Part shown: piece after piece, positions 1 through 32,000 of the stretch
Layout of the letters: every line of letters begins with the position of its first letter
How positions within the stretch are numbered: position 1 is the stretch's first letter
Source: Pseudomonadota bacterium
Lineage (GTDB): Bacteria > Pseudomonadota > Alphaproteobacteria > Rhizobiales > Hyphomicrobiaceae
Reading direction: 5' to 3'
Length of the DNA stretch: 32,000 nucleotides
Assembly: GCA_046048295.1 (NCBI GenBank)
Contig: JBJOGJ010000005.1
Location: forward strand, 8,235-40,234
Notes under the pieces: generated by a model
What the model was told of the DNA's origin: nothing
Databases searched by the model: none
The model's input: the letters and a program-made list of their open reading frames with translations, nothing else
Made by a program: the position numbers and the translations under genes

Positions 1-850
1 TCTCGTGGCTCATGGTGGCAAGGAACTCGGATTTAGCTGCATTGGCCGCCTCCGCTTCCTGCTTGGCAACCACTAGGTCAGCCGTACGCGCCGCCACCTC
101 TGTCTCGAGCTTCGCCCTGTGCGCCGCAAGCATGTCATCCCGCGATCGTATCTCTCTGAGCATCGCATTGAAGGCATCGACGAGTTTGCCGGTTTCATCG
201 TCGCTCGTCCGTTCCACCTGCCGCGAGAAGTCGTGCTCCAGCTGCACCGCCGCCATGGCGCTTGTCAGCATGTCGATCGGTGTCGTAATCCGCCGCTGAA
301 ACCAGTAGGACAGCCCCATACCTGAAGCAGCAGCCACGACTCCGGCTGCCAGTGCCTGCAGAAGACTTTCCAAAAGCGCCCAACGAAGATCAGAAAGATT
401 GGCGACGAGTTCCAGGACACCTACGGGCTGTCCAGCGGACACGATGGGTGTCTGATAATGGTAGGCCCCGAGATAGATTGCATCGAAAGGACCGACCACG
501 CGATTGGGAGCGAAGTCGCCAGCCTTTCGCGACACGAGTATGCCTGACCCTATTTGATAATGCGTCCGGCCATCGAGCGAATAGACGCGCGCAAAGCTGA
601 TCTGCGGCACTCTCCCAATCGCATTGACGGCATCCGCAACTTGCCGGCGGTTACCGCTGCTGAGCGCCTCTTTGACACTTGCGGCAATTACTGCTGCAAC
701 CCCGGCAATCTCGCCCTGCCGCGCCTCGAATCTGCGGTCCGCCTCTCTGATCGCCGAAAAGACCGATGCCAGAAAGACGCCAGACATCACCGCAACGCCC
801 AACGTGACGAGCAGCTTGGCCTTTATCGACCTGCCGAGATATTTGATCAC
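1..850 (-). CDS. Sensor histidine kinase, N-terminal part (runs off the left edge): TM, ~150 aa extracytoplasmic region, TM, HAMP, coiled coil, start of HisKA
   Basis: Absent from the ORF track because it has no stop in the window. My translation of the minus strand from GTG at 850 (GGAG 5 nt upstream, in-frame stops further upstream) gives VIKYLGRSIKAKLLVTLGVAVMSGVFLASVF...GMGLSYWFQRRITTPIDMLTSAMAAVQLEHDFSRQVERTSDDETGKLVDAFNAMLREI...AAKSEFLATMSHE. The last motif is a HisKA H-box. The plus-strand ORFs 12..299, 554..970 and 624..902 are Ala/Ser/Arg-rich antisense artefacts. Confidence 0.85.
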   Translation of the reverse strand, partial: MIKYLGRSIKAKLLVTLGVAVMSGVFLASVFSAIREADRRFEARQGEIAGVAAVIAASVKEALSSGNRRQVADAVNAIGRVPQISFARVYSLDGRTHYQIGSGILVSRKAGDFAPNRVVGPFDAIYLGAYHYQTPIVSAGQPVGVLELVANLSDLRWALLESLLQALAAGVVAAASGMGLSYWFQRRITTPIDMLTSAMAAVQLEHDFSRQVERTSDDETGKLVDAFNAMLREIRSRDDMLAAHRAKLETEVAARTADLVVAKQEAEAANAAKSEFLATMSHE

Positions 851-1144
851 GACCACTCCGGACGCAGAGAGAAGACACCGAACCTTAAAGACCCAAAAAT
901 AGTAACCCCGGGTAAAGAATATATTCTTCCCGAAAATTTTATCCTTGATAATGTGCCCGTACCAAATTGATGCTTTTCAGCCGATGCCTTAACCTTTGTT
1001 TTTCCGAATTCAGATTATTTGCACAAGGCCGTTGCAAGTCACTTTAGAATAAAAGTAGCAGGATCCCCCTCCCGGCCACTGAGCAAATAGAGCGTAGGTG
1101 CGATCACACAAGGGTGTGCGACAGTTCGGAATTTTGAGGCTGGA

Positions 1145-2410
1145 ATGATCTTGAGACGAAACATGAGATTTATACGGAGCGAATATGGCAGCATCTCCAT
1201 GATGTTCGCAACCGCGCTACCGGTACTCCTGCTGACTGTCGGCTTCACGATCGACTACGGTATCGTTATCAAACAGCGGCAGGTGCTGCAGACCGCTGCA
1301 GACGCAGCAGCCCTTGCAGGGGCCAAGGGCCTGAGCCTCGCCGACGCCAAACGCGAGAATGTAGAGGCAGTCGTCAAAGCCATCGTCGATAGCTATGCCT
1401 CACGCAACGCCGCAGCAGGTTCCGTCAAGGACTACACTGTCCTAGCCGATGTGCGCGATGATCCGTTGGAGGTGCATGTAAGCATTTCCCAGATACCAAG
1501 GACGGTGTTCGGAGCATCATTCGGGCTCTCTTTGACAGCCATTGAAGTGATTGCGACCGCCCGAGTTGTAGGCCAGCCAAACATCTGCATATTGGGGCTC
1601 GACGAAAGCGCAAGTGGCACGATAGACCTCCAGAAGCAGGCCCGCGTAACCGGCCAGAACTGCGCCGTCTATTCCAACTCGACCCACAAGAACTCAATCA
1701 AATCGAAGAATGACTCCGTTTTGTCGGCCACGATCATCTGCGCCGCGGGCGGTAGGGATGGCGATAAGGGTAATTTCGATCCGGAACCCTACACCGATTG
1801 TCCGACCTTCGACGACCCGCTTGCCGGACGCATGGCCCCGCCGGTCGGCGTCTGTGATCCCAGCCTGGAAAATGACATTTCGACGAGCAGGACCCTGTTT
1901 CCGGGCACCTACTGCGGCGGTCTTCGGATAGGGGATGACGCTGAAGTCAAGCTTCAACCCGGAATCTACATCATCAAGGACGGTCCACTGCTCATCCAAG
2001 GGTCGGCCAAAATCGACGGCACCGTTGGTGTCGGCTTCTACCTCACGGGCACCAACGCCACCTTCACTTTCGAACCGGAGACGACAATCGATCTTTCCGC
2101 GCCAACCAAGGGCGTCATGGCAGGTCTCTTGATTTTCGAGGACCGAAAGCAGTCGACGACGGGCATCCATAAGATTCTGAGCGAGAACGCTAGATTGCTA
2201 CTCGGAACAATCTATCTGCCACGTGGCCAGATCCATGTGGATGCGAACCAGCCAGTCGCGGACAAGTCTGCCTACACCTCCATCGTGGCGCGCATGGTTA
2301 CGCTGTACGGCGGTCCCCACCTCGTACTGAACACCAACTACCACCTGACAAGCGTTCCGGTACCAAAAGGCATCAAGGGCGCAGGCCAGCCGGTCAGGCT
2401 TTCACGCTAG
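1145..2410 (+). CDS. TadE/TadG-like (Flp-pilus-associated, pseudopilin-like N-terminus) protein, no vWA domain evident
   Basis: The N-terminus MRFIRSEYGSISMMFATALPVLLLTVGFTIDYG matches the TadE/TadG-type hydrophobic leader region. The Gly/Thr-rich C-terminal half (PGTYCGGLRIGDDAEVKLQPGIYIIKDGPLLIQGSAKIDGTVGVGFYLTG) is typical of rhizobial TadG-like proteins. GAGG lies 5 nt before ATG 1145; ATG 1163 is an alternative start. Confidence 0.7.
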   Translation: MILRRNMRFIRSEYGSISMMFATALPVLLLTVGFTIDYGIVIKQRQVLQTAADAAALAGAKGLSLADAKRENVEAVVKAIVDSYASRNAAAGSVKDYTVLADVRDDPLEVHVSISQIPRTVFGASFGLSLTAIEVIATARVVGQPNICILGLDESASGTIDLQKQARVTGQNCAVYSNSTHKNSIKSKNDSVLSATIICAAGGRDGDKGNFDPEPYTDCPTFDDPLAGRMAPPVGVCDPSLENDISTSRTLFPGTYCGGLRIGDDAEVKLQPGIYIIKDGPLLIQGSAKIDGTVGVGFYLTGTNATFTFEPETTIDLSAPTKGVMAGLLIFEDRKQSTTGIHKILSENARLLLGTIYLPRGQIHVDANQPVADKSAYTSIVARMVTLYGGPHLVLNTNYHLTSVPVPKGIKGAGQPVRLSR

Positions 2411-2437
2411 GTCGCAACAGAAAAAAGAAGAAATTCC

Positions 2438-2923
2438 ATGTCGCAACCAAACGACGAAGACGAGCAGTCTTTGGAAGTATTGGCTCACGCCGCGCGATTC
2501 TCCCTGCCTGCCGACACCCGCATACTGCTCGTCGACGACGATCCGATCTTTTCGACGCTCGCAGCATCCGTGCTCGGCCTCGAAGCAGACCAGATCGTAT
2601 TGGCGAAGGATGGCGCCGAGGCCATGCACTTCCTCGATGTGGCGGAGTTCCACCTTGCCATCGTCGATCTTTCGATGCCGGAGGTCGATGGCTTCCGCCT
2701 CATCGCACATATCCGCCACACTCCGCGACTGAGGCGCCTGCCAATCGTCGTTGTAACCTCTCGTCAGGATCTGCAGGCGATCGAGGAAGTACATGCGATG
2801 GACGTGCAGCTCTACATGACGAAGCCTCTGAACTTGAATCTCTTCCCGTTTTCGATCCACAACGTGCTCAGGGTCTCACGCAAACTCGAATCCATCCGTC
2901 AAGGCGTGTTAGGTCTCCTTTGA
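2438..2923 (+). CDS. Single-domain response regulator (REC only)
   Basis: All REC signature residues are visible: LLVDDD, phospho-acceptor in AIVDLSMP, VVVTS, YMTKP. At 161 aa there is no output domain. Confidence 0.9.
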   Translation: MSQPNDEDEQSLEVLAHAARFSLPADTRILLVDDDPIFSTLAASVLGLEADQIVLAKDGAEAMHFLDVAEFHLAIVDLSMPEVDGFRLIAHIRHTPRLRRLPIVVVTSRQDLQAIEEVHAMDVQLYMTKPLNLNLFPFSIHNVLRVSRKLESIRQGVLGLL

Positions 2924-3325
2924 TCGATCCTCAAGCAGCGACGCAAGGAGTGTCTCGAGACCCTGCTCATCGACCGGCTTCAGCACTGCACCAAGATAGT
3001 TTAGGCCATAGGACCTGGCGAGAATCTCTGCCGTCTTGACGATCGTCTCGTGTGCCGAACTCACAATCATGATAGGGACCTTGATACTCGCCTCTCTCAG
3101 ATGCATCAGGAATTCCACACCATCGAACTCCGGCATGTTGAGATCGCACGAAACGAGGTCGAGATCGTCAGGCGCCTCATCCACGATCGACCGAGCAAGA
3201 TGACCATTGCCCGCCACGGTGACCCGCTCAACGCCCCGCGCCTCGAAGAACGCCTTCAGCACCTCTGCAACTATGGGGTCGTCGTCGATGACGAGGACGT
3301 GGTTCACGCTTGATTTAAAATGCAT
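2909..3325 (-). CDS. Single-domain response regulator (REC only)
   Basis: VLVIDDD, VSCDLNMP, IMIVSS and AVLKP motifs; 138 aa. The 3' end overlaps the convergent REC gene by 15 bp (2909-2923). Confidence 0.9.
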   Translation of the reverse strand: MHFKSSVNHVLVIDDDPIVAEVLKAFFEARGVERVTVAGNGHLARSIVDEAPDDLDLVSCDLNMPEFDGVEFLMHLREASIKVPIMIVSSAHETIVKTAEILARSYGLNYLGAVLKPVDEQGLETLLASLLEDRSKET

Positions 3326-3406
3326 TTGTGTCAGCTACCGACCATGTCGCGGATTGTAGTGGGAGCTAGCACTACATGCAGATCATTGCAATCGGTCTGC
3401 GAATGG

Positions 3407-3856
3407 CTAGGCACCAATTGCCGCCTTAAGTTCGCCGATCAGCAACGACCAGTCGACAGGCTTTGAAAGAACGAGCGATACGTTTCCATCCTCATAGCAA
3501 GCACGGACTTCATGTGCATCTGCAGAACCAGATATGACGAATATCGGAATTTTACGCCCGTTCTCGCTCGCACGAATTTTCTGTATGATCTCAAGTCCAC
3601 TGATATGAGGCAATCCGAAATCTACGATCGCCGCATCAACCTTCAACTTCGCAAAGAACCTGTCTTCGTGGAGACCGTCTGCCATCAACAGCACTTCATA
3701 CCCAAGACCAGAGAGGATTGGCTTGGCGATCTCGCGCAAAACGGCGTCATCATCGACGACAAGTATCCTCTTTGGCTTGCTGTCCGAAAACTGGCGCCAT
3801 TTCGGCACAATAGTATGCATAAGCATTCCAGAACTCGCTTGACACGTGGTTGGCAT
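3407..3856 (-). CDS. Single-domain response regulator (REC only)
   Basis: ILVVDDD, AIVDFGLP, IFVISGS and LVLSKP motifs; 149 aa. The start is uncertain because of internal Met codons (MLMHT...). Confidence 0.85.
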   Translation of the reverse strand: MPTTCQASSGMLMHTIVPKWRQFSDSKPKRILVVDDDAVLREIAKPILSGLGYEVLLMADGLHEDRFFAKLKVDAAIVDFGLPHISGLEIIQKIRASENGRKIPIFVISGSADAHEVRACYEDGNVSLVLSKPVDWSLLIGELKAAIGA

Positions 3857-3994
3857 CCGTCGAAGTGACGCAAATTAATATGCACACGTCATAACCTGGA
3901 GGAGTTTAATCCTGATGAATAAAACACTGCGAATTGAAGTCTTTTGGCTGCGGCCTATGGGCGGAGGCCAATAAACGTTTGGCATCGATTTGGA

Positions 3995-4438
3995 TTAGCT
4001 GCGCGACTGGCCCCGGCCCTTCCTGCAATACAACTCGAGTTTGTGGCCGATGATCTCGTAGCCGAGTTCCTCGGCGATCTTCCGCTGGAGCTGCTCAATT
4101 TCCTGATTATAGAATTCTATGATCTGCCCGGAGTCCACGTCGATGATATGGTCATGGTGCTCTTCGTCGGTGGCAGGCTCGAACCGGGCCGGCACGCCCT
4201 CGAAGGAGTGACGCCTGACAAGGCCCTTCTCCTGCAGAGCGCCAAGCATCCGGTAGACGGTCGCCAACGAGACGGTCTCATCGAGTTCCTTGGCCCGCCG
4301 GTGCACCTCGGTAGCGTCCGGATGATCGCTCGAACTCGCCAGAACCTCGAGAATTGCGGTCCGCTGGCGCGTGATACGGACACCATCCAAGCGCAGTGCC
4401 TCTTCCATGACGCTGGTCGGCTTCTTCGATTTCGGCAT
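3995..4438 (-). CDS. fur: Fur-family metalloregulator (Mur/Fur-like, lacks CxxC structural-zinc motifs)
   Basis: Winged-helix part: RITRQRTAILEVLASSSDHPDATEVHRRAKELDETVSLATVYRMLGALQEKGLV. Metal-site region: EEHHDHIIDVDSGQIIEF...IIGHKLELY. This closely resembles my recollection of rhizobial Mur/Fur. There is only one Cys in the whole protein. Confidence 0.8.
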   Translation of the reverse strand: MPKSKKPTSVMEEALRLDGVRITRQRTAILEVLASSSDHPDATEVHRRAKELDETVSLATVYRMLGALQEKGLVRRHSFEGVPARFEPATDEEHHDHIIDVDSGQIIEFYNQEIEQLQRKIAEELGYEIIGHKLELYCRKGRGQSRS

Positions 4439-4540
4439 CTCAAATATGATCCAGTGACTCGGAGATCAGCCAGAGTTGGACCATTGGCAAGGGGGCGTCA
4501 AGCCAGAAGTCACCCCCCTCGGTTCCGGGCTGGGCACCCG

Positions 4541-4577
4541 AAAAAAACAGGGCGGGCACCATTTGCAGGTGCCCGCC
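4541..4577 (-). terminator. Rho-independent terminator downstream of the antiporter gene
   Basis: Perfect 10-bp GC stem ggcgggcacc (4551-4560) / ggtgcccgcc (4568-4577) with a 7-nt loop. On the minus strand it is followed by a run of 7 U (aaaaaaa at 4541-4547). It lies 25 nt after the stop at 4602. Confidence 0.8.
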
Positions 4578-4601
4578 AGATACGACCTGACGCGTCGCAG
4601 T

Positions 4602-5636
4602 CTACTGCCCAGCGCCCGGCTTGAGCATAGGGATCTGCTCCGCCAGCAACTTCATAGCGTCATCGACCCCGTAGTACTGCAAGACGGAGTAGGCCACGAA
4701 TAGCGCCACGAAAAACAGACCGACCGGCCGACTAAGCCCCCCACCCAGGATCAGAAAAGCAAGAAGCATGACGGTGCAGGCGATCATCATCCACAGGTCG
4801 AACACCAGGATTTGTTCAGGGATCGGAATCGGCACCACGAGACCAACGAGGCCGATGATCATCAGGAGGTTGTAGATGCCAGCGCCCATCACATTGCCGA
4901 CAGCGATTTCGGAGTGACGCTTGAGTGCAGCCACGACAGCGGTGGCGAGTTCCGGTAGAGAGGTACCGACCGCAACGATCGTAAGGCCGATCACCTCCTC
5001 ACGGACACCGAAGTACTTTGCCGCTTCGACAGCTGCATCGACCAGGAGCCTTGCGCCGACGACAACGGCTGCAACACCGCCCAGAACCGCCACCACAGCT
5101 AGCCAGGTGGACTTTGGCCCCTCCTCGAATTCCTCTTCCAGCTCCTCGGCGAGATCACCAGGATCGTTGACCAATCCCTTCTTTCGCTCGGAATGGAAGG
5201 CGTAAAGCGTAAAGGCCACCAGGACGGCAACCATCACACCGCCTTGCCACTGCCGAATGACCCCGGTCAGGGCGAGCCCGGTGAAGAGCAATGCCGAACC
5301 GAGCATCATCGCTGCGTCGCGGGTGATTGCCGAACGCTGTATGACAATCGGAAAGATTACCGCCGAGGTACCGAGAATTAGCAAAATGTTAGCGATGTTC
5401 GAGCCGACGACATTGCCGATGGAGATGCCCGGCAGATCGTTGGCTGCGGCCTGCAGGCTGACGACGAGCTCCGGAGAAGTCGTACCCCAGGCAACGATTG
5501 TCATACCTATGATCATCTTGGAAACATTGAGCTTCTGGGCGAGCGACACCGCGCCGCGCACCAGATACTCCGCACCGAAGAGAAGCAGCACGAAGCCGCC
5601 TGCGAACTGAAGCACAGTTATCATGGCGAAGATCAC
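4602..5636 (-). CDS. Ca2+/Na+ (cation) antiporter, CaCA family (YrbG-like)
   Basis: Two alpha-repeat signatures: GTTSPELVVS...GNVVGSNIANILLILG and GTSLPELATAVVAA...GNVMGAGIYNLL. About 10 hydrophobic segments and an acidic central loop (DLAEELEEEFEE). The start is either GTG 5636 or ATG 5624. Confidence 0.85.
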   Translation of the reverse strand: MIFAMITVLQFAGGFVLLLFGAEYLVRGAVSLAQKLNVSKMIIGMTIVAWGTTSPELVVSLQAAANDLPGISIGNVVGSNIANILLILGTSAVIFPIVIQRSAITRDAAMMLGSALLFTGLALTGVIRQWQGGVMVAVLVAFTLYAFHSERKKGLVNDPGDLAEELEEEFEEGPKSTWLAVVAVLGGVAAVVVGARLLVDAAVEAAKYFGVREEVIGLTIVAVGTSLPELATAVVAALKRHSEIAVGNVMGAGIYNLLMIIGLVGLVVPIPIPEQILVFDLWMMIACTVMLLAFLILGGGLSRPVGLFFVALFVAYSVLQYYGVDDAMKLLAEQIPMLKPGAGQ

Positions 5637-6088
5637 CCTTTCATGGATTTGATCATCATGGATTCAACCGAATTCAACGCTTCGGGAATGCGGACAAGGC
5701 GCTACGTTGGCTGTGATGGCTGCCTGCGCCAATGTTGGAGAGCCGAAATGACCCCCGACTTTGCCGGACACCCGGGGACACTCCTGAGTGGTTGTGTCCA
5801 GTCCGACATCGCAGCAAGAGCTGCCAGAGGGGCCCGGTCTGGAATTCCGTTTCAACGGCGCAAGGGTAAATGACGCATGTCACGCAGTCCCCGTTCGCCG
5901 CACCGCCGGTTCGTTGGCAGCCAGAGACGGTAATACTCCCGCCGCTGGTTTCTGGGCAAGAGTCGATGATGCGATCAGATGACGCCTACTGAAGCGGGCT
6001 GCTGGTCGTTGCCGGACTGCAACGCCGGAGCACCGTCAAACGGCGTTGAGCCCGGATGAGGCGCAATGCACAAGAACGCATGTTGTGA

Positions 6089-6295
6089 TCAGGAGTCCTG
6101 CCGAACGACGCTGTCCTGGACCTGGAACTCGGAGTGGGCTTCCAAGCGGTCATCGCCACGTTCGAGGTCCTGCCGCAACCGAAGCATTGCAAAATAATCG
6201 ATCAACCGGGACTGGTATAAGTCAATTCCCTTACCGATAAGTGGCTGGTTGATCCTGCCATCTACGCAAATTACCCCATTGGAAGCCAATCGCAT
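6089..6295 (-). CDS. Hypothetical small protein (68 aa), family not recognised
   Basis: Start MRLASNG... has GAGGAG 9 nt upstream. No family recognised. Many A/T-ending codons (CTA, GTA, ATT, TTA, TAT, TTT), unlike neighbouring genes, so it may be non-coding or foreign. Confidence 0.3.
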   Translation of the reverse strand: MRLASNGVICVDGRINQPLIGKGIDLYQSRLIDYFAMLRLRQDLERGDDRLEAHSEFQVQDSVVRQDS

Positions 6296-6481
6296 GACCT
6301 GGGTCTCCTCTAGACCCATTCAGCATAGCAACCGGATGTTGTAGCCGGTTGAATGCCGGGCTGCGGATTTGTTTAAAATTCGAATGAACTCGTGGATGGT
6401 GACGGCGTCCAAAAGACTATAGAGTTCGGTAATTCCGTCAGGAGCAGTTACAACCGGGTTTCAAAGGAGAGGAGAGCGAGC

Positions 6482-7546
6482 ATGCGCAAGGATGCGAGAG
6501 GATCCCTTGGGTATTTGATCAAGGCGGTCGTCGCAGCGGGTATTCTCATGCCGGCATCGGCTCACGCCCAAAGTCCCGCCGAATTCTTCAAGGGCAAGAA
6601 CGTCACCATACGTGTCGGCTTCGGCGCCGGCGGCGGATACGACACCACCACGAGGCTCGTCGCACGCTACTACGGAAAACACATTCCCGGCGCTCCGAAC
6701 GTCCTGGTCGAGAACATGCCGGGAGCCGGCGGCTTGAGACTTGCCAATTTCATGTTCAATGCCGCGCCGAAGGACGGCACGATGCTTGCGATCTTTTCGG
6801 CGCAGGCTTCGATGGAACCGCTGTTCGGCAATGATAAGGCGAAGTTCAAGGCGGATCAGTTCACCTGGATCGGCAGCATGCACACCGATATCAATTCCTG
6901 TGGTGTCTGGAAGGGCGCAGGCGTCGGTATCAATTCCTTCGATGACATGCTGAAGAGCAAAAAGGAAATCGTCTTCGGCTCGACCGGCCCGCAATCTGAG
7001 ACGACCAAGTTTCCCGCTTTCATGAAGAAGGCACTCGGCGCCCCGGTGAAGGTTATCGAGGGCTTCAAGGGTACGAAAGACATCAACCTTGCAATGCGCC
7101 GTGGTGAGCTCGATGCGAGCTGCGGCATGTTCGAGTCCTCGGTACGCGGCGCCTACTTCGATGACTACAAGAACGGCGACCTCAAGATCATCTTCCAGGT
7201 CGGGCTCGACCGCAAAGTGCCGCTGTTCGGCAATGCCGCTCAGGTAGGCGAACTCGTAAAGGACAAAGGCAAGGAAATGCAACAGATCGCCGAAATGGTC
7301 TTTGGGCCATCTGCGATCACGCGGCCGATCGCGGCGCCGCCTGGCATTCCGGCAGACCGTGCCAAGGCCCTGTCCGATGCATTGATGGCGACGATGAAGG
7401 ATCCGGGAACCATCGCCGACGGCAAGAAGATCGGCATAGAGTGGGATCCTATGACCGGGGACAAGGTGAAGGAGCTGATGCAGCGCTTCTATGCGACACC
7501 ACCCTCGGTGGTGAAGAAGGCGATCGAGTTCACGTCGATGAACTGA
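6482..7546 (+). CDS. Bug-family (TctC-like) periplasmic substrate-binding protein of tripartite tricarboxylate transporters
   Basis: Signal peptide LIKAVVAAGILMPASAHAQ, then the family hallmark FFKGKNVTIRVGFGAGGGYDTTTRL...VENMPGAGG. ATG 6482 is preceded by AAAGGAGAGGAG. The upstream extension from 6392 in the ORF track is rejected. Confidence 0.9.
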   Translation: MRKDARGSLGYLIKAVVAAGILMPASAHAQSPAEFFKGKNVTIRVGFGAGGGYDTTTRLVARYYGKHIPGAPNVLVENMPGAGGLRLANFMFNAAPKDGTMLAIFSAQASMEPLFGNDKAKFKADQFTWIGSMHTDINSCGVWKGAGVGINSFDDMLKSKKEIVFGSTGPQSETTKFPAFMKKALGAPVKVIEGFKGTKDINLAMRRGELDASCGMFESSVRGAYFDDYKNGDLKIIFQVGLDRKVPLFGNAAQVGELVKDKGKEMQQIAEMVFGPSAITRPIAAPPGIPADRAKALSDALMATMKDPGTIADGKKIGIEWDPMTGDKVKELMQRFYATPPSVVKKAIEFTSMN

Positions 7547-7588
7547 TCGGGTCTCTCATTTCGGCTTGAAATAGTCTGACAGAATGGA

Positions 7589-7613
7589 CGCAGCGGCCAC
7601 CGCCGCTGCGTTT
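7589..7613 (+). terminator. Probable rho-independent terminator after the Bug gene
   Basis: 9-bp stem cgcagcggc / gccgctgcg with loop cacc, followed by tttcgcattt; about 40 nt after the stop at 7546. Confidence 0.6.
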
Positions 7614-7685
7614 CGCATTTGCATCCTGGCCGAAGCGGTGCTTCGATAGAAGAAGTCAAAACAACAATGCTTGAGGGAGGCTCCG

Positions 7686-8480
7686 ATGATCTTCGATGAC
7701 GATCTCGAACAGCCTAAGATTCCCGAGTTTCCGCGCCAGATTGCACCCGATACATGGTGGTTCAGCACCTGCCTCGAGATCACAGTTCACGGGCGCAAGG
7801 TGCACAATCACAATTCCTGCTATCTGATTGCCGGCACCGACGCGACGGTCATGATCGATACCGGAATGCCGCTTGGCTGGGACGTGCTCAAGCCACAGAT
7901 CGAAACCGTACTTGCAGGCCGGCCGCTCGACTACATATTTCCCACGCATCCCGAAGCCCCGCACATGGGCAATGCTCAACCTCTCATGGACATCTATCCG
8001 GATCTCATGCTCGTAGGTGACCTGAGAACCTATCATCTTTATCTACCCGGCGAGGAGCACCGCTTTCGACACGTCGAGACAGGGTACATCCTCGAGTTGG
8101 GCGGCCGGCGGCTCGAGATGGTCCCCGCACTCGTGCACGACCTCCCAAACACACTGTGGGGATATGATCCCGAGCTCGAGATCCTTTTCGTAAGCGACGC
8201 CTATCCCTACACGCACGACCACATGGCCGGACAGTGTGCCATGATCTCGAGCGAACTCCCTCGAACGCCGGTGGCAGAAGACACCAGTCGGGTGATTGAA
8301 GGCGCGCTCAACTGGACGAGGTTCGTAGACCCTGAGGTGATAGCCTGCGAGCTGGATGCCTACCTCGAGCGATACCCGACGAGGATTATCGCCCCAGCCC
8401 ATGGAGCTGTCACGATCGAGCCTGAGGTTCTAACGAATGTCTTCAAGTCCGGTCTGCGGCGAGTGAGTGTCACATCATGA
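7686..8480 (+). CDS. MBL-fold protein resembling the di-iron core domain of flavodiiron proteins / ODP; most metal ligands retained
   Basis: Motifs at FDP-like spacing: FPTHPEAPHMGN (H-x-E-x-P-H instead of H-x-E-x-D-H), LVHDL, ILFVSDAYP and IIAPAHG. GGGAGG lies 5 nt before ATG 7686. No flavodoxin or rubredoxin domain. Confidence 0.7.
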   Translation: MIFDDDLEQPKIPEFPRQIAPDTWWFSTCLEITVHGRKVHNHNSCYLIAGTDATVMIDTGMPLGWDVLKPQIETVLAGRPLDYIFPTHPEAPHMGNAQPLMDIYPDLMLVGDLRTYHLYLPGEEHRFRHVETGYILELGGRRLEMVPALVHDLPNTLWGYDPELEILFVSDAYPYTHDHMAGQCAMISSELPRTPVAEDTSRVIEGALNWTRFVDPEVIACELDAYLERYPTRIIAPAHGAVTIEPEVLTNVFKSGLRRVSVTS

Positions 8481-9259
8481 GCCGCATCGAAAACATTTCA
8501 GAAGACGTGCTGGTGCTAACGGATCTCGTTCCCGTCGACGGTCGCGTCAACTGGCTACCGGCCGACGCCGAGGGCGTCGAGCCGCACAACAAGTATGTCA
8601 TCCAATCCAAGGAAGCGGTTCTGGTGATAGATACCGGCGTTGCCGCACACGAGGAAAGCTTCCTTCGGACGCTCGGAGAAGTCGCACAGGGACGCCAGGT
8701 CGTCGTACTGACAACCCGCAACGAGCTCATTTGCTCAGGCAACCTGGGAGCCATCATCGATACCTTCCCGGACGTCTTCGTCGTCAGTCCCAACGGCTTG
8801 CCACCTGTCGGCCTCGTTCACCTCAAGAATGCGCACCGCGAGGATATCAGGACCTACAGACCCCAGCACAAGGAGCACCTATCGGTCGCTGGTTTCGAGC
8901 GCCTGGAGATCGTCACCCCGGTCATCCGGATTCTCAACACCGGTTGGGTCTTCGACCATGAGACGAAAACCCTGTTTACCTCTGATTTCTTCGGTGCCGA
9001 CATGATGTCCACCTCGAACGATACGGCAATCCGCCGCGATGGCAGCGGCCTGCCCTCACGCGACTTCATCAGAAGATGCATCCTGGCGAAATTCGACTGG
9101 TTGGAACGGGCACAGACAAAGGTGCTCGAACAGCGGTGGGAAGAGCTTTTCGAAACCTATCAGCCGGAGGTCATTGCGCCGGCACATGGCCGGGTCCAGT
9201 TCGGACGCCAGTTGGTGAGGCAGGCAATCTCCGACTATAGGACCGCTGCGTTCGGTTAG
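8477..9259 (+). CDS. Degenerate paralogue of the preceding MBL/di-iron-core-like protein (most metal ligands lost)
   Basis: Same architecture: VLVIDTG, TLFTSDFFG and VIAPAHG are conserved. The ligand motif reads LTTRNELICSGN (His to Arg, His to Cys) and the middle His is Arg (VIRIL). The start overlaps the upstream stop as ATGA (8477-8480). Confidence 0.65.
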   Translation: MSRIENISEDVLVLTDLVPVDGRVNWLPADAEGVEPHNKYVIQSKEAVLVIDTGVAAHEESFLRTLGEVAQGRQVVVLTTRNELICSGNLGAIIDTFPDVFVVSPNGLPPVGLVHLKNAHREDIRTYRPQHKEHLSVAGFERLEIVTPVIRILNTGWVFDHETKTLFTSDFFGADMMSTSNDTAIRRDGSGLPSRDFIRRCILAKFDWLERAQTKVLEQRWEELFETYQPEVIAPAHGRVQFGRQLVRQAISDYRTAAFG

Positions 9260-9282
9260 GTAGGGCGCGAAATGCGCCTACC
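9259..9282. terminator. GC hairpin between convergent genes (possible bidirectional terminator)
   Basis: ggtagg(g)cgc - gaaat - gcgcctacc, 9 bp with one bulge. It spans both stop codons (TAG 9257-9259, CTA 9278-9280). No U-tract. Confidence 0.35.
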
Positions 9283-10393
9283 TGTGCCAACGGCGCAGCT
9301 CCATCGCTGCCTCTACGCGACCGCGCGCCAGCCGGCTTGCTGCAGTACGCGGCTCCCCCCCCTCTCTTCGTGCAAGTTCGAGAGTTTCCCGCGTATTGCT
9401 CGAAACCTTCTCGCGCACGGTTGCCAACGCCTGCTGCTCCGTACCTCCGTGATATTCGACTGACGCAGTTATAACTCCTCCCGCATTGGCTATAAAATCC
9501 GGCACGTTGATTATCCCCGCCTCGTGCATGGCGCGCTCCGCAGCGGCAGTCGCCGGAATGTTGGCTCCCTGTATGACCAGTCTCGCCTTGAGCTTCCCGA
9601 CGTTGGCTTCATTGATGACATCAGGTCGGGCAGCCGGAATCCAGATATCGCAATCGACCCCGATGAGATCCTCGCTCTCAATCGTCTGCGCCCGCTCGTA
9701 CTCTGTCACCAGACCGCCTCGAGCCTTGATGGCGTGTAGGGTCGGAATATCTATGCCATCGGCGGAATGGATTGCACCTCGACTGTCGGAGGCCGCCACG
9801 AGGCGACAGCCCTTCTCCGCCAGAAAACGCGCAGCATGGTAGCCAACCGCTCCGAAACCTTGCACGGCAACACGTGCCCCAGCCAGTTGCATGTTGACGA
9901 ATTCGCCCGCGACCTCCGCGGCAACGGCAACCCCGAGACCGGTCGCGCCGATCTCATCGAGCGGAATCCCACCGAACTCACGCGGAAGGCCGACGGCACG
10001 GCCGATTTCGTCCCAGACCCATGCCATGGCTCTCTCGTTGGTCCCCATGTCCGGCCCAGGAATATAATCCGAAAGCGTCTCGATTGACGTGGCAAAAGCC
10101 CGTACCAATAATTCCTTCTGGGCCACCGGCATGCCGGGATCGGCAAAAATCACCGACTTGGCTCCTCCATGGGGAAGACCTGCAGCGGCATTCTTGAGCG
10201 TCATCGCCCTCGCAAGTCGAAAACATTCCTCGAGCGATACGTCGGGCGCCATACGTGTGCCGCCGATCGCCGGCCCGGCGGCGACATTGTCGACAACGAC
10301 GATTGCTTTAAGACCTATGCCTGGCTCATGGATGTGAAGGATACGCGCCGGCCCCAGGTCGTCATTGAAACGGAATGCGTCGCTCATCGCCAT
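9278..10393 (-). CDS. Glu/Leu/Phe/Val dehydrogenase family amino-acid dehydrogenase (short form, 371 aa)
   Basis: N-terminal substrate domain: GPAIGGTRM...MTLKNAAAGLPHGGAKSVI (catalytic Lys region). Rossmann motif: VAVQGFGAVGYHAARFL. C-terminal NAGGV. Confidence 0.85.
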   Translation of the reverse strand: MAMSDAFRFNDDLGPARILHIHEPGIGLKAIVVVDNVAAGPAIGGTRMAPDVSLEECFRLARAMTLKNAAAGLPHGGAKSVIFADPGMPVAQKELLVRAFATSIETLSDYIPGPDMGTNERAMAWVWDEIGRAVGLPREFGGIPLDEIGATGLGVAVAAEVAGEFVNMQLAGARVAVQGFGAVGYHAARFLAEKGCRLVAASDSRGAIHSADGIDIPTLHAIKARGGLVTEYERAQTIESEDLIGVDCDIWIPAARPDVINEANVGKLKARLVIQGANIPATAAAERAMHEAGIINVPDFIANAGGVITASVEYHGGTEQQALATVREKVSSNTRETLELARREGGEPRTAASRLARGRVEAAMELRRWHR

Positions 10394-10554
10394 TAGTCTC
10401 CTGGTTCGAAACCACTCTTGGATATGTAGCTGAACCGGTTCTTTGCCAAGATCTTGGCGAACACCACTTGATGAATGTCAACGCGTGGAACCTGGAGGCC
10501 GCGCTACTCATTAACTCCGAAGATTTCGAGGCTGCGCCAGGCCGGAGCGTAATC

Positions 10555-10737
10555 ATGAAAGCAACAGAAATTCACGTTTTTGCACGACAGCTCAGGAATG
10601 CCCACGGAGACAAGGCGATCGCAGAAGCCGCACAGAAGGCGACATCTTTCGAAAGTGCCGGGAACATCGAGCAGGCCCGGATCTGGCGCCGCGTAGAAGC
10701 AGCGCTGAAGCAGATGCAGGGCCCGCGCGAAAGCTGA
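10555..10737 (+). CDS. Small hypothetical protein (60 aa); I think I recall similar small ORFs in alphaproteobacteria but cannot verify this
   Basis: MKATEIHVFARQLRNAHGDKAIAEAAQKATSFESAGNIEQARIWRRVEAALKQMQGPRES; GGAG lies 9 nt upstream. The longer ORF from 10375 overlaps the divergent dehydrogenase start and is rejected. Confidence 0.55.
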   Translation: MKATEIHVFARQLRNAHGDKAIAEAAQKATSFESAGNIEQARIWRRVEAALKQMQGPRES

Positions 10738-10751
10738 TCTCCGTGCCCGCC

Positions 10752-11474
10752 CTAAAGTCCTCTCACGAGGGCGAGCAGGGTACCGGCATATTCAGATGCC
10801 GTCGCAAGCGGCACTTCCGAAGCATGTCGCTGGTAGAGCTTTATGGTCTCGAGGTTGACGCGCGGCCTGCCTGCCAACTCCTTCAGGAAAGCATCAGCCT
10901 CTCGAGCGAAGTCCGCTGCCGGCAGGACGCGGCTCGCAAGCCCGAACATGACCGCCTCCTGCGCGGAAATCTCCGACCCGGAATATATGAGGTAGGAAAG
11001 TGCTTTCGCGGGAACTTTCTTCAGCACCGCAGACATCGCGAGTGTAGGCGGAATGTTGTGCTTGATTTCTGGAAAAGAGAAACGAGCCGCATCAGAAGCG
11101 AGCGTGATGTCGGCACCGCCGCCAAGGGCCGAGCCGAAGCCGATTGCAGGACCATGGACCAGCGCCACAACCGGAATTGGACAGGCGTTGATGGCATCGT
11201 AGACTCCCAGCACCGCACCCATTTGCTGCACACGCACATCGTGCGGCGTCATCCCCTCGCGGCTCTCGCCTTTGCCGTCCCGCCCCTTGCAGAAGTACTC
11301 CCCCCGGCCCTCGATGGCGATCACGTTGATGTCGGCATTCCGGCCGAGATCGCCTATGAGGCCCGTTAGGCTCACCATCATCGGCCGACTGATCATATTG
11401 CCTTCGTCGGGGCGGTTTATGTCGATGCGCGCGACCTTGCCATCCGTCTTGACGATGTATTCGTGGTTTTCCAT
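10752..11474 (-). CDS. Enoyl-CoA hydratase/isomerase (crotonase) superfamily protein
   Basis: Oxyanion-hole and catalytic regions: VIAIEGRGEYFCKG, VVALVHGPAIGFGSALGGGADITLASDAARFSFPEIKHNI, SGSEISAQEAVMFGL. AAGGAA RBS. Starts 20 nt after the upstream stop. Confidence 0.85.
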   Translation of the reverse strand: MENHEYIVKTDGKVARIDINRPDEGNMISRPMMVSLTGLIGDLGRNADINVIAIEGRGEYFCKGRDGKGESREGMTPHDVRVQQMGAVLGVYDAINACPIPVVALVHGPAIGFGSALGGGADITLASDAARFSFPEIKHNIPPTLAMSAVLKKVPAKALSYLIYSGSEISAQEAVMFGLASRVLPAADFAREADAFLKELAGRPRVNLETIKLYQRHASEVPLATASEYAGTLLALVRGL

Positions 11475-11494
11475 CGGACTTGTTCCTTGATACT

Positions 11495-13834
11495 TCAGGA
11501 TTTCTCACTTCGGGCTTTGGCAATGAGCTCGACAACACGATCGGGAAGAATCGGAGTTTCCGATATCCGGACACCGAAGGGACTGAGTGCATCCTCGACC
11601 GCGCCGACGATCGCTGCGATGGAGGCTATCGTACCGCCTTCACCTGCCCCCTTCACGCCCAGCGGATTCAACGGTGAAGGCGTCTCCATGTGATGGAGCT
11701 CGACGCGTGGCACATCCGGCGCAATCGGCAGGAGATATTCGGCAAAAGTCGTGGTAACTGGCTGACCATCGTCGCTGTGCCGGAGCCGTTCGAAAAGAGC
11801 ATTTCCGACACCATGCGCGACACCTCCAACGACCTGCCCCTCGACAATCTTAGGATTGATGGCTCGACCGCAGTCGTGGTTGACGACGAAGCGCAAGATC
11901 TTGATGTGCCCCGTCTCGATGTCCACCTCAACCTCGGCGACATGCGCGCTGTTGGAATAAGTGGACTGGTCGGGACGGAAGTGAGCGGTTGCCTCGAGTC
12001 CCGGCTCATAGTCCGTACGCATGGCATATCCGTACATCCCGACCGAATGAACGGCGACTTCACGCAGGCTCTTGCGCAGCCCGGGCGCACCTTTCACCTG
12101 GACGTTCCCATCGACTAGTTCGAGATCAGACGCGTCGGCCTCAAGGAGATCCGAGGCCACCTTCCTGATCTTCTCGCCAAGCTCGATCGCGGCAACATGT
12201 ACCGACGACCCGGCATTGACTGCCGTGCGGGCGGCAAACGTGCCGATCCCGAGCCCGGTCGCCGCGCTGTCGCCCGTTACGACATTTATGTCTTCGTAGG
12301 AGACGCCGAGTTGGTCAGCGGCAATCTGGGCAAGGGTCGTGTGGTGCGACTGACCCTGGGGCGTCGCCCCCGTGTAGAGCGTGATCTTGCCGGTCGTGGA
12401 AACGCGAAGGGTCGCACTTTCATAAGGTCCAAGCCCCGTAGCCTCGACGGCACTCGAGATCCCGACACCGATGTAGCGGCCGCGCTTGAGCGCCTCAGCC
12501 TGGCGGACAGAAAATTCTTTGTACCCTGCCGCTTCCAGAGCTTTTTCCTGGCAGGACGGATAATCCCCGCTGTCATATGTCACTGGGCGGCCGTCACGGA
12601 AAACGAGCCCGACTTTGTAAGGCATCTGCTCGGGCTTGACGAAGTTGCGGCGACGCACTTCGGCTCGGTCGATCCCGAGCTTCGAAGCAACAAGGTCCAT
12701 CATGCGCTCCATGGCGAACACCGCCTGCGGCCGGCCGGCACCGCGTACCGGGGTACACTGGATCTTGTTGGTATAGACGACGACGAGATCCATGGAGTAG
12801 GCCGGCAACAGATAGGGCCCCGGCACGGTCGTCGCTGCGATCCAAGGCAGCACGAGCCCCCAGGGGAGGTAGGCGCCGGCATCGTGGACAAGGCGACCAC
12901 GAAGACCGCGGAGACGTCCATCAGCCTCGACAGCAATCTCCAAGTCCCAATACTGGTCGCGCTCCTGATGGGTCGCCAGGAAGTTCTCGCGCCGATCCTC
13001 GATCCATTTCACCGGCCGGCCAAGTTTCATGCTGGCAACAGCGGCTACGGCATACTCAGGGTAGAACGCGCCCTTGGGCCCGAAGCCACCACCGACGTCC
13101 TGGGTAATGACTCGAACCTGGTGATCCGCGAGGTCGAGAACATCGAGGTAGGCGCGCTTGATTCTGTGCGAGCCCTGCGTCGATGCGTAGACCGTGAGCT
13201 GATCGATATTGCGATCATAATTCGCCAGTACACCGCGGCACTCGATGAAGAAAGGTCCGCCACGATGCTGGAAGAGCCGTTCCGAGAAGACGTAAGGCGC
13301 GTCGCGGAAGGCAGCTTCGATGTCACCCGCCGCTATCGGCACGCGCGCCGCGATATTATCGCCATTGCCGGCGTGGGCGACGGGAGCACGCACGTCCAGC
13401 CCGGAAAGGCAGTCGCTGACCGCGGGCAGGACATCGTAGTCGACATCGACAAGAGCGACGGCATCCTCTGCGATATGGCGCGTATCCGCTATGACCGCTG
13501 CAACCGGCTCGCCCACATAGCAAACCTCGTCGCGAGCCAGTGCGTAGGGAACGTGGAGCTGCTTGATGGCCGCGGGCGCGACGTACAATGGAAGCGGATT
13601 GCTGCGCATGGCTTCCGGTAAATCGGCGAACACGATAATGTCGTGCACGCCTGGAAGCGCTCTTGCCGCGGCAACGTCAATGGACAAGAGCTTGGCATGA
13701 GCGTGCGGACTTCGGACAAAAGCAACAGCCAGTGTGCCTGGCAGCTTGATGTCGTCGACGTAGCGGCCGTTACCGGTGAGAAGTGACGGATCCTCCTTGC
13801 GCAGGACACTCGCGCCGAACCAACGAGCCCCCAT
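11495..13834 (-). CDS. Xanthine dehydrogenase/aldehyde oxidase/CoxL-family molybdopterin-binding large subunit
   Basis: N-terminus: MGARWFGASVLRKEDPSLLTGNGRYVDDIKLPGTLAVAFVRSPHAHAKL. Active-site loop: CTPVRGAGRPQAVFAMER. C-terminal motif: NPLGVKGAGEGG. GGAGG lies 7 nt before ATG 13834, so the longer ORF from 13897 is trimmed. No 2Fe-2S domain is fused. Confidence 0.9.
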   Translation of the reverse strand: MGARWFGASVLRKEDPSLLTGNGRYVDDIKLPGTLAVAFVRSPHAHAKLLSIDVAAARALPGVHDIIVFADLPEAMRSNPLPLYVAPAAIKQLHVPYALARDEVCYVGEPVAAVIADTRHIAEDAVALVDVDYDVLPAVSDCLSGLDVRAPVAHAGNGDNIAARVPIAAGDIEAAFRDAPYVFSERLFQHRGGPFFIECRGVLANYDRNIDQLTVYASTQGSHRIKRAYLDVLDLADHQVRVITQDVGGGFGPKGAFYPEYAVAAVASMKLGRPVKWIEDRRENFLATHQERDQYWDLEIAVEADGRLRGLRGRLVHDAGAYLPWGLVLPWIAATTVPGPYLLPAYSMDLVVVYTNKIQCTPVRGAGRPQAVFAMERMMDLVASKLGIDRAEVRRRNFVKPEQMPYKVGLVFRDGRPVTYDSGDYPSCQEKALEAAGYKEFSVRQAEALKRGRYIGVGISSAVEATGLGPYESATLRVSTTGKITLYTGATPQGQSHHTTLAQIAADQLGVSYEDINVVTGDSAATGLGIGTFAARTAVNAGSSVHVAAIELGEKIRKVASDLLEADASDLELVDGNVQVKGAPGLRKSLREVAVHSVGMYGYAMRTDYEPGLEATAHFRPDQSTYSNSAHVAEVEVDIETGHIKILRFVVNHDCGRAINPKIVEGQVVGGVAHGVGNALFERLRHSDDGQPVTTTFAEYLLPIAPDVPRVELHHMETPSPLNPLGVKGAGEGGTIASIAAIVGAVEDALSPFGVRISETPILPDRVVELIAKARSEKS

Positions 13835-14080
13835 CAATAGGCCTCCCGGCATTTGCGTTCGTGGAATTCGCCGGAGCCCACCCTCCAGGTGAGGCAATGG
13901 TATGAGCTATGACCGCCTAATGGTTGATCGGCCACCCTTCGAAACTGCATTTCCTCACCCCGACGTTTGCTTCTTTGCCGCAATAACTTGCACGATTTGA
14001 CAGCCGCGATCCAGTACCATGCCAACCGATTTACTTGGGATGAGCCGGCAGCTAGTGTGCGCCGAAGCCAGGGGGATTCC

Positions 14081-14728
14081 ATGTTCTATGACGCAGTGAA
14101 GAACGACCACGGTCTCAAGTATGATCCAGTCAAGGCACTGGTCTGTCCGCGACCGATCGGCTGGGTTTCGACGCTGAGCAGCACGGGCGTCGCAAATCTT
14201 GCCCCCTACAGCTTCTTCAACATGGTCGCGGAGAAACCTGCCTACGTCTTCTTCTCGTCGAGCGGCTCGAAAGATAGTTGGCGCAACGCCGAGGCAACCG
14301 GCGAGTTCGTATTCTCCCTGGCCACCTACGAATTGCGGGACAGGATGAACATGACCGCGGCGGTCGTGCCACCAGAAGTAAGCGAATTCGAGCTTGCGGG
14401 ACTGACGCCAGCACCTTCCCACTTCGTGAAGCCGCCACGGGTCGCCGAAAGCCCTGCAGCCCTAGAATGCAGGTATTGGAAGACTGTGGAACTCCCAGAC
14501 CACGACGGCAAAGGCAAGCAACATGCCGTGGTCTTCGGACTGGTAGTCGGCATCCACATCGAGGAGCGGGCAATCAAGGACGGCATCATCGACACCGGCG
14601 CGCTCGGGCTCATAACCCGCCTCGGATACCGCGACTATGGCATTTTGCGCCCCGACGACGTCTTCACCATGGGCCAGCCGTATGTCGACGCCAACGGCAA
14701 TGTCGGGAAAAAACCTCCGCCGAAGTAG
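14081..14728 (+). CDS. Flavin reductase-like (FMN-binding split-barrel) protein
   Basis: RPIGWVSTLSSTGVANLAPYSFFN...VFSLATYELRDRMN...ESPAALECRY is typical of flavin reductase domain proteins. Start taken at ATG 14081 (MFYDAV...). Confidence 0.8.
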   Translation: MFYDAVKNDHGLKYDPVKALVCPRPIGWVSTLSSTGVANLAPYSFFNMVAEKPAYVFFSSSGSKDSWRNAEATGEFVFSLATYELRDRMNMTAAVVPPEVSEFELAGLTPAPSHFVKPPRVAESPAALECRYWKTVELPDHDGKGKQHAVVFGLVVGIHIEERAIKDGIIDTGALGLITRLGYRDYGILRPDDVFTMGQPYVDANGNVGKKPPPK

Positions 14729-14736
14729 GATCGTTC

Positions 14737-15876
14737 CTATGTCGAGAGGATGTTGATCGAACAAGCCCCGTGGTCCAGCCCGGCAATACCGCCACCGGTA
14801 CAGTGGGCAAGCGCGACCCTGGCCCCCTCCACCTGACGGGCACCAGCCTCCCCACGCAAGTGCCATACAAGCTCGACGAGTTGGGCGGCCCCGGTAGCTC
14901 CGACTGGATGGCCTTTGCATAGAAGGCCACCCGACGGGTTGACCGGGATGCGGCCGCCAAGGGATGTGGCGCCTGATTCAAGTAGCGCCGCAGCCTCGCC
15001 GCGCCCGCAAAAGCCGAAAGCCTCATAATAAAGGAATTCGGCAATGGTGAAGGCGTCGTGCAGTTCGGCAACGTCGATGTCATCGGGGCCGATCCCGGAT
15101 TCCTCGTAGATCTGTCTTGCCGCGCGCATGGTGATCTCAGGCGTGGTCATGTCTCGAAAACCGGTCTTGTAGAGCCCGGAATTGAGGACCGAGCCCTTGA
15201 CCCAGACGGGCTTCTTCGCGGCTTGCTTCACCTTCTCGGCGCTGCAGAGAACGAGGGCGGCTGCGCCATCGCCGGTCGGACAGCAGTGGAGAAGCGTGAA
15301 CGGATCGCAGATCGGCCGCGTGCTCATTACCTCATCAACCGTCACCTCATTCTGATACTGGGCAAAAGGATTGAGCGCCGCATGACGATGGGCCTTTACG
15401 GCGACCCCGGCCAGTTGCTCACGCGTGATGCCGTGCTCGTGCATGTAGCGGTTCGCCCGCATGGCATAGAGCGCCGGCATGGTCAGACCGATGGCAACGT
15501 CCCAGTCGTCCGGCTGTCCTGGCAAAACACCACCGCCGAGCGCCGTCAACTTGTCGACCCCGATGACGAGGGCAACATCCCATCGCCCATCCGCAATCGC
15601 CATGTAGGCCTCTCGGAAGGCTGTCCCACCTGACGAGCATGCATTTTCGCAATTGACAACTGGCAGCCCCAGCATGCCGAGAGGCCGCAGAACCCTTTGC
15701 CCGACGAGCCGGCCGGAATAGGCCGAACCAAAATAGGCGGCCTCGATGTCCCGGCGGTCGAAACCGGAATCCACTATTGCCGCCTTGACCACCGGCCAGC
15801 CCAGGTCCTGGACCGAGAGCTCAGGGTACTTCTTGATACGGCACATCGCGGCGCCGGCAATCGCAACGTCACGCAT
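14737..15876 (-). CDS. SCP-x/thiolase-like acetyl-CoA C-acyltransferase (nucleophilic Cys present)
   Basis: VVNCENACSSGGTAF (nucleophile motif), NPSGGLLCKGHPVGATG (His), AHCTGGG. The HDCF-type loop reads ELHDAF. ATG 15876 lies 8 nt after the DUF35 stop. Confidence 0.85.
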   Translation of the reverse strand: MRDVAIAGAAMCRIKKYPELSVQDLGWPVVKAAIVDSGFDRRDIEAAYFGSAYSGRLVGQRVLRPLGMLGLPVVNCENACSSGGTAFREAYMAIADGRWDVALVIGVDKLTALGGGVLPGQPDDWDVAIGLTMPALYAMRANRYMHEHGITREQLAGVAVKAHRHAALNPFAQYQNEVTVDEVMSTRPICDPFTLLHCCPTGDGAAALVLCSAEKVKQAAKKPVWVKGSVLNSGLYKTGFRDMTTPEITMRAARQIYEESGIGPDDIDVAELHDAFTIAEFLYYEAFGFCGRGEAAALLESGATSLGGRIPVNPSGGLLCKGHPVGATGAAQLVELVWHLRGEAGARQVEGARVALAHCTGGGIAGLDHGACSINILST

Positions 15877-15884
15877 GGACTGTT

Positions 15885-16292
15885 TCAATCCTGTTTCCGG
15901 AAGCAGTGACTGAGGACAGGCGTACCGTCCTCCTGACGGTAGATTTCCTTTACGTCCAGCTCGACAGTGCAACCTATGGGCGGCGGCGACGACGGATCGC
16001 AGGCAATCGGCGCAGAGACACGCACCCCTTCCTCAAGGTCGATATAGGCGATGACATAAGGCACCCTCCAGCCTTTGCGGGCAACATGAACGACCGTGAA
16101 GGAATAGAGCGTGCCGGTGCGGGGGAGTTGCACCTTTTCGATCTTCGTCGACCAGCACGATGGGCAAATCCCAGGCTTCGGGAAAACGACACTGCGGCAA
16201 TTGGTACATATGCCCCCAAACATGAAGGGCACATCCTCAACATAGGCGACGGAGCCCGGCAGGGCCCATGCCTCCGCAGCCTGTTCGTTCAT
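15885..16292 (-). CDS. DUF35 (OB-fold plus zinc-ribbon) thiolase-associated protein
   Basis: 4-Cys ribbon CTNCRSVVFPKPGICPSCWS followed by an OB-fold segment (GTLYSFTVVH...PYVIAYIDLEEGVRV). GGGAGGAG RBS before ATG 16292 (MNEQAA...). Confidence 0.85.
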   Translation of the reverse strand: MNEQAAEAWALPGSVAYVEDVPFMFGGICTNCRSVVFPKPGICPSCWSTKIEKVQLPRTGTLYSFTVVHVARKGWRVPYVIAYIDLEEGVRVSAPIACDPSSPPPIGCTVELDVKEIYRQEDGTPVLSHCFRKQD

Positions 16293-16428
16293 CGTTTCTC
16301 CTCCCGCCCGCAATTGCAGTCGAAAGTGGATACGATTATTCTCCCCTCGTCAATCGCGCGTGGATCAACCCGCGCGCTCCAAGAACAATCGAATGCGCGC
16401 CTCCGGAAGGCGTGCCGGAGGAAATTGC

Positions 16429-17649
16429 ATGGCGGCCGGCCACGGAGCCCTCGGTCACATCCGCGTTCTCGATCTGACCGTATTCCTGTCGGGGCCCTAT
16501 GCGACGCAGATGCTCGGCGATCTCGGCGCCGATGTCATCAAGATCGAGCCGATGGACGGCGACCAGACACGCAACCTGCCGCCCAACTTCGTCGGCGAAG
16601 ACAGCGTCTACTATCATAGCCTGAACCGGAACAAGCGTAGCGTAGCGGTCGACTTGCGAAAGGCCGAAGGGCAACGGCTGGTCCAGCGTCTCGCAGAGCA
16701 GGCCGACATACTCATCGAAAACAATCGCCCAGGGGGCATGGCCAAATACGGGCTCGGCTACGATGACCTGAAGCGGATCAACCCGCGACTGGTCTATTGC
16801 TCGATCTCCGGCTTCGGACAGGACGGCCCCTTCCGGGACATGCCGGCCTACGACATGGTCGTCCAGGCCATATCGGGCGGCATGAGCCTTACCGGCGAAC
16901 CGGACGGCAGGCCGGTGCGCTCAGGCATTCCCATCGGCGACATTGGTGCCGCCCTCCACGCTGTTATCGGTATACTTGCTGCAATCGAGGCGCGACACAG
17001 AACTGGACTGGGACAGTATATCGATATCGCCATGTTGGACTGCCAGATCGCCATGCTGAGCTATCAGGCGGCATATTTTCTCGCATCCGGCAATGTCCCG
17101 AAGCCGCAAGGGCGCGGCCATGATTCCATACCGACCTACCGCTCATTCACGGCCGGTGACGGGCGCGAATTCGTAATTTGCGCGAATACGGATCGAATGT
17201 GGCGCTCGCTTTGCACGGCGGTCGGCCGAGAGGATCTAGGGCGCGACTCCCGACTTGCGACGAGACCGCAGCGGTATGAGCATCGCCATGAAATCTGGCA
17301 CGCACTGGAAACCGCGTTTCGTGAAAAGACGGCGGCCGAATGGGTCGAAATCCTTCGCATTGCAGAGGTTCCCGTTGGAGAAGTCAACACGCTCGACCAT
17401 GCGCTTACCCACCCGCAGGTCCAGCACCGGGATATGGTTCTCAACCTGAAGAGCGCCGGGTTGCACGTCGAAGTCGCTGGCAATCCCGTGAAAATGCCGG
17501 AATGGGGTGAACACCCTCCACGGTTTCCTCCCCGACATGGTGGCGATACGCGCCAGGTTCTGGCCGACGAACTCCGATTGAGCGAAACTGAAATCGACGA
17601 ACTGATAGCGATTGGCGCTGTTGGCGTACCCAAATCGGAGCGGGCCTAG
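16429..17649 (+). CDS. Family III (CaiB/BaiF/Frc-type) CoA-transferase
   Basis: IRVLDLTVFLSGPYATQMLGDLGADVIKIEP...YYHSLNRNKRSVAVDL...ILIENNRPG...GIPIGDIGAAL (catalytic Asp region). GGAGGA lies 6-7 nt before ATG 16429. Confidence 0.9.
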   Translation: MAAGHGALGHIRVLDLTVFLSGPYATQMLGDLGADVIKIEPMDGDQTRNLPPNFVGEDSVYYHSLNRNKRSVAVDLRKAEGQRLVQRLAEQADILIENNRPGGMAKYGLGYDDLKRINPRLVYCSISGFGQDGPFRDMPAYDMVVQAISGGMSLTGEPDGRPVRSGIPIGDIGAALHAVIGILAAIEARHRTGLGQYIDIAMLDCQIAMLSYQAAYFLASGNVPKPQGRGHDSIPTYRSFTAGDGREFVICANTDRMWRSLCTAVGREDLGRDSRLATRPQRYEHRHEIWHALETAFREKTAAEWVEILRIAEVPVGEVNTLDHALTHPQVQHRDMVLNLKSAGLHVEVAGNPVKMPEWGEHPPRFPPRHGGDTRQVLADELRLSETEIDELIAIGAVGVPKSERA

Positions 17650-17651
17650 CC

Positions 17652-18440
17652 ATGCGGTTCCGACTGAAATCTGGCCTGACGCTCAACTACCGGACGCGGG
17701 GCCGCGGCCGCACGGTGGTGCTTCTGCACCCGATCGGCTGTCAGCTTGGCATTTGGGACGGCGTGATCGAGGAATTGGAGAATTATTGTCGGCCCATTGC
17801 TGTGGACTTCCGTGGACACGGAGCAAGCGACGGGTCAGCCGAAGCCTATTCGCTGAGAGATCTCGCCTTCGATATAATTGAACTGGTTGAGGCTGTAGGT
17901 GCACCGCCGGCAGTCGTCGCGGGATGCTCCATGGGGGGAATGGTTGCTCAGGCAATCGCCGTAGAGGCAACCGAGATCGTAGCAGGCTTCGTCATCGCCA
18001 ACACCGGCTATACTCGCAATCAAGCGGCCCGTGAAATGCTGGAAGCGCGAGCAAAGGCAGCGGAAGGCGGAATGCCCGGCGTCATCGAGAACACGCTCGC
18101 ACGCTGGTTCAACGAGCGCTATCGTCTACTCGATCCGGAATCCGTTTCCCGTGCTCGCAATTGGCTGCTCGACGCAGACCCCGTTCAGCACGCGCACGGA
18201 TGGCGGGCAATCCGCGATCTCGATTACGCTGAGAGGCTTATCAACGTCGACAGGCCATCACTTGCAATCGCGGGCACCGAAGACCAGTCGGTCGGCACCG
18301 ATGCCATTAAGTCCATGGCTGCCGCCTTGAAGAACTGTACCTATCACCAAATAGAGGGCGCGGGCCATCTAAGCCCGCTGGAGCAGCCGCGAATATTCGC
18401 CCGCACGCTGCGCGATTTCCTCGAGACTTTGCCCGATTGA
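17652..18440 (+). CDS. Alpha/beta-fold hydrolase (3-oxoadipate enol-lactonase-like)
   Basis: VVLLHPIG, nucleophile elbow GCSMGGMVA, and a C-terminal GAGHLSPLEQP His motif. Starts 2 nt after the CoA-transferase stop. Confidence 0.85.
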   Translation: MRFRLKSGLTLNYRTRGRGRTVVLLHPIGCQLGIWDGVIEELENYCRPIAVDFRGHGASDGSAEAYSLRDLAFDIIELVEAVGAPPAVVAGCSMGGMVAQAIAVEATEIVAGFVIANTGYTRNQAAREMLEARAKAAEGGMPGVIENTLARWFNERYRLLDPESVSRARNWLLDADPVQHAHGWRAIRDLDYAERLINVDRPSLAIAGTEDQSVGTDAIKSMAAALKNCTYHQIEGAGHLSPLEQPRIFARTLRDFLETLPD

Positions 18441-18455
18441 GAAAGGACCGGTCCA

Positions 18456-20135
18456 ATGCCGAACGAAATGGCGTCACCCATCACCAGCGGCAGCAAGCGG
18501 CGTCCCGCCAGAACCCTCGCCGAGCACATCGCAGCACTCGACGCGGCGGGTCTTCTCGTCAGGATCGACAAGCCGATAAACAAGGACACTGAGCTTCATC
18601 CCCTGGTCAGGCTGCAATTCCTGGGCGGGCTTCCGGAAAACGAGCGCAAAGCGTTCCTGTTTACAAATGTCGTCGATGCTAAGGGCCGCAAGTACGAAAT
18701 GCCGGTGCTGCTTGGCGCATTGTCGTCCTCACAGCAAATCTATGCGCTTGGCATGGGCTGCGAACCGGAAGAGATCGGCGATGCTTGGAACCATGCGATG
18801 TCGAACCCGATCGCACCGGTCGAAATCAAGGATGCCGCCTGCCAGGAAATCGTCATCACCGGCGAAGATCTCAGAAAACAGGGTGGCGGCGTAGCCATGC
18901 TGCCGGTACCCGTCTCGACACCGGGCTTCGATGCAGCACCCTACCTCACCGCGACGCTCTGCATCACGAAGGATCCCGATACCGGCATCCAGAACATGGG
19001 CATGTATCGCGCGGCACTGAAGGCAACAGACCGCCTCGCCGTTCGAATGGTGGCGCGCCCGGGTGGCGCCGGCGGCTGGGTACATTGGCTGAAATACCGC
19101 GAACGTGGAGAACGGATGCCCATCGCGATCGCCATCGGAGCGGCACCCATCGTGGCGTTCACATCCCCCCAGAAGCTCGCCATCGACATCGACGAACTCG
19201 CCGTATCCGGCGGGCTGGCGGGCGAGCCGATCGAGACTGTCAAATGCAAGACTGTCGACCTGATGGTACCCGCCAACGCGGAGATCGTCATCGAAGGCGA
19301 GATCGAGGCTGGCGTCCTCGAGCCCGAAGCGCCCTTCGGCGAAAGCAACGGCTACGTCGCATTGGAAGGCTTCAACATGCCGATGAAGGTGACCGCCATT
19401 ACGCACCGGAGAAATCCGGTATTCAACGCGATAATAAGCCAGGTCACGCCAAGCGAATCGAGCATGATCAAGAAGGTGGCCTACGAGCCGCTCTTCCTGC
19501 GCCACCTGAAGAAGGAACTGGGCATAAAGGGCATCCGTCAGGTCTGCATGCACGAGGCGTTGACCAATCTCCGCCCGGTGATCTTCCTTCAGTTCGACTA
19601 CGGCACGCCGCAAACCGAGGTCTGGCGCGGGCTCCATGGCGCGTCAACTCTGCTCGCCTACTGCGGCAAACTCGTCGTAGCGGTGAGCGACGACATTGAC
19701 CCGCGATCGGTCGATGCAGTCCTTTGGTCAATCGCCTACCGGTCGAAACCGGGCGAAGACGCCTTGATTGTGCCGTACCGCGCAGGTTCCCAAGGTTCGC
19801 AATATTCCGGTGGCAAGACCGACTCGAGCCTGCTTATCGATGCTACACGCAAGCGCCTCATGGCACCGCTCGCCCTCCCGAGGAAGGAATATATGGAGCG
19901 GGCACAGGAGATCTGGGCCGAACTCGGCCTGCCTCCGTTACGCCTGAACTCACCCTGGCACGGCTATACGCTCGGCCACTGGAACGAGAACTGGGAGCGG
20001 TTCGCACAGCGTGCAGTAGCCGGAGAATGGGAGGCCAACGGCATCGAGACATTGGCCCGTCAACGCGACGGCCTAGAGGCAGAAACATCGGTATGGCTGG
20101 TCGAGGAAGATGGCGGCAAGGATGCAAAGCGCTGA
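18456..20135 (+). CDS. UbiD-family (prFMN-dependent) decarboxylase, long form (559 aa)
   Basis: UbiD motifs: GIQNMGMYR, GGWVHWLKY, DELAVSGGLAGEPIETVKCKTVDLMVPANAEIVIEGEI, EAPFGESNGY. It has about 60 extra C-terminal residues compared with the roughly 490-500 aa of E. coli UbiD or yeast Fdc1. Confidence 0.9.
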   Translation: MPNEMASPITSGSKRRPARTLAEHIAALDAAGLLVRIDKPINKDTELHPLVRLQFLGGLPENERKAFLFTNVVDAKGRKYEMPVLLGALSSSQQIYALGMGCEPEEIGDAWNHAMSNPIAPVEIKDAACQEIVITGEDLRKQGGGVAMLPVPVSTPGFDAAPYLTATLCITKDPDTGIQNMGMYRAALKATDRLAVRMVARPGGAGGWVHWLKYRERGERMPIAIAIGAAPIVAFTSPQKLAIDIDELAVSGGLAGEPIETVKCKTVDLMVPANAEIVIEGEIEAGVLEPEAPFGESNGYVALEGFNMPMKVTAITHRRNPVFNAIISQVTPSESSMIKKVAYEPLFLRHLKKELGIKGIRQVCMHEALTNLRPVIFLQFDYGTPQTEVWRGLHGASTLLAYCGKLVVAVSDDIDPRSVDAVLWSIAYRSKPGEDALIVPYRAGSQGSQYSGGKTDSSLLIDATRKRLMAPLALPRKEYMERAQEIWAELGLPPLRLNSPWHGYTLGHWNENWERFAQRAVAGEWEANGIETLARQRDGLEAETSVWLVEEDGGKDAKR

Positions 20136-20222
20136 CAATCGGCACCCGCTCCCCACGCCTTTCCATGAGAACGAATTGGGACTAGATGTATCTCACAACG
20201 AACAGAACAATTAGGGGATGAA

Positions 20223-21473
20223 ATGACCGGTAGCGGCTGGGGCGTCCTACGCCATCGAGACTTTTCTCTGGTTTGCGGTGCCCGGTTCGCAAATACCCTC
20301 GCCAATCACATTATTCAGGTTGCCATCGCCTGGTACGTCTACGACGTGACTGGGGATGCATTCGCACTGGCATACTTGGGACTTGCGGCATTCGTACCGG
20401 CAGTACTTCTCGTCCTCTTCACCGGCTACATAGCTGACCATTTCGACCGGCGCCTTCTGATGATGGGCGCCAGCCTCGTCTTCACTCTTTCGGCGCTCGC
20501 ATTGCTGCTCGTCGTAGCCTCCGGCAGTAATCTCATCTGGCCGATTTATCTGGTCGTCATATTCGTGAGCGGTTCGCGATCGTTCTTCAACACGGCGTCC
20601 CGGGCAATAGTCCCGAGCCTCGTGCCGAAGGATCAGCTGGCGAATGGCGTGGCATTCGCATCTGGCGCAGAGCAGGCTGCAACCATTGCCGGCCCGGCAT
20701 TGGGAGGCATACTATATCTATTCGGATCATTGTTCCCGTTCACCACCGCAACCGTGACGCTGGCGGCAGCCATGGTAGCTGCCTTCCTCGTTCGCTTCCG
20801 CGACATTCCGCAGAAGGCCTCCGAACCCGTATCGTTCAAGGTGCTTGCTGCCGGTTTCACCTTCATGCGGTCGAAACCGGTCGTGTTGGCCGCAATTTCA
20901 CTCGACGCGTTCGTGGGCCTGCTGTCGAACGTTGTTATTCTCCTGCCAATCTACGCGAAGGACATACTGCACGTCGGCCCCGTCGGCCACGGCTTCCTGC
21001 GCACGGCACCGGCTGTCGGTGCACTCCTGATGGCGATGTGGCTTGCCAACAACCAGTTCGTGAAACGCCAATCCGGCGCCAAGATGCTGATTTCCGTTGG
21101 CGTGTTCGGCGTGGCAACACTGGTCTTCGGGTTTTCGTACAGCTTCTACCTCTCACTACTGGCCTTGGCCATTGTCGGCGCATCCGACATGGTCAGCGTC
21201 GTTATTCGCCACACGCTGATCCAGGCCGACACCCCGAACGAACTCCGCGGACGGGTGTCTTCGGTGAATTCACTGTTCACCAGTGCGTCCAGCGAACTCG
21301 GCCGGGCGCGCGCCGGACTGCTCGCAGGCCTGTTCGGCCCCGTTGCCTCCGTTGCCATCGGCGGCATCGCGGCACTCGCCATCACAGCATTGTGGCCTGT
21401 GCTATTCAAGGATCTCTGGCGACGGGACCATCTTGTCGAAGAAGACACCCAGCCGGCAACCGCAAAGTCTTGA
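20223..21473 (+). CDS. MFS transporter (EntS/MFS_3-like, about 12 TM)
   Basis: WGVLRHRDFSLVCGARFANTLANHIIQVAIAWYVY..., then GYIADHFDRRLLMM between TM2 and TM3; hydrophobic throughout. Confidence 0.85.
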   Translation: MTGSGWGVLRHRDFSLVCGARFANTLANHIIQVAIAWYVYDVTGDAFALAYLGLAAFVPAVLLVLFTGYIADHFDRRLLMMGASLVFTLSALALLLVVASGSNLIWPIYLVVIFVSGSRSFFNTASRAIVPSLVPKDQLANGVAFASGAEQAATIAGPALGGILYLFGSLFPFTTATVTLAAAMVAAFLVRFRDIPQKASEPVSFKVLAAGFTFMRSKPVVLAAISLDAFVGLLSNVVILLPIYAKDILHVGPVGHGFLRTAPAVGALLMAMWLANNQFVKRQSGAKMLISVGVFGVATLVFGFSYSFYLSLLALAIVGASDMVSVVIRHTLIQADTPNELRGRVSSVNSLFTSASSELGRARAGLLAGLFGPVASVAIGGIAALAITALWPVLFKDLWRRDHLVEEDTQPATAKS

Positions 21474-21559
21474 GGACAATCTCAGGCGCTTGATCGCCAT
21501 GAGGCCAGGATCTAGACTTCTCCCAACTGAAGATCAGGCCGTCAGAGGAGACGAATTCC

Positions 21560-22437
21560 ATGACCGTGGCGGACACTGCGATCCGGGTCGAGCCGCTCAG
21601 CAAGCAGATTGGCGGCCGCGTGACGGGGGTGGACCTTACAAAGGTTCTCCCGGAAGAAACCATCAGCCAGATCCGAGACGCTTTCCATGCCTATTCCGTT
21701 CTGCTTTTTCCAGCCCAGGAGATCGGACCGGACGACCAGATCCGCTTTGCAGCAATGTTTGGCAAAGCCGACGGAAACGCCAAGTCCCGCAAGTCGGACA
21801 AGGACAAACTCGAGCGCCAGAAGGGCATAATGTACGTAACCAACATTCGGGAAAACGGCGTGCCGATCGGCTCCCTCCCGGATGGAGAAATGCACTTCCA
21901 CGCCGACGGTGCCCACAGACAGATACCCTACCGCTGCACGACGCTCTATGCCCAGCGCCTGCCGTCTCGCGGAGGCGAAACGAAATTCGCCAACCTGTAC
22001 GCCGCCTATGAGGCCCTCCCCGTCTCGCTAAAAGAACGCCTCGAAGGTCGCAAGGCGCTATACGCACACGAAACATCTGCGACGCTGCGTGATCAGATTA
22101 AAGACTTGGGCAATCCACTGGTCAACCAGGCAGTTCACAACCTGGTGTCGACGCACCCGGTGACGGGACGCAAGTCTCTATACATGAGCAGGCTGATGAC
22201 GCGCATATCCTCGACATGGACGCAGGTGAGAGCGAAGACCTTCTTGCTGAGCTTTTCGAACATGCGGAAAAGCCTGAGTTTGTCTATGAGCACAAGTGGA
22301 CCGTCGATGACCTCATCATTTGGGACAACCGCTGCGTCAACCATGCGCGCAACGACTTCCCAGAGGACGAGGTGCGACTCCTGCGACGCGTAACCGTTTC
22401 GGAAACGAACGACACATCGACCGTTCCGGAATACTGA
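21560..22437 (+). pseudogene. TauD/TfdA-family Fe(II)/2-oxoglutarate dioxygenase interrupted by a 1-nt frameshift near 22200
   Basis: The frame from 21560 encodes the N-terminal about 214 aa (HFHADG H-x-D, GGETKFANLYAAYEALP, STHPVTGRKSLYMSRLMT) and then becomes Ser/Thr-rich nonsense. The frame open from 22102 continues with HILDMDAGESEDLLAELFEHAEKPEFVYEHKWTVDDLIIWDNRCVNHARNDF...RLLRRVTV. The two parts join into a normal protein of about 290 aa. Confidence 0.85.
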
Positions 22438-22557
22438 GAAACCTGAAACGTTTCGCCTGACGAGGCGCTTAGGAACTGCCGCCTCCGTCACAGTCGAGAC
22501 AATAAAATTGAATGGGCCGCAAGAGCCTGAACCAATATTTCATCACTGGAGGAAACC

Positions 22558-23601
22558 ATGCTCAAGCAATTTCGGCTGACTAGTCTGGCAAGAATGCTCG
22601 CCGCCTTGGTCGGGCTGACAGCGCTCGTCACCAACGCCAGGGCAGAGGACGCCCGCGCATTCTTCAAGGGCAAGCATATAACGATCCTGATACCGTTCGC
22701 TCCAGGCGGCGGTTACGACGCCTACGCACGCCTCCTTGCACCGCACTTCGGCAAGTATCTCGACGCCCAGTTCATCATCAAGAACATGCCGGGCGGCGGC
22801 GGCCTCCTTGCGCTTGGCCAACTCGCAGCAGCCAAGCCGGATGGCACTACGATCATGCTCGCCGAGGGGGCCGGCGCAGCGCTCGCTCAACTACAGGAAC
22901 GTAGCAGCGTCCGCTACGATCTCCTCAAGGTCGGGCACCTCGGGACCGTTGCAGAATCCCCGTGGCTCGTGCTGACCAGCCCGAAACTGGATATCAAGAC
23001 GCTCGACGACCTGATCAAGAAGGGCAAGTCTGGCCTGAGCTGGGCCGCAACGGGCCCCGCCGCCGCTCTCGCAAGCGGCCCCAAGATGGCATGTGACGTA
23101 CTGGGCATGGACAAGTGCAAGATCGTGCTCGGCTACAAGGGCAGCGCGGCCGCGGCACTGGCCGTAGCGAAAGGCGAAATGGACGCGATGTACGTTTCAG
23201 ATACTTCGGCCGAGAAATACGTCAACAATGGCGATTTGGTCCCGATCGTCGTCTTCGGCCGCAAGCGTTCGCGCTACATTCCCGCCACCGCGACGATCTT
23301 CGAAATGCGCAAGCTCTCCAAGGATGACGAGTGGATCATCGACTTTTTTTCGAACATGCAGGCCCTGGGCCGCATCCTTATCGTCACTCAGGGGACACCG
23401 CCAGACCGCCTCAAGCTCCTTCAGGACATGACAAAGGCTGTATTAACAGATCCCGCCGTCGTGGCAGAATCTGAAAAGCGGCGGCGCGAAATTGTCTATA
23501 GCGATGGCGAAACGACGAAAAGGAACGTCGAAAGCGTACTCAAGATCGATTCGCCGGAGAAGAAGAAGCGGGCGCTTTCTGTATTGAATGTGGAAGGGTA
23601 G
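22558..23601 (+). CDS. Bug-family (TctC-like) periplasmic substrate-binding protein
   Basis: Signal peptide LAALVGLTALVTNARA, then FFKGKHITILIPFAPGGGYDAYARL...IKNMPGGGG. GGAGGA RBS. Confidence 0.9.
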   Translation: MLKQFRLTSLARMLAALVGLTALVTNARAEDARAFFKGKHITILIPFAPGGGYDAYARLLAPHFGKYLDAQFIIKNMPGGGGLLALGQLAAAKPDGTTIMLAEGAGAALAQLQERSSVRYDLLKVGHLGTVAESPWLVLTSPKLDIKTLDDLIKKGKSGLSWAATGPAAALASGPKMACDVLGMDKCKIVLGYKGSAAAALAVAKGEMDAMYVSDTSAEKYVNNGDLVPIVVFGRKRSRYIPATATIFEMRKLSKDDEWIIDFFSNMQALGRILIVTQGTPPDRLKLLQDMTKAVLTDPAVVAESEKRRREIVYSDGETTKRNVESVLKIDSPEKKKRALSVLNVEG

Positions 23602-23688
23602 GTGACGCTTCGGCCGCATTGTCCGGTGATGAAATTGCGCCTACCTTCGCAGTAAAGGGAAAAAACGGAACAACGCCAGGAGACCGCC

Positions 23689-24753
23689 ATGGGTGTAATG
23701 AGCATTGACTGCGACGCACACGTCATCGAGACGCCGAAGACATGGGAGTACATGGAGCCGGAGGACCGGAAATACCAGCCGGTCGTCGTCAGGCTGGCAG
23801 GCAGCGAGCAGCGGCTCCAGGGTGCCGACGAGAAGCAGCGCCAGTACTGGGCGATGGACGGAAGACTTGTGCCACGCGAACGCAACGTTGGTGACGACAC
23901 CGACAAGGCCACGCGTGAGATGGAGGACATTCCGGCCCGCCTGAAGCATATGGACGAATTGCATGTCGATATCCAGGTGCTTTTCCCGAGCCTCTGGCTC
24001 CGCCCGATCACCCACGATCCCAAGCTCGAGCTCGCGATGGCGCGCAGCTACAATCGCTGGACAGCAGAGGTGAGCAGCAAGAGCGGCGGGCGCATGCGTT
24101 GGGTCGTCATTCCGCCGTTACTTTCGCTGAACAACGGCTCGATCGTCCGCGATGAGCTGGTGTGGGCCAAGCAGAACGGCGCGGTCGGGATTCACATGTG
24201 CGGCTACTCCTGCGACAAGGAGATGACCGACCCGTTTTTCCAGCCATTCTTCAAGATGGCTGAGGAACTCGACATGCCGATCTGTTTCCACGCTGGTAAC
24301 CAAAGCTTCACAATCCACGACTTTCACATCAATTCAGACGGCTATCCGAAGTTCAAGGTGCCGGTCATAGCCGCGTTCAACTCCCTCCTACTGCACGAAA
24401 TTCCGAAGCGCTATCCTGGCCTCCGCTGGGCATTTGCCGAAACGGGCGCCATGTGGGTTCCCTACGTCCTGCACGAAACCTGGCGTCGATACAGGATGCG
24501 CGGCAAGTCCTTCGACATGGAAGGAGCGCTCGAGGCCAACAACCTTTTCGTCGCCGCACAGGCCAACGAGGACATTCCCTATCTTGCCAAGGTAGCTGGC
24601 GAGAACTGGATCATGATGGCGACGGACTATGGCCATGCGGATACATCGAGCGAGATAGATGCGATGCTGAAGATCGAGCAACGCAACGAAATGTCGGATA
24701 CGCTGAAGCAGAAGGTGCTCCGCGACAACGCCGCAAAATTCTACAAGCTCTGA
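23689..24753 (+). CDS. Amidohydrolase_2 (ACMSD/LigW/LigI-type metal-dependent hydrolase or decarboxylase) family protein
   Basis: N-terminal SIDCDAHVIE, mid GIHMCGY...PICFHAG, C-terminal ATDYGHAD...RDNAAKFY; this is the TIM-barrel amidohydrolase_2 pattern. Confidence 0.75.
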   Translation: MGVMSIDCDAHVIETPKTWEYMEPEDRKYQPVVVRLAGSEQRLQGADEKQRQYWAMDGRLVPRERNVGDDTDKATREMEDIPARLKHMDELHVDIQVLFPSLWLRPITHDPKLELAMARSYNRWTAEVSSKSGGRMRWVVIPPLLSLNNGSIVRDELVWAKQNGAVGIHMCGYSCDKEMTDPFFQPFFKMAEELDMPICFHAGNQSFTIHDFHINSDGYPKFKVPVIAAFNSLLLHEIPKRYPGLRWAFAETGAMWVPYVLHETWRRYRMRGKSFDMEGALEANNLFVAAQANEDIPYLAKVAGENWIMMATDYGHADTSSEIDAMLKIEQRNEMSDTLKQKVLRDNAAKFYKL

Positions 24754-24784
24754 CGAGCTTTTGGCGTCGAGAGCTGCTCGATAC

Positions 24785-24808
24785 GGCGGCGCCTGCAAAG
24801 GCGCCGCC
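24785..24808. terminator. Perfect GC hairpin between convergent genes (possible bidirectional terminator)
   Basis: ggcggcgcc - tgcaaa - ggcgccgcc, a 9-bp perfect stem. It sits between the stop at 24753 (+) and the stop at 24812 (-). The U-tract is weak. Confidence 0.45.
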
Positions 24809-24811
24809 TTG

Positions 24812-25219
24812 CTATGCCGGCTCGAACTTCGGAATTGTCAGCTCTGGCGTGACGTCATCGAACACAACCTTCACCGGCATGTCGCAAACAACCTTGCCGG
24901 GTTCGATCCCGACAATGTTGGCCATCATCCGCGGCCCCTCCGCTAGCTCAACCACAGCCACGACGTAGGGTAGCTCGCCCTCCCATCCCTTGTGATACAG
25001 GCGGTGGTAAGTGACGAAGGTGTGAACCTTCCCTGCCCCCGATGCCTCGGTCCACCCGAAATCGATGCTGCCGCAGTGCGGGCAGATCGTGGTCGGCGGG
25101 AACCAGGACTTGCTGCAATTGTTGCACTTCGGGATCTTAAGCTTGTGCTCCCGGGCTGCCACCCAGAACGGCTCCGCCTCGGGCGAAATGTGGGGGATCG
25201 GCTTCTTGTAGTCGCTCAT
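24812..25219 (-). CDS. DUF35 (OB-fold plus zinc-ribbon) thiolase-associated protein
   Basis: MSDYKKPIPHISPEAEPFW..., ribbon CNNCSKSWFPPTTICPHCGS, OB segment GKVHTFVTYH...PYVVAVVELAEG. ATG 25219 overlaps the upstream stop as ATGA. The 235-aa ORF-track version is an Arg-rich upstream extension and is rejected. Confidence 0.85.
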   Translation of the reverse strand: MSDYKKPIPHISPEAEPFWVAAREHKLKIPKCNNCSKSWFPPTTICPHCGSIDFGWTEASGAGKVHTFVTYHRLYHKGWEGELPYVVAVVELAEGPRMMANIVGIEPGKVVCDMPVKVVFDDVTPELTIPKFEPA

Positions 25220-26409
25220 TTTTTGCTCCCGAGAATCAGTGCCGTCTCGCAAACCGTATTGCCGCCATGGCCCGAGACGAGGCCGACCTCGGCATCCTTC
25301 ACCTGGCGGTCCGGACCGTATATGCCCTGCAGCTGGCGAACGCCTTCGACAACTTGCAGCATACCTTCCACGTGGGCTTCCGAGAGCTGACCTCCGGAAG
25401 TGTTCGTCGGCATGGCTCCATCGAGCCGAAGCGCTCCGGAAGCCACGAATTCTCCGCCCTCCCCCTTTTTGCAGAAGCCATAATCCTCGAGCTGTGCGAG
25501 GACCATGTAGGTGAAGCAATCGTAGATTTGCGCGAAATCGATATCATTGGGTCCGACGCCCGCCATGGCGTATGCGGTCTTGCCGGCCTCGATCGCACCT
25601 GTGTGGGTGCCATTATCGTTGTTCTGCCAACCGGTCAGGTTGTTGAATGTACCGAAACCCTTGATATAGACCGGACGCTGCCTGAGATCCTTCGCCCGCT
25701 CCGCCGAGGTCACGACCACGGCACCCGCGGCATCCGTCTGCAGCGAACAGTCGTAAAGGCCGAACGGCTCGACGATCATGCGCCCTGCAAGATAGTCCTC
25801 CATCGTCAGAGGCTTCTTCATGACCGCTTCGGGGTTGCGAAGGGCATGCTCCCGGAAGGCCACCGCGATATGCCCGAAGTGCTCGCGCGTCGTGCCATAG
25901 TCATGCATGTGGCGGCGGGCACCGAGCGCGTGGGCAGCAACCGCACTGAAAAATCCGAGCTCAGGCCCGAACTCGGAACTTTCCATCTGCTGCGGACGGC
26001 CGGAACTGCGCATGTGGCTGGCTGTACTGGCATGCACACGCGACCAGTTGTTGCGGCCGTAACCGACCAGCACATTGGTGGCGAGGCCGGCGTCGATGAC
26101 CATTGCCGCCAACCCCACGGCCAACGCCTGGCTTGCCCCGCCATTCGTCAGCGTCGTCGAGAAGCGAGCGTCGATCCCGAGTCGCTCGCCCACAACCTGA
26201 TGGAACGTGTAGATCTCATCAGGGCCGCGGCAGATGAGGCCATCGATGTCCTTCATCTTGAGGCCGGCGTCGTCGAGCGCGGCCGCCATCGCCTGCTCGA
26301 GCAATCCGAGCGACGAGACGCCCGGCACCTTGCCAAGTCGGCTCTTTCCCGTACCGACGATGGCACAGCGATTACGCAGATGCTTGGATGGCTCGAGTGG
26401 CATTGTCAT
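25216..26409 (-). CDS. Thiolase-like (SCP-x/Ltp-type) protein lacking the nucleophilic cysteine
   Basis: Aligns without gaps by eye to the 14737..15876 thiolase. NACSSG is replaced by NGGASQ and AHCTGGG by VSGHGGN. His is kept (SEAHVEG). The loop reads IYDCF. The start overlaps the CoA-transferase stop (ATGA). Confidence 0.8.
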   Translation of the reverse strand: MTMPLEPSKHLRNRCAIVGTGKSRLGKVPGVSSLGLLEQAMAAALDDAGLKMKDIDGLICRGPDEIYTFHQVVGERLGIDARFSTTLTNGGASQALAVGLAAMVIDAGLATNVLVGYGRNNWSRVHASTASHMRSSGRPQQMESSEFGPELGFFSAVAAHALGARRHMHDYGTTREHFGHIAVAFREHALRNPEAVMKKPLTMEDYLAGRMIVEPFGLYDCSLQTDAAGAVVVTSAERAKDLRQRPVYIKGFGTFNNLTGWQNNDNGTHTGAIEAGKTAYAMAGVGPNDIDFAQIYDCFTYMVLAQLEDYGFCKKGEGGEFVASGALRLDGAMPTNTSGGQLSEAHVEGMLQVVEGVRQLQGIYGPDRQVKDAEVGLVSGHGGNTVCETALILGSKK

Positions 26410-27563
26410 GCATTTTCTCCTGGAACCTTCAGTCCGACCCGCGCCAGAACTTCGGCCGTATGCTCCCCGTGAAGAGGCGCGGGCGACCTGATCTCACACG
26501 GCGTATCCGACAACGTGACCGCCCCCCCGACGAGCTTGACGGTTCCAAGCTTCGGATGCGGAATCTCCTTGATCATGCCGAGATGCTGAACCTGCGGGTC
26601 CGCAAGCGCCTCATCAAGAGAATAGATGGGGGCTGAAGGCACGTCCGCCTCGCGCAGCGCCTCCAGCCAATGTTCCCTTGGTTTGGTCTGGAAGATGGCG
26701 GAAAGCTTGCCGGAAAGTTCGTCATAGTTCTTGCGCCGATCTGCCTTGGTCTTGAAGCGCTCATCCGCAATCCATTCCTCGTGCCCGACCACCCGGCAGA
26801 GCCCCTCCCAGAACTTGGGTGGCGAAGAGAGATGCACGACGAACGGCTTGCCGTCTCCGGCAACGAATGCGAACACCGCTGCCGTCTGCGTCCTGGTCTT
26901 ACGGCGGGGAACCTTGCCTTCCTCGAAATAGCGTGCTGCATTCTCTCCGAGAAACGCCAGTGTCGATGAGAGCAGCGAGGTGTCGACTCGCTGTCCCCGG
27001 CCGGTACGCTCGCGCGCACAGATGGCGCCGAGGATGCCATAGGCCGCCATGATGCCCGAGAGATGGTCCGAGAGCGATACGCCCATCGGCTTCGGATCCT
27101 CCAGATCCGTGAGAACCGACAGAAGCGCGCCCATCGCCTGACCAACTGTATCGTAGCCTGGCCGCTTGGCATACGGTCCTGTCTGCCCGAAACCGGTAAC
27201 CGAGCAGTAGATGAGCCGCGGGTTGGCCGCGTTGAGCGTTTCGTAGCCAAGTCCGAGCCGCTCCATCGTCCCGGGCCGAAAGTTCTCTATGACCACGTCC
27301 GCCGTGGCGGCAAGCTTCAGTGCCGCCTCGACTCCTGCCTCCGACTTGAGGTCGAGCACAATGCTCTTCTTGTTCCGGTTGACGGAGCCGAAGGTTGCCG
27401 AGTAGTCGGCCGCCCCCCAGGAGCGGAACGGATCCCCACCTTTGACGGTCTCGACCTTGATCACCTCTGCACCGAGGTCGGCGAGCATCATGCCCGCATA
27501 GGGACCTGACACATAGGATGCAAACTCAAGCACCGTGATGCCGTCGAGCGCCGTCTTGGCCAC
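26406..27563 (-). CDS. Family III (CaiB/BaiF/Frc-type) CoA-transferase
   Basis: ITVLEFASYVSGPYAGMMLADLGAEVIKVE...SVNRNKKSIVLDL...VVIENFRPG...SLSDHLSG. GTG start at 27563 with AAGGAG 7 nt upstream. Confidence 0.9.
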   Translation of the reverse strand: MAKTALDGITVLEFASYVSGPYAGMMLADLGAEVIKVETVKGGDPFRSWGAADYSATFGSVNRNKKSIVLDLKSEAGVEAALKLAATADVVIENFRPGTMERLGLGYETLNAANPRLIYCSVTGFGQTGPYAKRPGYDTVGQAMGALLSVLTDLEDPKPMGVSLSDHLSGIMAAYGILGAICARERTGRGQRVDTSLLSSTLAFLGENAARYFEEGKVPRRKTRTQTAAVFAFVAGDGKPFVVHLSSPPKFWEGLCRVVGHEEWIADERFKTKADRRKNYDELSGKLSAIFQTKPREHWLEALREADVPSAPIYSLDEALADPQVQHLGMIKEIPHPKLGTVKLVGGAVTLSDTPCEIRSPAPLHGEHTAEVLARVGLKVPGENA

Positions 27564-27625
27564 TAGATTCTCCTTTGGAAAATGCCTGTCTACACTCGGA
27601 ATTCGCGCGGCTCCATCCAGTCCCG

Positions 27626-28657
27626 CTACTGAGCGATCTTTCTGAGTCGGGCGAGGAGTGCCGGAGGCATGGATTTCACCTCAGCCAATATATCATTGAT
27701 CTCTTTGCCGGATACCGGGTCGATTTCCATCTTCCGCTCCGCAGCGGTCTTGAGGAAGCCGGCATCCTTCATGGTCGCATCGAAGGCGGCACGCAGGATT
27801 GCCACGCGGTCGGGCGGCACTTTGGGGCCAAGCGCAAGGGGACGCCCCATGAGCTGCGGCGTGAACACAACCCGAAGCATCTTCAGGTCGTCGGGGGCCT
27901 TGACGAGATCGAAGACAACCGGGACATCAGTGAACTGCTTGTCCTTGTCGAAGCCGAGCAGCATCATGACTTTGATGTTGCCCGAATCAAGCCATGGCTT
28001 GATCCGCGACCGCAACGCGGCGGAAGATCCGCCGGAAGCATGGCCGAGAGCTTCCTTTTTCTCAAGCGCGAAGAGCGAAGCTGTCGATCCCTTGTAGCCT
28101 TCGACAACCTTGAATTTCATGCCCAGCACTTCGTTCAGCACCCGTGGATAGAGTGACGAGGATGTGCCGGGTGTCGACGAACTCATTACGACCTCGATCT
28201 TCTTGAGATCGTCGAGCGTCCGCACACCCGACTCCTTGTGGATGAGTAGAAGCCCAGTCTCCTTTTGCGGACTGCCAAGCCAGTTGAACTTGTCGACTTC
28301 GAACCGTGCCTTCATGGTGTCAGGATAAAGCAAGGGCACAAGCGGAAGCTCGCGCTGGAAGCCGCCGATCACCGTTCCGTCCTGCGGCAGGCTGCCATAA
28401 ACGGCATTGGCGGCGATGAAGCTGCTGGCACCGGGCATATTCTTGACGACAATTGTAGGTTTGCCGGGAATATGGCTGTCGATGTATTGGGCGATCGTTC
28501 GCGCGTACTGGTCATATCCGCCTCCAACGGTCACGCCGATCACCATGTTGATCGTCTTGCCCTTGTAGAAATCTGCGGCGAGCGCGAAACCCGATGACAG
28601 CGAGATCGCAACGGCGGCACTCGCCGCAATGAGACGCGGACGGCGATAGAACTTCAC
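27626..28657 (-). CDS. Bug-family (TctC-like) periplasmic substrate-binding protein
   Basis: VKFYRRPRLIAASAAVAISLSSGFALA signal peptide, then FYKGKTINMVIGVTVGGGYDQYAR...VKNMPGASS. GTG 28657 is preceded by AGGAGGAG; the upstream extension to 28723 is rejected. Confidence 0.9.
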   Translation of the reverse strand: MKFYRRPRLIAASAAVAISLSSGFALAADFYKGKTINMVIGVTVGGGYDQYARTIAQYIDSHIPGKPTIVVKNMPGASSFIAANAVYGSLPQDGTVIGGFQRELPLVPLLYPDTMKARFEVDKFNWLGSPQKETGLLLIHKESGVRTLDDLKKIEVVMSSSTPGTSSSLYPRVLNEVLGMKFKVVEGYKGSTASLFALEKKEALGHASGGSSAALRSRIKPWLDSGNIKVMMLLGFDKDKQFTDVPVVFDLVKAPDDLKMLRVVFTPQLMGRPLALGPKVPPDRVAILRAAFDATMKDAGFLKTAAERKMEIDPVSGKEINDILAEVKSMPPALLARLRKIAQ

Positions 28658-28779
28658 GATTGTCTCCTCCTGGCACCTGAAGATGGCCTGCGCCGGTTCT
28701 GCCCTGCGCAACACTGGGGGCACGCGCCCGATTGCAGTGAACCATTAGGCCCAGCGGACGTCAATCGCGGGTTGAGCGG

Positions 28780-29310
28780 CTAAGGATTCTTTGCTTTCTC
28801 GATCGCATCGGCGATCAGCTGCTTGGCTTCTTCATGGTCGCCCCAATGGTCGATCCTGACCCACTTGCCCGGCTCCAGATCCTTGTAGTGACCAAAGAAG
28901 TGCTCGATCTGCATGAGTGTGATATCGGGCAGATCCGTGCGCGTGACGACTTTCTCGTATCGTCGACTGAGCTTGGCGCTCGGCACTGCCAGGATCTTCT
29001 CGTCCTTGCCGCCGTCATCCTCCATGACGAGGACACCGATTGGACGACAGTTCAGCACTGCCCCAGGTATGATTGCCCGGGTATTGCACACGAGAACATC
29101 GATAGGATCGCCGTCGGACGACAGGGTATGCGGAACGAAACCGTAGTTCCCTGGATATCGCATCGGCGTGTAGAGAAACCGGTCGACGAACAACGTACCG
29201 GATGCCTTGTCGAGTTCATACTTGATCGGCTCGCCACCGAGCGGCACCTCCACCACCACGTTGACGTCTTTAGGCGGATCGTTGCCGATGGCAATTGCAT
29301 CGAGGCGCAT
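28780..29310 (-). CDS. ppa: Inorganic pyrophosphatase (family I)
   Basis: [57 protein letters not shown]...[14 protein letters not shown] is the classic soluble PPase signature. AAGGAG lies 7 nt before ATG 29310. Confidence 0.95.
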
Positions 29311-29398
29311 GAAGAGCTCCTTTGCCTGCCGGTTCTCGATGAACCGGTTGGACAGAATAGTCCATTGCATTCCATAGTCCGATCACGTCGCGCCAACC

Positions 29399-30043
29399 CT
29401 ATTCGGAAAGCAGTGATGCGATCGCGGCACGCAGTTCCGCTACTCCCTCGCCGTTGTCGGAGGAGGTTGCAATGACGACGGGGAAGGCAGCCCCCTCCGA
29501 AGCGATTGCCGTCCTGGTCTCGTCAAGCACGATCGCGCGCTTGGCAAGCGAGATCTTGTCGATCTTCGTCAGAACGACCTGATAGGAGACTGCAGCTGTG
29601 TTTAGTAGTGCCATGACCTCGCGATCGACAGGCTTGATGCCGTGACGGCTGTCGATCAGCAGATAGACCCGGCGCAAGGTCGTGCGGCCGCGCAGGTAAT
29701 CCCTGACGAGCTCCGTCCAGTTCTCAACGACGCCCTTTGGCGCCTTGGCGTAGCCATAGCCGGGCATGTCTACGAGATAGGCGTCCACACCTTCCGTGTT
29801 GAAGTAGATGAGTTCCTGCGTCCGCCCAGGCGTGTTGGATGTACGCGCCAGGCCATGCTGGTTGACGAGTGCATTGATCAGGCTCGACTTGCCGACATTG
29901 GATCGTCCGGCAAAAGCAAATTCCAATCGATCAGCAGGCGGCAGCACATCGAGCCTGGGTACGCTCATGACGAACTGCCAGGAGCGGGCAAAAAGTGCGG
30001 CTCCCGCCTTCAGCTCATCCTCGTTCGCCGGCTCTCCCTGCAT
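29399..30043 (-). CDS. engB: Ribosome-biogenesis GTPase YihA/EngB
   Basis: G1 [15 protein letters not shown]3 DMPGYGYA, G4 TKIDK. Positioned directly downstream of yidC, as in many bacteria. The start at ATG 30043 was chosen to avoid overlapping yidC; the start is uncertain. Confidence 0.9.
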
Positions 30044-30062
30044 CACGACTGACACACGATTC

Positions 30063-32000
30063 TCAGCTCTTTCGGGAGACGAGCTTTCGAACAGGATCAA
30101 TAGTCTTCTTCAAGTTCTCGATCAGTGGCACATCGACCCCCTGCCGCTTCATGATGACCCATTGCTGCGCAATCGAAAGCACGTTGTTCCAGAACCAGTA
30201 GATAACGAGGCCTGCAGCGAAGCCAGCGAGCAGAACCGTGAAGATCACCGGCATCCAGTTGAAGATCTGCTGTTGGACGGGATCTGGCTGCTGCGGATTG
30301 AGCTGCATCTGGAACCACATGGTGATGCCCATCAGCAGTGGCCATGCGCCGATCGTATGGCCGAGCAGCATCGCTTCCGGTGATGGCCACGGCATCAGTC
30401 CGAACAGATTGAAGAGCGAGCTCGGATCCGGCGCCGAAAGATCCTGTATCCATCCGAAAAATGGTGCATGGCGCATGTCGATCGTCACGAACAGCACTTT
30501 GTAGAGCGCAAAGAACACCGGAATCTGAACGAGGATCGGCAGGCAGCCCGCCAGCGGGTTGACCTTCTCCTTCTGGTAAAGCTCCATCATCGCCTGTTGC
30601 TGGCGCGCCTTGTCCTCCTTGAAGCGGTCACGGATCTTCTCCATTTCCGGCTGCAGCTTTTTCATCTTCGCCATCGACTCGTAGGACTTGTTGGCGAGCG
30701 GGAAGAACAGCAGCTTGACGAGGACGGTGACCGCAAGAATAGCGACGCCGAAGTTGCCTATCAGGTTGTAGAGCCAGTTGAGCAGATAGAACATCGGCCG
30801 GGTGATGAAATGAAACCATCCCCAATCGATCAACAAATCGAAGCGCTCGATTTTGGACTGCTCACCATAGGATTCCACCAGACCGACGCGTTTCGCACCG
30901 GCAAACATCTGGCTCGTAACGACTCCGGATTCCCCGGGGGCCAGACTGAGAGGATGGCTTGAAATGAAATCCGCCTGGAACGACTCTTTCGTTGTCGCCG
31001 ATTTCTTGGTAGGCGACTTCAGGTTGGCGTTATAGGTCATACTCTGGCTCGGTATGAGCGTTGCCGCCCAATACTTGTCCGTGAAACCTAGCCAACCTCC
31101 GGACACGGTTGAGTATGTCTTGTCAGCCTTATCCTTCTGGATGTCGGAGTAGGTGATCTCCTGGTAGCCCTGCTTGCCGAGGAAGCCGATAAGACCTTCG
31201 TGCGCAATGAAGAAGCCTTCAATCTTGGGCGTGCCGTAACGATAGATCCTGCCGTAGGGATAGAGCGACAGTCTTTGACTGGATTTGTTCATCACCCGCT
31301 GCTCGATCTTGAACATATAATCTGCATCGATCGAGATCGTACGGCGAAATTCCACACCGGAAGGATTTGTCCAGGAGAGGATGACGGGCTGTCCGGGCTT
31401 GAGTGTATTGCCTCCGGCGTTCTTCCAAAGTGTATCGCGGCCGGGTAGCTCCGTTGTTGTTTCTGGGCCCGCGCCCCAGCCGAATTCAGCAAAGTAGGGA
31501 GCAGGTGCATCGGCCGGGGAGAACAACGTTACGAATGGGCTGTTTTCCGAAAGCGTTTCCCGGTACCGGATAAGCTTGAGGTCGTCGATGCGGCCACCCT
31601 TTAGCGCGATGGAACCCGACAAAGCCTGTGTCTCAATGGGTACGCGCGGAGAATTCTTCAAAGCCTGCTCACGTGCCGCACCCGCTGTAACGATCTGACC
31701 TGGAACGACCGGAGCGCTACCGTCGCGCGAAGGAGCAGGGGGAGCCCCGTCTTTCGAGATAGTTGTTGCCGGCGACGGCGCTTTCGACCCGGCAACGGAC
31801 TTTTCAGCCCCAACACCGGACGGAACTGTGCCGCTCGGCAAGCCCACTTGCTCCTGCTTCTTGAGTTCCGCCTGCCGGCGCGCTTGTTCCTCTTTCATCT
31901 TGGGACCGGCATAGAGGAAATGCCAGGCCATCAACACGCAGACTGAAAGAATGATGGCGAGCAGCAGGTTCTTTTGATTATCCGGCTGTTGCGATTGCAT
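30063..32000 (-). CDS. yidC: Membrane protein insertase YidC
   Basis: N-terminal [20 protein letters not shown], a large periplasmic domain, and the conserved core [17 protein letters not shown]...[23 protein letters not shown]...[23 protein letters not shown]. The ATG sits exactly at the window edge, so the true start could lie upstream. Confidence 0.95.

Follow-up and report, generated by a model that had tools for sequence, protein, structure and literature searches.

A paired family of stand-alone flavodiiron-core-like proteins in catabolic operons: a putative heteromeric metalloenzyme

Flavodiiron cores known as O2/NO reductases are, to our knowledge, always fused to a flavodoxin domain, and we know of one stand-alone use of this scaffold, namely as a chemotaxis sensor. 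What, then, could be the role of two adjacent genes, here called A and B, which encode a pair of stand-alone flavodiiron-core-like MBL-fold proteins in an alphaproteobacterial genome? The pair is located on a stretch of 32,000 nucleotides from a member of the Hyphomicrobiaceae (contig JBJOGJ010000005.1 of assembly GCA_046048295.1), which is referred to as "the window" throughout. In our best reading, A and B constitute a heteromeric metalloenzyme that takes part in the catabolism of organic acids and has so far not been characterised, and their family would represent a third, uncharacterised use of the flavodiiron scaffold. What is new is a strictly paired or fused, flavin-free family with an invariant ligand pattern of its own, found in catabolic operons.

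The gene pair and its kinship

All features of the pair are on the forward strand. Gene A (7686–8480) starts with the ATG at 7686 and encodes 264 amino acids, forming a putative metal-binding catalytic subunit; gene B (8477–9259) starts with the ATG at 8477 and encodes 260 amino acids of a paralogue with a degenerate site, the putative metal-free partner subunit. The ATG of A was preferred to a TTG at 7671, because a Shine-Dalgarno-like GGGAGG (7675–7680) lies 5 nt in front of it. Both genes are joined by an ATGA start/stop overlap (8477–8480), suggestive of translational coupling. A scan for promoters and terminators around the pair was uninformative, with counts not exceeding the shuffle expectation. 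By sequence comparison, A and B are paralogues, as they share 27% identity (BLASTP, E 1e-15) and their family profiles align with a probability of 99.7% (hhalign, E 1e-25); coordinates and both comparisons agree with the preliminary description of two overlapping paralogues of about 260 residues.

Among solved structures, flavodiiron proteins (FDPs), with their MBL-like cores, and the sensor protein ODP are closest to both proteins, and, judged from profile and structure comparisons, this resemblance is far beyond chance. Among PDB sequences, the A-family profile matched FprA (2ohh) with an E-value of 7e-19, and phmmer and profile matches also comprised NorV and ROO. The B-family profile had its best PDB match in ODP (6qrq; E 6e-11), followed by FDPs; a family profile was required to make this link, since the single B sequence gave only chance-level matches against PDB sequences (MonB, F-box proteins). 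An AF2 model of A (pLDDT 93) likewise led Foldseek to FprA 2ohh as the best match (E 4e-17, TM 0.71), with FDP cores occupying all top 19 positions and ODP matching more weakly than the FDPs (TM 0.63). In Pfam, A clears the Lactamase_B model with 39.6 bits (cut-off 22.7) and, marginally, the ODP model PF19583 with 28.7 bits (cut-off 27.2), while B stays below both cut-offs with 15.1 and 24.8 bits, respectively; precomputed Pfam assignments list PF19583 for many, not all, relatives of the pair. Both proteins consist of one MBL-like domain without a Pfam match to flavodoxin, in agreement with the preliminary description, which had noted that an electron-transfer domain is missing. The zinc motif H-x-H-x-D-H is absent from A, where the corresponding stretch reads H-P-E-A-P-H, and the NCBIfam models for AiiA, B3 lactamase and SoxH-like proteins gave matches far under their cut-offs (E 0.06–0.16), so that no characterised hydrolase subfamily was found. 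Profile and structure searches had been proposed as a check on FDP kinship; they returned the FDP/ODP group as nearest, and a placement in a known hydrolase family with the listed residues away from metal ligands did not arise.

At 50% identity, the A family amounts to no fewer than 122 clusters (E≤1e-30). Members of the A and B families are about 255–290 amino acids long, natural B-A fusions about 555, and their hosts are found among Alphaproteobacteria, Actinomycetes, Dormibacterota, Chloroflexota, Steroidobacteraceae and haloarchaea. Cultured carriers include Sinomonas gamaensis, Agrobacterium leguminum AT13, Rhodococcus rhodochrous GD02, Roseomonas haemaphysalidis, Halalkalicoccus jeotgali B3 and, with a natural fusion, Mesobacterium pallidum. 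The existing annotation of the family is solely "MBL fold metallo-hydrolase".

A remodelled site in A and a degenerate one in B

In HMMER alignments of A with FprA 2ohh and with 1ycf, HPEAPH falls on HVEKDH/HTESDH, SD on ND, and APAHG on APSHG. The first motif, H88-P-E90-A-P92-H93 (7947–7964), is the counterpart of the FDP motif H-x-E-x-D-H, with H88 (7947–7949) and H93 (7962–7964) being the first and the last His of THPEAPH. H151 and D152 (8136–8141) follow within VHDL, D171 of LFVSD (8196–8198) is the equivalent of the bridging Asp, and H239 of APAHG (8400–8402) corresponds to the last FDP His. Hence, all four motifs that had been named for A are present, and the first motif, the Asp and the last His are in the register of FprA.

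The family signature of A reads T-H-P-E-x-P-H-M-G-N. H88, E90, P92 and H93 do not vary in two alignments of relatives (110/110 and 63/63), and owing to this invariance, the Pro of H-x-E-x-P-H is regarded as a signature of the family. As to the middle ligand, the FDP His pairs with D152 (8139–8141) and not with H151 in single-sequence as well as profile alignments; D152 is retained in 63 of 63 relatives, while position 151 varies (H in 20, R in 20, K in 19). Being both aligned with the FDP His and invariant, D152 rather than H151 is the conserved candidate for this position, so that VHDL stands as a motif and its His is withdrawn as a ligand. Of the "6 of 7 ligands" assigned earlier, the replacement of Asp by Pro is upheld, but the count is not: compared with FDPs, A possesses five canonical ligands, one His-to-Asp exchange and one loss of Asp to Pro. 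The complete di-iron set H-x-E-x-D-H ... H ... D ... H is consequently not present, and the ligand set of A is even more acidic than that of FDPs. Since one canonical ligand of the Fe2 site is missing, A may also have a mononuclear site or take up Zn or Mn.

Additional conserved residues cluster in a family-specific loop that begins at D171 and continues as Y-P-Y-T-H177-D-H179-...-C184-...-E190 (8196–8255) and carries a three-residue insertion relative to FprA. D171, H177, C184 and H239 are found in 63/63 relatives, E190 in 62/63 and H179 in 54/63; C29 and H40 are likewise invariant. On the basis of this conservation, H177, H179, C184 and E190 are candidates to stand in for the missing ligand.

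B departs from this pattern. Its degenerate first motif, R81-N-E83-L-I85-C86 (8717–8734, within TRNELIC), carries R81 (8717–8719) at the position of the first His, and the basic residue R151 of IRIL (8927–8929), which aligns with H151 of A, occupies the middle-ligand position. D170 of LFTSD (8984–8986) is the retained equivalent of the bridging Asp (60/62 relatives). Thus, B has Arg81 and Arg/Lys151 where A and FDPs carry metal ligands. The B family is characterised by the signature T-R-x-E-x-[DE]-[CST] ... [RK] ... F-T-S-D-x-F, with R81 and E83 each occurring in 61 of 62 relatives, R (46) or K (15) at position 151, and C (31), S (14) or T (7) at position 86. The residues listed for B in the preliminary description (R81, E83, I85, C86, R151, D170, H237) were read correctly; two points of interpretation, however, had to be revised. 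Ile85 of the window is the only exception at a position that is acidic in 60/62 relatives (D42/E18), and the last His, H237 of APAHG, is not a conserved feature of the family (H35, R9, Y8, L7). B diverges faster than A (mean identity 31% versus 42%), and its own distinctive residues, W26, N38, H58, R81, E83, N89, W157, D170 and W208, are conserved, from which it follows that B is under selection. The invariant His/Glu/Asp set of A, together with the basic replacements in the faster evolving B, is consistent with the notion of an active subunit and a pseudo-subunit put forward at the outset.

Pairing and genomic context

In every locus with enough flanking sequence, A and B are neighbours on the same strand (56 reference-genome loci and, additionally, annotated bacterial and archaeal plasmid records, four haloarchaeal genera among them), and an orphan A was not seen among the loci examined. 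Both gene orders, A→B and B→A, occur, and both have overlapping junctions; the within-pair junctions (n=61) have a median of -4 bp, with 29 at -4, 11 at -8 and 5 at -1. In-frame B-linker-A fusions were found in locus L033 and in records P0167-P0172, including that of the cultured Mesobacterium pallidum, and represent six divergent clusters at 50% identity. A fusion model calculated from an alignment of the fusions plus B-family rows reached a pTM of 0.75 with disorder confined to the linker, its A half being built on only 6 sequences. Furthermore, A-A and B-B identities are correlated with r = 0.90, the permutation maximum being 0.08, and in actinomycetes two divergent A/B pairs are contained in one operon. 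Because adjacency and co-divergence are common to co-operonic genes in general, specific arguments for contact between A and B come solely from the fusions and from the coupling, which is conserved. Taken together, the genomic data strongly support a heteromer of A and B, and the obligate heteromer suggested earlier gains weight from the strict same-strand adjacency, the six fusion clusters, the overlaps and the correlated divergence. The possibility that the pair might never co-occur in other genomes did not materialise.

Upstream of A, the window encodes a TctC/Bug-type periplasmic solute-binding protein (6392–7546, forward strand; Pfam TctC E 1e-4, below cut-off), which in fact probably begins with Met31 (about 6482), in front of a signal-peptide-like stretch. 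The protein belongs to a neighbour cluster present in 12 loci, and TctC is the commonest family among immediate same-strand neighbours (12/68); functionally, it is likely to be a companion of A and B. The catabolic cluster following a Bug binding protein, as it had been described for the window, is confirmed in this way. More generally, A/B operons carry solute-binding proteins or transporters, CoA ligases/transferases, aldolases and amidohydrolases, often adjoined by IclR, GntR or LysR regulators. The 68 immediate neighbours are spread over 55 Pfam families, among which flavodoxin, rubredoxin and reductase are not recurrent; MCP/Che families were found neither in the window nor among these neighbours. 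In an all-against-all comparison within 7 kb, no neighbour cluster occurred in more than 13 loci and, hence, no single conserved pathway context was found. Genes in high-GC loci were chosen based on GC3. These heterogeneous contexts do not point to one particular substrate.

Two candidates for a general redox partner were considered and rejected. A small Rieske ferredoxin-like gene (about 120 amino acids), which is coupled to a gene of the Amidohydrolase_2 family, was found in 9 of about 56 loci (~15%) as well as in Natrinema, but is absent from the window; a Flavin_Reduct gene of the window (13967–14728), located 4.7 kb from the pair, has no homologue near any other A/B pair. This lack of a conserved electron donor disfavours a reductant-dependent oxygenase. 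A maleamate-type pyridine-ring pathway with A/B as ring-cleaving dioxygenase is also unsupported, as NCBIfam gave no match of the NicE/NicF type; it described the Amdase-, isochorismatase- and deacetylase-like neighbours as EutA-like, BiuH/RutB-like and PuuE-like, all below equivalog cut-offs.

Proposed function and comparison with known systems

We consider it probable that A and B form an obligate hetero-oligomeric, cytoplasmic catabolic enzyme with a remodelled two-metal site in A and a metal-free B. The minimal unit would be a heterodimer of stand-alone flavodiiron-core/ODP-like MBL-fold subunits. In A, site 1 would be made up of H88, E90, D152 and the bridging D171, and site 2 of H93, H239 and D171, with H177 or E190 replacing the Asp lost to Pro; iron would be the most likely metal. 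In B, Arg81 and Arg/Lys151 would fill the pocket and form charge pairs with E83 and D170; the role foreseen for B is to stabilise A and, possibly, to aid in binding an anionic substrate. The substrate of the complex would be an imported organic acid, usually a carboxylic acid, and a dedicated reductase would not be needed. The physical association of A and B, the identity of the metal, the roles of single residues and the reaction are inferred. The leaning towards iron and O2 is based on the nearest relatives, which are all di-iron O2/NO-binding proteins, on the acidic ligand set, a property that has been linked to holding Fe(III) (PMC7785958), and on the Rieske gene in some loci.

Regarding chemistry, O2-dependent oxidation or cleavage with electrons drawn from the substrate is favoured, albeit at somewhat less than an even chance. 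A bolder version, of which we are doubtful, proposes a new class of oxidases/oxygenases with non-haem iron (di-iron or Fe/Mn) that work without a reductase and derive from a flavin-less flavodiiron core, in which the Arg pseudo-site of the obligate partner B would bind the carboxylate substrate and the second site of A would be rewired, with Pro in place of Asp and new His/Glu/Cys ligands. A close second to the favoured chemistry, possible though clearly short of likely, is a metal-dependent hydrolase acting on a lactone, a thioester (acyl-CoA or other) or a (cyclic) amide, with Zn, Mn or Fe in A and a structural role for B. Most MBL-fold proteins are hydrolases, Fe-containing ones among them, A clears the general Lactamase_B model, a reductase partner is not conserved, and the neighbourhoods are rich in CoA-transferases/ligases, enoyl-CoA hydratases, and PuuE-like, BiuH/RutB-like and Amidohydrolase_2 hydrolases; also, the MBL-fold thioesterase PqsE is among the fold matches of the fusion model. 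However, sequence, profile and structure place A nearest to the O2/NO-reactive di-iron FDP/ODP clade, the zinc motif is missing, the ligand set is unusually rich in carboxylates, and other genes in A/B operons appear to supply the hydrolase steps. The original guess of an oxygenase, hydrolase or sensor is thereby narrowed to the first two, both of which are kept.

Other roles are improbable to varying degrees. An FDP-like scavenger of O2 or NO, receiving electrons in trans, e.g., from the small Rieske ferredoxin, and shielding aconitase-like or IlvD-type Fe-S dehydratases, would suit the kinship with O2/NO-reducing FDPs, the nearby Rieske genes of 9 loci and of Natrinema, and the LeuCD-like and IlvD/Edd Fe-S dehydratases of some loci; yet, we rate it as improbable, since flavodoxin and FMN site, the obligatory electron entry of FDPs, are missing, most loci including the window lack both Rieske and Fe-S dehydratase genes, the aerobic hosts have little need to remove O2, and the pair resides in substrate-specific operons beside binding proteins. 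Slightly less probable still is that A and B are independent co-operonic paralogous enzymes, each homo-oligomeric and B being metal-independent. Selection on the distinctive residues of B would fit, but the repeated occurrence of in-frame fusions (six divergent clusters), the persistence of pairing and start/stop overlaps through inversion of gene order and across domains of life, and the lack of an orphan A among the loci seen all speak against it. The least probable role is that of a ligand, O2 or iron sensor like ODP, controlling expression of, or transport by, the adjacent catabolic genes: while ODP is the nearest match of the B profile, A marginally passes the Pfam ODP model and regulators are often adjacent, the proteins have neither an output domain nor chemoreceptor/Che genes nearby, conventional ligand-binding regulators are already in place, and two divergent pairs per actinomycete operon fit sequential enzymes better.

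If the pair is an enzyme, as we prefer to read it, it would be a new type of metalloenzyme in organic-acid degradation pathways whose current annotation reads no more than "MBL fold metallo-hydrolase / hypothetical protein". Should the oxidase/oxygenase reading hold true, a scaffold for O2 detoxification would have been repurposed for carbon catabolism in both Bacteria and Archaea.

Among known systems, the FDPs (FprA, ROO, NorV/flavorubredoxin) are the best match of A in sequence, profile and structure, with H-x-E-x-?-H, the bridging Asp and the last His in register. In contrast to A and B, they have a fused flavodoxin/FMN domain, form a head-to-tail homodimer and are encoded in O2/NO detoxification loci, whereas A is encoded together with a degenerate paralogue in catabolic operons of aerobes. 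The Asp and the middle His of FDPs are replaced by an invariant Pro and an invariant Asp in A, which adds H177, C184, E190, C29 and H40. ODP (PF19583; Treponema/Thermotoga) shares the stand-alone, MBL-like architecture of about 250 amino acids without flavodoxin. Muok and colleagues reportedly described it in 2019 as a single-gene O2/Fe(II) sensor that works with a chemoreceptor; A and B, by contrast, are a strict paralogue pair with another ligand pattern and without chemotaxis genes.

The combination of an MBL-fold catalytic subunit with a paralogue lacking metal ligands is known from the beta-CASP pairs CPSF73-CPSF100 and IntS11-IntS9. These nucleases, however, process RNA in eukaryotes and have beta-CASP inserts as well as zinc sites, and the searches of this analysis detected no specific relationship of A or B to beta-CASP nucleases. 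PqsE and glyoxalase II can contain Fe in their binuclear centres and perform hydrolysis without a redox partner; they have the MBL fold in common with A and B, but are homomeric and possess the classical H-x-H-x-D-H motif, and the similarity to them is much weaker than that to FDPs (for PqsE, TMq ~0.31 with the two-domain fusion model).

The preliminary description did not recognise the arrangement of the pair. Literature searches for a stand-alone paired A/B family found no paper; the pairing of an active with a degenerate subunit, though, has a precedent in the class-C FDPs FLVA/FLVB (Flv1/Flv3, Flv2/Flv4) of oxygenic phototrophs, which are always encoded by paired genes, form hetero-complexes, and comprise one partner with canonical Asp/Glu/His ligands and another with "neutral and basic residues" (PMC11408035; PMC7785958). 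A single-polypeptide A+B form of FLVA/FLVB exists in coral symbionts (PMC11408035; PMC7785958) and parallels the B-A fusions, just as the canonical and basic/neutral paired genes parallel A and B. FLVs differ in being three-domain proteins (MBL, flavodoxin and a C-terminal flavin reductase) of about 570–600 amino acids, compared to single-domain proteins of about 260, and they reduce O2 with photosynthetic electrons in phototrophs only, whereas A and B occur in heterotrophic bacteria and haloarchaea. If it is an enzyme, the A/B family would offer a simple, flavin-free system for addressing why FDP-type proteins repeatedly evolve canonical-plus-degenerate heteromers, as exemplified by FLVA/FLVB.

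Two coupled paralogues with a flavodiiron-like core

The two metallo-beta-lactamase-like (MBL) fold paralogues of the window are encoded on the forward strand, where gene A occupies 7686-8480 (264 aa; start codon ATG, preceded at 5 nt by a Shine-Dalgarno-like GGGAGG) and gene B 8477-9259 (260 aa; start codon ATG), with the four bases ATGA (8477-8480) common to both. These are exactly the coordinates of the overlapping ORFs in the preliminary description, and every motif it quoted for A and B is found in the sequence. The proteins are paralogous at 27% identity (BLASTP, E 1e-15), and their family profiles match with 99.7% probability (hhalign, E 1e-25). A Glu/Leu/Phe/Val-type dehydrogenase gene (9278-10393, minus strand) converges on B; the two gene ends are 18 nt apart (9259-9278), and no terminator-like hairpin was detected between them.

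By sequence and fold, the family closest to A and B is the di-iron domain of flavodiiron proteins (FDPs). A passes the Pfam Lactamase_B model (39.6 bits; cut-off 22.7) and, marginally, that of the oxygen-binding di-iron proteins (ODPs; PF19583, 28.7 bits; cut-off 27.2); B stays below both cut-offs, with 15.1 and 24.8 bits, respectively. Searched as a single sequence against the PDB, A matches best to FprA (2ohh, E 1e-8), with Moorella FprA (4e-7) and E. coli NorV among the other hits, and B gives no meaningful match. With family profiles, the best matches are 2ohh (E 7e-19; 1ycf at 1.5e-17) for A and the ODP 6qrq (E 6e-11), followed by FDPs, for B. The AlphaFold model of A (pLDDT 93, pTM 0.90) is closest to FDP cores in Foldseek (2ohh, E 4e-17, TM 0.71), with the Flv1 core and ODP next (TM 0.63-0.67) and true beta-lactamases lower. 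In the NCBIfam search, flavorubredoxin models remained far below threshold, and lactonase and B3-lactamase models scored at chance level. None of these comparisons placed the proteins in a characterised hydrolase family, an outcome that the preliminary description would have taken as refutation. Neither protein contains a flavodoxin, rubredoxin or other redox domain, as had been noted initially.

In single-sequence and profile alignments, H88-P-E90-A-P92-H93 of A matches the FDP motif H-x-E-x-D-H; D171 takes the position of the bridging Asp and H239 that of the last His. The FDP middle His corresponds to D152 and not to H151 (two single-sequence alignments and the profile alignment). H88, E90, P92, H93, D152, D171 and H239 are invariant in 110 close relatives as well as in 63 relatives from several phyla; position 151 varies among the latter (H20, R20, K19), which decides for D152 as the middle position, where His has become Asp. 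The ligand count proposed earlier, which relied on H151, has to be amended accordingly; the Asp-to-Pro exchange had been seen correctly but, with P92 invariant, it is a defining family signature (T-H-P-E-x-P-H-M-G-N) and not local degeneration. Five further residues, invariant or near-invariant in A and absent from FDPs, are the obvious candidates to complete a second metal site: H177, C184 and E190 in the loop just after D171, which is three residues longer than that of FprA, and C29 and H40 of the N-terminal hairpin.

B, judged from conservation over 62 sequences, carries a conserved pseudo-site: basic residues stand in for both of the His that bind metal at site 1, and would face a retained Glu and Asp. 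Position 81 is Arg and position 83 Glu in 61 of the 62 sequences each, position 86 is Cys, Ser or Thr, position 151 is Arg (46) or Lys (15), and position 170 is Asp in 60. The Glu and the Asp (LFTSD) listed initially as retained ligands thus stand. The last His (237) does not, since it is variable in the family (H35, R9, Y8, L7), and Ile85 (8729-8731), at the place of the Asp in H-x-E-x-D-H, is the single exception to D (42) or E (18).

Conservation of the pair across genomes

A scan of one genome per species yielded 56 loci, whose ORFs were searched with A and B profile HMMs; wherever the flank was long enough, B was the adjacent same-strand gene of A, far beyond the Rhizobiales in which conservation had been proposed as a check. 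Annotated plasmid records add adjacent pairs from cultured Rhodococcus, Agrobacterium, Roseomonas and Arthrobacter and from the haloarchaea Natrinema, Halobaculum, Halocatena and Halalkalicoccus, neither gene bearing a name beyond "MBL fold metallo-hydrolase" or "hypothetical protein". The order is A-B in close alphaproteobacterial relatives and B-A in Actinomycetes, Dormibacterota, Chloroflexota, Steroidobacteraceae and others. Within-pair junctions (n=61) have a median of -4 bp (29 at -4, 11 at -8, 5 at -1); overlap of stop and start codons is thus kept whichever gene comes first. Two divergent B-A pairs occur in tandem at five loci (L034, L035, L037 and L040, from Sinomonas and Nocardioides, and L053), 2-2.4 kb apart in the four actinomycete loci; A1 and A2 are 44-46% identical in the three Sinomonas loci.

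In locus L033, B and A form a single in-frame B-linker-A polypeptide. Such fusions recur in five close relatives, including cultured Mesobacterium pallidum, and in a sixth that is only 34% identical; in an exhaustive search they fell into six separate clusters at 50% identity, with lengths of 534-580 aa. B always comes first (L033 9074-10741; L060 9001-10668; proteins P0167-P0172, P0175, P0176, P0178 and P0215), the equivalent of H179 of A is Glu, and the last His of B is Arg. The Mesobacterium fusion model (pLDDT 82, pTM 0.75; A half from six sequences only), disordered in the linker only, fits two halves that are held in a fixed position relative to each other.

Pairwise A-A identities correlate with those of the partner Bs (r = 0.90; maximum 0.08 in 500 permutations), much of which co-inheritance alone would give; B diverges faster, with a mean identity of 31% vs 42% for A. 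It is the fusions, together with coupling preserved through inversion of gene order, that argue specifically for physical association of A and B. The heteromer of an active and a pseudo-subunit suggested at the outset thus has strong comparative evidence in its favour.

Catabolic surroundings

The window is a catabolic island, in line with the preliminary description, and the Bug binding protein mentioned there is encoded by the TctC/Bug-type gene (6392-7546) upstream of A. Farther downstream follow genes for an enoyl-CoA hydratase, a molybdopterin hydroxylase large subunit, a flavin reductase, SCP-x-type thiolases with a ChsH2-like partner, two family-III CoA-transferases, an alpha/beta hydrolase, a UbiD-type decarboxylase, an MFS transporter, a TauD-type dioxygenase, two more TctC proteins and one Amidohydrolase_2. 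Housekeeping or unrelated genes at the edges (TadE/G-like pilus protein, response regulator and Na/Ca exchanger, 1145-2923; inorganic pyrophosphatase, GTPase and YidC, 28780-32000) bound the island roughly at 6.4 kb and 28.7 kb.

In the region comprising 11495-13897 and 13955-14920 (both minus strand), no FAD or 2Fe-2S small subunit was detected beside the xanthine-dehydrogenase-family molybdopterin large subunit; just upstream are two minus-strand ORFs without Pfam match and the plus-strand flavin reductase, and similar large subunits occur near the pair in L004, L013 and L017. The stand-alone Flavin_Reduct gene (PF01613; 13967-14728, plus strand), 4.7 kb from the pair, encodes the domain found at the C-terminus of class-C FDPs; it has no homologue near other A/B pairs, and no luciferase-like or HpaB-like partner was detected in the window. 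A co-directional block (16360-20135) of family-III CoA-transferase, alpha/beta hydrolase and UbiD-type decarboxylase, followed by MFS, TauD, TctC and Amidohydrolase_2 genes, is similar to the CoA-transferase/UbiD systems that act on aromatic or furan dicarboxylates, such as those with phthaloyl-CoA decarboxylase or FDCA decarboxylase. Two SCP-x-type thiolase-like genes belong to the region comprising 14737-15972, 24812-26409 and 26406-27563 (all minus strand); next to one of them lie a ChsH2-like zinc-ribbon/OB-fold partner (24812-25519) and a family-III CoA-transferase, a layout typical of side-chain-cleaving aldolase/thiolase systems on CoA esters.

Elsewhere, the surroundings differ. Immediate same-strand neighbours (n=68) represent 55 Pfam families, TctC leading with 12 and other uptake components next, with no recurrent flavodoxin, rubredoxin or reductase; clustering of all neighbours within 7 kb gave no family shared by more than 13 loci. 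A and B thus act like a two-gene cassette that is complete in itself and has been inserted into a variety of operons for organic-acid or amide catabolism, mostly next to a substrate-importing binding protein. Examples are IclR-TctC-A-B-TctC (L064); A-B-DHDPS-TctC-luciferase-like monooxygenase (L063); SDR-CoA ligase-B-A-137-aa ORF-Amidohydrolase_2 (three, with further copies downstream) in Chloroflexota (L046); CoA-transferase-HMG-CoA lyase-LeuCD-like-TRAP-amidohydrolase-Rieske-A-B in Natrinema (L067); and, in Roseomonas (L070), a comparable group of LeuCD-like, HMG-CoA lyase and CoA-transferase genes, with an HpcH aldolase directly after B. One Sinomonas operon (L040) reads ABC transporter-B1-A1-SBP_bac_5-isochorismatase-like (BiuH/RutB-like cysteine hydrolase)-B2-A2-PuuE-like cyclic-amide hydrolase-HpcH aldolase, which suggests two sequential A/B-catalysed steps on a nitrogen-containing substrate.

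Several loci across phyla carry beside the pair a module of Amidohydrolase_2 (~405 aa), a small Rieske ferredoxin-like protein (~120 aa) and 94-aa and ~300-aa proteins without Pfam family. It is conserved and translationally coupled in Alphaproteobacteria (L002 3473-6267; L061 4344-7156; L062 4471-7266), and its Amidohydrolase_2 and Rieske genes are found with the pair in Natrinema as well (L067 7496-8787). Absent from most loci and from the window, the module may be either an electron-donor system used occasionally or an enzyme of its own.

Possible chemistry and relation to known systems

The contexts of the pair are catabolic and transporter-linked, in aerobic bacteria and haloarchaea. We propose that A and B form an obligate hetero-oligomer, in which A would hold a rewired binuclear, probably iron-containing site, while B, as a metal-free partner, would stabilise A and may bind an anionic substrate through an Arg pocket. 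Needing no external reductant, the hetero-oligomer would act early in the breakdown of the compound that is taken up. We lean towards O2-dependent oxidation or cleavage drawing electrons from the substrate, because all nearest relatives are O2/NO-reactive di-iron proteins, the hosts are aerobes, and the ligand set of A is even more acidic than that of FDPs, and acidic ligands have been linked to the retention of Fe(III) (PMC7785958). A metal-dependent hydrolase is nearly as likely, considering that most MBL enzymes are hydrolases, that the Fe-containing MBL thioesterase PqsE is among the fold matches and that the gene contexts are rich in CoA chemistry.

ODPs share the stand-alone architecture of A and B, and A marginally passes their Pfam model; however, an ODP-like sensor is unlikely, as A and B have no output domain, no chemotaxis genes lie in the window or among the 68 immediate neighbours, and ordinary regulators are already present. 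Similarly, despite the closeness to FDPs, scavenging of O2 or NO is improbable for proteins without an FMN entry point. A and B depart from FDPs in two tested defining features, as they have neither the complete ligand motif nor a fused flavodoxin.

No report on a paired family of stand-alone proteins of this type came up in the literature search, and database names of the relatives are generic in every record examined. This uncharacterised family, which comprises 122 or more clusters at 50% identity, is a good, tractable target for metalloenzyme discovery rather than demonstrated new chemistry.

The closest functional analogy is offered by FLVA/FLVB (Flv1/Flv3) of phototrophs, class-C FDPs whose genes always occur in pairs, which form hetero-complexes, keep the canonical ligands in one isoform and neutral or basic residues in the other, and exist as a single polypeptide in coral symbionts (PMC11408035; PMC7785958). 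FLVA and FLVB are three-domain flavoproteins, whereas A and B are not. The same principle, an active/inactive MBL heterodimer, is realised by CPSF73/CPSF100 in an unrelated branch of the superfamily.

Follow-up and report, generated by a model that had tools for sequence, protein, structure and literature searches.

UbiD-family enzymes are sought after as catalysts of reversible (de)carboxylation, and to our knowledge only about a dozen classes of UbiD substrate are known. In anaerobic phthalate degradation (PDB 8pmk, 8oz5), a family III CoA-transferase gene (for succinyl-CoA:phthalate CoA-transferase) adjoins a UbiD-family gene (for phthaloyl-CoA decarboxylase), and decarboxylation acts on a CoA thioester. 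In the furan pathway of Cupriavidus basilensis HMF14 (HmfF/HmfG and HmfABCDE; PtHmfF structures 6h6v/6h6x), a UbiD-type enzyme is combined with a three-subunit Mo-hydroxylase and a crotonase-family hydrolase, and the furan specificity of HmfF is set by a histidine (PMC7976604). Published precedent for the use of a Mo-dehydrogenase together with UbiD/UbiX in N-heterocycle breakdown comes from lumazine/pterin cluster I of Cupriavidus sp. LA-1, which comprises the Mo-dehydrogenase LuDH, the isomerase DHLI, the UbiD-type decarboxylase XCDC and UbiX (PMC12391406).

The locus described here lies in a window of 32,000 nucleotides (the whole stretch of DNA that was analysed) and contains the following features.

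10752-11474, minus strand: crotonase-family protein downstream of CoxL (Pfam ECH_1)
11495-13897, minus strand: large subunit of a Mo-hydroxylase of the CoxL/Qor/Kdh type, hereafter CoxL (Pfam; active-site loop TPVRGAGRPQ)
14081-14728, plus strand: flavin-reductase-like protein (PF01613; start inferred from synteny with same-genus locus L015, 77% identity)
14737-15972, minus strand: SCP-x type thiolase (Pfam)
15885-16313, minus strand: DUF35/ChsH2 OB-fold partner of the thiolase (Pfam)
16429-17649, plus strand: family III CoA-transferase, CaiB/BbsF-like (Pfam CoA_transf_3, E 1.6e-129)
17652-18440, plus strand: PcaD-like alpha/beta hydrolase (Pfam Abhydrolase_6/_1, E 1e-22 to 1e-23)
18456-20135, plus strand: UbiD-family prFMN decarboxylase, 559 aa (Pfam UbiD/UbiD_N/UbiD_C)

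The tight packing of the last three genes, described in an earlier note on this DNA, was confirmed by the gene calls. The CoA-transferase open reading frame spans 16360-17649, with a likely ATG at 16429 and a TAG stop ending at 17649; the hydrolase ATG follows at 17652 after a 2-nt gap, and its TGA ends at 18440. A 15-nt gap containing GAAAGGA separates the hydrolase from the UbiD ATG at 18456, and no terminator-like sites were seen between the three genes in a promoter/terminator scan that was otherwise uninformative. Co-conservation of the trio, which the same note had named as a test, holds for the same-genus relative (loci L011/L015, order kept) and fails elsewhere, the exact trio being found in no other of the 33 orthologous loci examined. 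The CoA-transferase reaches no equivalog in NCBIfam. Ser-Asp-His triad motifs are present in the hydrolase, which scores below the equivalog cut-off for 3-oxoadipate enol-lactonase (PcaD, TIGR02427; 186 bits vs 255.85) and in NCBIfam and PDB comparisons has its nearest relatives among enol-lactonases and esterases and not among thioesterases (best PDB match, enol-lactonase 2xua, E 8e-24); a weak Pfam Thioesterase match can also be seen (E 5.5e-6). Its orthologues adjoin UbiD in 7-8 of the 33 loci, all alphaproteobacterial.

The third protein is a member of the UbiD/prFMN decarboxylase superfamily, with Pfam scores of 177.1, 41.0 and 32.9 bits against cut-offs of 23.3-24.3 for its three domains (UbiD, which is Rift-related and has E 3.3e-52, together with UbiD_N and UbiD_C), and an AF2 model that matches UbiD structures at Foldseek E-values down to 4e-37. 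The motifs NMGMYR, HWLKY and FGESNGY are intact in the translation, as the earlier note had it, and in alignments with E. coli UbiD and PtHmfF they fall at the metal/prFMN and Glu-Arg-Glu positions. Residues N180, R185, H210, E247, E291 and E296 have counterparts in E. coli UbiD and/or PtHmfF and are invariant in 33 homologues; their metal/prFMN-binding and catalytic roles are presumably those given in published Fdc1/UbiD work. The C-terminal extension, put at about 60 residues in that note, runs for approximately 65-70 residues past the end of E. coli UbiD (residues ~490-555). It is Trp-rich and nearly invariant in the 33 homologues (W487, P500, W501, G503, Y504, W509, W513 and W525), and a fold search returned nothing for it beyond the UbiD core.

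In phylogenetic trees, the window UbiD falls within a deep, separate clade, here termed 'long UbiD' (100/100 support), from which E. coli UbiD, PtHmfF and a bona fide Cupriavidus HmfF are all separated; its stem measures 2.1-2.65 substitutions per site. The clade is uncharacterised and deeply separated from all characterised members. The phylogeny that the earlier note had proposed as a check places the protein outside the E. coli UbiD clade, and a non-ubiquinone, catabolic reading of the gene is supported. Assignment as canonical UbiD (4-hydroxy-3-polyprenylbenzoate decarboxylase) was rejected on this placement and on a PRK10922 score of 149.8 bits vs a cut-off of 788, and none of the eight other UbiD paralogues tested in the genome reached the canonical equivalog. 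Most relatives in the family contain no UbiD at all, and the gene is therefore not a housekeeping gene here. The 'long UbiD' clade is abundant in databases: searches with the window UbiD returned at least 8000 proteins at E <= 0.001, the best 120 of which had at least 67% identity.

Gene neighbours were surveyed in the 33 orthologous loci (54-81% identity), which come from Alpha- and Betaproteobacteria and one Acidobacteriota MAG. The most frequent neighbours of the UbiD orthologues were CoxL (21-22 loci), CoxS and CoxM (19 each), and CoxG and TctC (15 each), with crotonase (8), hydrolase (7-8) and CoA-transferase (4) being much rarer. The conserved partner of this UbiD clade is thus a Qor/Kdh-like Mo-hydroxylase rather than a CoA-transferase, and the link to a Mo-hydroxylase and a crotonase drawn in the earlier note proved to be the strongest signal in the survey. 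CoxL orthologues in these loci are 60-84% identical to the window CoxL and are adjacent to UbiD in most of them; in the window, CoxL lies 4.6 kb from UbiD. Approximately one-quarter of well-flanked UbiD orthologues have no Mo-hydroxylase nearby. On a Neorhizobium plasmid, a UbiD paralogue of 59% identity has a Mo-hydroxylase large subunit on either side and shares its operon with ubiX, and NicX-family genes flank L012 and L014, which are homologous loci. Genes for protocatechuate 4,5-cleavage stand next to the module in four related Burkholderiales MAGs, an indication that the product is benzenoid and not heterocyclic. The TctC proteins beside UbiD in Burkholderiales match BugE, a terephthalate-binding protein, BugD and Bug27 among solved TTT binding proteins, a result that does not discriminate.

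The best PDB matches of the window CoxL were 7dqx and 1t3q (6-hydroxypseudooxynicotine dehydrogenase and quinoline 2-oxidoreductase), each at ~490 bits, so that by sequence its closest solved relatives are N-heterocycle hydroxylases; aldehyde oxidoreductase structures score no higher than 157 bits, and this identity is disfavoured. No CoxS, CoxM or CoxG is found beside the window CoxL, and the hydroxylase may therefore be inactive or need subunits in trans. The CoxS-TctAB-TctC segment of L015 is missing from the window between 13834 and 14081, and the nearest CoxG-M-S set in the assembly, on contig C59, has its own CoxL. The CoxL-crotonase pair is intact in the same-genus relative (82% and 76% identity), and crotonase orthologues (51-61%) adjoin CoxL in 8 of the 33 loci. 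NCBIfam and PDB comparisons give the crotonase only a generic identity. Crotonase genes beside CoxL show that the pathway involves CoA thioesters at some point. By analogy with furoyl-CoA dehydrogenase, the hydroxylase may act on an acyl-CoA substrate.

A whole-assembly profile search bore out the earlier statement that the window lacks UbiX: Flavoprotein-family matches occur only on contigs C209 and C45, and none on the contig of the window (C5). The genome-wide search for ubiX that had been suggested yielded a single gene, at 106-753 on the minus strand of contig C209 (NF004685, 249 bits vs a cut-off of 188; TIGR00421, 230.5 vs 108.9), alongside 19 UbiD-family matches, all of which it apparently serves. 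Two relatives, one from the same genus and one from the same family, carry 27 and 28 UbiD matches, respectively, with one ubiX each; a missing local ubiX is therefore normal here, and no anomaly. For annotators, this one-to-many arrangement amounts to a rule that the local absence of ubiX is no evidence against function. Seven of the 19 UbiD matches in the genome have a CoxL gene no more than 5 kb away (rough binomial p ~1e-4).

We favour, at a probability of about 0.58, the reading that the window UbiD, a member of the 'long UbiD' clade, catalyses a prFMN-dependent, non-oxidative decarboxylation and is partnered by a Mo-hydroxylase of the quinoline-oxidoreductase/ketone-dehydrogenase type in a pathway for a free (hetero)aromatic acid. 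Judged from this partnership, the substrate is most likely a ring-shaped carboxylic acid and probably contains nitrogen. The starting compound, a (poly)carboxylated aromatic acid and most likely an N-heteroaromatic one of pyridine or quinoline type, would enter through a TTT or MFS transporter, then be hydroxylated by the Mo enzyme and decarboxylated as the free acid by UbiD, these two steps in either order, with prFMN coming from the single ubiX elsewhere in the genome. Later intermediates, ring-opened or side-chain products in the form of CoA thioesters, would then pass to the PcaD-like hydrolase, the crotonase, the CoA-transferase and the thiolase/DUF35 pair. This accessory CoA/hydrolase set is specific to the lineage. 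Isonicotinate catabolism is known to be CoA-dependent; because of this and of the adjacency of lig clusters, pyridine-2,4-dicarboxylate or an isonicotinate-type acid can be proposed speculatively as the substrate. Identification of the substrate of the 'long UbiD' clade would add a new decarboxylase specificity and would probably bring to light a route that is widespread in soil and fresh water and handles pyridine/quinoline-type or other polycarboxylated ring acids. A broader extension, which we regard as doubtful, is that a few Hyphomicrobiaceae-like lineages run 19-28 prFMN decarboxylases on one UbiX, with about one-third of them wired to Mo-hydroxylase large subunits (several without FeS/FAD partner genes), in a general 'hydroxylate and decarboxylate' funnel that takes in polycarboxylated N-heteroaromatic or humic-type acids; 'long UbiD', with its invariant Trp-rich C-terminal extension, would then form a dedicated class of enzymes in this funnel, acting on a new substrate family and perhaps physically coupled to the hydroxylase.

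It is unlikely that the trio operates independently of the hydroxylase in this genus, with a side chain being shortened to an aroyl-CoA by the CoA-transferase, crotonase and a BbsAB-like thiolase, the hydrolase serving as thioesterase and UbiD decarboxylating the released acid. The window and the same-genus genome share synteny over the block that runs from the flavin reductase through the thiolase-DUF35 pair, CoA-transferase and hydrolase to UbiD, which fits such a route, as do the hydrolase's Thioesterase match and the missing CoxS; the thiolase and DUF35 genes, divergent from the CoA-transferase, match the NCBIfam BbsB- and BbsA-like models below cut-off. Pfam scans of the block found no acyl-CoA or hydroxyacyl-CoA dehydrogenase gene, however, and the hydrolase is nearer to enol-lactonases and esterases, the CoxL-crotonase pair is kept in the relative, and the arrangement is limited to one genus with loose variants in three other loci.

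The earlier note had placed at the core of the locus a CoA-transferase that makes a dicarboxylic (hetero)aromatic CoA thioester and a UbiD that decarboxylates it, as in anaerobic phthalate degradation, a reading that we now consider improbable. The spacing of the trio, its kept order in L011/L015 and the CoA chemistry implied by the nearby crotonase and thiolase genes would suit it. Of the 33 loci, however, just 4 have a CoA-transferase orthologue within 10 kb of UbiD, as do just 2 of the 21 loci flanked by 5 kb or more on each side; a same-family genome (G018) carries a 70% UbiD orthologue with only TctC genes beside it, and the CoA-transferase co-varies with the BbsAB-like thiolase pair, not with UbiD (L015, L027, L045). 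Phthaloyl-CoA decarboxylase is also the weakest of 40 solved UbiD matches (47.6 and 46.4 bits, E 8e-12; HmfF, 157), and its logic was rejected as the core on weak similarity and poor co-conservation.

A furan pathway, in which UbiD would decarboxylate 2,5-furandicarboxylate, the CoA-transferase replace the furoyl-CoA ligase, CoxL act as furoyl-CoA dehydrogenase, the PcaD-like hydrolase open an enol-lactone and the crotonase hydrolyse 2-oxoglutaroyl-CoA, maps neatly onto HmfABCDE/HmfF chemistry (PMC8091172), and PtHmfF is the best solved match of UbiD by sequence (29% identity) and fold. It is very improbable nonetheless, and membership in HmfF or an hmf cluster was rejected on direct comparison with the canonical hmfFG-hmfH-hmfABC cluster of Cupriavidus necator pENH92: UbiD is only 29-31% identical to PtHmfF and pENH92 HmfF (true HmfFs, as encoded on proteobacterial plasmids including pENH92, are ~50% identical to PtHmfF) and lies away from the clade that these form, the furan-specifying His296 is Ser335 within an invariant SQVTPSES motif, CoxL is 35% identical to HmfA and no closer to it than to the genome's other CoxL paralogues, the gene order is M-S-L vs hmfA-B-C, and there is no ligase and, in the window, no adjacent hmfG (ubiX).

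Pairing of a 'long UbiD' decarboxylase with a Mo-hydroxylase, the reading preferred here, can be set against the known systems as follows. With E. coli UbiD the window enzyme shares superfamily, fold, catalytic residues and a C-terminal helix up to the start of the extension, but it belongs to a separate clade and scores far below the equivalog cut-off. The anaerobic phthalate system likewise has adjoining family III CoA-transferase and UbiD-family genes, but its decarboxylase is the most distant solved UbiD, its pairing is not kept across orthologues of the window UbiD, and the window context is of aerobic type, with a Mo-hydroxylase. The Hmf pathway combines the same three enzyme types, but HmfA has 1012 residues vs 800 in the window CoxL, and its extra C-terminal part has no counterpart in the window. 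As for the LA-1 lumazine cluster, the window lacks UbiX and has crotonase, hydrolase, CoA-transferase and thiolase genes instead; neither an amidase-signature DHLI isomerase nor a pterin/cytosine deaminase was found in Pfam scans of the window or the orthologous loci, and the lumazine pathway itself was rejected on the absence of this defining isomerase and deaminase. Likened by gene content, the LA-1 pathway is nevertheless the closest published analogue: the window shares its pairing of a Mo-dehydrogenase with a UbiD-type decarboxylase in one catabolic locus, and the LA-1 cluster is an aerobic proteobacterial system whose single pathway for an N-heteroaromatic acid employs both a Mo-dehydrogenase of CoxL-like type and a divergent prFMN UbiD, and of which some relatives carry only the Mo-binding subunit gene.

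Three genes lie closely packed on the forward strand, each assigned by Pfam with a strong score:

16360-17649, + strand: family III CoA-transferase (ORF; likely start ATG at 16429)
17652-18440, + strand: alpha/beta hydrolase, 262 aa
18456-20135, + strand: UbiD-family protein, 559 aa

The junctions read TAG-cc-ATG between the CoA-transferase and the hydrolase (2-nt gap) and TGA-gaaaggaccggtcca-ATG between the hydrolase and UbiD (15-nt gap, containing the Shine–Dalgarno-like GAAAGGA), which bears out the tight packing described in the earlier note. The UbiD motifs listed there were found in the translation, in which N180, R185, H210, E247, E291, and E296 align with the metal/prFMN ligands and Glu–Arg–Glu network of E. 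coli UbiD and PtHmfF. The C-terminal extension it had reported runs ∼65–70 residues beyond the end of E. coli UbiD and is kept in 33 homologues; this Trp-rich tail is nearly invariant among them and is therefore a conserved element, not junk. It is modeled by AlphaFold2 (mean pLDDT 77.9) as three to four helices. The hydrolase is PcaD-like, its closest structural relative being the enol-lactonase 2xua.

Neighboring genes were compared by tblastn and clustering of all ORFs across 33 loci carrying UbiD orthologues of 54–81% identity, from Hyphomicrobiales, other Alphaproteobacteria, Burkholderiales, and one Acidobacteriota MAG. A subset of 21 loci had at least 5 kb on either side.

Genes near UbiD orthologues (all 33 loci; 21-locus subset)
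CoxL, Mo-hydroxylase large subunit (orthologue of window 11495-13897, - strand; 60–84% identity): 21/33, plus one cut by the locus edge; 16/21
CoxS: 19/33; 14/21
CoxM: 19/33; 13/21
CoxG: 15/33; 11/21
TctC-type binding protein: 15/33; not counted in the subset
Crotonase orthologue: 8/33; 6/21
Hydrolase orthologue: 7/33; 4/21
CoA-transferase: 4/33; 2/21
Thiolase and DUF35: 3/33 each; 2/21 each

The pairing of CoA-transferase with UbiD on which the earlier note had drawn is thus confined to 4 of the 33 loci, among which the exact CoA-transferase–hydrolase–UbiD order is repeated in the same-genus genome alone. The same-family genome has a 70% UbiD orthologue flanked by TctC genes only. The typical layout is CoxM-CoxS-CoxL-hydrolase-UbiD-CoxG-TctC in Alphaproteobacteria and TctC-UbiD-CoxM-CoxS-CoxL-crotonase-CoxG in Burkholderiales (Pfam-checked). 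In a second group of Burkholderiales, the same core is accompanied by a crotonase of another kind together with a DLH-like hydrolase, an SGL lactonase, and a TIM-barrel protein. A functional set of decarboxylase, Mo-hydroxylase, hydrolase/lactonase, and crotonase therefore recurs even with non-orthologous genes. On a Neorhizobium plasmid, genes for two Mo-hydroxylase large subunits enclose a 59% paralogue, and ubiX belongs to the operon; judged from such gene neighborhoods, the UbiD–Mo-hydroxylase pairing reaches beyond the subclade of the query. Cultured bacteria that carry the UbiD include Propylenella binzhouense L72 (72% orthologue) and Shinella sp. CPCC 100929, and the 59% paralogue has cultured carriers in Neorhizobium petrolearium OS53 and Sinorhizobium fredii NGR234. 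Within the source genome, 7 of 19 UbiD matches have a CoxL-type gene no more than 5 kb away, for which random placement expects ∼6% (rough binomial p ∼1e-4). A rival reading, a side-chain route that runs independently of the hydroxylase, is unlikely.

Other UbiD paralogues of the source genome directly adjoin CoxL-type genes (C171:4395-8149, C21:1019-4665, and contigs C130, C145, C27, and C79), including members outside the query's clade. On C171 and C21, UbiD is followed by CoxL, and no CoxS match was found on either contig; the genome has 19 CoxL and only 11 CoxS matches in total. Two loci, from a Paracoccaceae MAG (L041:10001-15100) and a Pseudomonadota MAG (L042:3732-8900), each hold three UbiD genes of the query's clade in tandem. 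Genes for a TetR regulator, a ThDP enzyme, and an FMN-dependent dehydrogenase flank these, and a Mo-hydroxylase is absent.

Two maximum-likelihood trees were constructed from the orthologues, own-genome paralogues, E. coli UbiD, and PtHmfF, with a bona fide HmfF from the canonical hmfF-hmfG-TctC-hmfH ... hmfABC locus of Cupriavidus necator plasmid pENH92 added in the second; PCD, AroY, VdcC, Fdc1, and XCDC lie outside both trees and were compared by PDB bit scores. The query falls in its own "long UbiD" clade (support 100/100, stem of 2.1–2.65 substitutions per site), which includes four further own-genome paralogues (50–60% identity) and a Neorhizobium petrolearium plasmid gene. PtHmfF and Cupriavidus HmfF pair up (100/97), and E. 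coli UbiD joins a Clostridia/Desulfobacterales set. This separate position, with a score of 149.8 against the canonical UbiD equivalog cut-off of 788, rules out UbiD proper and places the protein outside the ubiquinone-biosynthesis enzymes, as the earlier note had supposed. Among solved structures, PtHmfF, a furandicarboxylate decarboxylase, scores highest (157 bits, 29% identity) and E. coli UbiD second (134 bits); phthaloyl-CoA decarboxylase comes last among the 40 solved matches (47.6 bits), which rules out closeness to that enzyme. Decarboxylation of a CoA ester by UbiD, for which the adjoining CoA-transferase had spoken in the earlier note, is unlikely beside this ranking. Furan specificity in HmfF is set by a His (PMC7976604) that aligns with Ser335 of the query, within the clade-invariant motif SQVTPSES, and the 31% identity to Cupriavidus HmfF covers the N-terminal 360 residues only. 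HmfF is ruled out by this substitution, by the 29–31% identities, and by the separate clade; the query thus belongs neither to UbiD proper nor to HmfF, and it is not near phthaloyl-CoA decarboxylase. An analogue of the furan pathway, in favor of which PtHmfF stands as the best structural match, is very improbable. The window CoxL shares 35% identity with HmfA, which does not exceed its closeness to the 18 other CoxL paralogues of the genome.

A 542-aa UbiD paralogue elsewhere in the assembly (C122:10336-10923) is sister to the PtHmfF and Cupriavidus HmfF pair (95/87) and, by its tree position, is a better candidate than the window UbiD for the genome's furandicarboxylate-type decarboxylase.

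The window CoxL carries the non-CODH loop TPVRGAGRPQ and is closest to 6-hydroxypseudooxynicotine dehydrogenase and quinoline 2-oxidoreductase (∼490 bits), compared with 307 bits for 4-hydroxybenzoyl-CoA reductase and at most 157 for aldehyde oxidoreductases. Because of this profile, and of NicX-family genes adjoining two homologous loci (L012 and L014), an N-heteroaromatic substrate would be favored for the hydroxylase. A caveat comes from four closely related Burkholderiales MAGs (L022, L024, L028, and L040; ∼1000–9900), in which TctC-UbiD-CoxMSL-crotonase-CoxG is directly preceded, on the same strand, by an aldo-keto reductase gene and the genes of a full protocatechuate 4,5-cleavage set (LigABC, two Amidohydro_2 proteins, and an RraA-like aldolase). 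This adjacency may point to a benzenoid product or to some other, conjectural link.

In the same-genus genome the order is crotonase<-CoxL<-CoxS, then TctAB, TctC, a flavin-reductase gene, and the rest; CoxM was not found within the ∼35 kb inspected. Nucleotide synteny places the absence of a 4.3-kb CoxS-TctAB-TctC segment at window positions 13834-14081, upstream of CoxL, either a true deletion or an assembly join, with no CoxS remnant detectable there. The window's Mo-subunit gene is thereby left partnerless and the window without TctA/B. Contig C59 carries the assembly's nearest complete CoxG-M-S set, which comes with a CoxL of its own, and the window's hydroxylase would therefore be either served in trans or impaired. 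A lone CoxL beside a "long UbiD" orthologue also occurs at four other loci (L025, L032, L043, and L044). Further genes of the window are:

7671-9259 (+) and 9278-10393 (-): two metallo-beta-lactamase-fold genes (4-nt overlap) and a Glu/Leu/Phe/Val-dehydrogenase-family gene, downstream of the crotonase; none reached an NCBIfam equivalog cut-off
20223-24753, + strand: EntS-like MFS transporter, TauD-family dioxygenase, TctC, and Amidohydro_2 (ACMSD/LigW-type), downstream of UbiD; all without synteny to the same-genus relative
25216-28723, - strand: second SCP-x thiolase, family III CoA-transferase, and TctC set, duplicating enzyme types that adjoin UbiD

Two matches came from a Flavoprotein-family search of the assembly as a whole, which spans 3.9 Mb in 357 contigs and is 94.8% complete. 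One, a 215-aa gene on contig C209, passes both UbiX models (NF004685, 249 bits versus 188; TIGR00421, 230.5 versus 108.9), so that ubiX is present in trans; the other, a 427-aa open frame on C45 (108.7 bits), is read from its length as putatively Dfp-like. The genome has 19 UbiD-family matches, including two fragments at contig ends, and none of the eight other paralogues scored reached the canonical equivalog (at most 177 bits versus 788). This UbiD expansion is very large: the same-genus and same-family relatives have 27 and 28 matches, respectively, with exactly one ubiX each, and UbiD matches are missing altogether from 26 of 30 relatives. In this lineage, a single UbiX for numerous dispersed UbiD genes is therefore the norm; the earlier remark that the module lacks UbiX holds for the window and marks no anomaly.

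The likeliest pathway overall, at a probability of about 0.58, combines Mo-hydroxylation with prFMN-dependent decarboxylation of a free acid, the CoA enzymes acting downstream. A carboxylated, probably N-heteroaromatic acid would be imported, hydroxylated by the Mo enzyme, and decarboxylated as the free acid by the prFMN enzyme, the last two steps in one order or the other. Later intermediates would be processed as CoA thioesters by the PcaD-like hydrolase and the crotonase, which in this genus the CoA-transferase and a BbsAB-like thiolase/DUF35 pair may join. As to the order of hydroxylation and decarboxylation, UbiD enzymes are, to our knowledge, known to act on electron-rich rings. Oxidation is the earlier step in the lumazine pathway (PMC12391406).

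That pathway provides the closest published system, the lumazine cluster of Cupriavidus LA-1, which encodes a Mo-dehydrogenase, an isomerase, the UbiD-type XCDC, and UbiX (PMC12391406). No further characterized example was found in a full-text literature search on UbiD, UbiX, molybdenum, and gene clusters. The defining isomerase and deaminase of the lumazine cluster are absent here, and the window locus is therefore not a member of it; in both, a Mo-dehydrogenase and a prFMN decarboxylase form a pair. The module described here, still uncharacterized, recurs across loci and is not a one-off. The window's own additions are an accessory set of CoA-transferase, thiolase, and hydrolase that is particular to the lineage, a CoxL with no partner genes beside it, a "long UbiD" with a conserved C-terminal extension, and a genome in which 19 UbiD genes accompany one ubiX.

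Follow-up and report, generated by a model that had tools for sequence, protein, structure and literature searches.

Organization of the locus

The window analyzed here is a stretch of 32,000 nt (contig JBJOGJ010000005.1 of assembly GCA_046048295.1, positions 8,235 to 40,234; Pseudomonadota, Hyphomicrobiaceae). Four co-directional open reading frames on its minus strand (24812-28657) encode a solute-binding protein (SBP), a CoA-transferase, a thiolase-like protein and a DUF35 protein, and they face a convergent gene across a hairpin:

27626..28657, minus strand: TctC/Bug-family periplasmic solute-binding protein (SBP), 343 aa from GTG 28657
26406..27563, minus strand: family III (CaiB/BaiF-type) CoA-transferase, 385 aa, PF02515
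25216..26409, minus strand: Cys-less SCP2-type thiolase-fold protein, putative retro-aldolase catalytic subunit, 397 aa
24812..25219, minus strand: free-standing DUF35 protein, putative non-catalytic aldolase partner, 135 aa, PF12172 and PF01796
24786..24809, no strand: perfect 9-bp GC hairpin read from the sequence, candidate bidirectional terminator
23689..24753, plus strand: convergent Amidohydro_2 gene (PF04909) with ARO-like ligands, candidate hydroxyl supplier

Both the CoA-transferase/thiolase-like and the thiolase-like/DUF35 junctions are ATGA overlaps, seen directly in the letters, each preceded at a distance of 6-7 nt by a ribosome-binding site of the GGAG type; this gene arrangement had been described in an earlier note, and the ORF calls and direct reading agree with it. 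The two overlaps indicate translational coupling and were counted for the aldolase reading. The hairpin (GGCGGCGCC-TGCAAA-GGCGCCGCC) lies between the convergent stop codons and was not called by a consensus terminator scan, because it has no T run.

The SBP gene starts at GTG 28657, with AGGAGGAG just 5' of it, within a maximal ORF that extends to 28723, and the signal peptide ends ...GFALA/ADF. Its Pfam match to TctC (PF03401) is just above the cut-off (32.3 vs 27 bits) and its PDB matches are weak (TTT SBP 25hk, 1.6e-5; also Bug27). Di- and tricarboxylates are common ligands of this family. Nine TctA genes are found elsewhere in the genome.

The CoA-transferase matches CoA_transf_3 (PF02515) at 8.8e-125. 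Its best NCBIfam model is succinate-glutarate CoA-transferase (284 bits, against a cut-off of 750 bits), and in the PDB it is best matched by formyl-CoA transferase (10uh, 1e-73) and succinate-hydroxymethylglutarate CoA-transferase (9br6, 7.5e-71). Its GVSLSDHLSG segment places the Asp opposite that of GVAMTD in the two structures; by this alignment the protein keeps the family III catalytic Asp position, which supports activation by CoA transfer as proposed earlier. Racemases reach only about 126 bits among the PDB matches.

The thiolase-like protein and its DUF35 partner

The thiolase-like gene is annotated as acetyl-CoA acetyltransferase, yet it lacks the thiolase catalytic cysteine. Its Pfam match is to Thiolase_C_1 (1e-47), with a weak match to Thiolase_N, and its key residues are Gly90/Gly91, Tyr296-Asp297-Cys298-Phe299, Gln341, His346 and Gly382-Gly383. 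In a MAFFT alignment with the Cys-bearing paralogue of the window (about 14737-15876) and 15 orthologues, NGGASQ stands against NACSSG at the nucleophile position (Gly instead of Cys), SGHGGN against HCTGGG at the C-terminal CxGG motif, where the cysteine is absent, and YDCFT against HDAFT in the loop. The manual alignment of the earlier note, from which the loss of both cysteines and the retention of the YDCF loop had been claimed, is thereby reproduced. Gly91, Tyr296, Asp297 and Thr300 are invariant in 39 relatives, the most distant of which share about 38% identity; therefore, a nucleophilic cysteine shifted by a few residues, which the note had considered, is not found across these aligned proteins. 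Cys298 is kept in 28 of the 39 and in every close orthologue, the thiolase His346 in 31 of the 39, and the Gly-rich oxyanion-hole loops are also retained.

Among PDB sequence matches 4u4e ranks first (9e-75), followed by TcLtp2 (6ok1, 3e-59) and CtSal (9myr, 1e-48), with true thiolases at 3e-41 or weaker. An AF2 model (pLDDT 91.3, pTM 0.92) likewise places 4u4e, Ltp2 and Sal at the top of the Foldseek ranking. Thus, aldolases outrank all true thiolases in both sequence and fold. Tyr296 aligns with TcLtp2 Tyr294 and CtSal Tyr302, Cys298 with CtSal Cys304 and Gln341 with CtSal Gln347; Tyr294, Tyr302 and Cys304 are catalytic, as shown by mutagenesis (PMC12329534). The predicted active site is Sal-type (the Tyr and Cys of YDCF) and not Ltp2-type, with the thiolase His346 retained. 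Of the earlier assignment to the Ltp2-ChsH2 type, the kinship with Cys-less aldolases stands, whereas the active site is of the Sal type and the DUF35 protein is not fused to MaoC.

The DUF35 protein combines a C4 zinc ribbon (CNNC-x10-CPHC) with an OB fold (zf-ChsH2, PF12172; OB_ChsH2_C, PF01796) and is free-standing, with no MaoC hydratase fusion. Its best PDB matches are TcChsH2(DUF35) (2.7e-29) and CtShy(DUF35) (5e-22), against 2e-12 for the archaeal thiolase partner and about 5e-5 for BbsA and PhlB, so that DUF35s partnered with aldolases match better than those partnered with thiolases by a factor of 10^10 to 10^24. The proposal that a Cys-less thiolase and a DUF35 protein form a retro-aldolase gains support from both subunits, Ltp2 and Sal being the closest characterized relatives of the thiolase-like protein in sequence and predicted fold, and the DUF35 matches pointing the same way.

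Conservation of the gene neighborhood

The DUF35 gene adjoins the thiolase-like gene in 76/80 genome loci and 86/90 orthologous loci. Long flanks (at least 3 kb on both sides) are available for 23 orthologous loci; DUF35 is adjacent in all 23, a CoA-transferase (55-85% identity) in 20 and a TctC SBP is present in 14. Gene clustering is not due to chance, as the frequencies of DUF35 (86/90) and, with long flanks, of the CoA-transferase and SBP demonstrate. In a same-genus genome the trio is found at 85/80/65% identity, with different other flanking genes and no SBP beside the thiolase-like gene; SBP orthologues (45-49% identity) adjoin it in three other loci (L002, L003, L005). The four-gene operon of the earlier note is consequently conserved in its CoAT-thiolase-DUF35 core, whereas the SBP is variable. 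The earlier proposal of carboxylate uptake and CoA transfer is supported by the co-occurrence of SBP and CoA-transferase with the pair in other genomes.

Context genes at these loci include binding proteins, transporters, oxygenases and LysR regulators. No ECH or MaoC hydratase family recurs at the orthologous loci, and the note was correct that the operon is without a hydratase, for the four genes and for these loci alike. A monooxygenase, either luciferase-like (LLM) or of the amidohydrolase fold with dinuclear-oxygenase ligands, is present in 13/23 long-flank loci. The Amidohydro_2 protein of the window has PtmU3 (6omp) as its best PDB match (2e-9), and all seven ligand positions of the dinuclear-oxygenase (ARO)-like set are present (D9-x-H11, H201, E251, D313-Y-G-H316-A-D318). 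AROs have been defined (PMC13154177), and PtmU3, an ARO whose ligand set and diterpenoid-CoA substrates have been described, hydroxylates CoA thioesters (PMC10127204). The motifs are kept in 12 orthologues adjoining CoAT-thiolase-DUF35, most of them immediately upstream of the CoAT gene and divergent. A neighboring oxygenase may take the place of the 'missing hydratase'; against such a step, the gene in the window is in a separate, convergent transcription unit downstream of the operon and has no evident reductase partner, Rieske or other.

Proposed function and alternatives

The gene order, the loss of the nucleophile, the conservation of the Tyr/Cys pair, the aldolase homology of both subunits and the linkage to a CoA-transferase are consistent with a non-steroid retro-aldolase that acts on a beta-hydroxyacyl-CoA whose thioester stems from CoA transfer and whose hydroxyl may come from an oxygenase. 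We assign this reading a probability of about 0.6, the retro-aldol chemistry being suggested by homology. The thiolase-fold and DUF35 proteins would form a heteromeric enzyme of the Sal/Ltp2 kind with a non-steroid substrate. The Bug/TctC protein would bind a carboxylic acid, imported via membrane parts of a tripartite transporter encoded elsewhere, and the family III CoA-transferase would convert it to its CoA thioester. The beta-hydroxyl could already be on the imported acid, or be put on the acyl-CoA by the oxygenase-like Amidohydro_2 protein. In the predicted C-alpha/C-beta cleavage, Tyr296 would deprotonate the beta-hydroxyl and Cys298 protonate the enolate, yielding an aldehyde or ketone and a short acyl-CoA that might be reused as CoA donor in the next round. 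Weighed against this reading was TbSLP, which also carries YDCF and has weak malonyl-CoA decarboxylase activity only (PMC12329534). So were the retention of His346, the oxyanion-hole His of thiolases, with the other residues that set the active site apart from Ltp2 and Sal, and the lack of an SBP gene beside the same-genus orthologue.

An unlikely alternative is that the protein decarboxylates a beta-carboxy thioester of the malonyl-CoA type: after import of a di- or tricarboxylate, one carboxylate would be activated with CoA and CO2 lost, with both oxyanion holes and His346 kept and the enolate protonated by Cys298. The frequent retention of His346, the known SBP ligands and the dicarboxylate substrates of the closest characterized CoA-transferases (succinate-glutarate, succinate-hydroxymethylglutarate) would fit, and TbSLP, without a nucleophile, does decarboxylate malonyl-CoA, but very slowly (kcat 0.005 s-1, judged non-physiological), and CtSal lacks such activity (PMC12329534). 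Moreover, proven aldolases are closest to both subunits, the invariant Tyr296, a base for a hydroxyl, would be left without an obvious role and the recurrent oxygenase neighbors would remain unexplained.

Also improbable is a non-covalent retro-Claisen cleavage of a 3-ketoacyl-CoA, in which CoA thiolate or water would attack without an acyl-enzyme, making the protein a functional thiolase or hydrolase. Caprolactamase/acetophenone-carboxylase-like hydantoinase A/B genes lie directly upstream of the trio in L122, L141, L150, L006 and L002, and might indicate a beta-keto intermediate instead of a beta-hydroxy one, against the retro-aldolase reading, as ketone carboxylases yield beta-keto acids that CoA transfer would activate; His346 and the oxyanion-hole loops would suit this chemistry as well. 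However, this linkage is limited to about 6/90 orthologous loci (five or six), a separate Cys-bearing thiolase/DUF35 pair for such chemistry is encoded in the same window, and no thiolase-fold enzyme is known to perform retro-Claisen cleavage once the nucleophilic Cys is lost. CtSal, in which Gly occupies this position, is incapable of thiolysis (PMC12329534).

Finally, although aldol reactions are reversible and DUF35 complexes take part in condensations (archaeal thiolase/HMG-CoA synthase and PhlABC, both among the PDB matches), a condensing direction, in which the enolate of acetyl-CoA or another acyl-CoA would add to an aldehyde or ketone for assimilation or detoxification and the CoA-transferase would free the hydroxy acid, is very improbable given the catabolic context described above and the SBP gene heading the operon, which argues for substrate import.

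Comparison with known systems

The top match, 4U4E (about 40% identity; fold TM 0.84/0.93), is a putative thiolase of Sphaerobacter thermophilus from structural genomics and is uncharacterized, so it offers no functional guide. The nucleophile is missing there too (GGSSFV) and Tyr-Asp-x-Phe-Thr is present, but 4U4E has YDSF instead of YDCF as well as a GHPGMYG loop, and it belongs to the sub-clade of the Bordetella, Cupriavidus and Advenella loci.

The best characterized match for both subunits is TcLtp2-ChsH2(DUF35), the steroid C3 side-chain aldolase of Thermomonospora curvata (6OK1). The nucleophile is lost in both, Tyr294 corresponds to Tyr296, and TcChsH2 has a C4 zinc ribbon with identical CxxC-x10-CxxC spacing. 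In contrast, Ltp2 has YDHF for YDCF and the general acid Tyr344 in place of His346, ChsH2 carries a MaoC domain and the substrate is a steroid. In Comamonas testosteroni, CtSal-CtShy(DUF35) is the aldolase for bile-acid side chains (PDB 9MYR; PMC12329534). The thiolase-like protein shares with CtSal (32% identity; Foldseek TM about 0.87) the fold of SCP2-type thiolases, the Gly in place of the nucleophile, the conserved Gln of GGQL and a Tyr-Asp-Cys motif with the catalytic Tyr/Cys dyad (YDCY in Sal, YDCF here), and both have a DUF35 domain as partner. Sal Gln352 is replaced by His346, and Gln161 and Tyr165 by Ala and His160; because these residues differ from those of Ltp2 and Sal, the active site would be identical to neither characterized aldolase. 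In addition, the DUF35 partner of Sal makes up the C-terminal part of the MaoC hydratase Shy and has a C3H1 zinc site, whereas here it is a separate protein of 135 aa with a C4 site, and the Sal gene is part of a steroid catabolic cluster rather than a CoA-transferase and SBP module.

Benzoylsuccinyl-CoA thiolase BbsAB (7PXP) and the archaeal acetoacetyl-CoA thiolase/DUF35 complex (6ESQ) also pair a thiolase-fold subunit with a DUF35 subunit, but they keep the nucleophilic and CxGG cysteines and match less well (4e-27 and 2e-33, with 7.5e-5 and 2e-12 for the DUF35 subunits). The other thiolase/DUF35 pair of the window (about 14737-15876 and 15885-16292) is of this Cys-bearing type. In the ibuprofen pathway, where activation is by a CoA ligase, IpfD is presumably SCPx-type and IpfE presumably a DUF35 protein. 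According to one study, this non-steroid catabolic pair of ibuprofen-degrading sphingomonads releases propionyl-CoA from an acid activated with CoA; there, IpfD carries the annotation 'thiolase/acyl transferase' and the pair is termed a thiolase (PMC9195938). It is likened to the present operon by its description. Overall, the locus probably represents a conserved non-steroid module, in which a Cys-less thiolase and a DUF35 protein, a pair that among characterized enzymes is most similar to the steroid side-chain retro-aldolases, are combined with a CoA-transferase for a carboxylic acid substrate.

Organization of the operon and proposed function

ORF calling on the minus strand between 24812 and 28657 gave four successive genes. 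These and the other features of the window that are discussed here are:

GTG start at 28657, minus strand: TctC/Bug-type binding protein (SBP), 343 aa, with a signal peptide
next in the operon, minus strand: family III CoA-transferase, 385 aa (PF02515 at 9e-125)
25216-26409, minus strand: thiolase-like protein, 397 aa (strong match to Thiolase_C_1, 1e-47; weak match to Thiolase_N)
last in the operon, minus strand: DUF35/ChsH2 protein, 135 aa, with a rubredoxin-like zinc ribbon and an OB fold
23689-24753, plus strand: Amidohydro_2 gene, convergent with the operon and just downstream of the DUF35 gene
14737-15876, minus strand: Cys-bearing, BbsB-like thiolase, the paralogue
15885-16313 (maximal ORF), minus strand: second DUF35 gene, directly upstream of the paralogue
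16360-17649: second family III CoA-transferase, divergent from the second DUF35/thiolase pair

Homology and gene linkage suggest that the operon encodes a retro-aldol cleavage module, a reading to which we assign a probability of about 0.6. The Bug protein would bind a carboxylate, with the TctA membrane subunits encoded elsewhere in the genome, and the family III CoA-transferase would convert it to its CoA thioester. A beta-hydroxyacyl-CoA, arising directly or through an oxygenase, would then be split by the complex of thiolase-fold and DUF35 proteins in a Tyr296/Cys298 retro-aldol reaction, yielding a carbonyl compound and a short acyl-CoA that could give its CoA to the next substrate molecule.

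The SBP start is preceded by a ribosome-binding site (AGGAGGAG), and the genes upstream of it are housekeeping genes (ppa, engB and yidC, by Pfam), so that the predicted operon begins at the SBP gene. The overlaps described in the earlier note can be read directly from the sequence: the stop of the CoA-transferase gene and the start of the thiolase-like gene share an ATGA at 26409-26406, as do the thiolase-like stop and the DUF35 start at 25219-25216. A GGAG motif lies 6-7 nt 5' of the thiolase-like and DUF35 starts. The public gene call starts the thiolase-like gene at ATG 26403 (395 aa); ATG 26409 is preceded by a GGAG at a better distance (7 nt) and gives rise to the ATGA overlap. A perfect 9-bp GC-rich hairpin at 24786-24809 (GGCGGCGCC TGCAAA GGCGCCGCC), probably a terminator shared by both genes, separates the DUF35 stop from that of the convergent gene; the consensus terminator scan missed it because it has no T run. 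Scans of the minus strand for sigma-70 promoters and intrinsic terminators yielded none above shuffled background.

The two pairs of the window, one with a true thiolase and the other Cys-less, comprise all the Thiolase_C_1 and DUF35 genes of the 3.9-Mb assembly. Both of the DUF35 genes of the assembly are free-standing.

The thiolase-like protein and its active site

Among all PDB sequences, the thiolase-like protein is closest to 4U4E (9e-75), an uncharacterized Sphaerobacter "thiolase" that is also Cys-less, followed by the steroid aldolase TcLtp2 (6OK1, 3e-59), the bile-acid aldolase CtSal (9MYR, 1e-48), a Pyrococcus thiolase (7YVY, 3e-41), an archaeal thiolase (6ESQ, 2e-33) and BbsB (7PXP, 4e-27). 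The AlphaFold2 model (pLDDT 91.3, pTM 0.92, a single disordered loop at 137-153) gave the same order in Foldseek, with TM scores of 0.84-0.87 to 4u4e, 6ok1 and 9myr; model, structural matches and Pfam Thiolase_C_1 agree on an SCP2-type thiolase fold. Orthology to a characterized true thiolase was rejected, as every NCBIfam thiolase equivalog stays far under its cut-off (best 349 bits vs 421). The family is large (more than 5,900 matches at 1e-20) and its members are mostly annotated as "acetyl-CoA acetyltransferase" or "thiolase family protein", though thousands of these genes would encode proteins unable to do thiolysis.

A MAFFT alignment of the thiolase-like protein with the window paralogue (14737-15972) and 15 orthologues bears out the gapless manual alignment of the earlier note, which had proposed a Gly for the nucleophilic Cys, loss of the Cys of the C-terminal CxGG motif and a retained YDCF loop. 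The nucleophile loop reads NGGASQ (NACSSG in the paralogue), the central loop YDCFT (HDAFT) and the C-terminal loop SGHGGN (HCTGGG), so that of the true-thiolase catalytic set only His346 and the loop Cys298 are left. A search for a shifted nucleophile found no Cys at residues 88-94 in any of the close orthologues. A comparison of 39 relatives, the most distant sharing about 38% identity, showed no variation at Gly91, Tyr296, Asp297 and Thr300. At residue 298, 28 of them have Cys, 8 have Ala and 3 have Ser; at residue 346, 31 have His and 7 have Tyr.

Alignments with the PDB sequences place the Gly at the nucleophile position opposite a Gly in both Ltp2 and Sal. By HMMER alignment, Tyr296 corresponds to TcLtp2 Tyr294 and CtSal Tyr302, Cys298 to CtSal Cys304 and Gln341 to CtSal Gln347, and the positions of CtSal Gln161 and Tyr165 are occupied by Ala and His160. 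In Sal, mutagenesis showed that the catalytic base and acid are Tyr302 and Cys304, both in the YDCY loop, and Ltp2 uses Tyr294 of its YDHF loop together with Tyr344 (PMC12329534). The general acid of the Sal type is therefore present (Cys298) and that of the Ltp2 type absent, as the conserved thiolase histidine, His346, takes the place of Ltp2 Tyr344 and Sal Gln352. Since Tyr and Cys match Sal and His346 is of the thiolase type, we propose that a dyad like that of Sal sits in an active site which keeps one thiolase element.

Decarboxylation of a malonyl-type thioester by the Cys-less protein is an unlikely alternative; the retained His346 would fit it, it has a precedent in the thiolase-like protein TbSLP, and relatives of the CoA-transferase work on dicarboxylates. 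The correspondence of Tyr296 and Cys298 to the base and acid of Sal points to retro-aldol cleavage. The aldol reaction might also proceed towards condensation, a reading to which we give little weight.

The DUF35 partner, the CoA-transferase and the binding protein

The DUF35 protein resembles the DUF35 partners of aldolases more than those of thiolases, in line with the aldolase-like ranking of the thiolase-like protein: its PDB matches are strongest to ChsH2(DUF35) (2.7e-29) and Shy(DUF35) (5e-22), and weaker to the archaeal thiolase partner (2e-12) and to BbsA and PhlB (both about 5e-5). It has a canonical zinc ribbon (CxxC-x10-CxxC), and Pfam detects only the zinc-ribbon and OB domains, with no MaoC fusion. 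The translational coupling of the two genes, their adjacency in 86 of 90 orthologous loci and the best match to aldolase-partner DUF35s predict that the products form a complex, as in aldolases of the Sal/Ltp2 type, where a DUF35 domain is an obligate partner in a heterotetramer.

Assignment of the CoA-transferase to family III agrees with its CoA_transf_3 fold, with PDB scores closer to transferases (242-252 bits) than to racemases (about 126 bits), and with the position of an Asp in GVSLSD. In formyl-CoA transferase 10uh and in SUGCT, the residue at this position is the Asp of the GVAMTD loop, which is catalytic in those enzymes. The protein stays under every NCBIfam equivalog cut-off and yields no substrate; a carnitine-type substrate was dropped, the CaiB equivalog reaching just 113 bits. 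Nor does the SBP, with weak PDB matches only, yield a substrate. The window contains three genes for TctC-type binding proteins, without TctA or TctB, and the nine TctA genes of the genome are scattered on other contigs; the binding proteins must therefore share membrane parts encoded elsewhere.

Conservation of the gene set

The patterns YDCFTYM and GFCxKGEGG matched at least 598 sites in species-representative genomes, including Alpha- and Betaproteobacteria, Actinomycetes and Chloroflexota; of the 80 loci kept from this search, 76 have a DUF35 gene adjoining the thiolase-like gene. True orthologues (at least 60% identity) are mainly alphaproteobacterial (Xanthobacteraceae, Beijerinckiaceae and unclassified MAGs), with further ones in single Chloroflexota and Thermodesulfobacteriota MAGs and on many metagenome contigs. 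The distribution is patchy in the family of the window itself, where only a genome of the same genus has an orthologue (80% identity) and other genomes have paralogues of 37-44% identity or none. The same-genus genome keeps the trio of CoA-transferase, thiolase-like and DUF35 genes (85, 80 and 65% identity) in wholly different flanks, and the SBP gene is not adjacent.

We clustered all ORFs of 90 orthologous loci and counted families in the 23 of them whose flanks each extend for 3 kb or more. DUF35 is present in all 23, the CoA-transferase in 20, an orthologous TctC SBP in 14, a gene of a monooxygenase type in 13 (8 luciferase-like, 5 Amidohydro_2), ABC-transport genes in about 7 and an MR/MLE enzyme in 3. 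By these counts the conserved core is the three-gene module of CoA-transferase, thiolase-like protein and DUF35, around which transport genes and upstream enzymes change from locus to locus. The neighbours differ by sub-clade (an enzyme like the amidohydrolase-related dinuclear oxygenases (AROs), cupin and LysR; two luciferase-like monooxygenases with an SsuA-like ABC system; hydantoinase A/B; MR/MLE), and no substrate is deducible from these varying sets.

When the 93 neighbour ORFs left over were assigned to Pfam families, they proved to include SsuA-like binding proteins, cupins, MFS transporters and Rieske proteins. No enoyl-CoA hydratase or MaoC family recurred among them, and the long-flank counts agree, which extends to the orthologous loci the remark in the earlier note that the operon has no hydratase. 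Nor do the neighbours in the window and the orthologous loci, which are SBP, CoA-transferase, oxygenase and transporter genes, point to a steroid context, and the genome has just two Thiolase_C_1 genes.

In about 6 of the 90 loci, caprolactamase/acetophenone-carboxylase-like hydantoinase A/B genes are the immediate upstream neighbours. These hydantoinase/carboxylase contexts suggest another, unlikely reaction, non-covalent retro-Claisen cleavage of a 3-ketoacyl-CoA; they mark one of several sub-clades. In five orthologous loci (L122, 257-5866; L141, L150, L006 and L002), hydantoinase A and B, SBP, CoA-transferase, Cys-less thiolase-like and DUF35 genes form a tight operon, with the B subunit fused to an acetone-carboxylase gamma domain. 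For the module as a whole we retain the retro-aldol reading.

Candidate oxygenases

Soil-type loci carry two tandem genes for luciferase-like FMN monooxygenases immediately upstream of the thiolase-like gene (L004, 4743-6967; L005, 4779-6981; L142, 4729-6992; also L145, L156, L168 and others). Their nearest NCBIfam family is SfnG, far under cut-off, and SsuA/NMT1-like binding proteins and ABC permeases are frequent in these loci. Together with a TauD gene in the window, they hint at an organosulfonate-type or other oxygenase-dependent substrate.

The sub-clade nearest the window (70-82% identity) has an Amidohydro_2 gene upstream of the CoA-transferase gene, in most cases immediately upstream and divergent. 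Save for the same-genus genome, this holds for every locus of the sub-clade with enough upstream flank: L001, L101, L103, L104, L108, L134, L136 and L165, three of them with two tandem copies. The window orthologue of this gene is the convergent one at 23689-24753. The tandem ARO-like paralogues have intact motifs (L001, 3518-5643; L108, 547-2673; L136, 2755-4899) and a cupin gene beside them; L001 and L108 also have a LysR regulator and a VOC-family gene (a VOC-Rieske fusion in L108). This layout is reminiscent of AibH1/AibH2, a heterodimer that has a Rieske partner.

The best PDB match of the window Amidohydro_2 protein, at just 2e-9, is PtmU3, a diiron monooxygenase acting on diterpenoid-CoA intermediates, which it hydroxylates (PMC10127204). 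The ligand positions of the window protein (D-A-H at 9-11, His201, Glu251 and D-Y-G-H-A/S-D at 313-318) are kept in all 12 orthologues, the sole exception being one orthologue with Trp for the Gly. They match the ARO definition (D-x-H ... D-x-P-H-x-D/E ligand motifs; PMC13154177) save for Gly in place of Pro, so that a motif-based census would miss this clade. We consider the Amidohydro_2 protein a lead, not proof, for an oxygenase: it may account for the lack of a hydratase by supplying the beta-hydroxyl from O2 instead of water.

A bolder extension, which we hold to be rather unlikely, is that the trio and a neighbouring monooxygenase (ARO-like Amidohydro_2 or luciferase-like) carry out a hydratase-free, O2-dependent "beta-cleavage" of acids blocked for beta-oxidation (e.g. 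with a branched or quaternary carbon), by CoA transfer, beta-hydroxylation, aldolase split and CoA recycling. Such pathway logic has hitherto been seen piecemeal, with PtmU3 in biosynthesis and Sal and Ltp2 in steroid catabolism.

Comparison with known aldolases

The characterized members so far, Ltp2 and Sal, are steroid-specific. A clade tied to CoA-transferase and transport genes, with orthologues in Alphaproteobacteria and a handful of further phyla, would broaden the range of thiolase-fold aldolases to the catabolism of small-molecule carboxylates, would correct a common mis-annotation and would offer a tractable three-gene module for a new C-C cleavage and its substrate. The oxygenases nearby, instead of hydratases, suggest a testable alternative source of the beta-hydroxy thioester.

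The thiolase-like/DUF35 pair may thus represent thiolase-fold aldolases of a non-steroid clade in which DUF35 is free-standing and a CoA-transferase is an obligate partner. We regard it as a probable variant of the aldolases because it shares with Sal and Ltp2 the fold, the loss of the nucleophile, the catalytic Tyr and the Sal-type Cys, whereas it lacks the fusion of DUF35 to a MaoC hydratase, and its neighbours give no sign of the steroid context of those systems; unlike Sal and Ltp2, its active site keeps the thiolase His.
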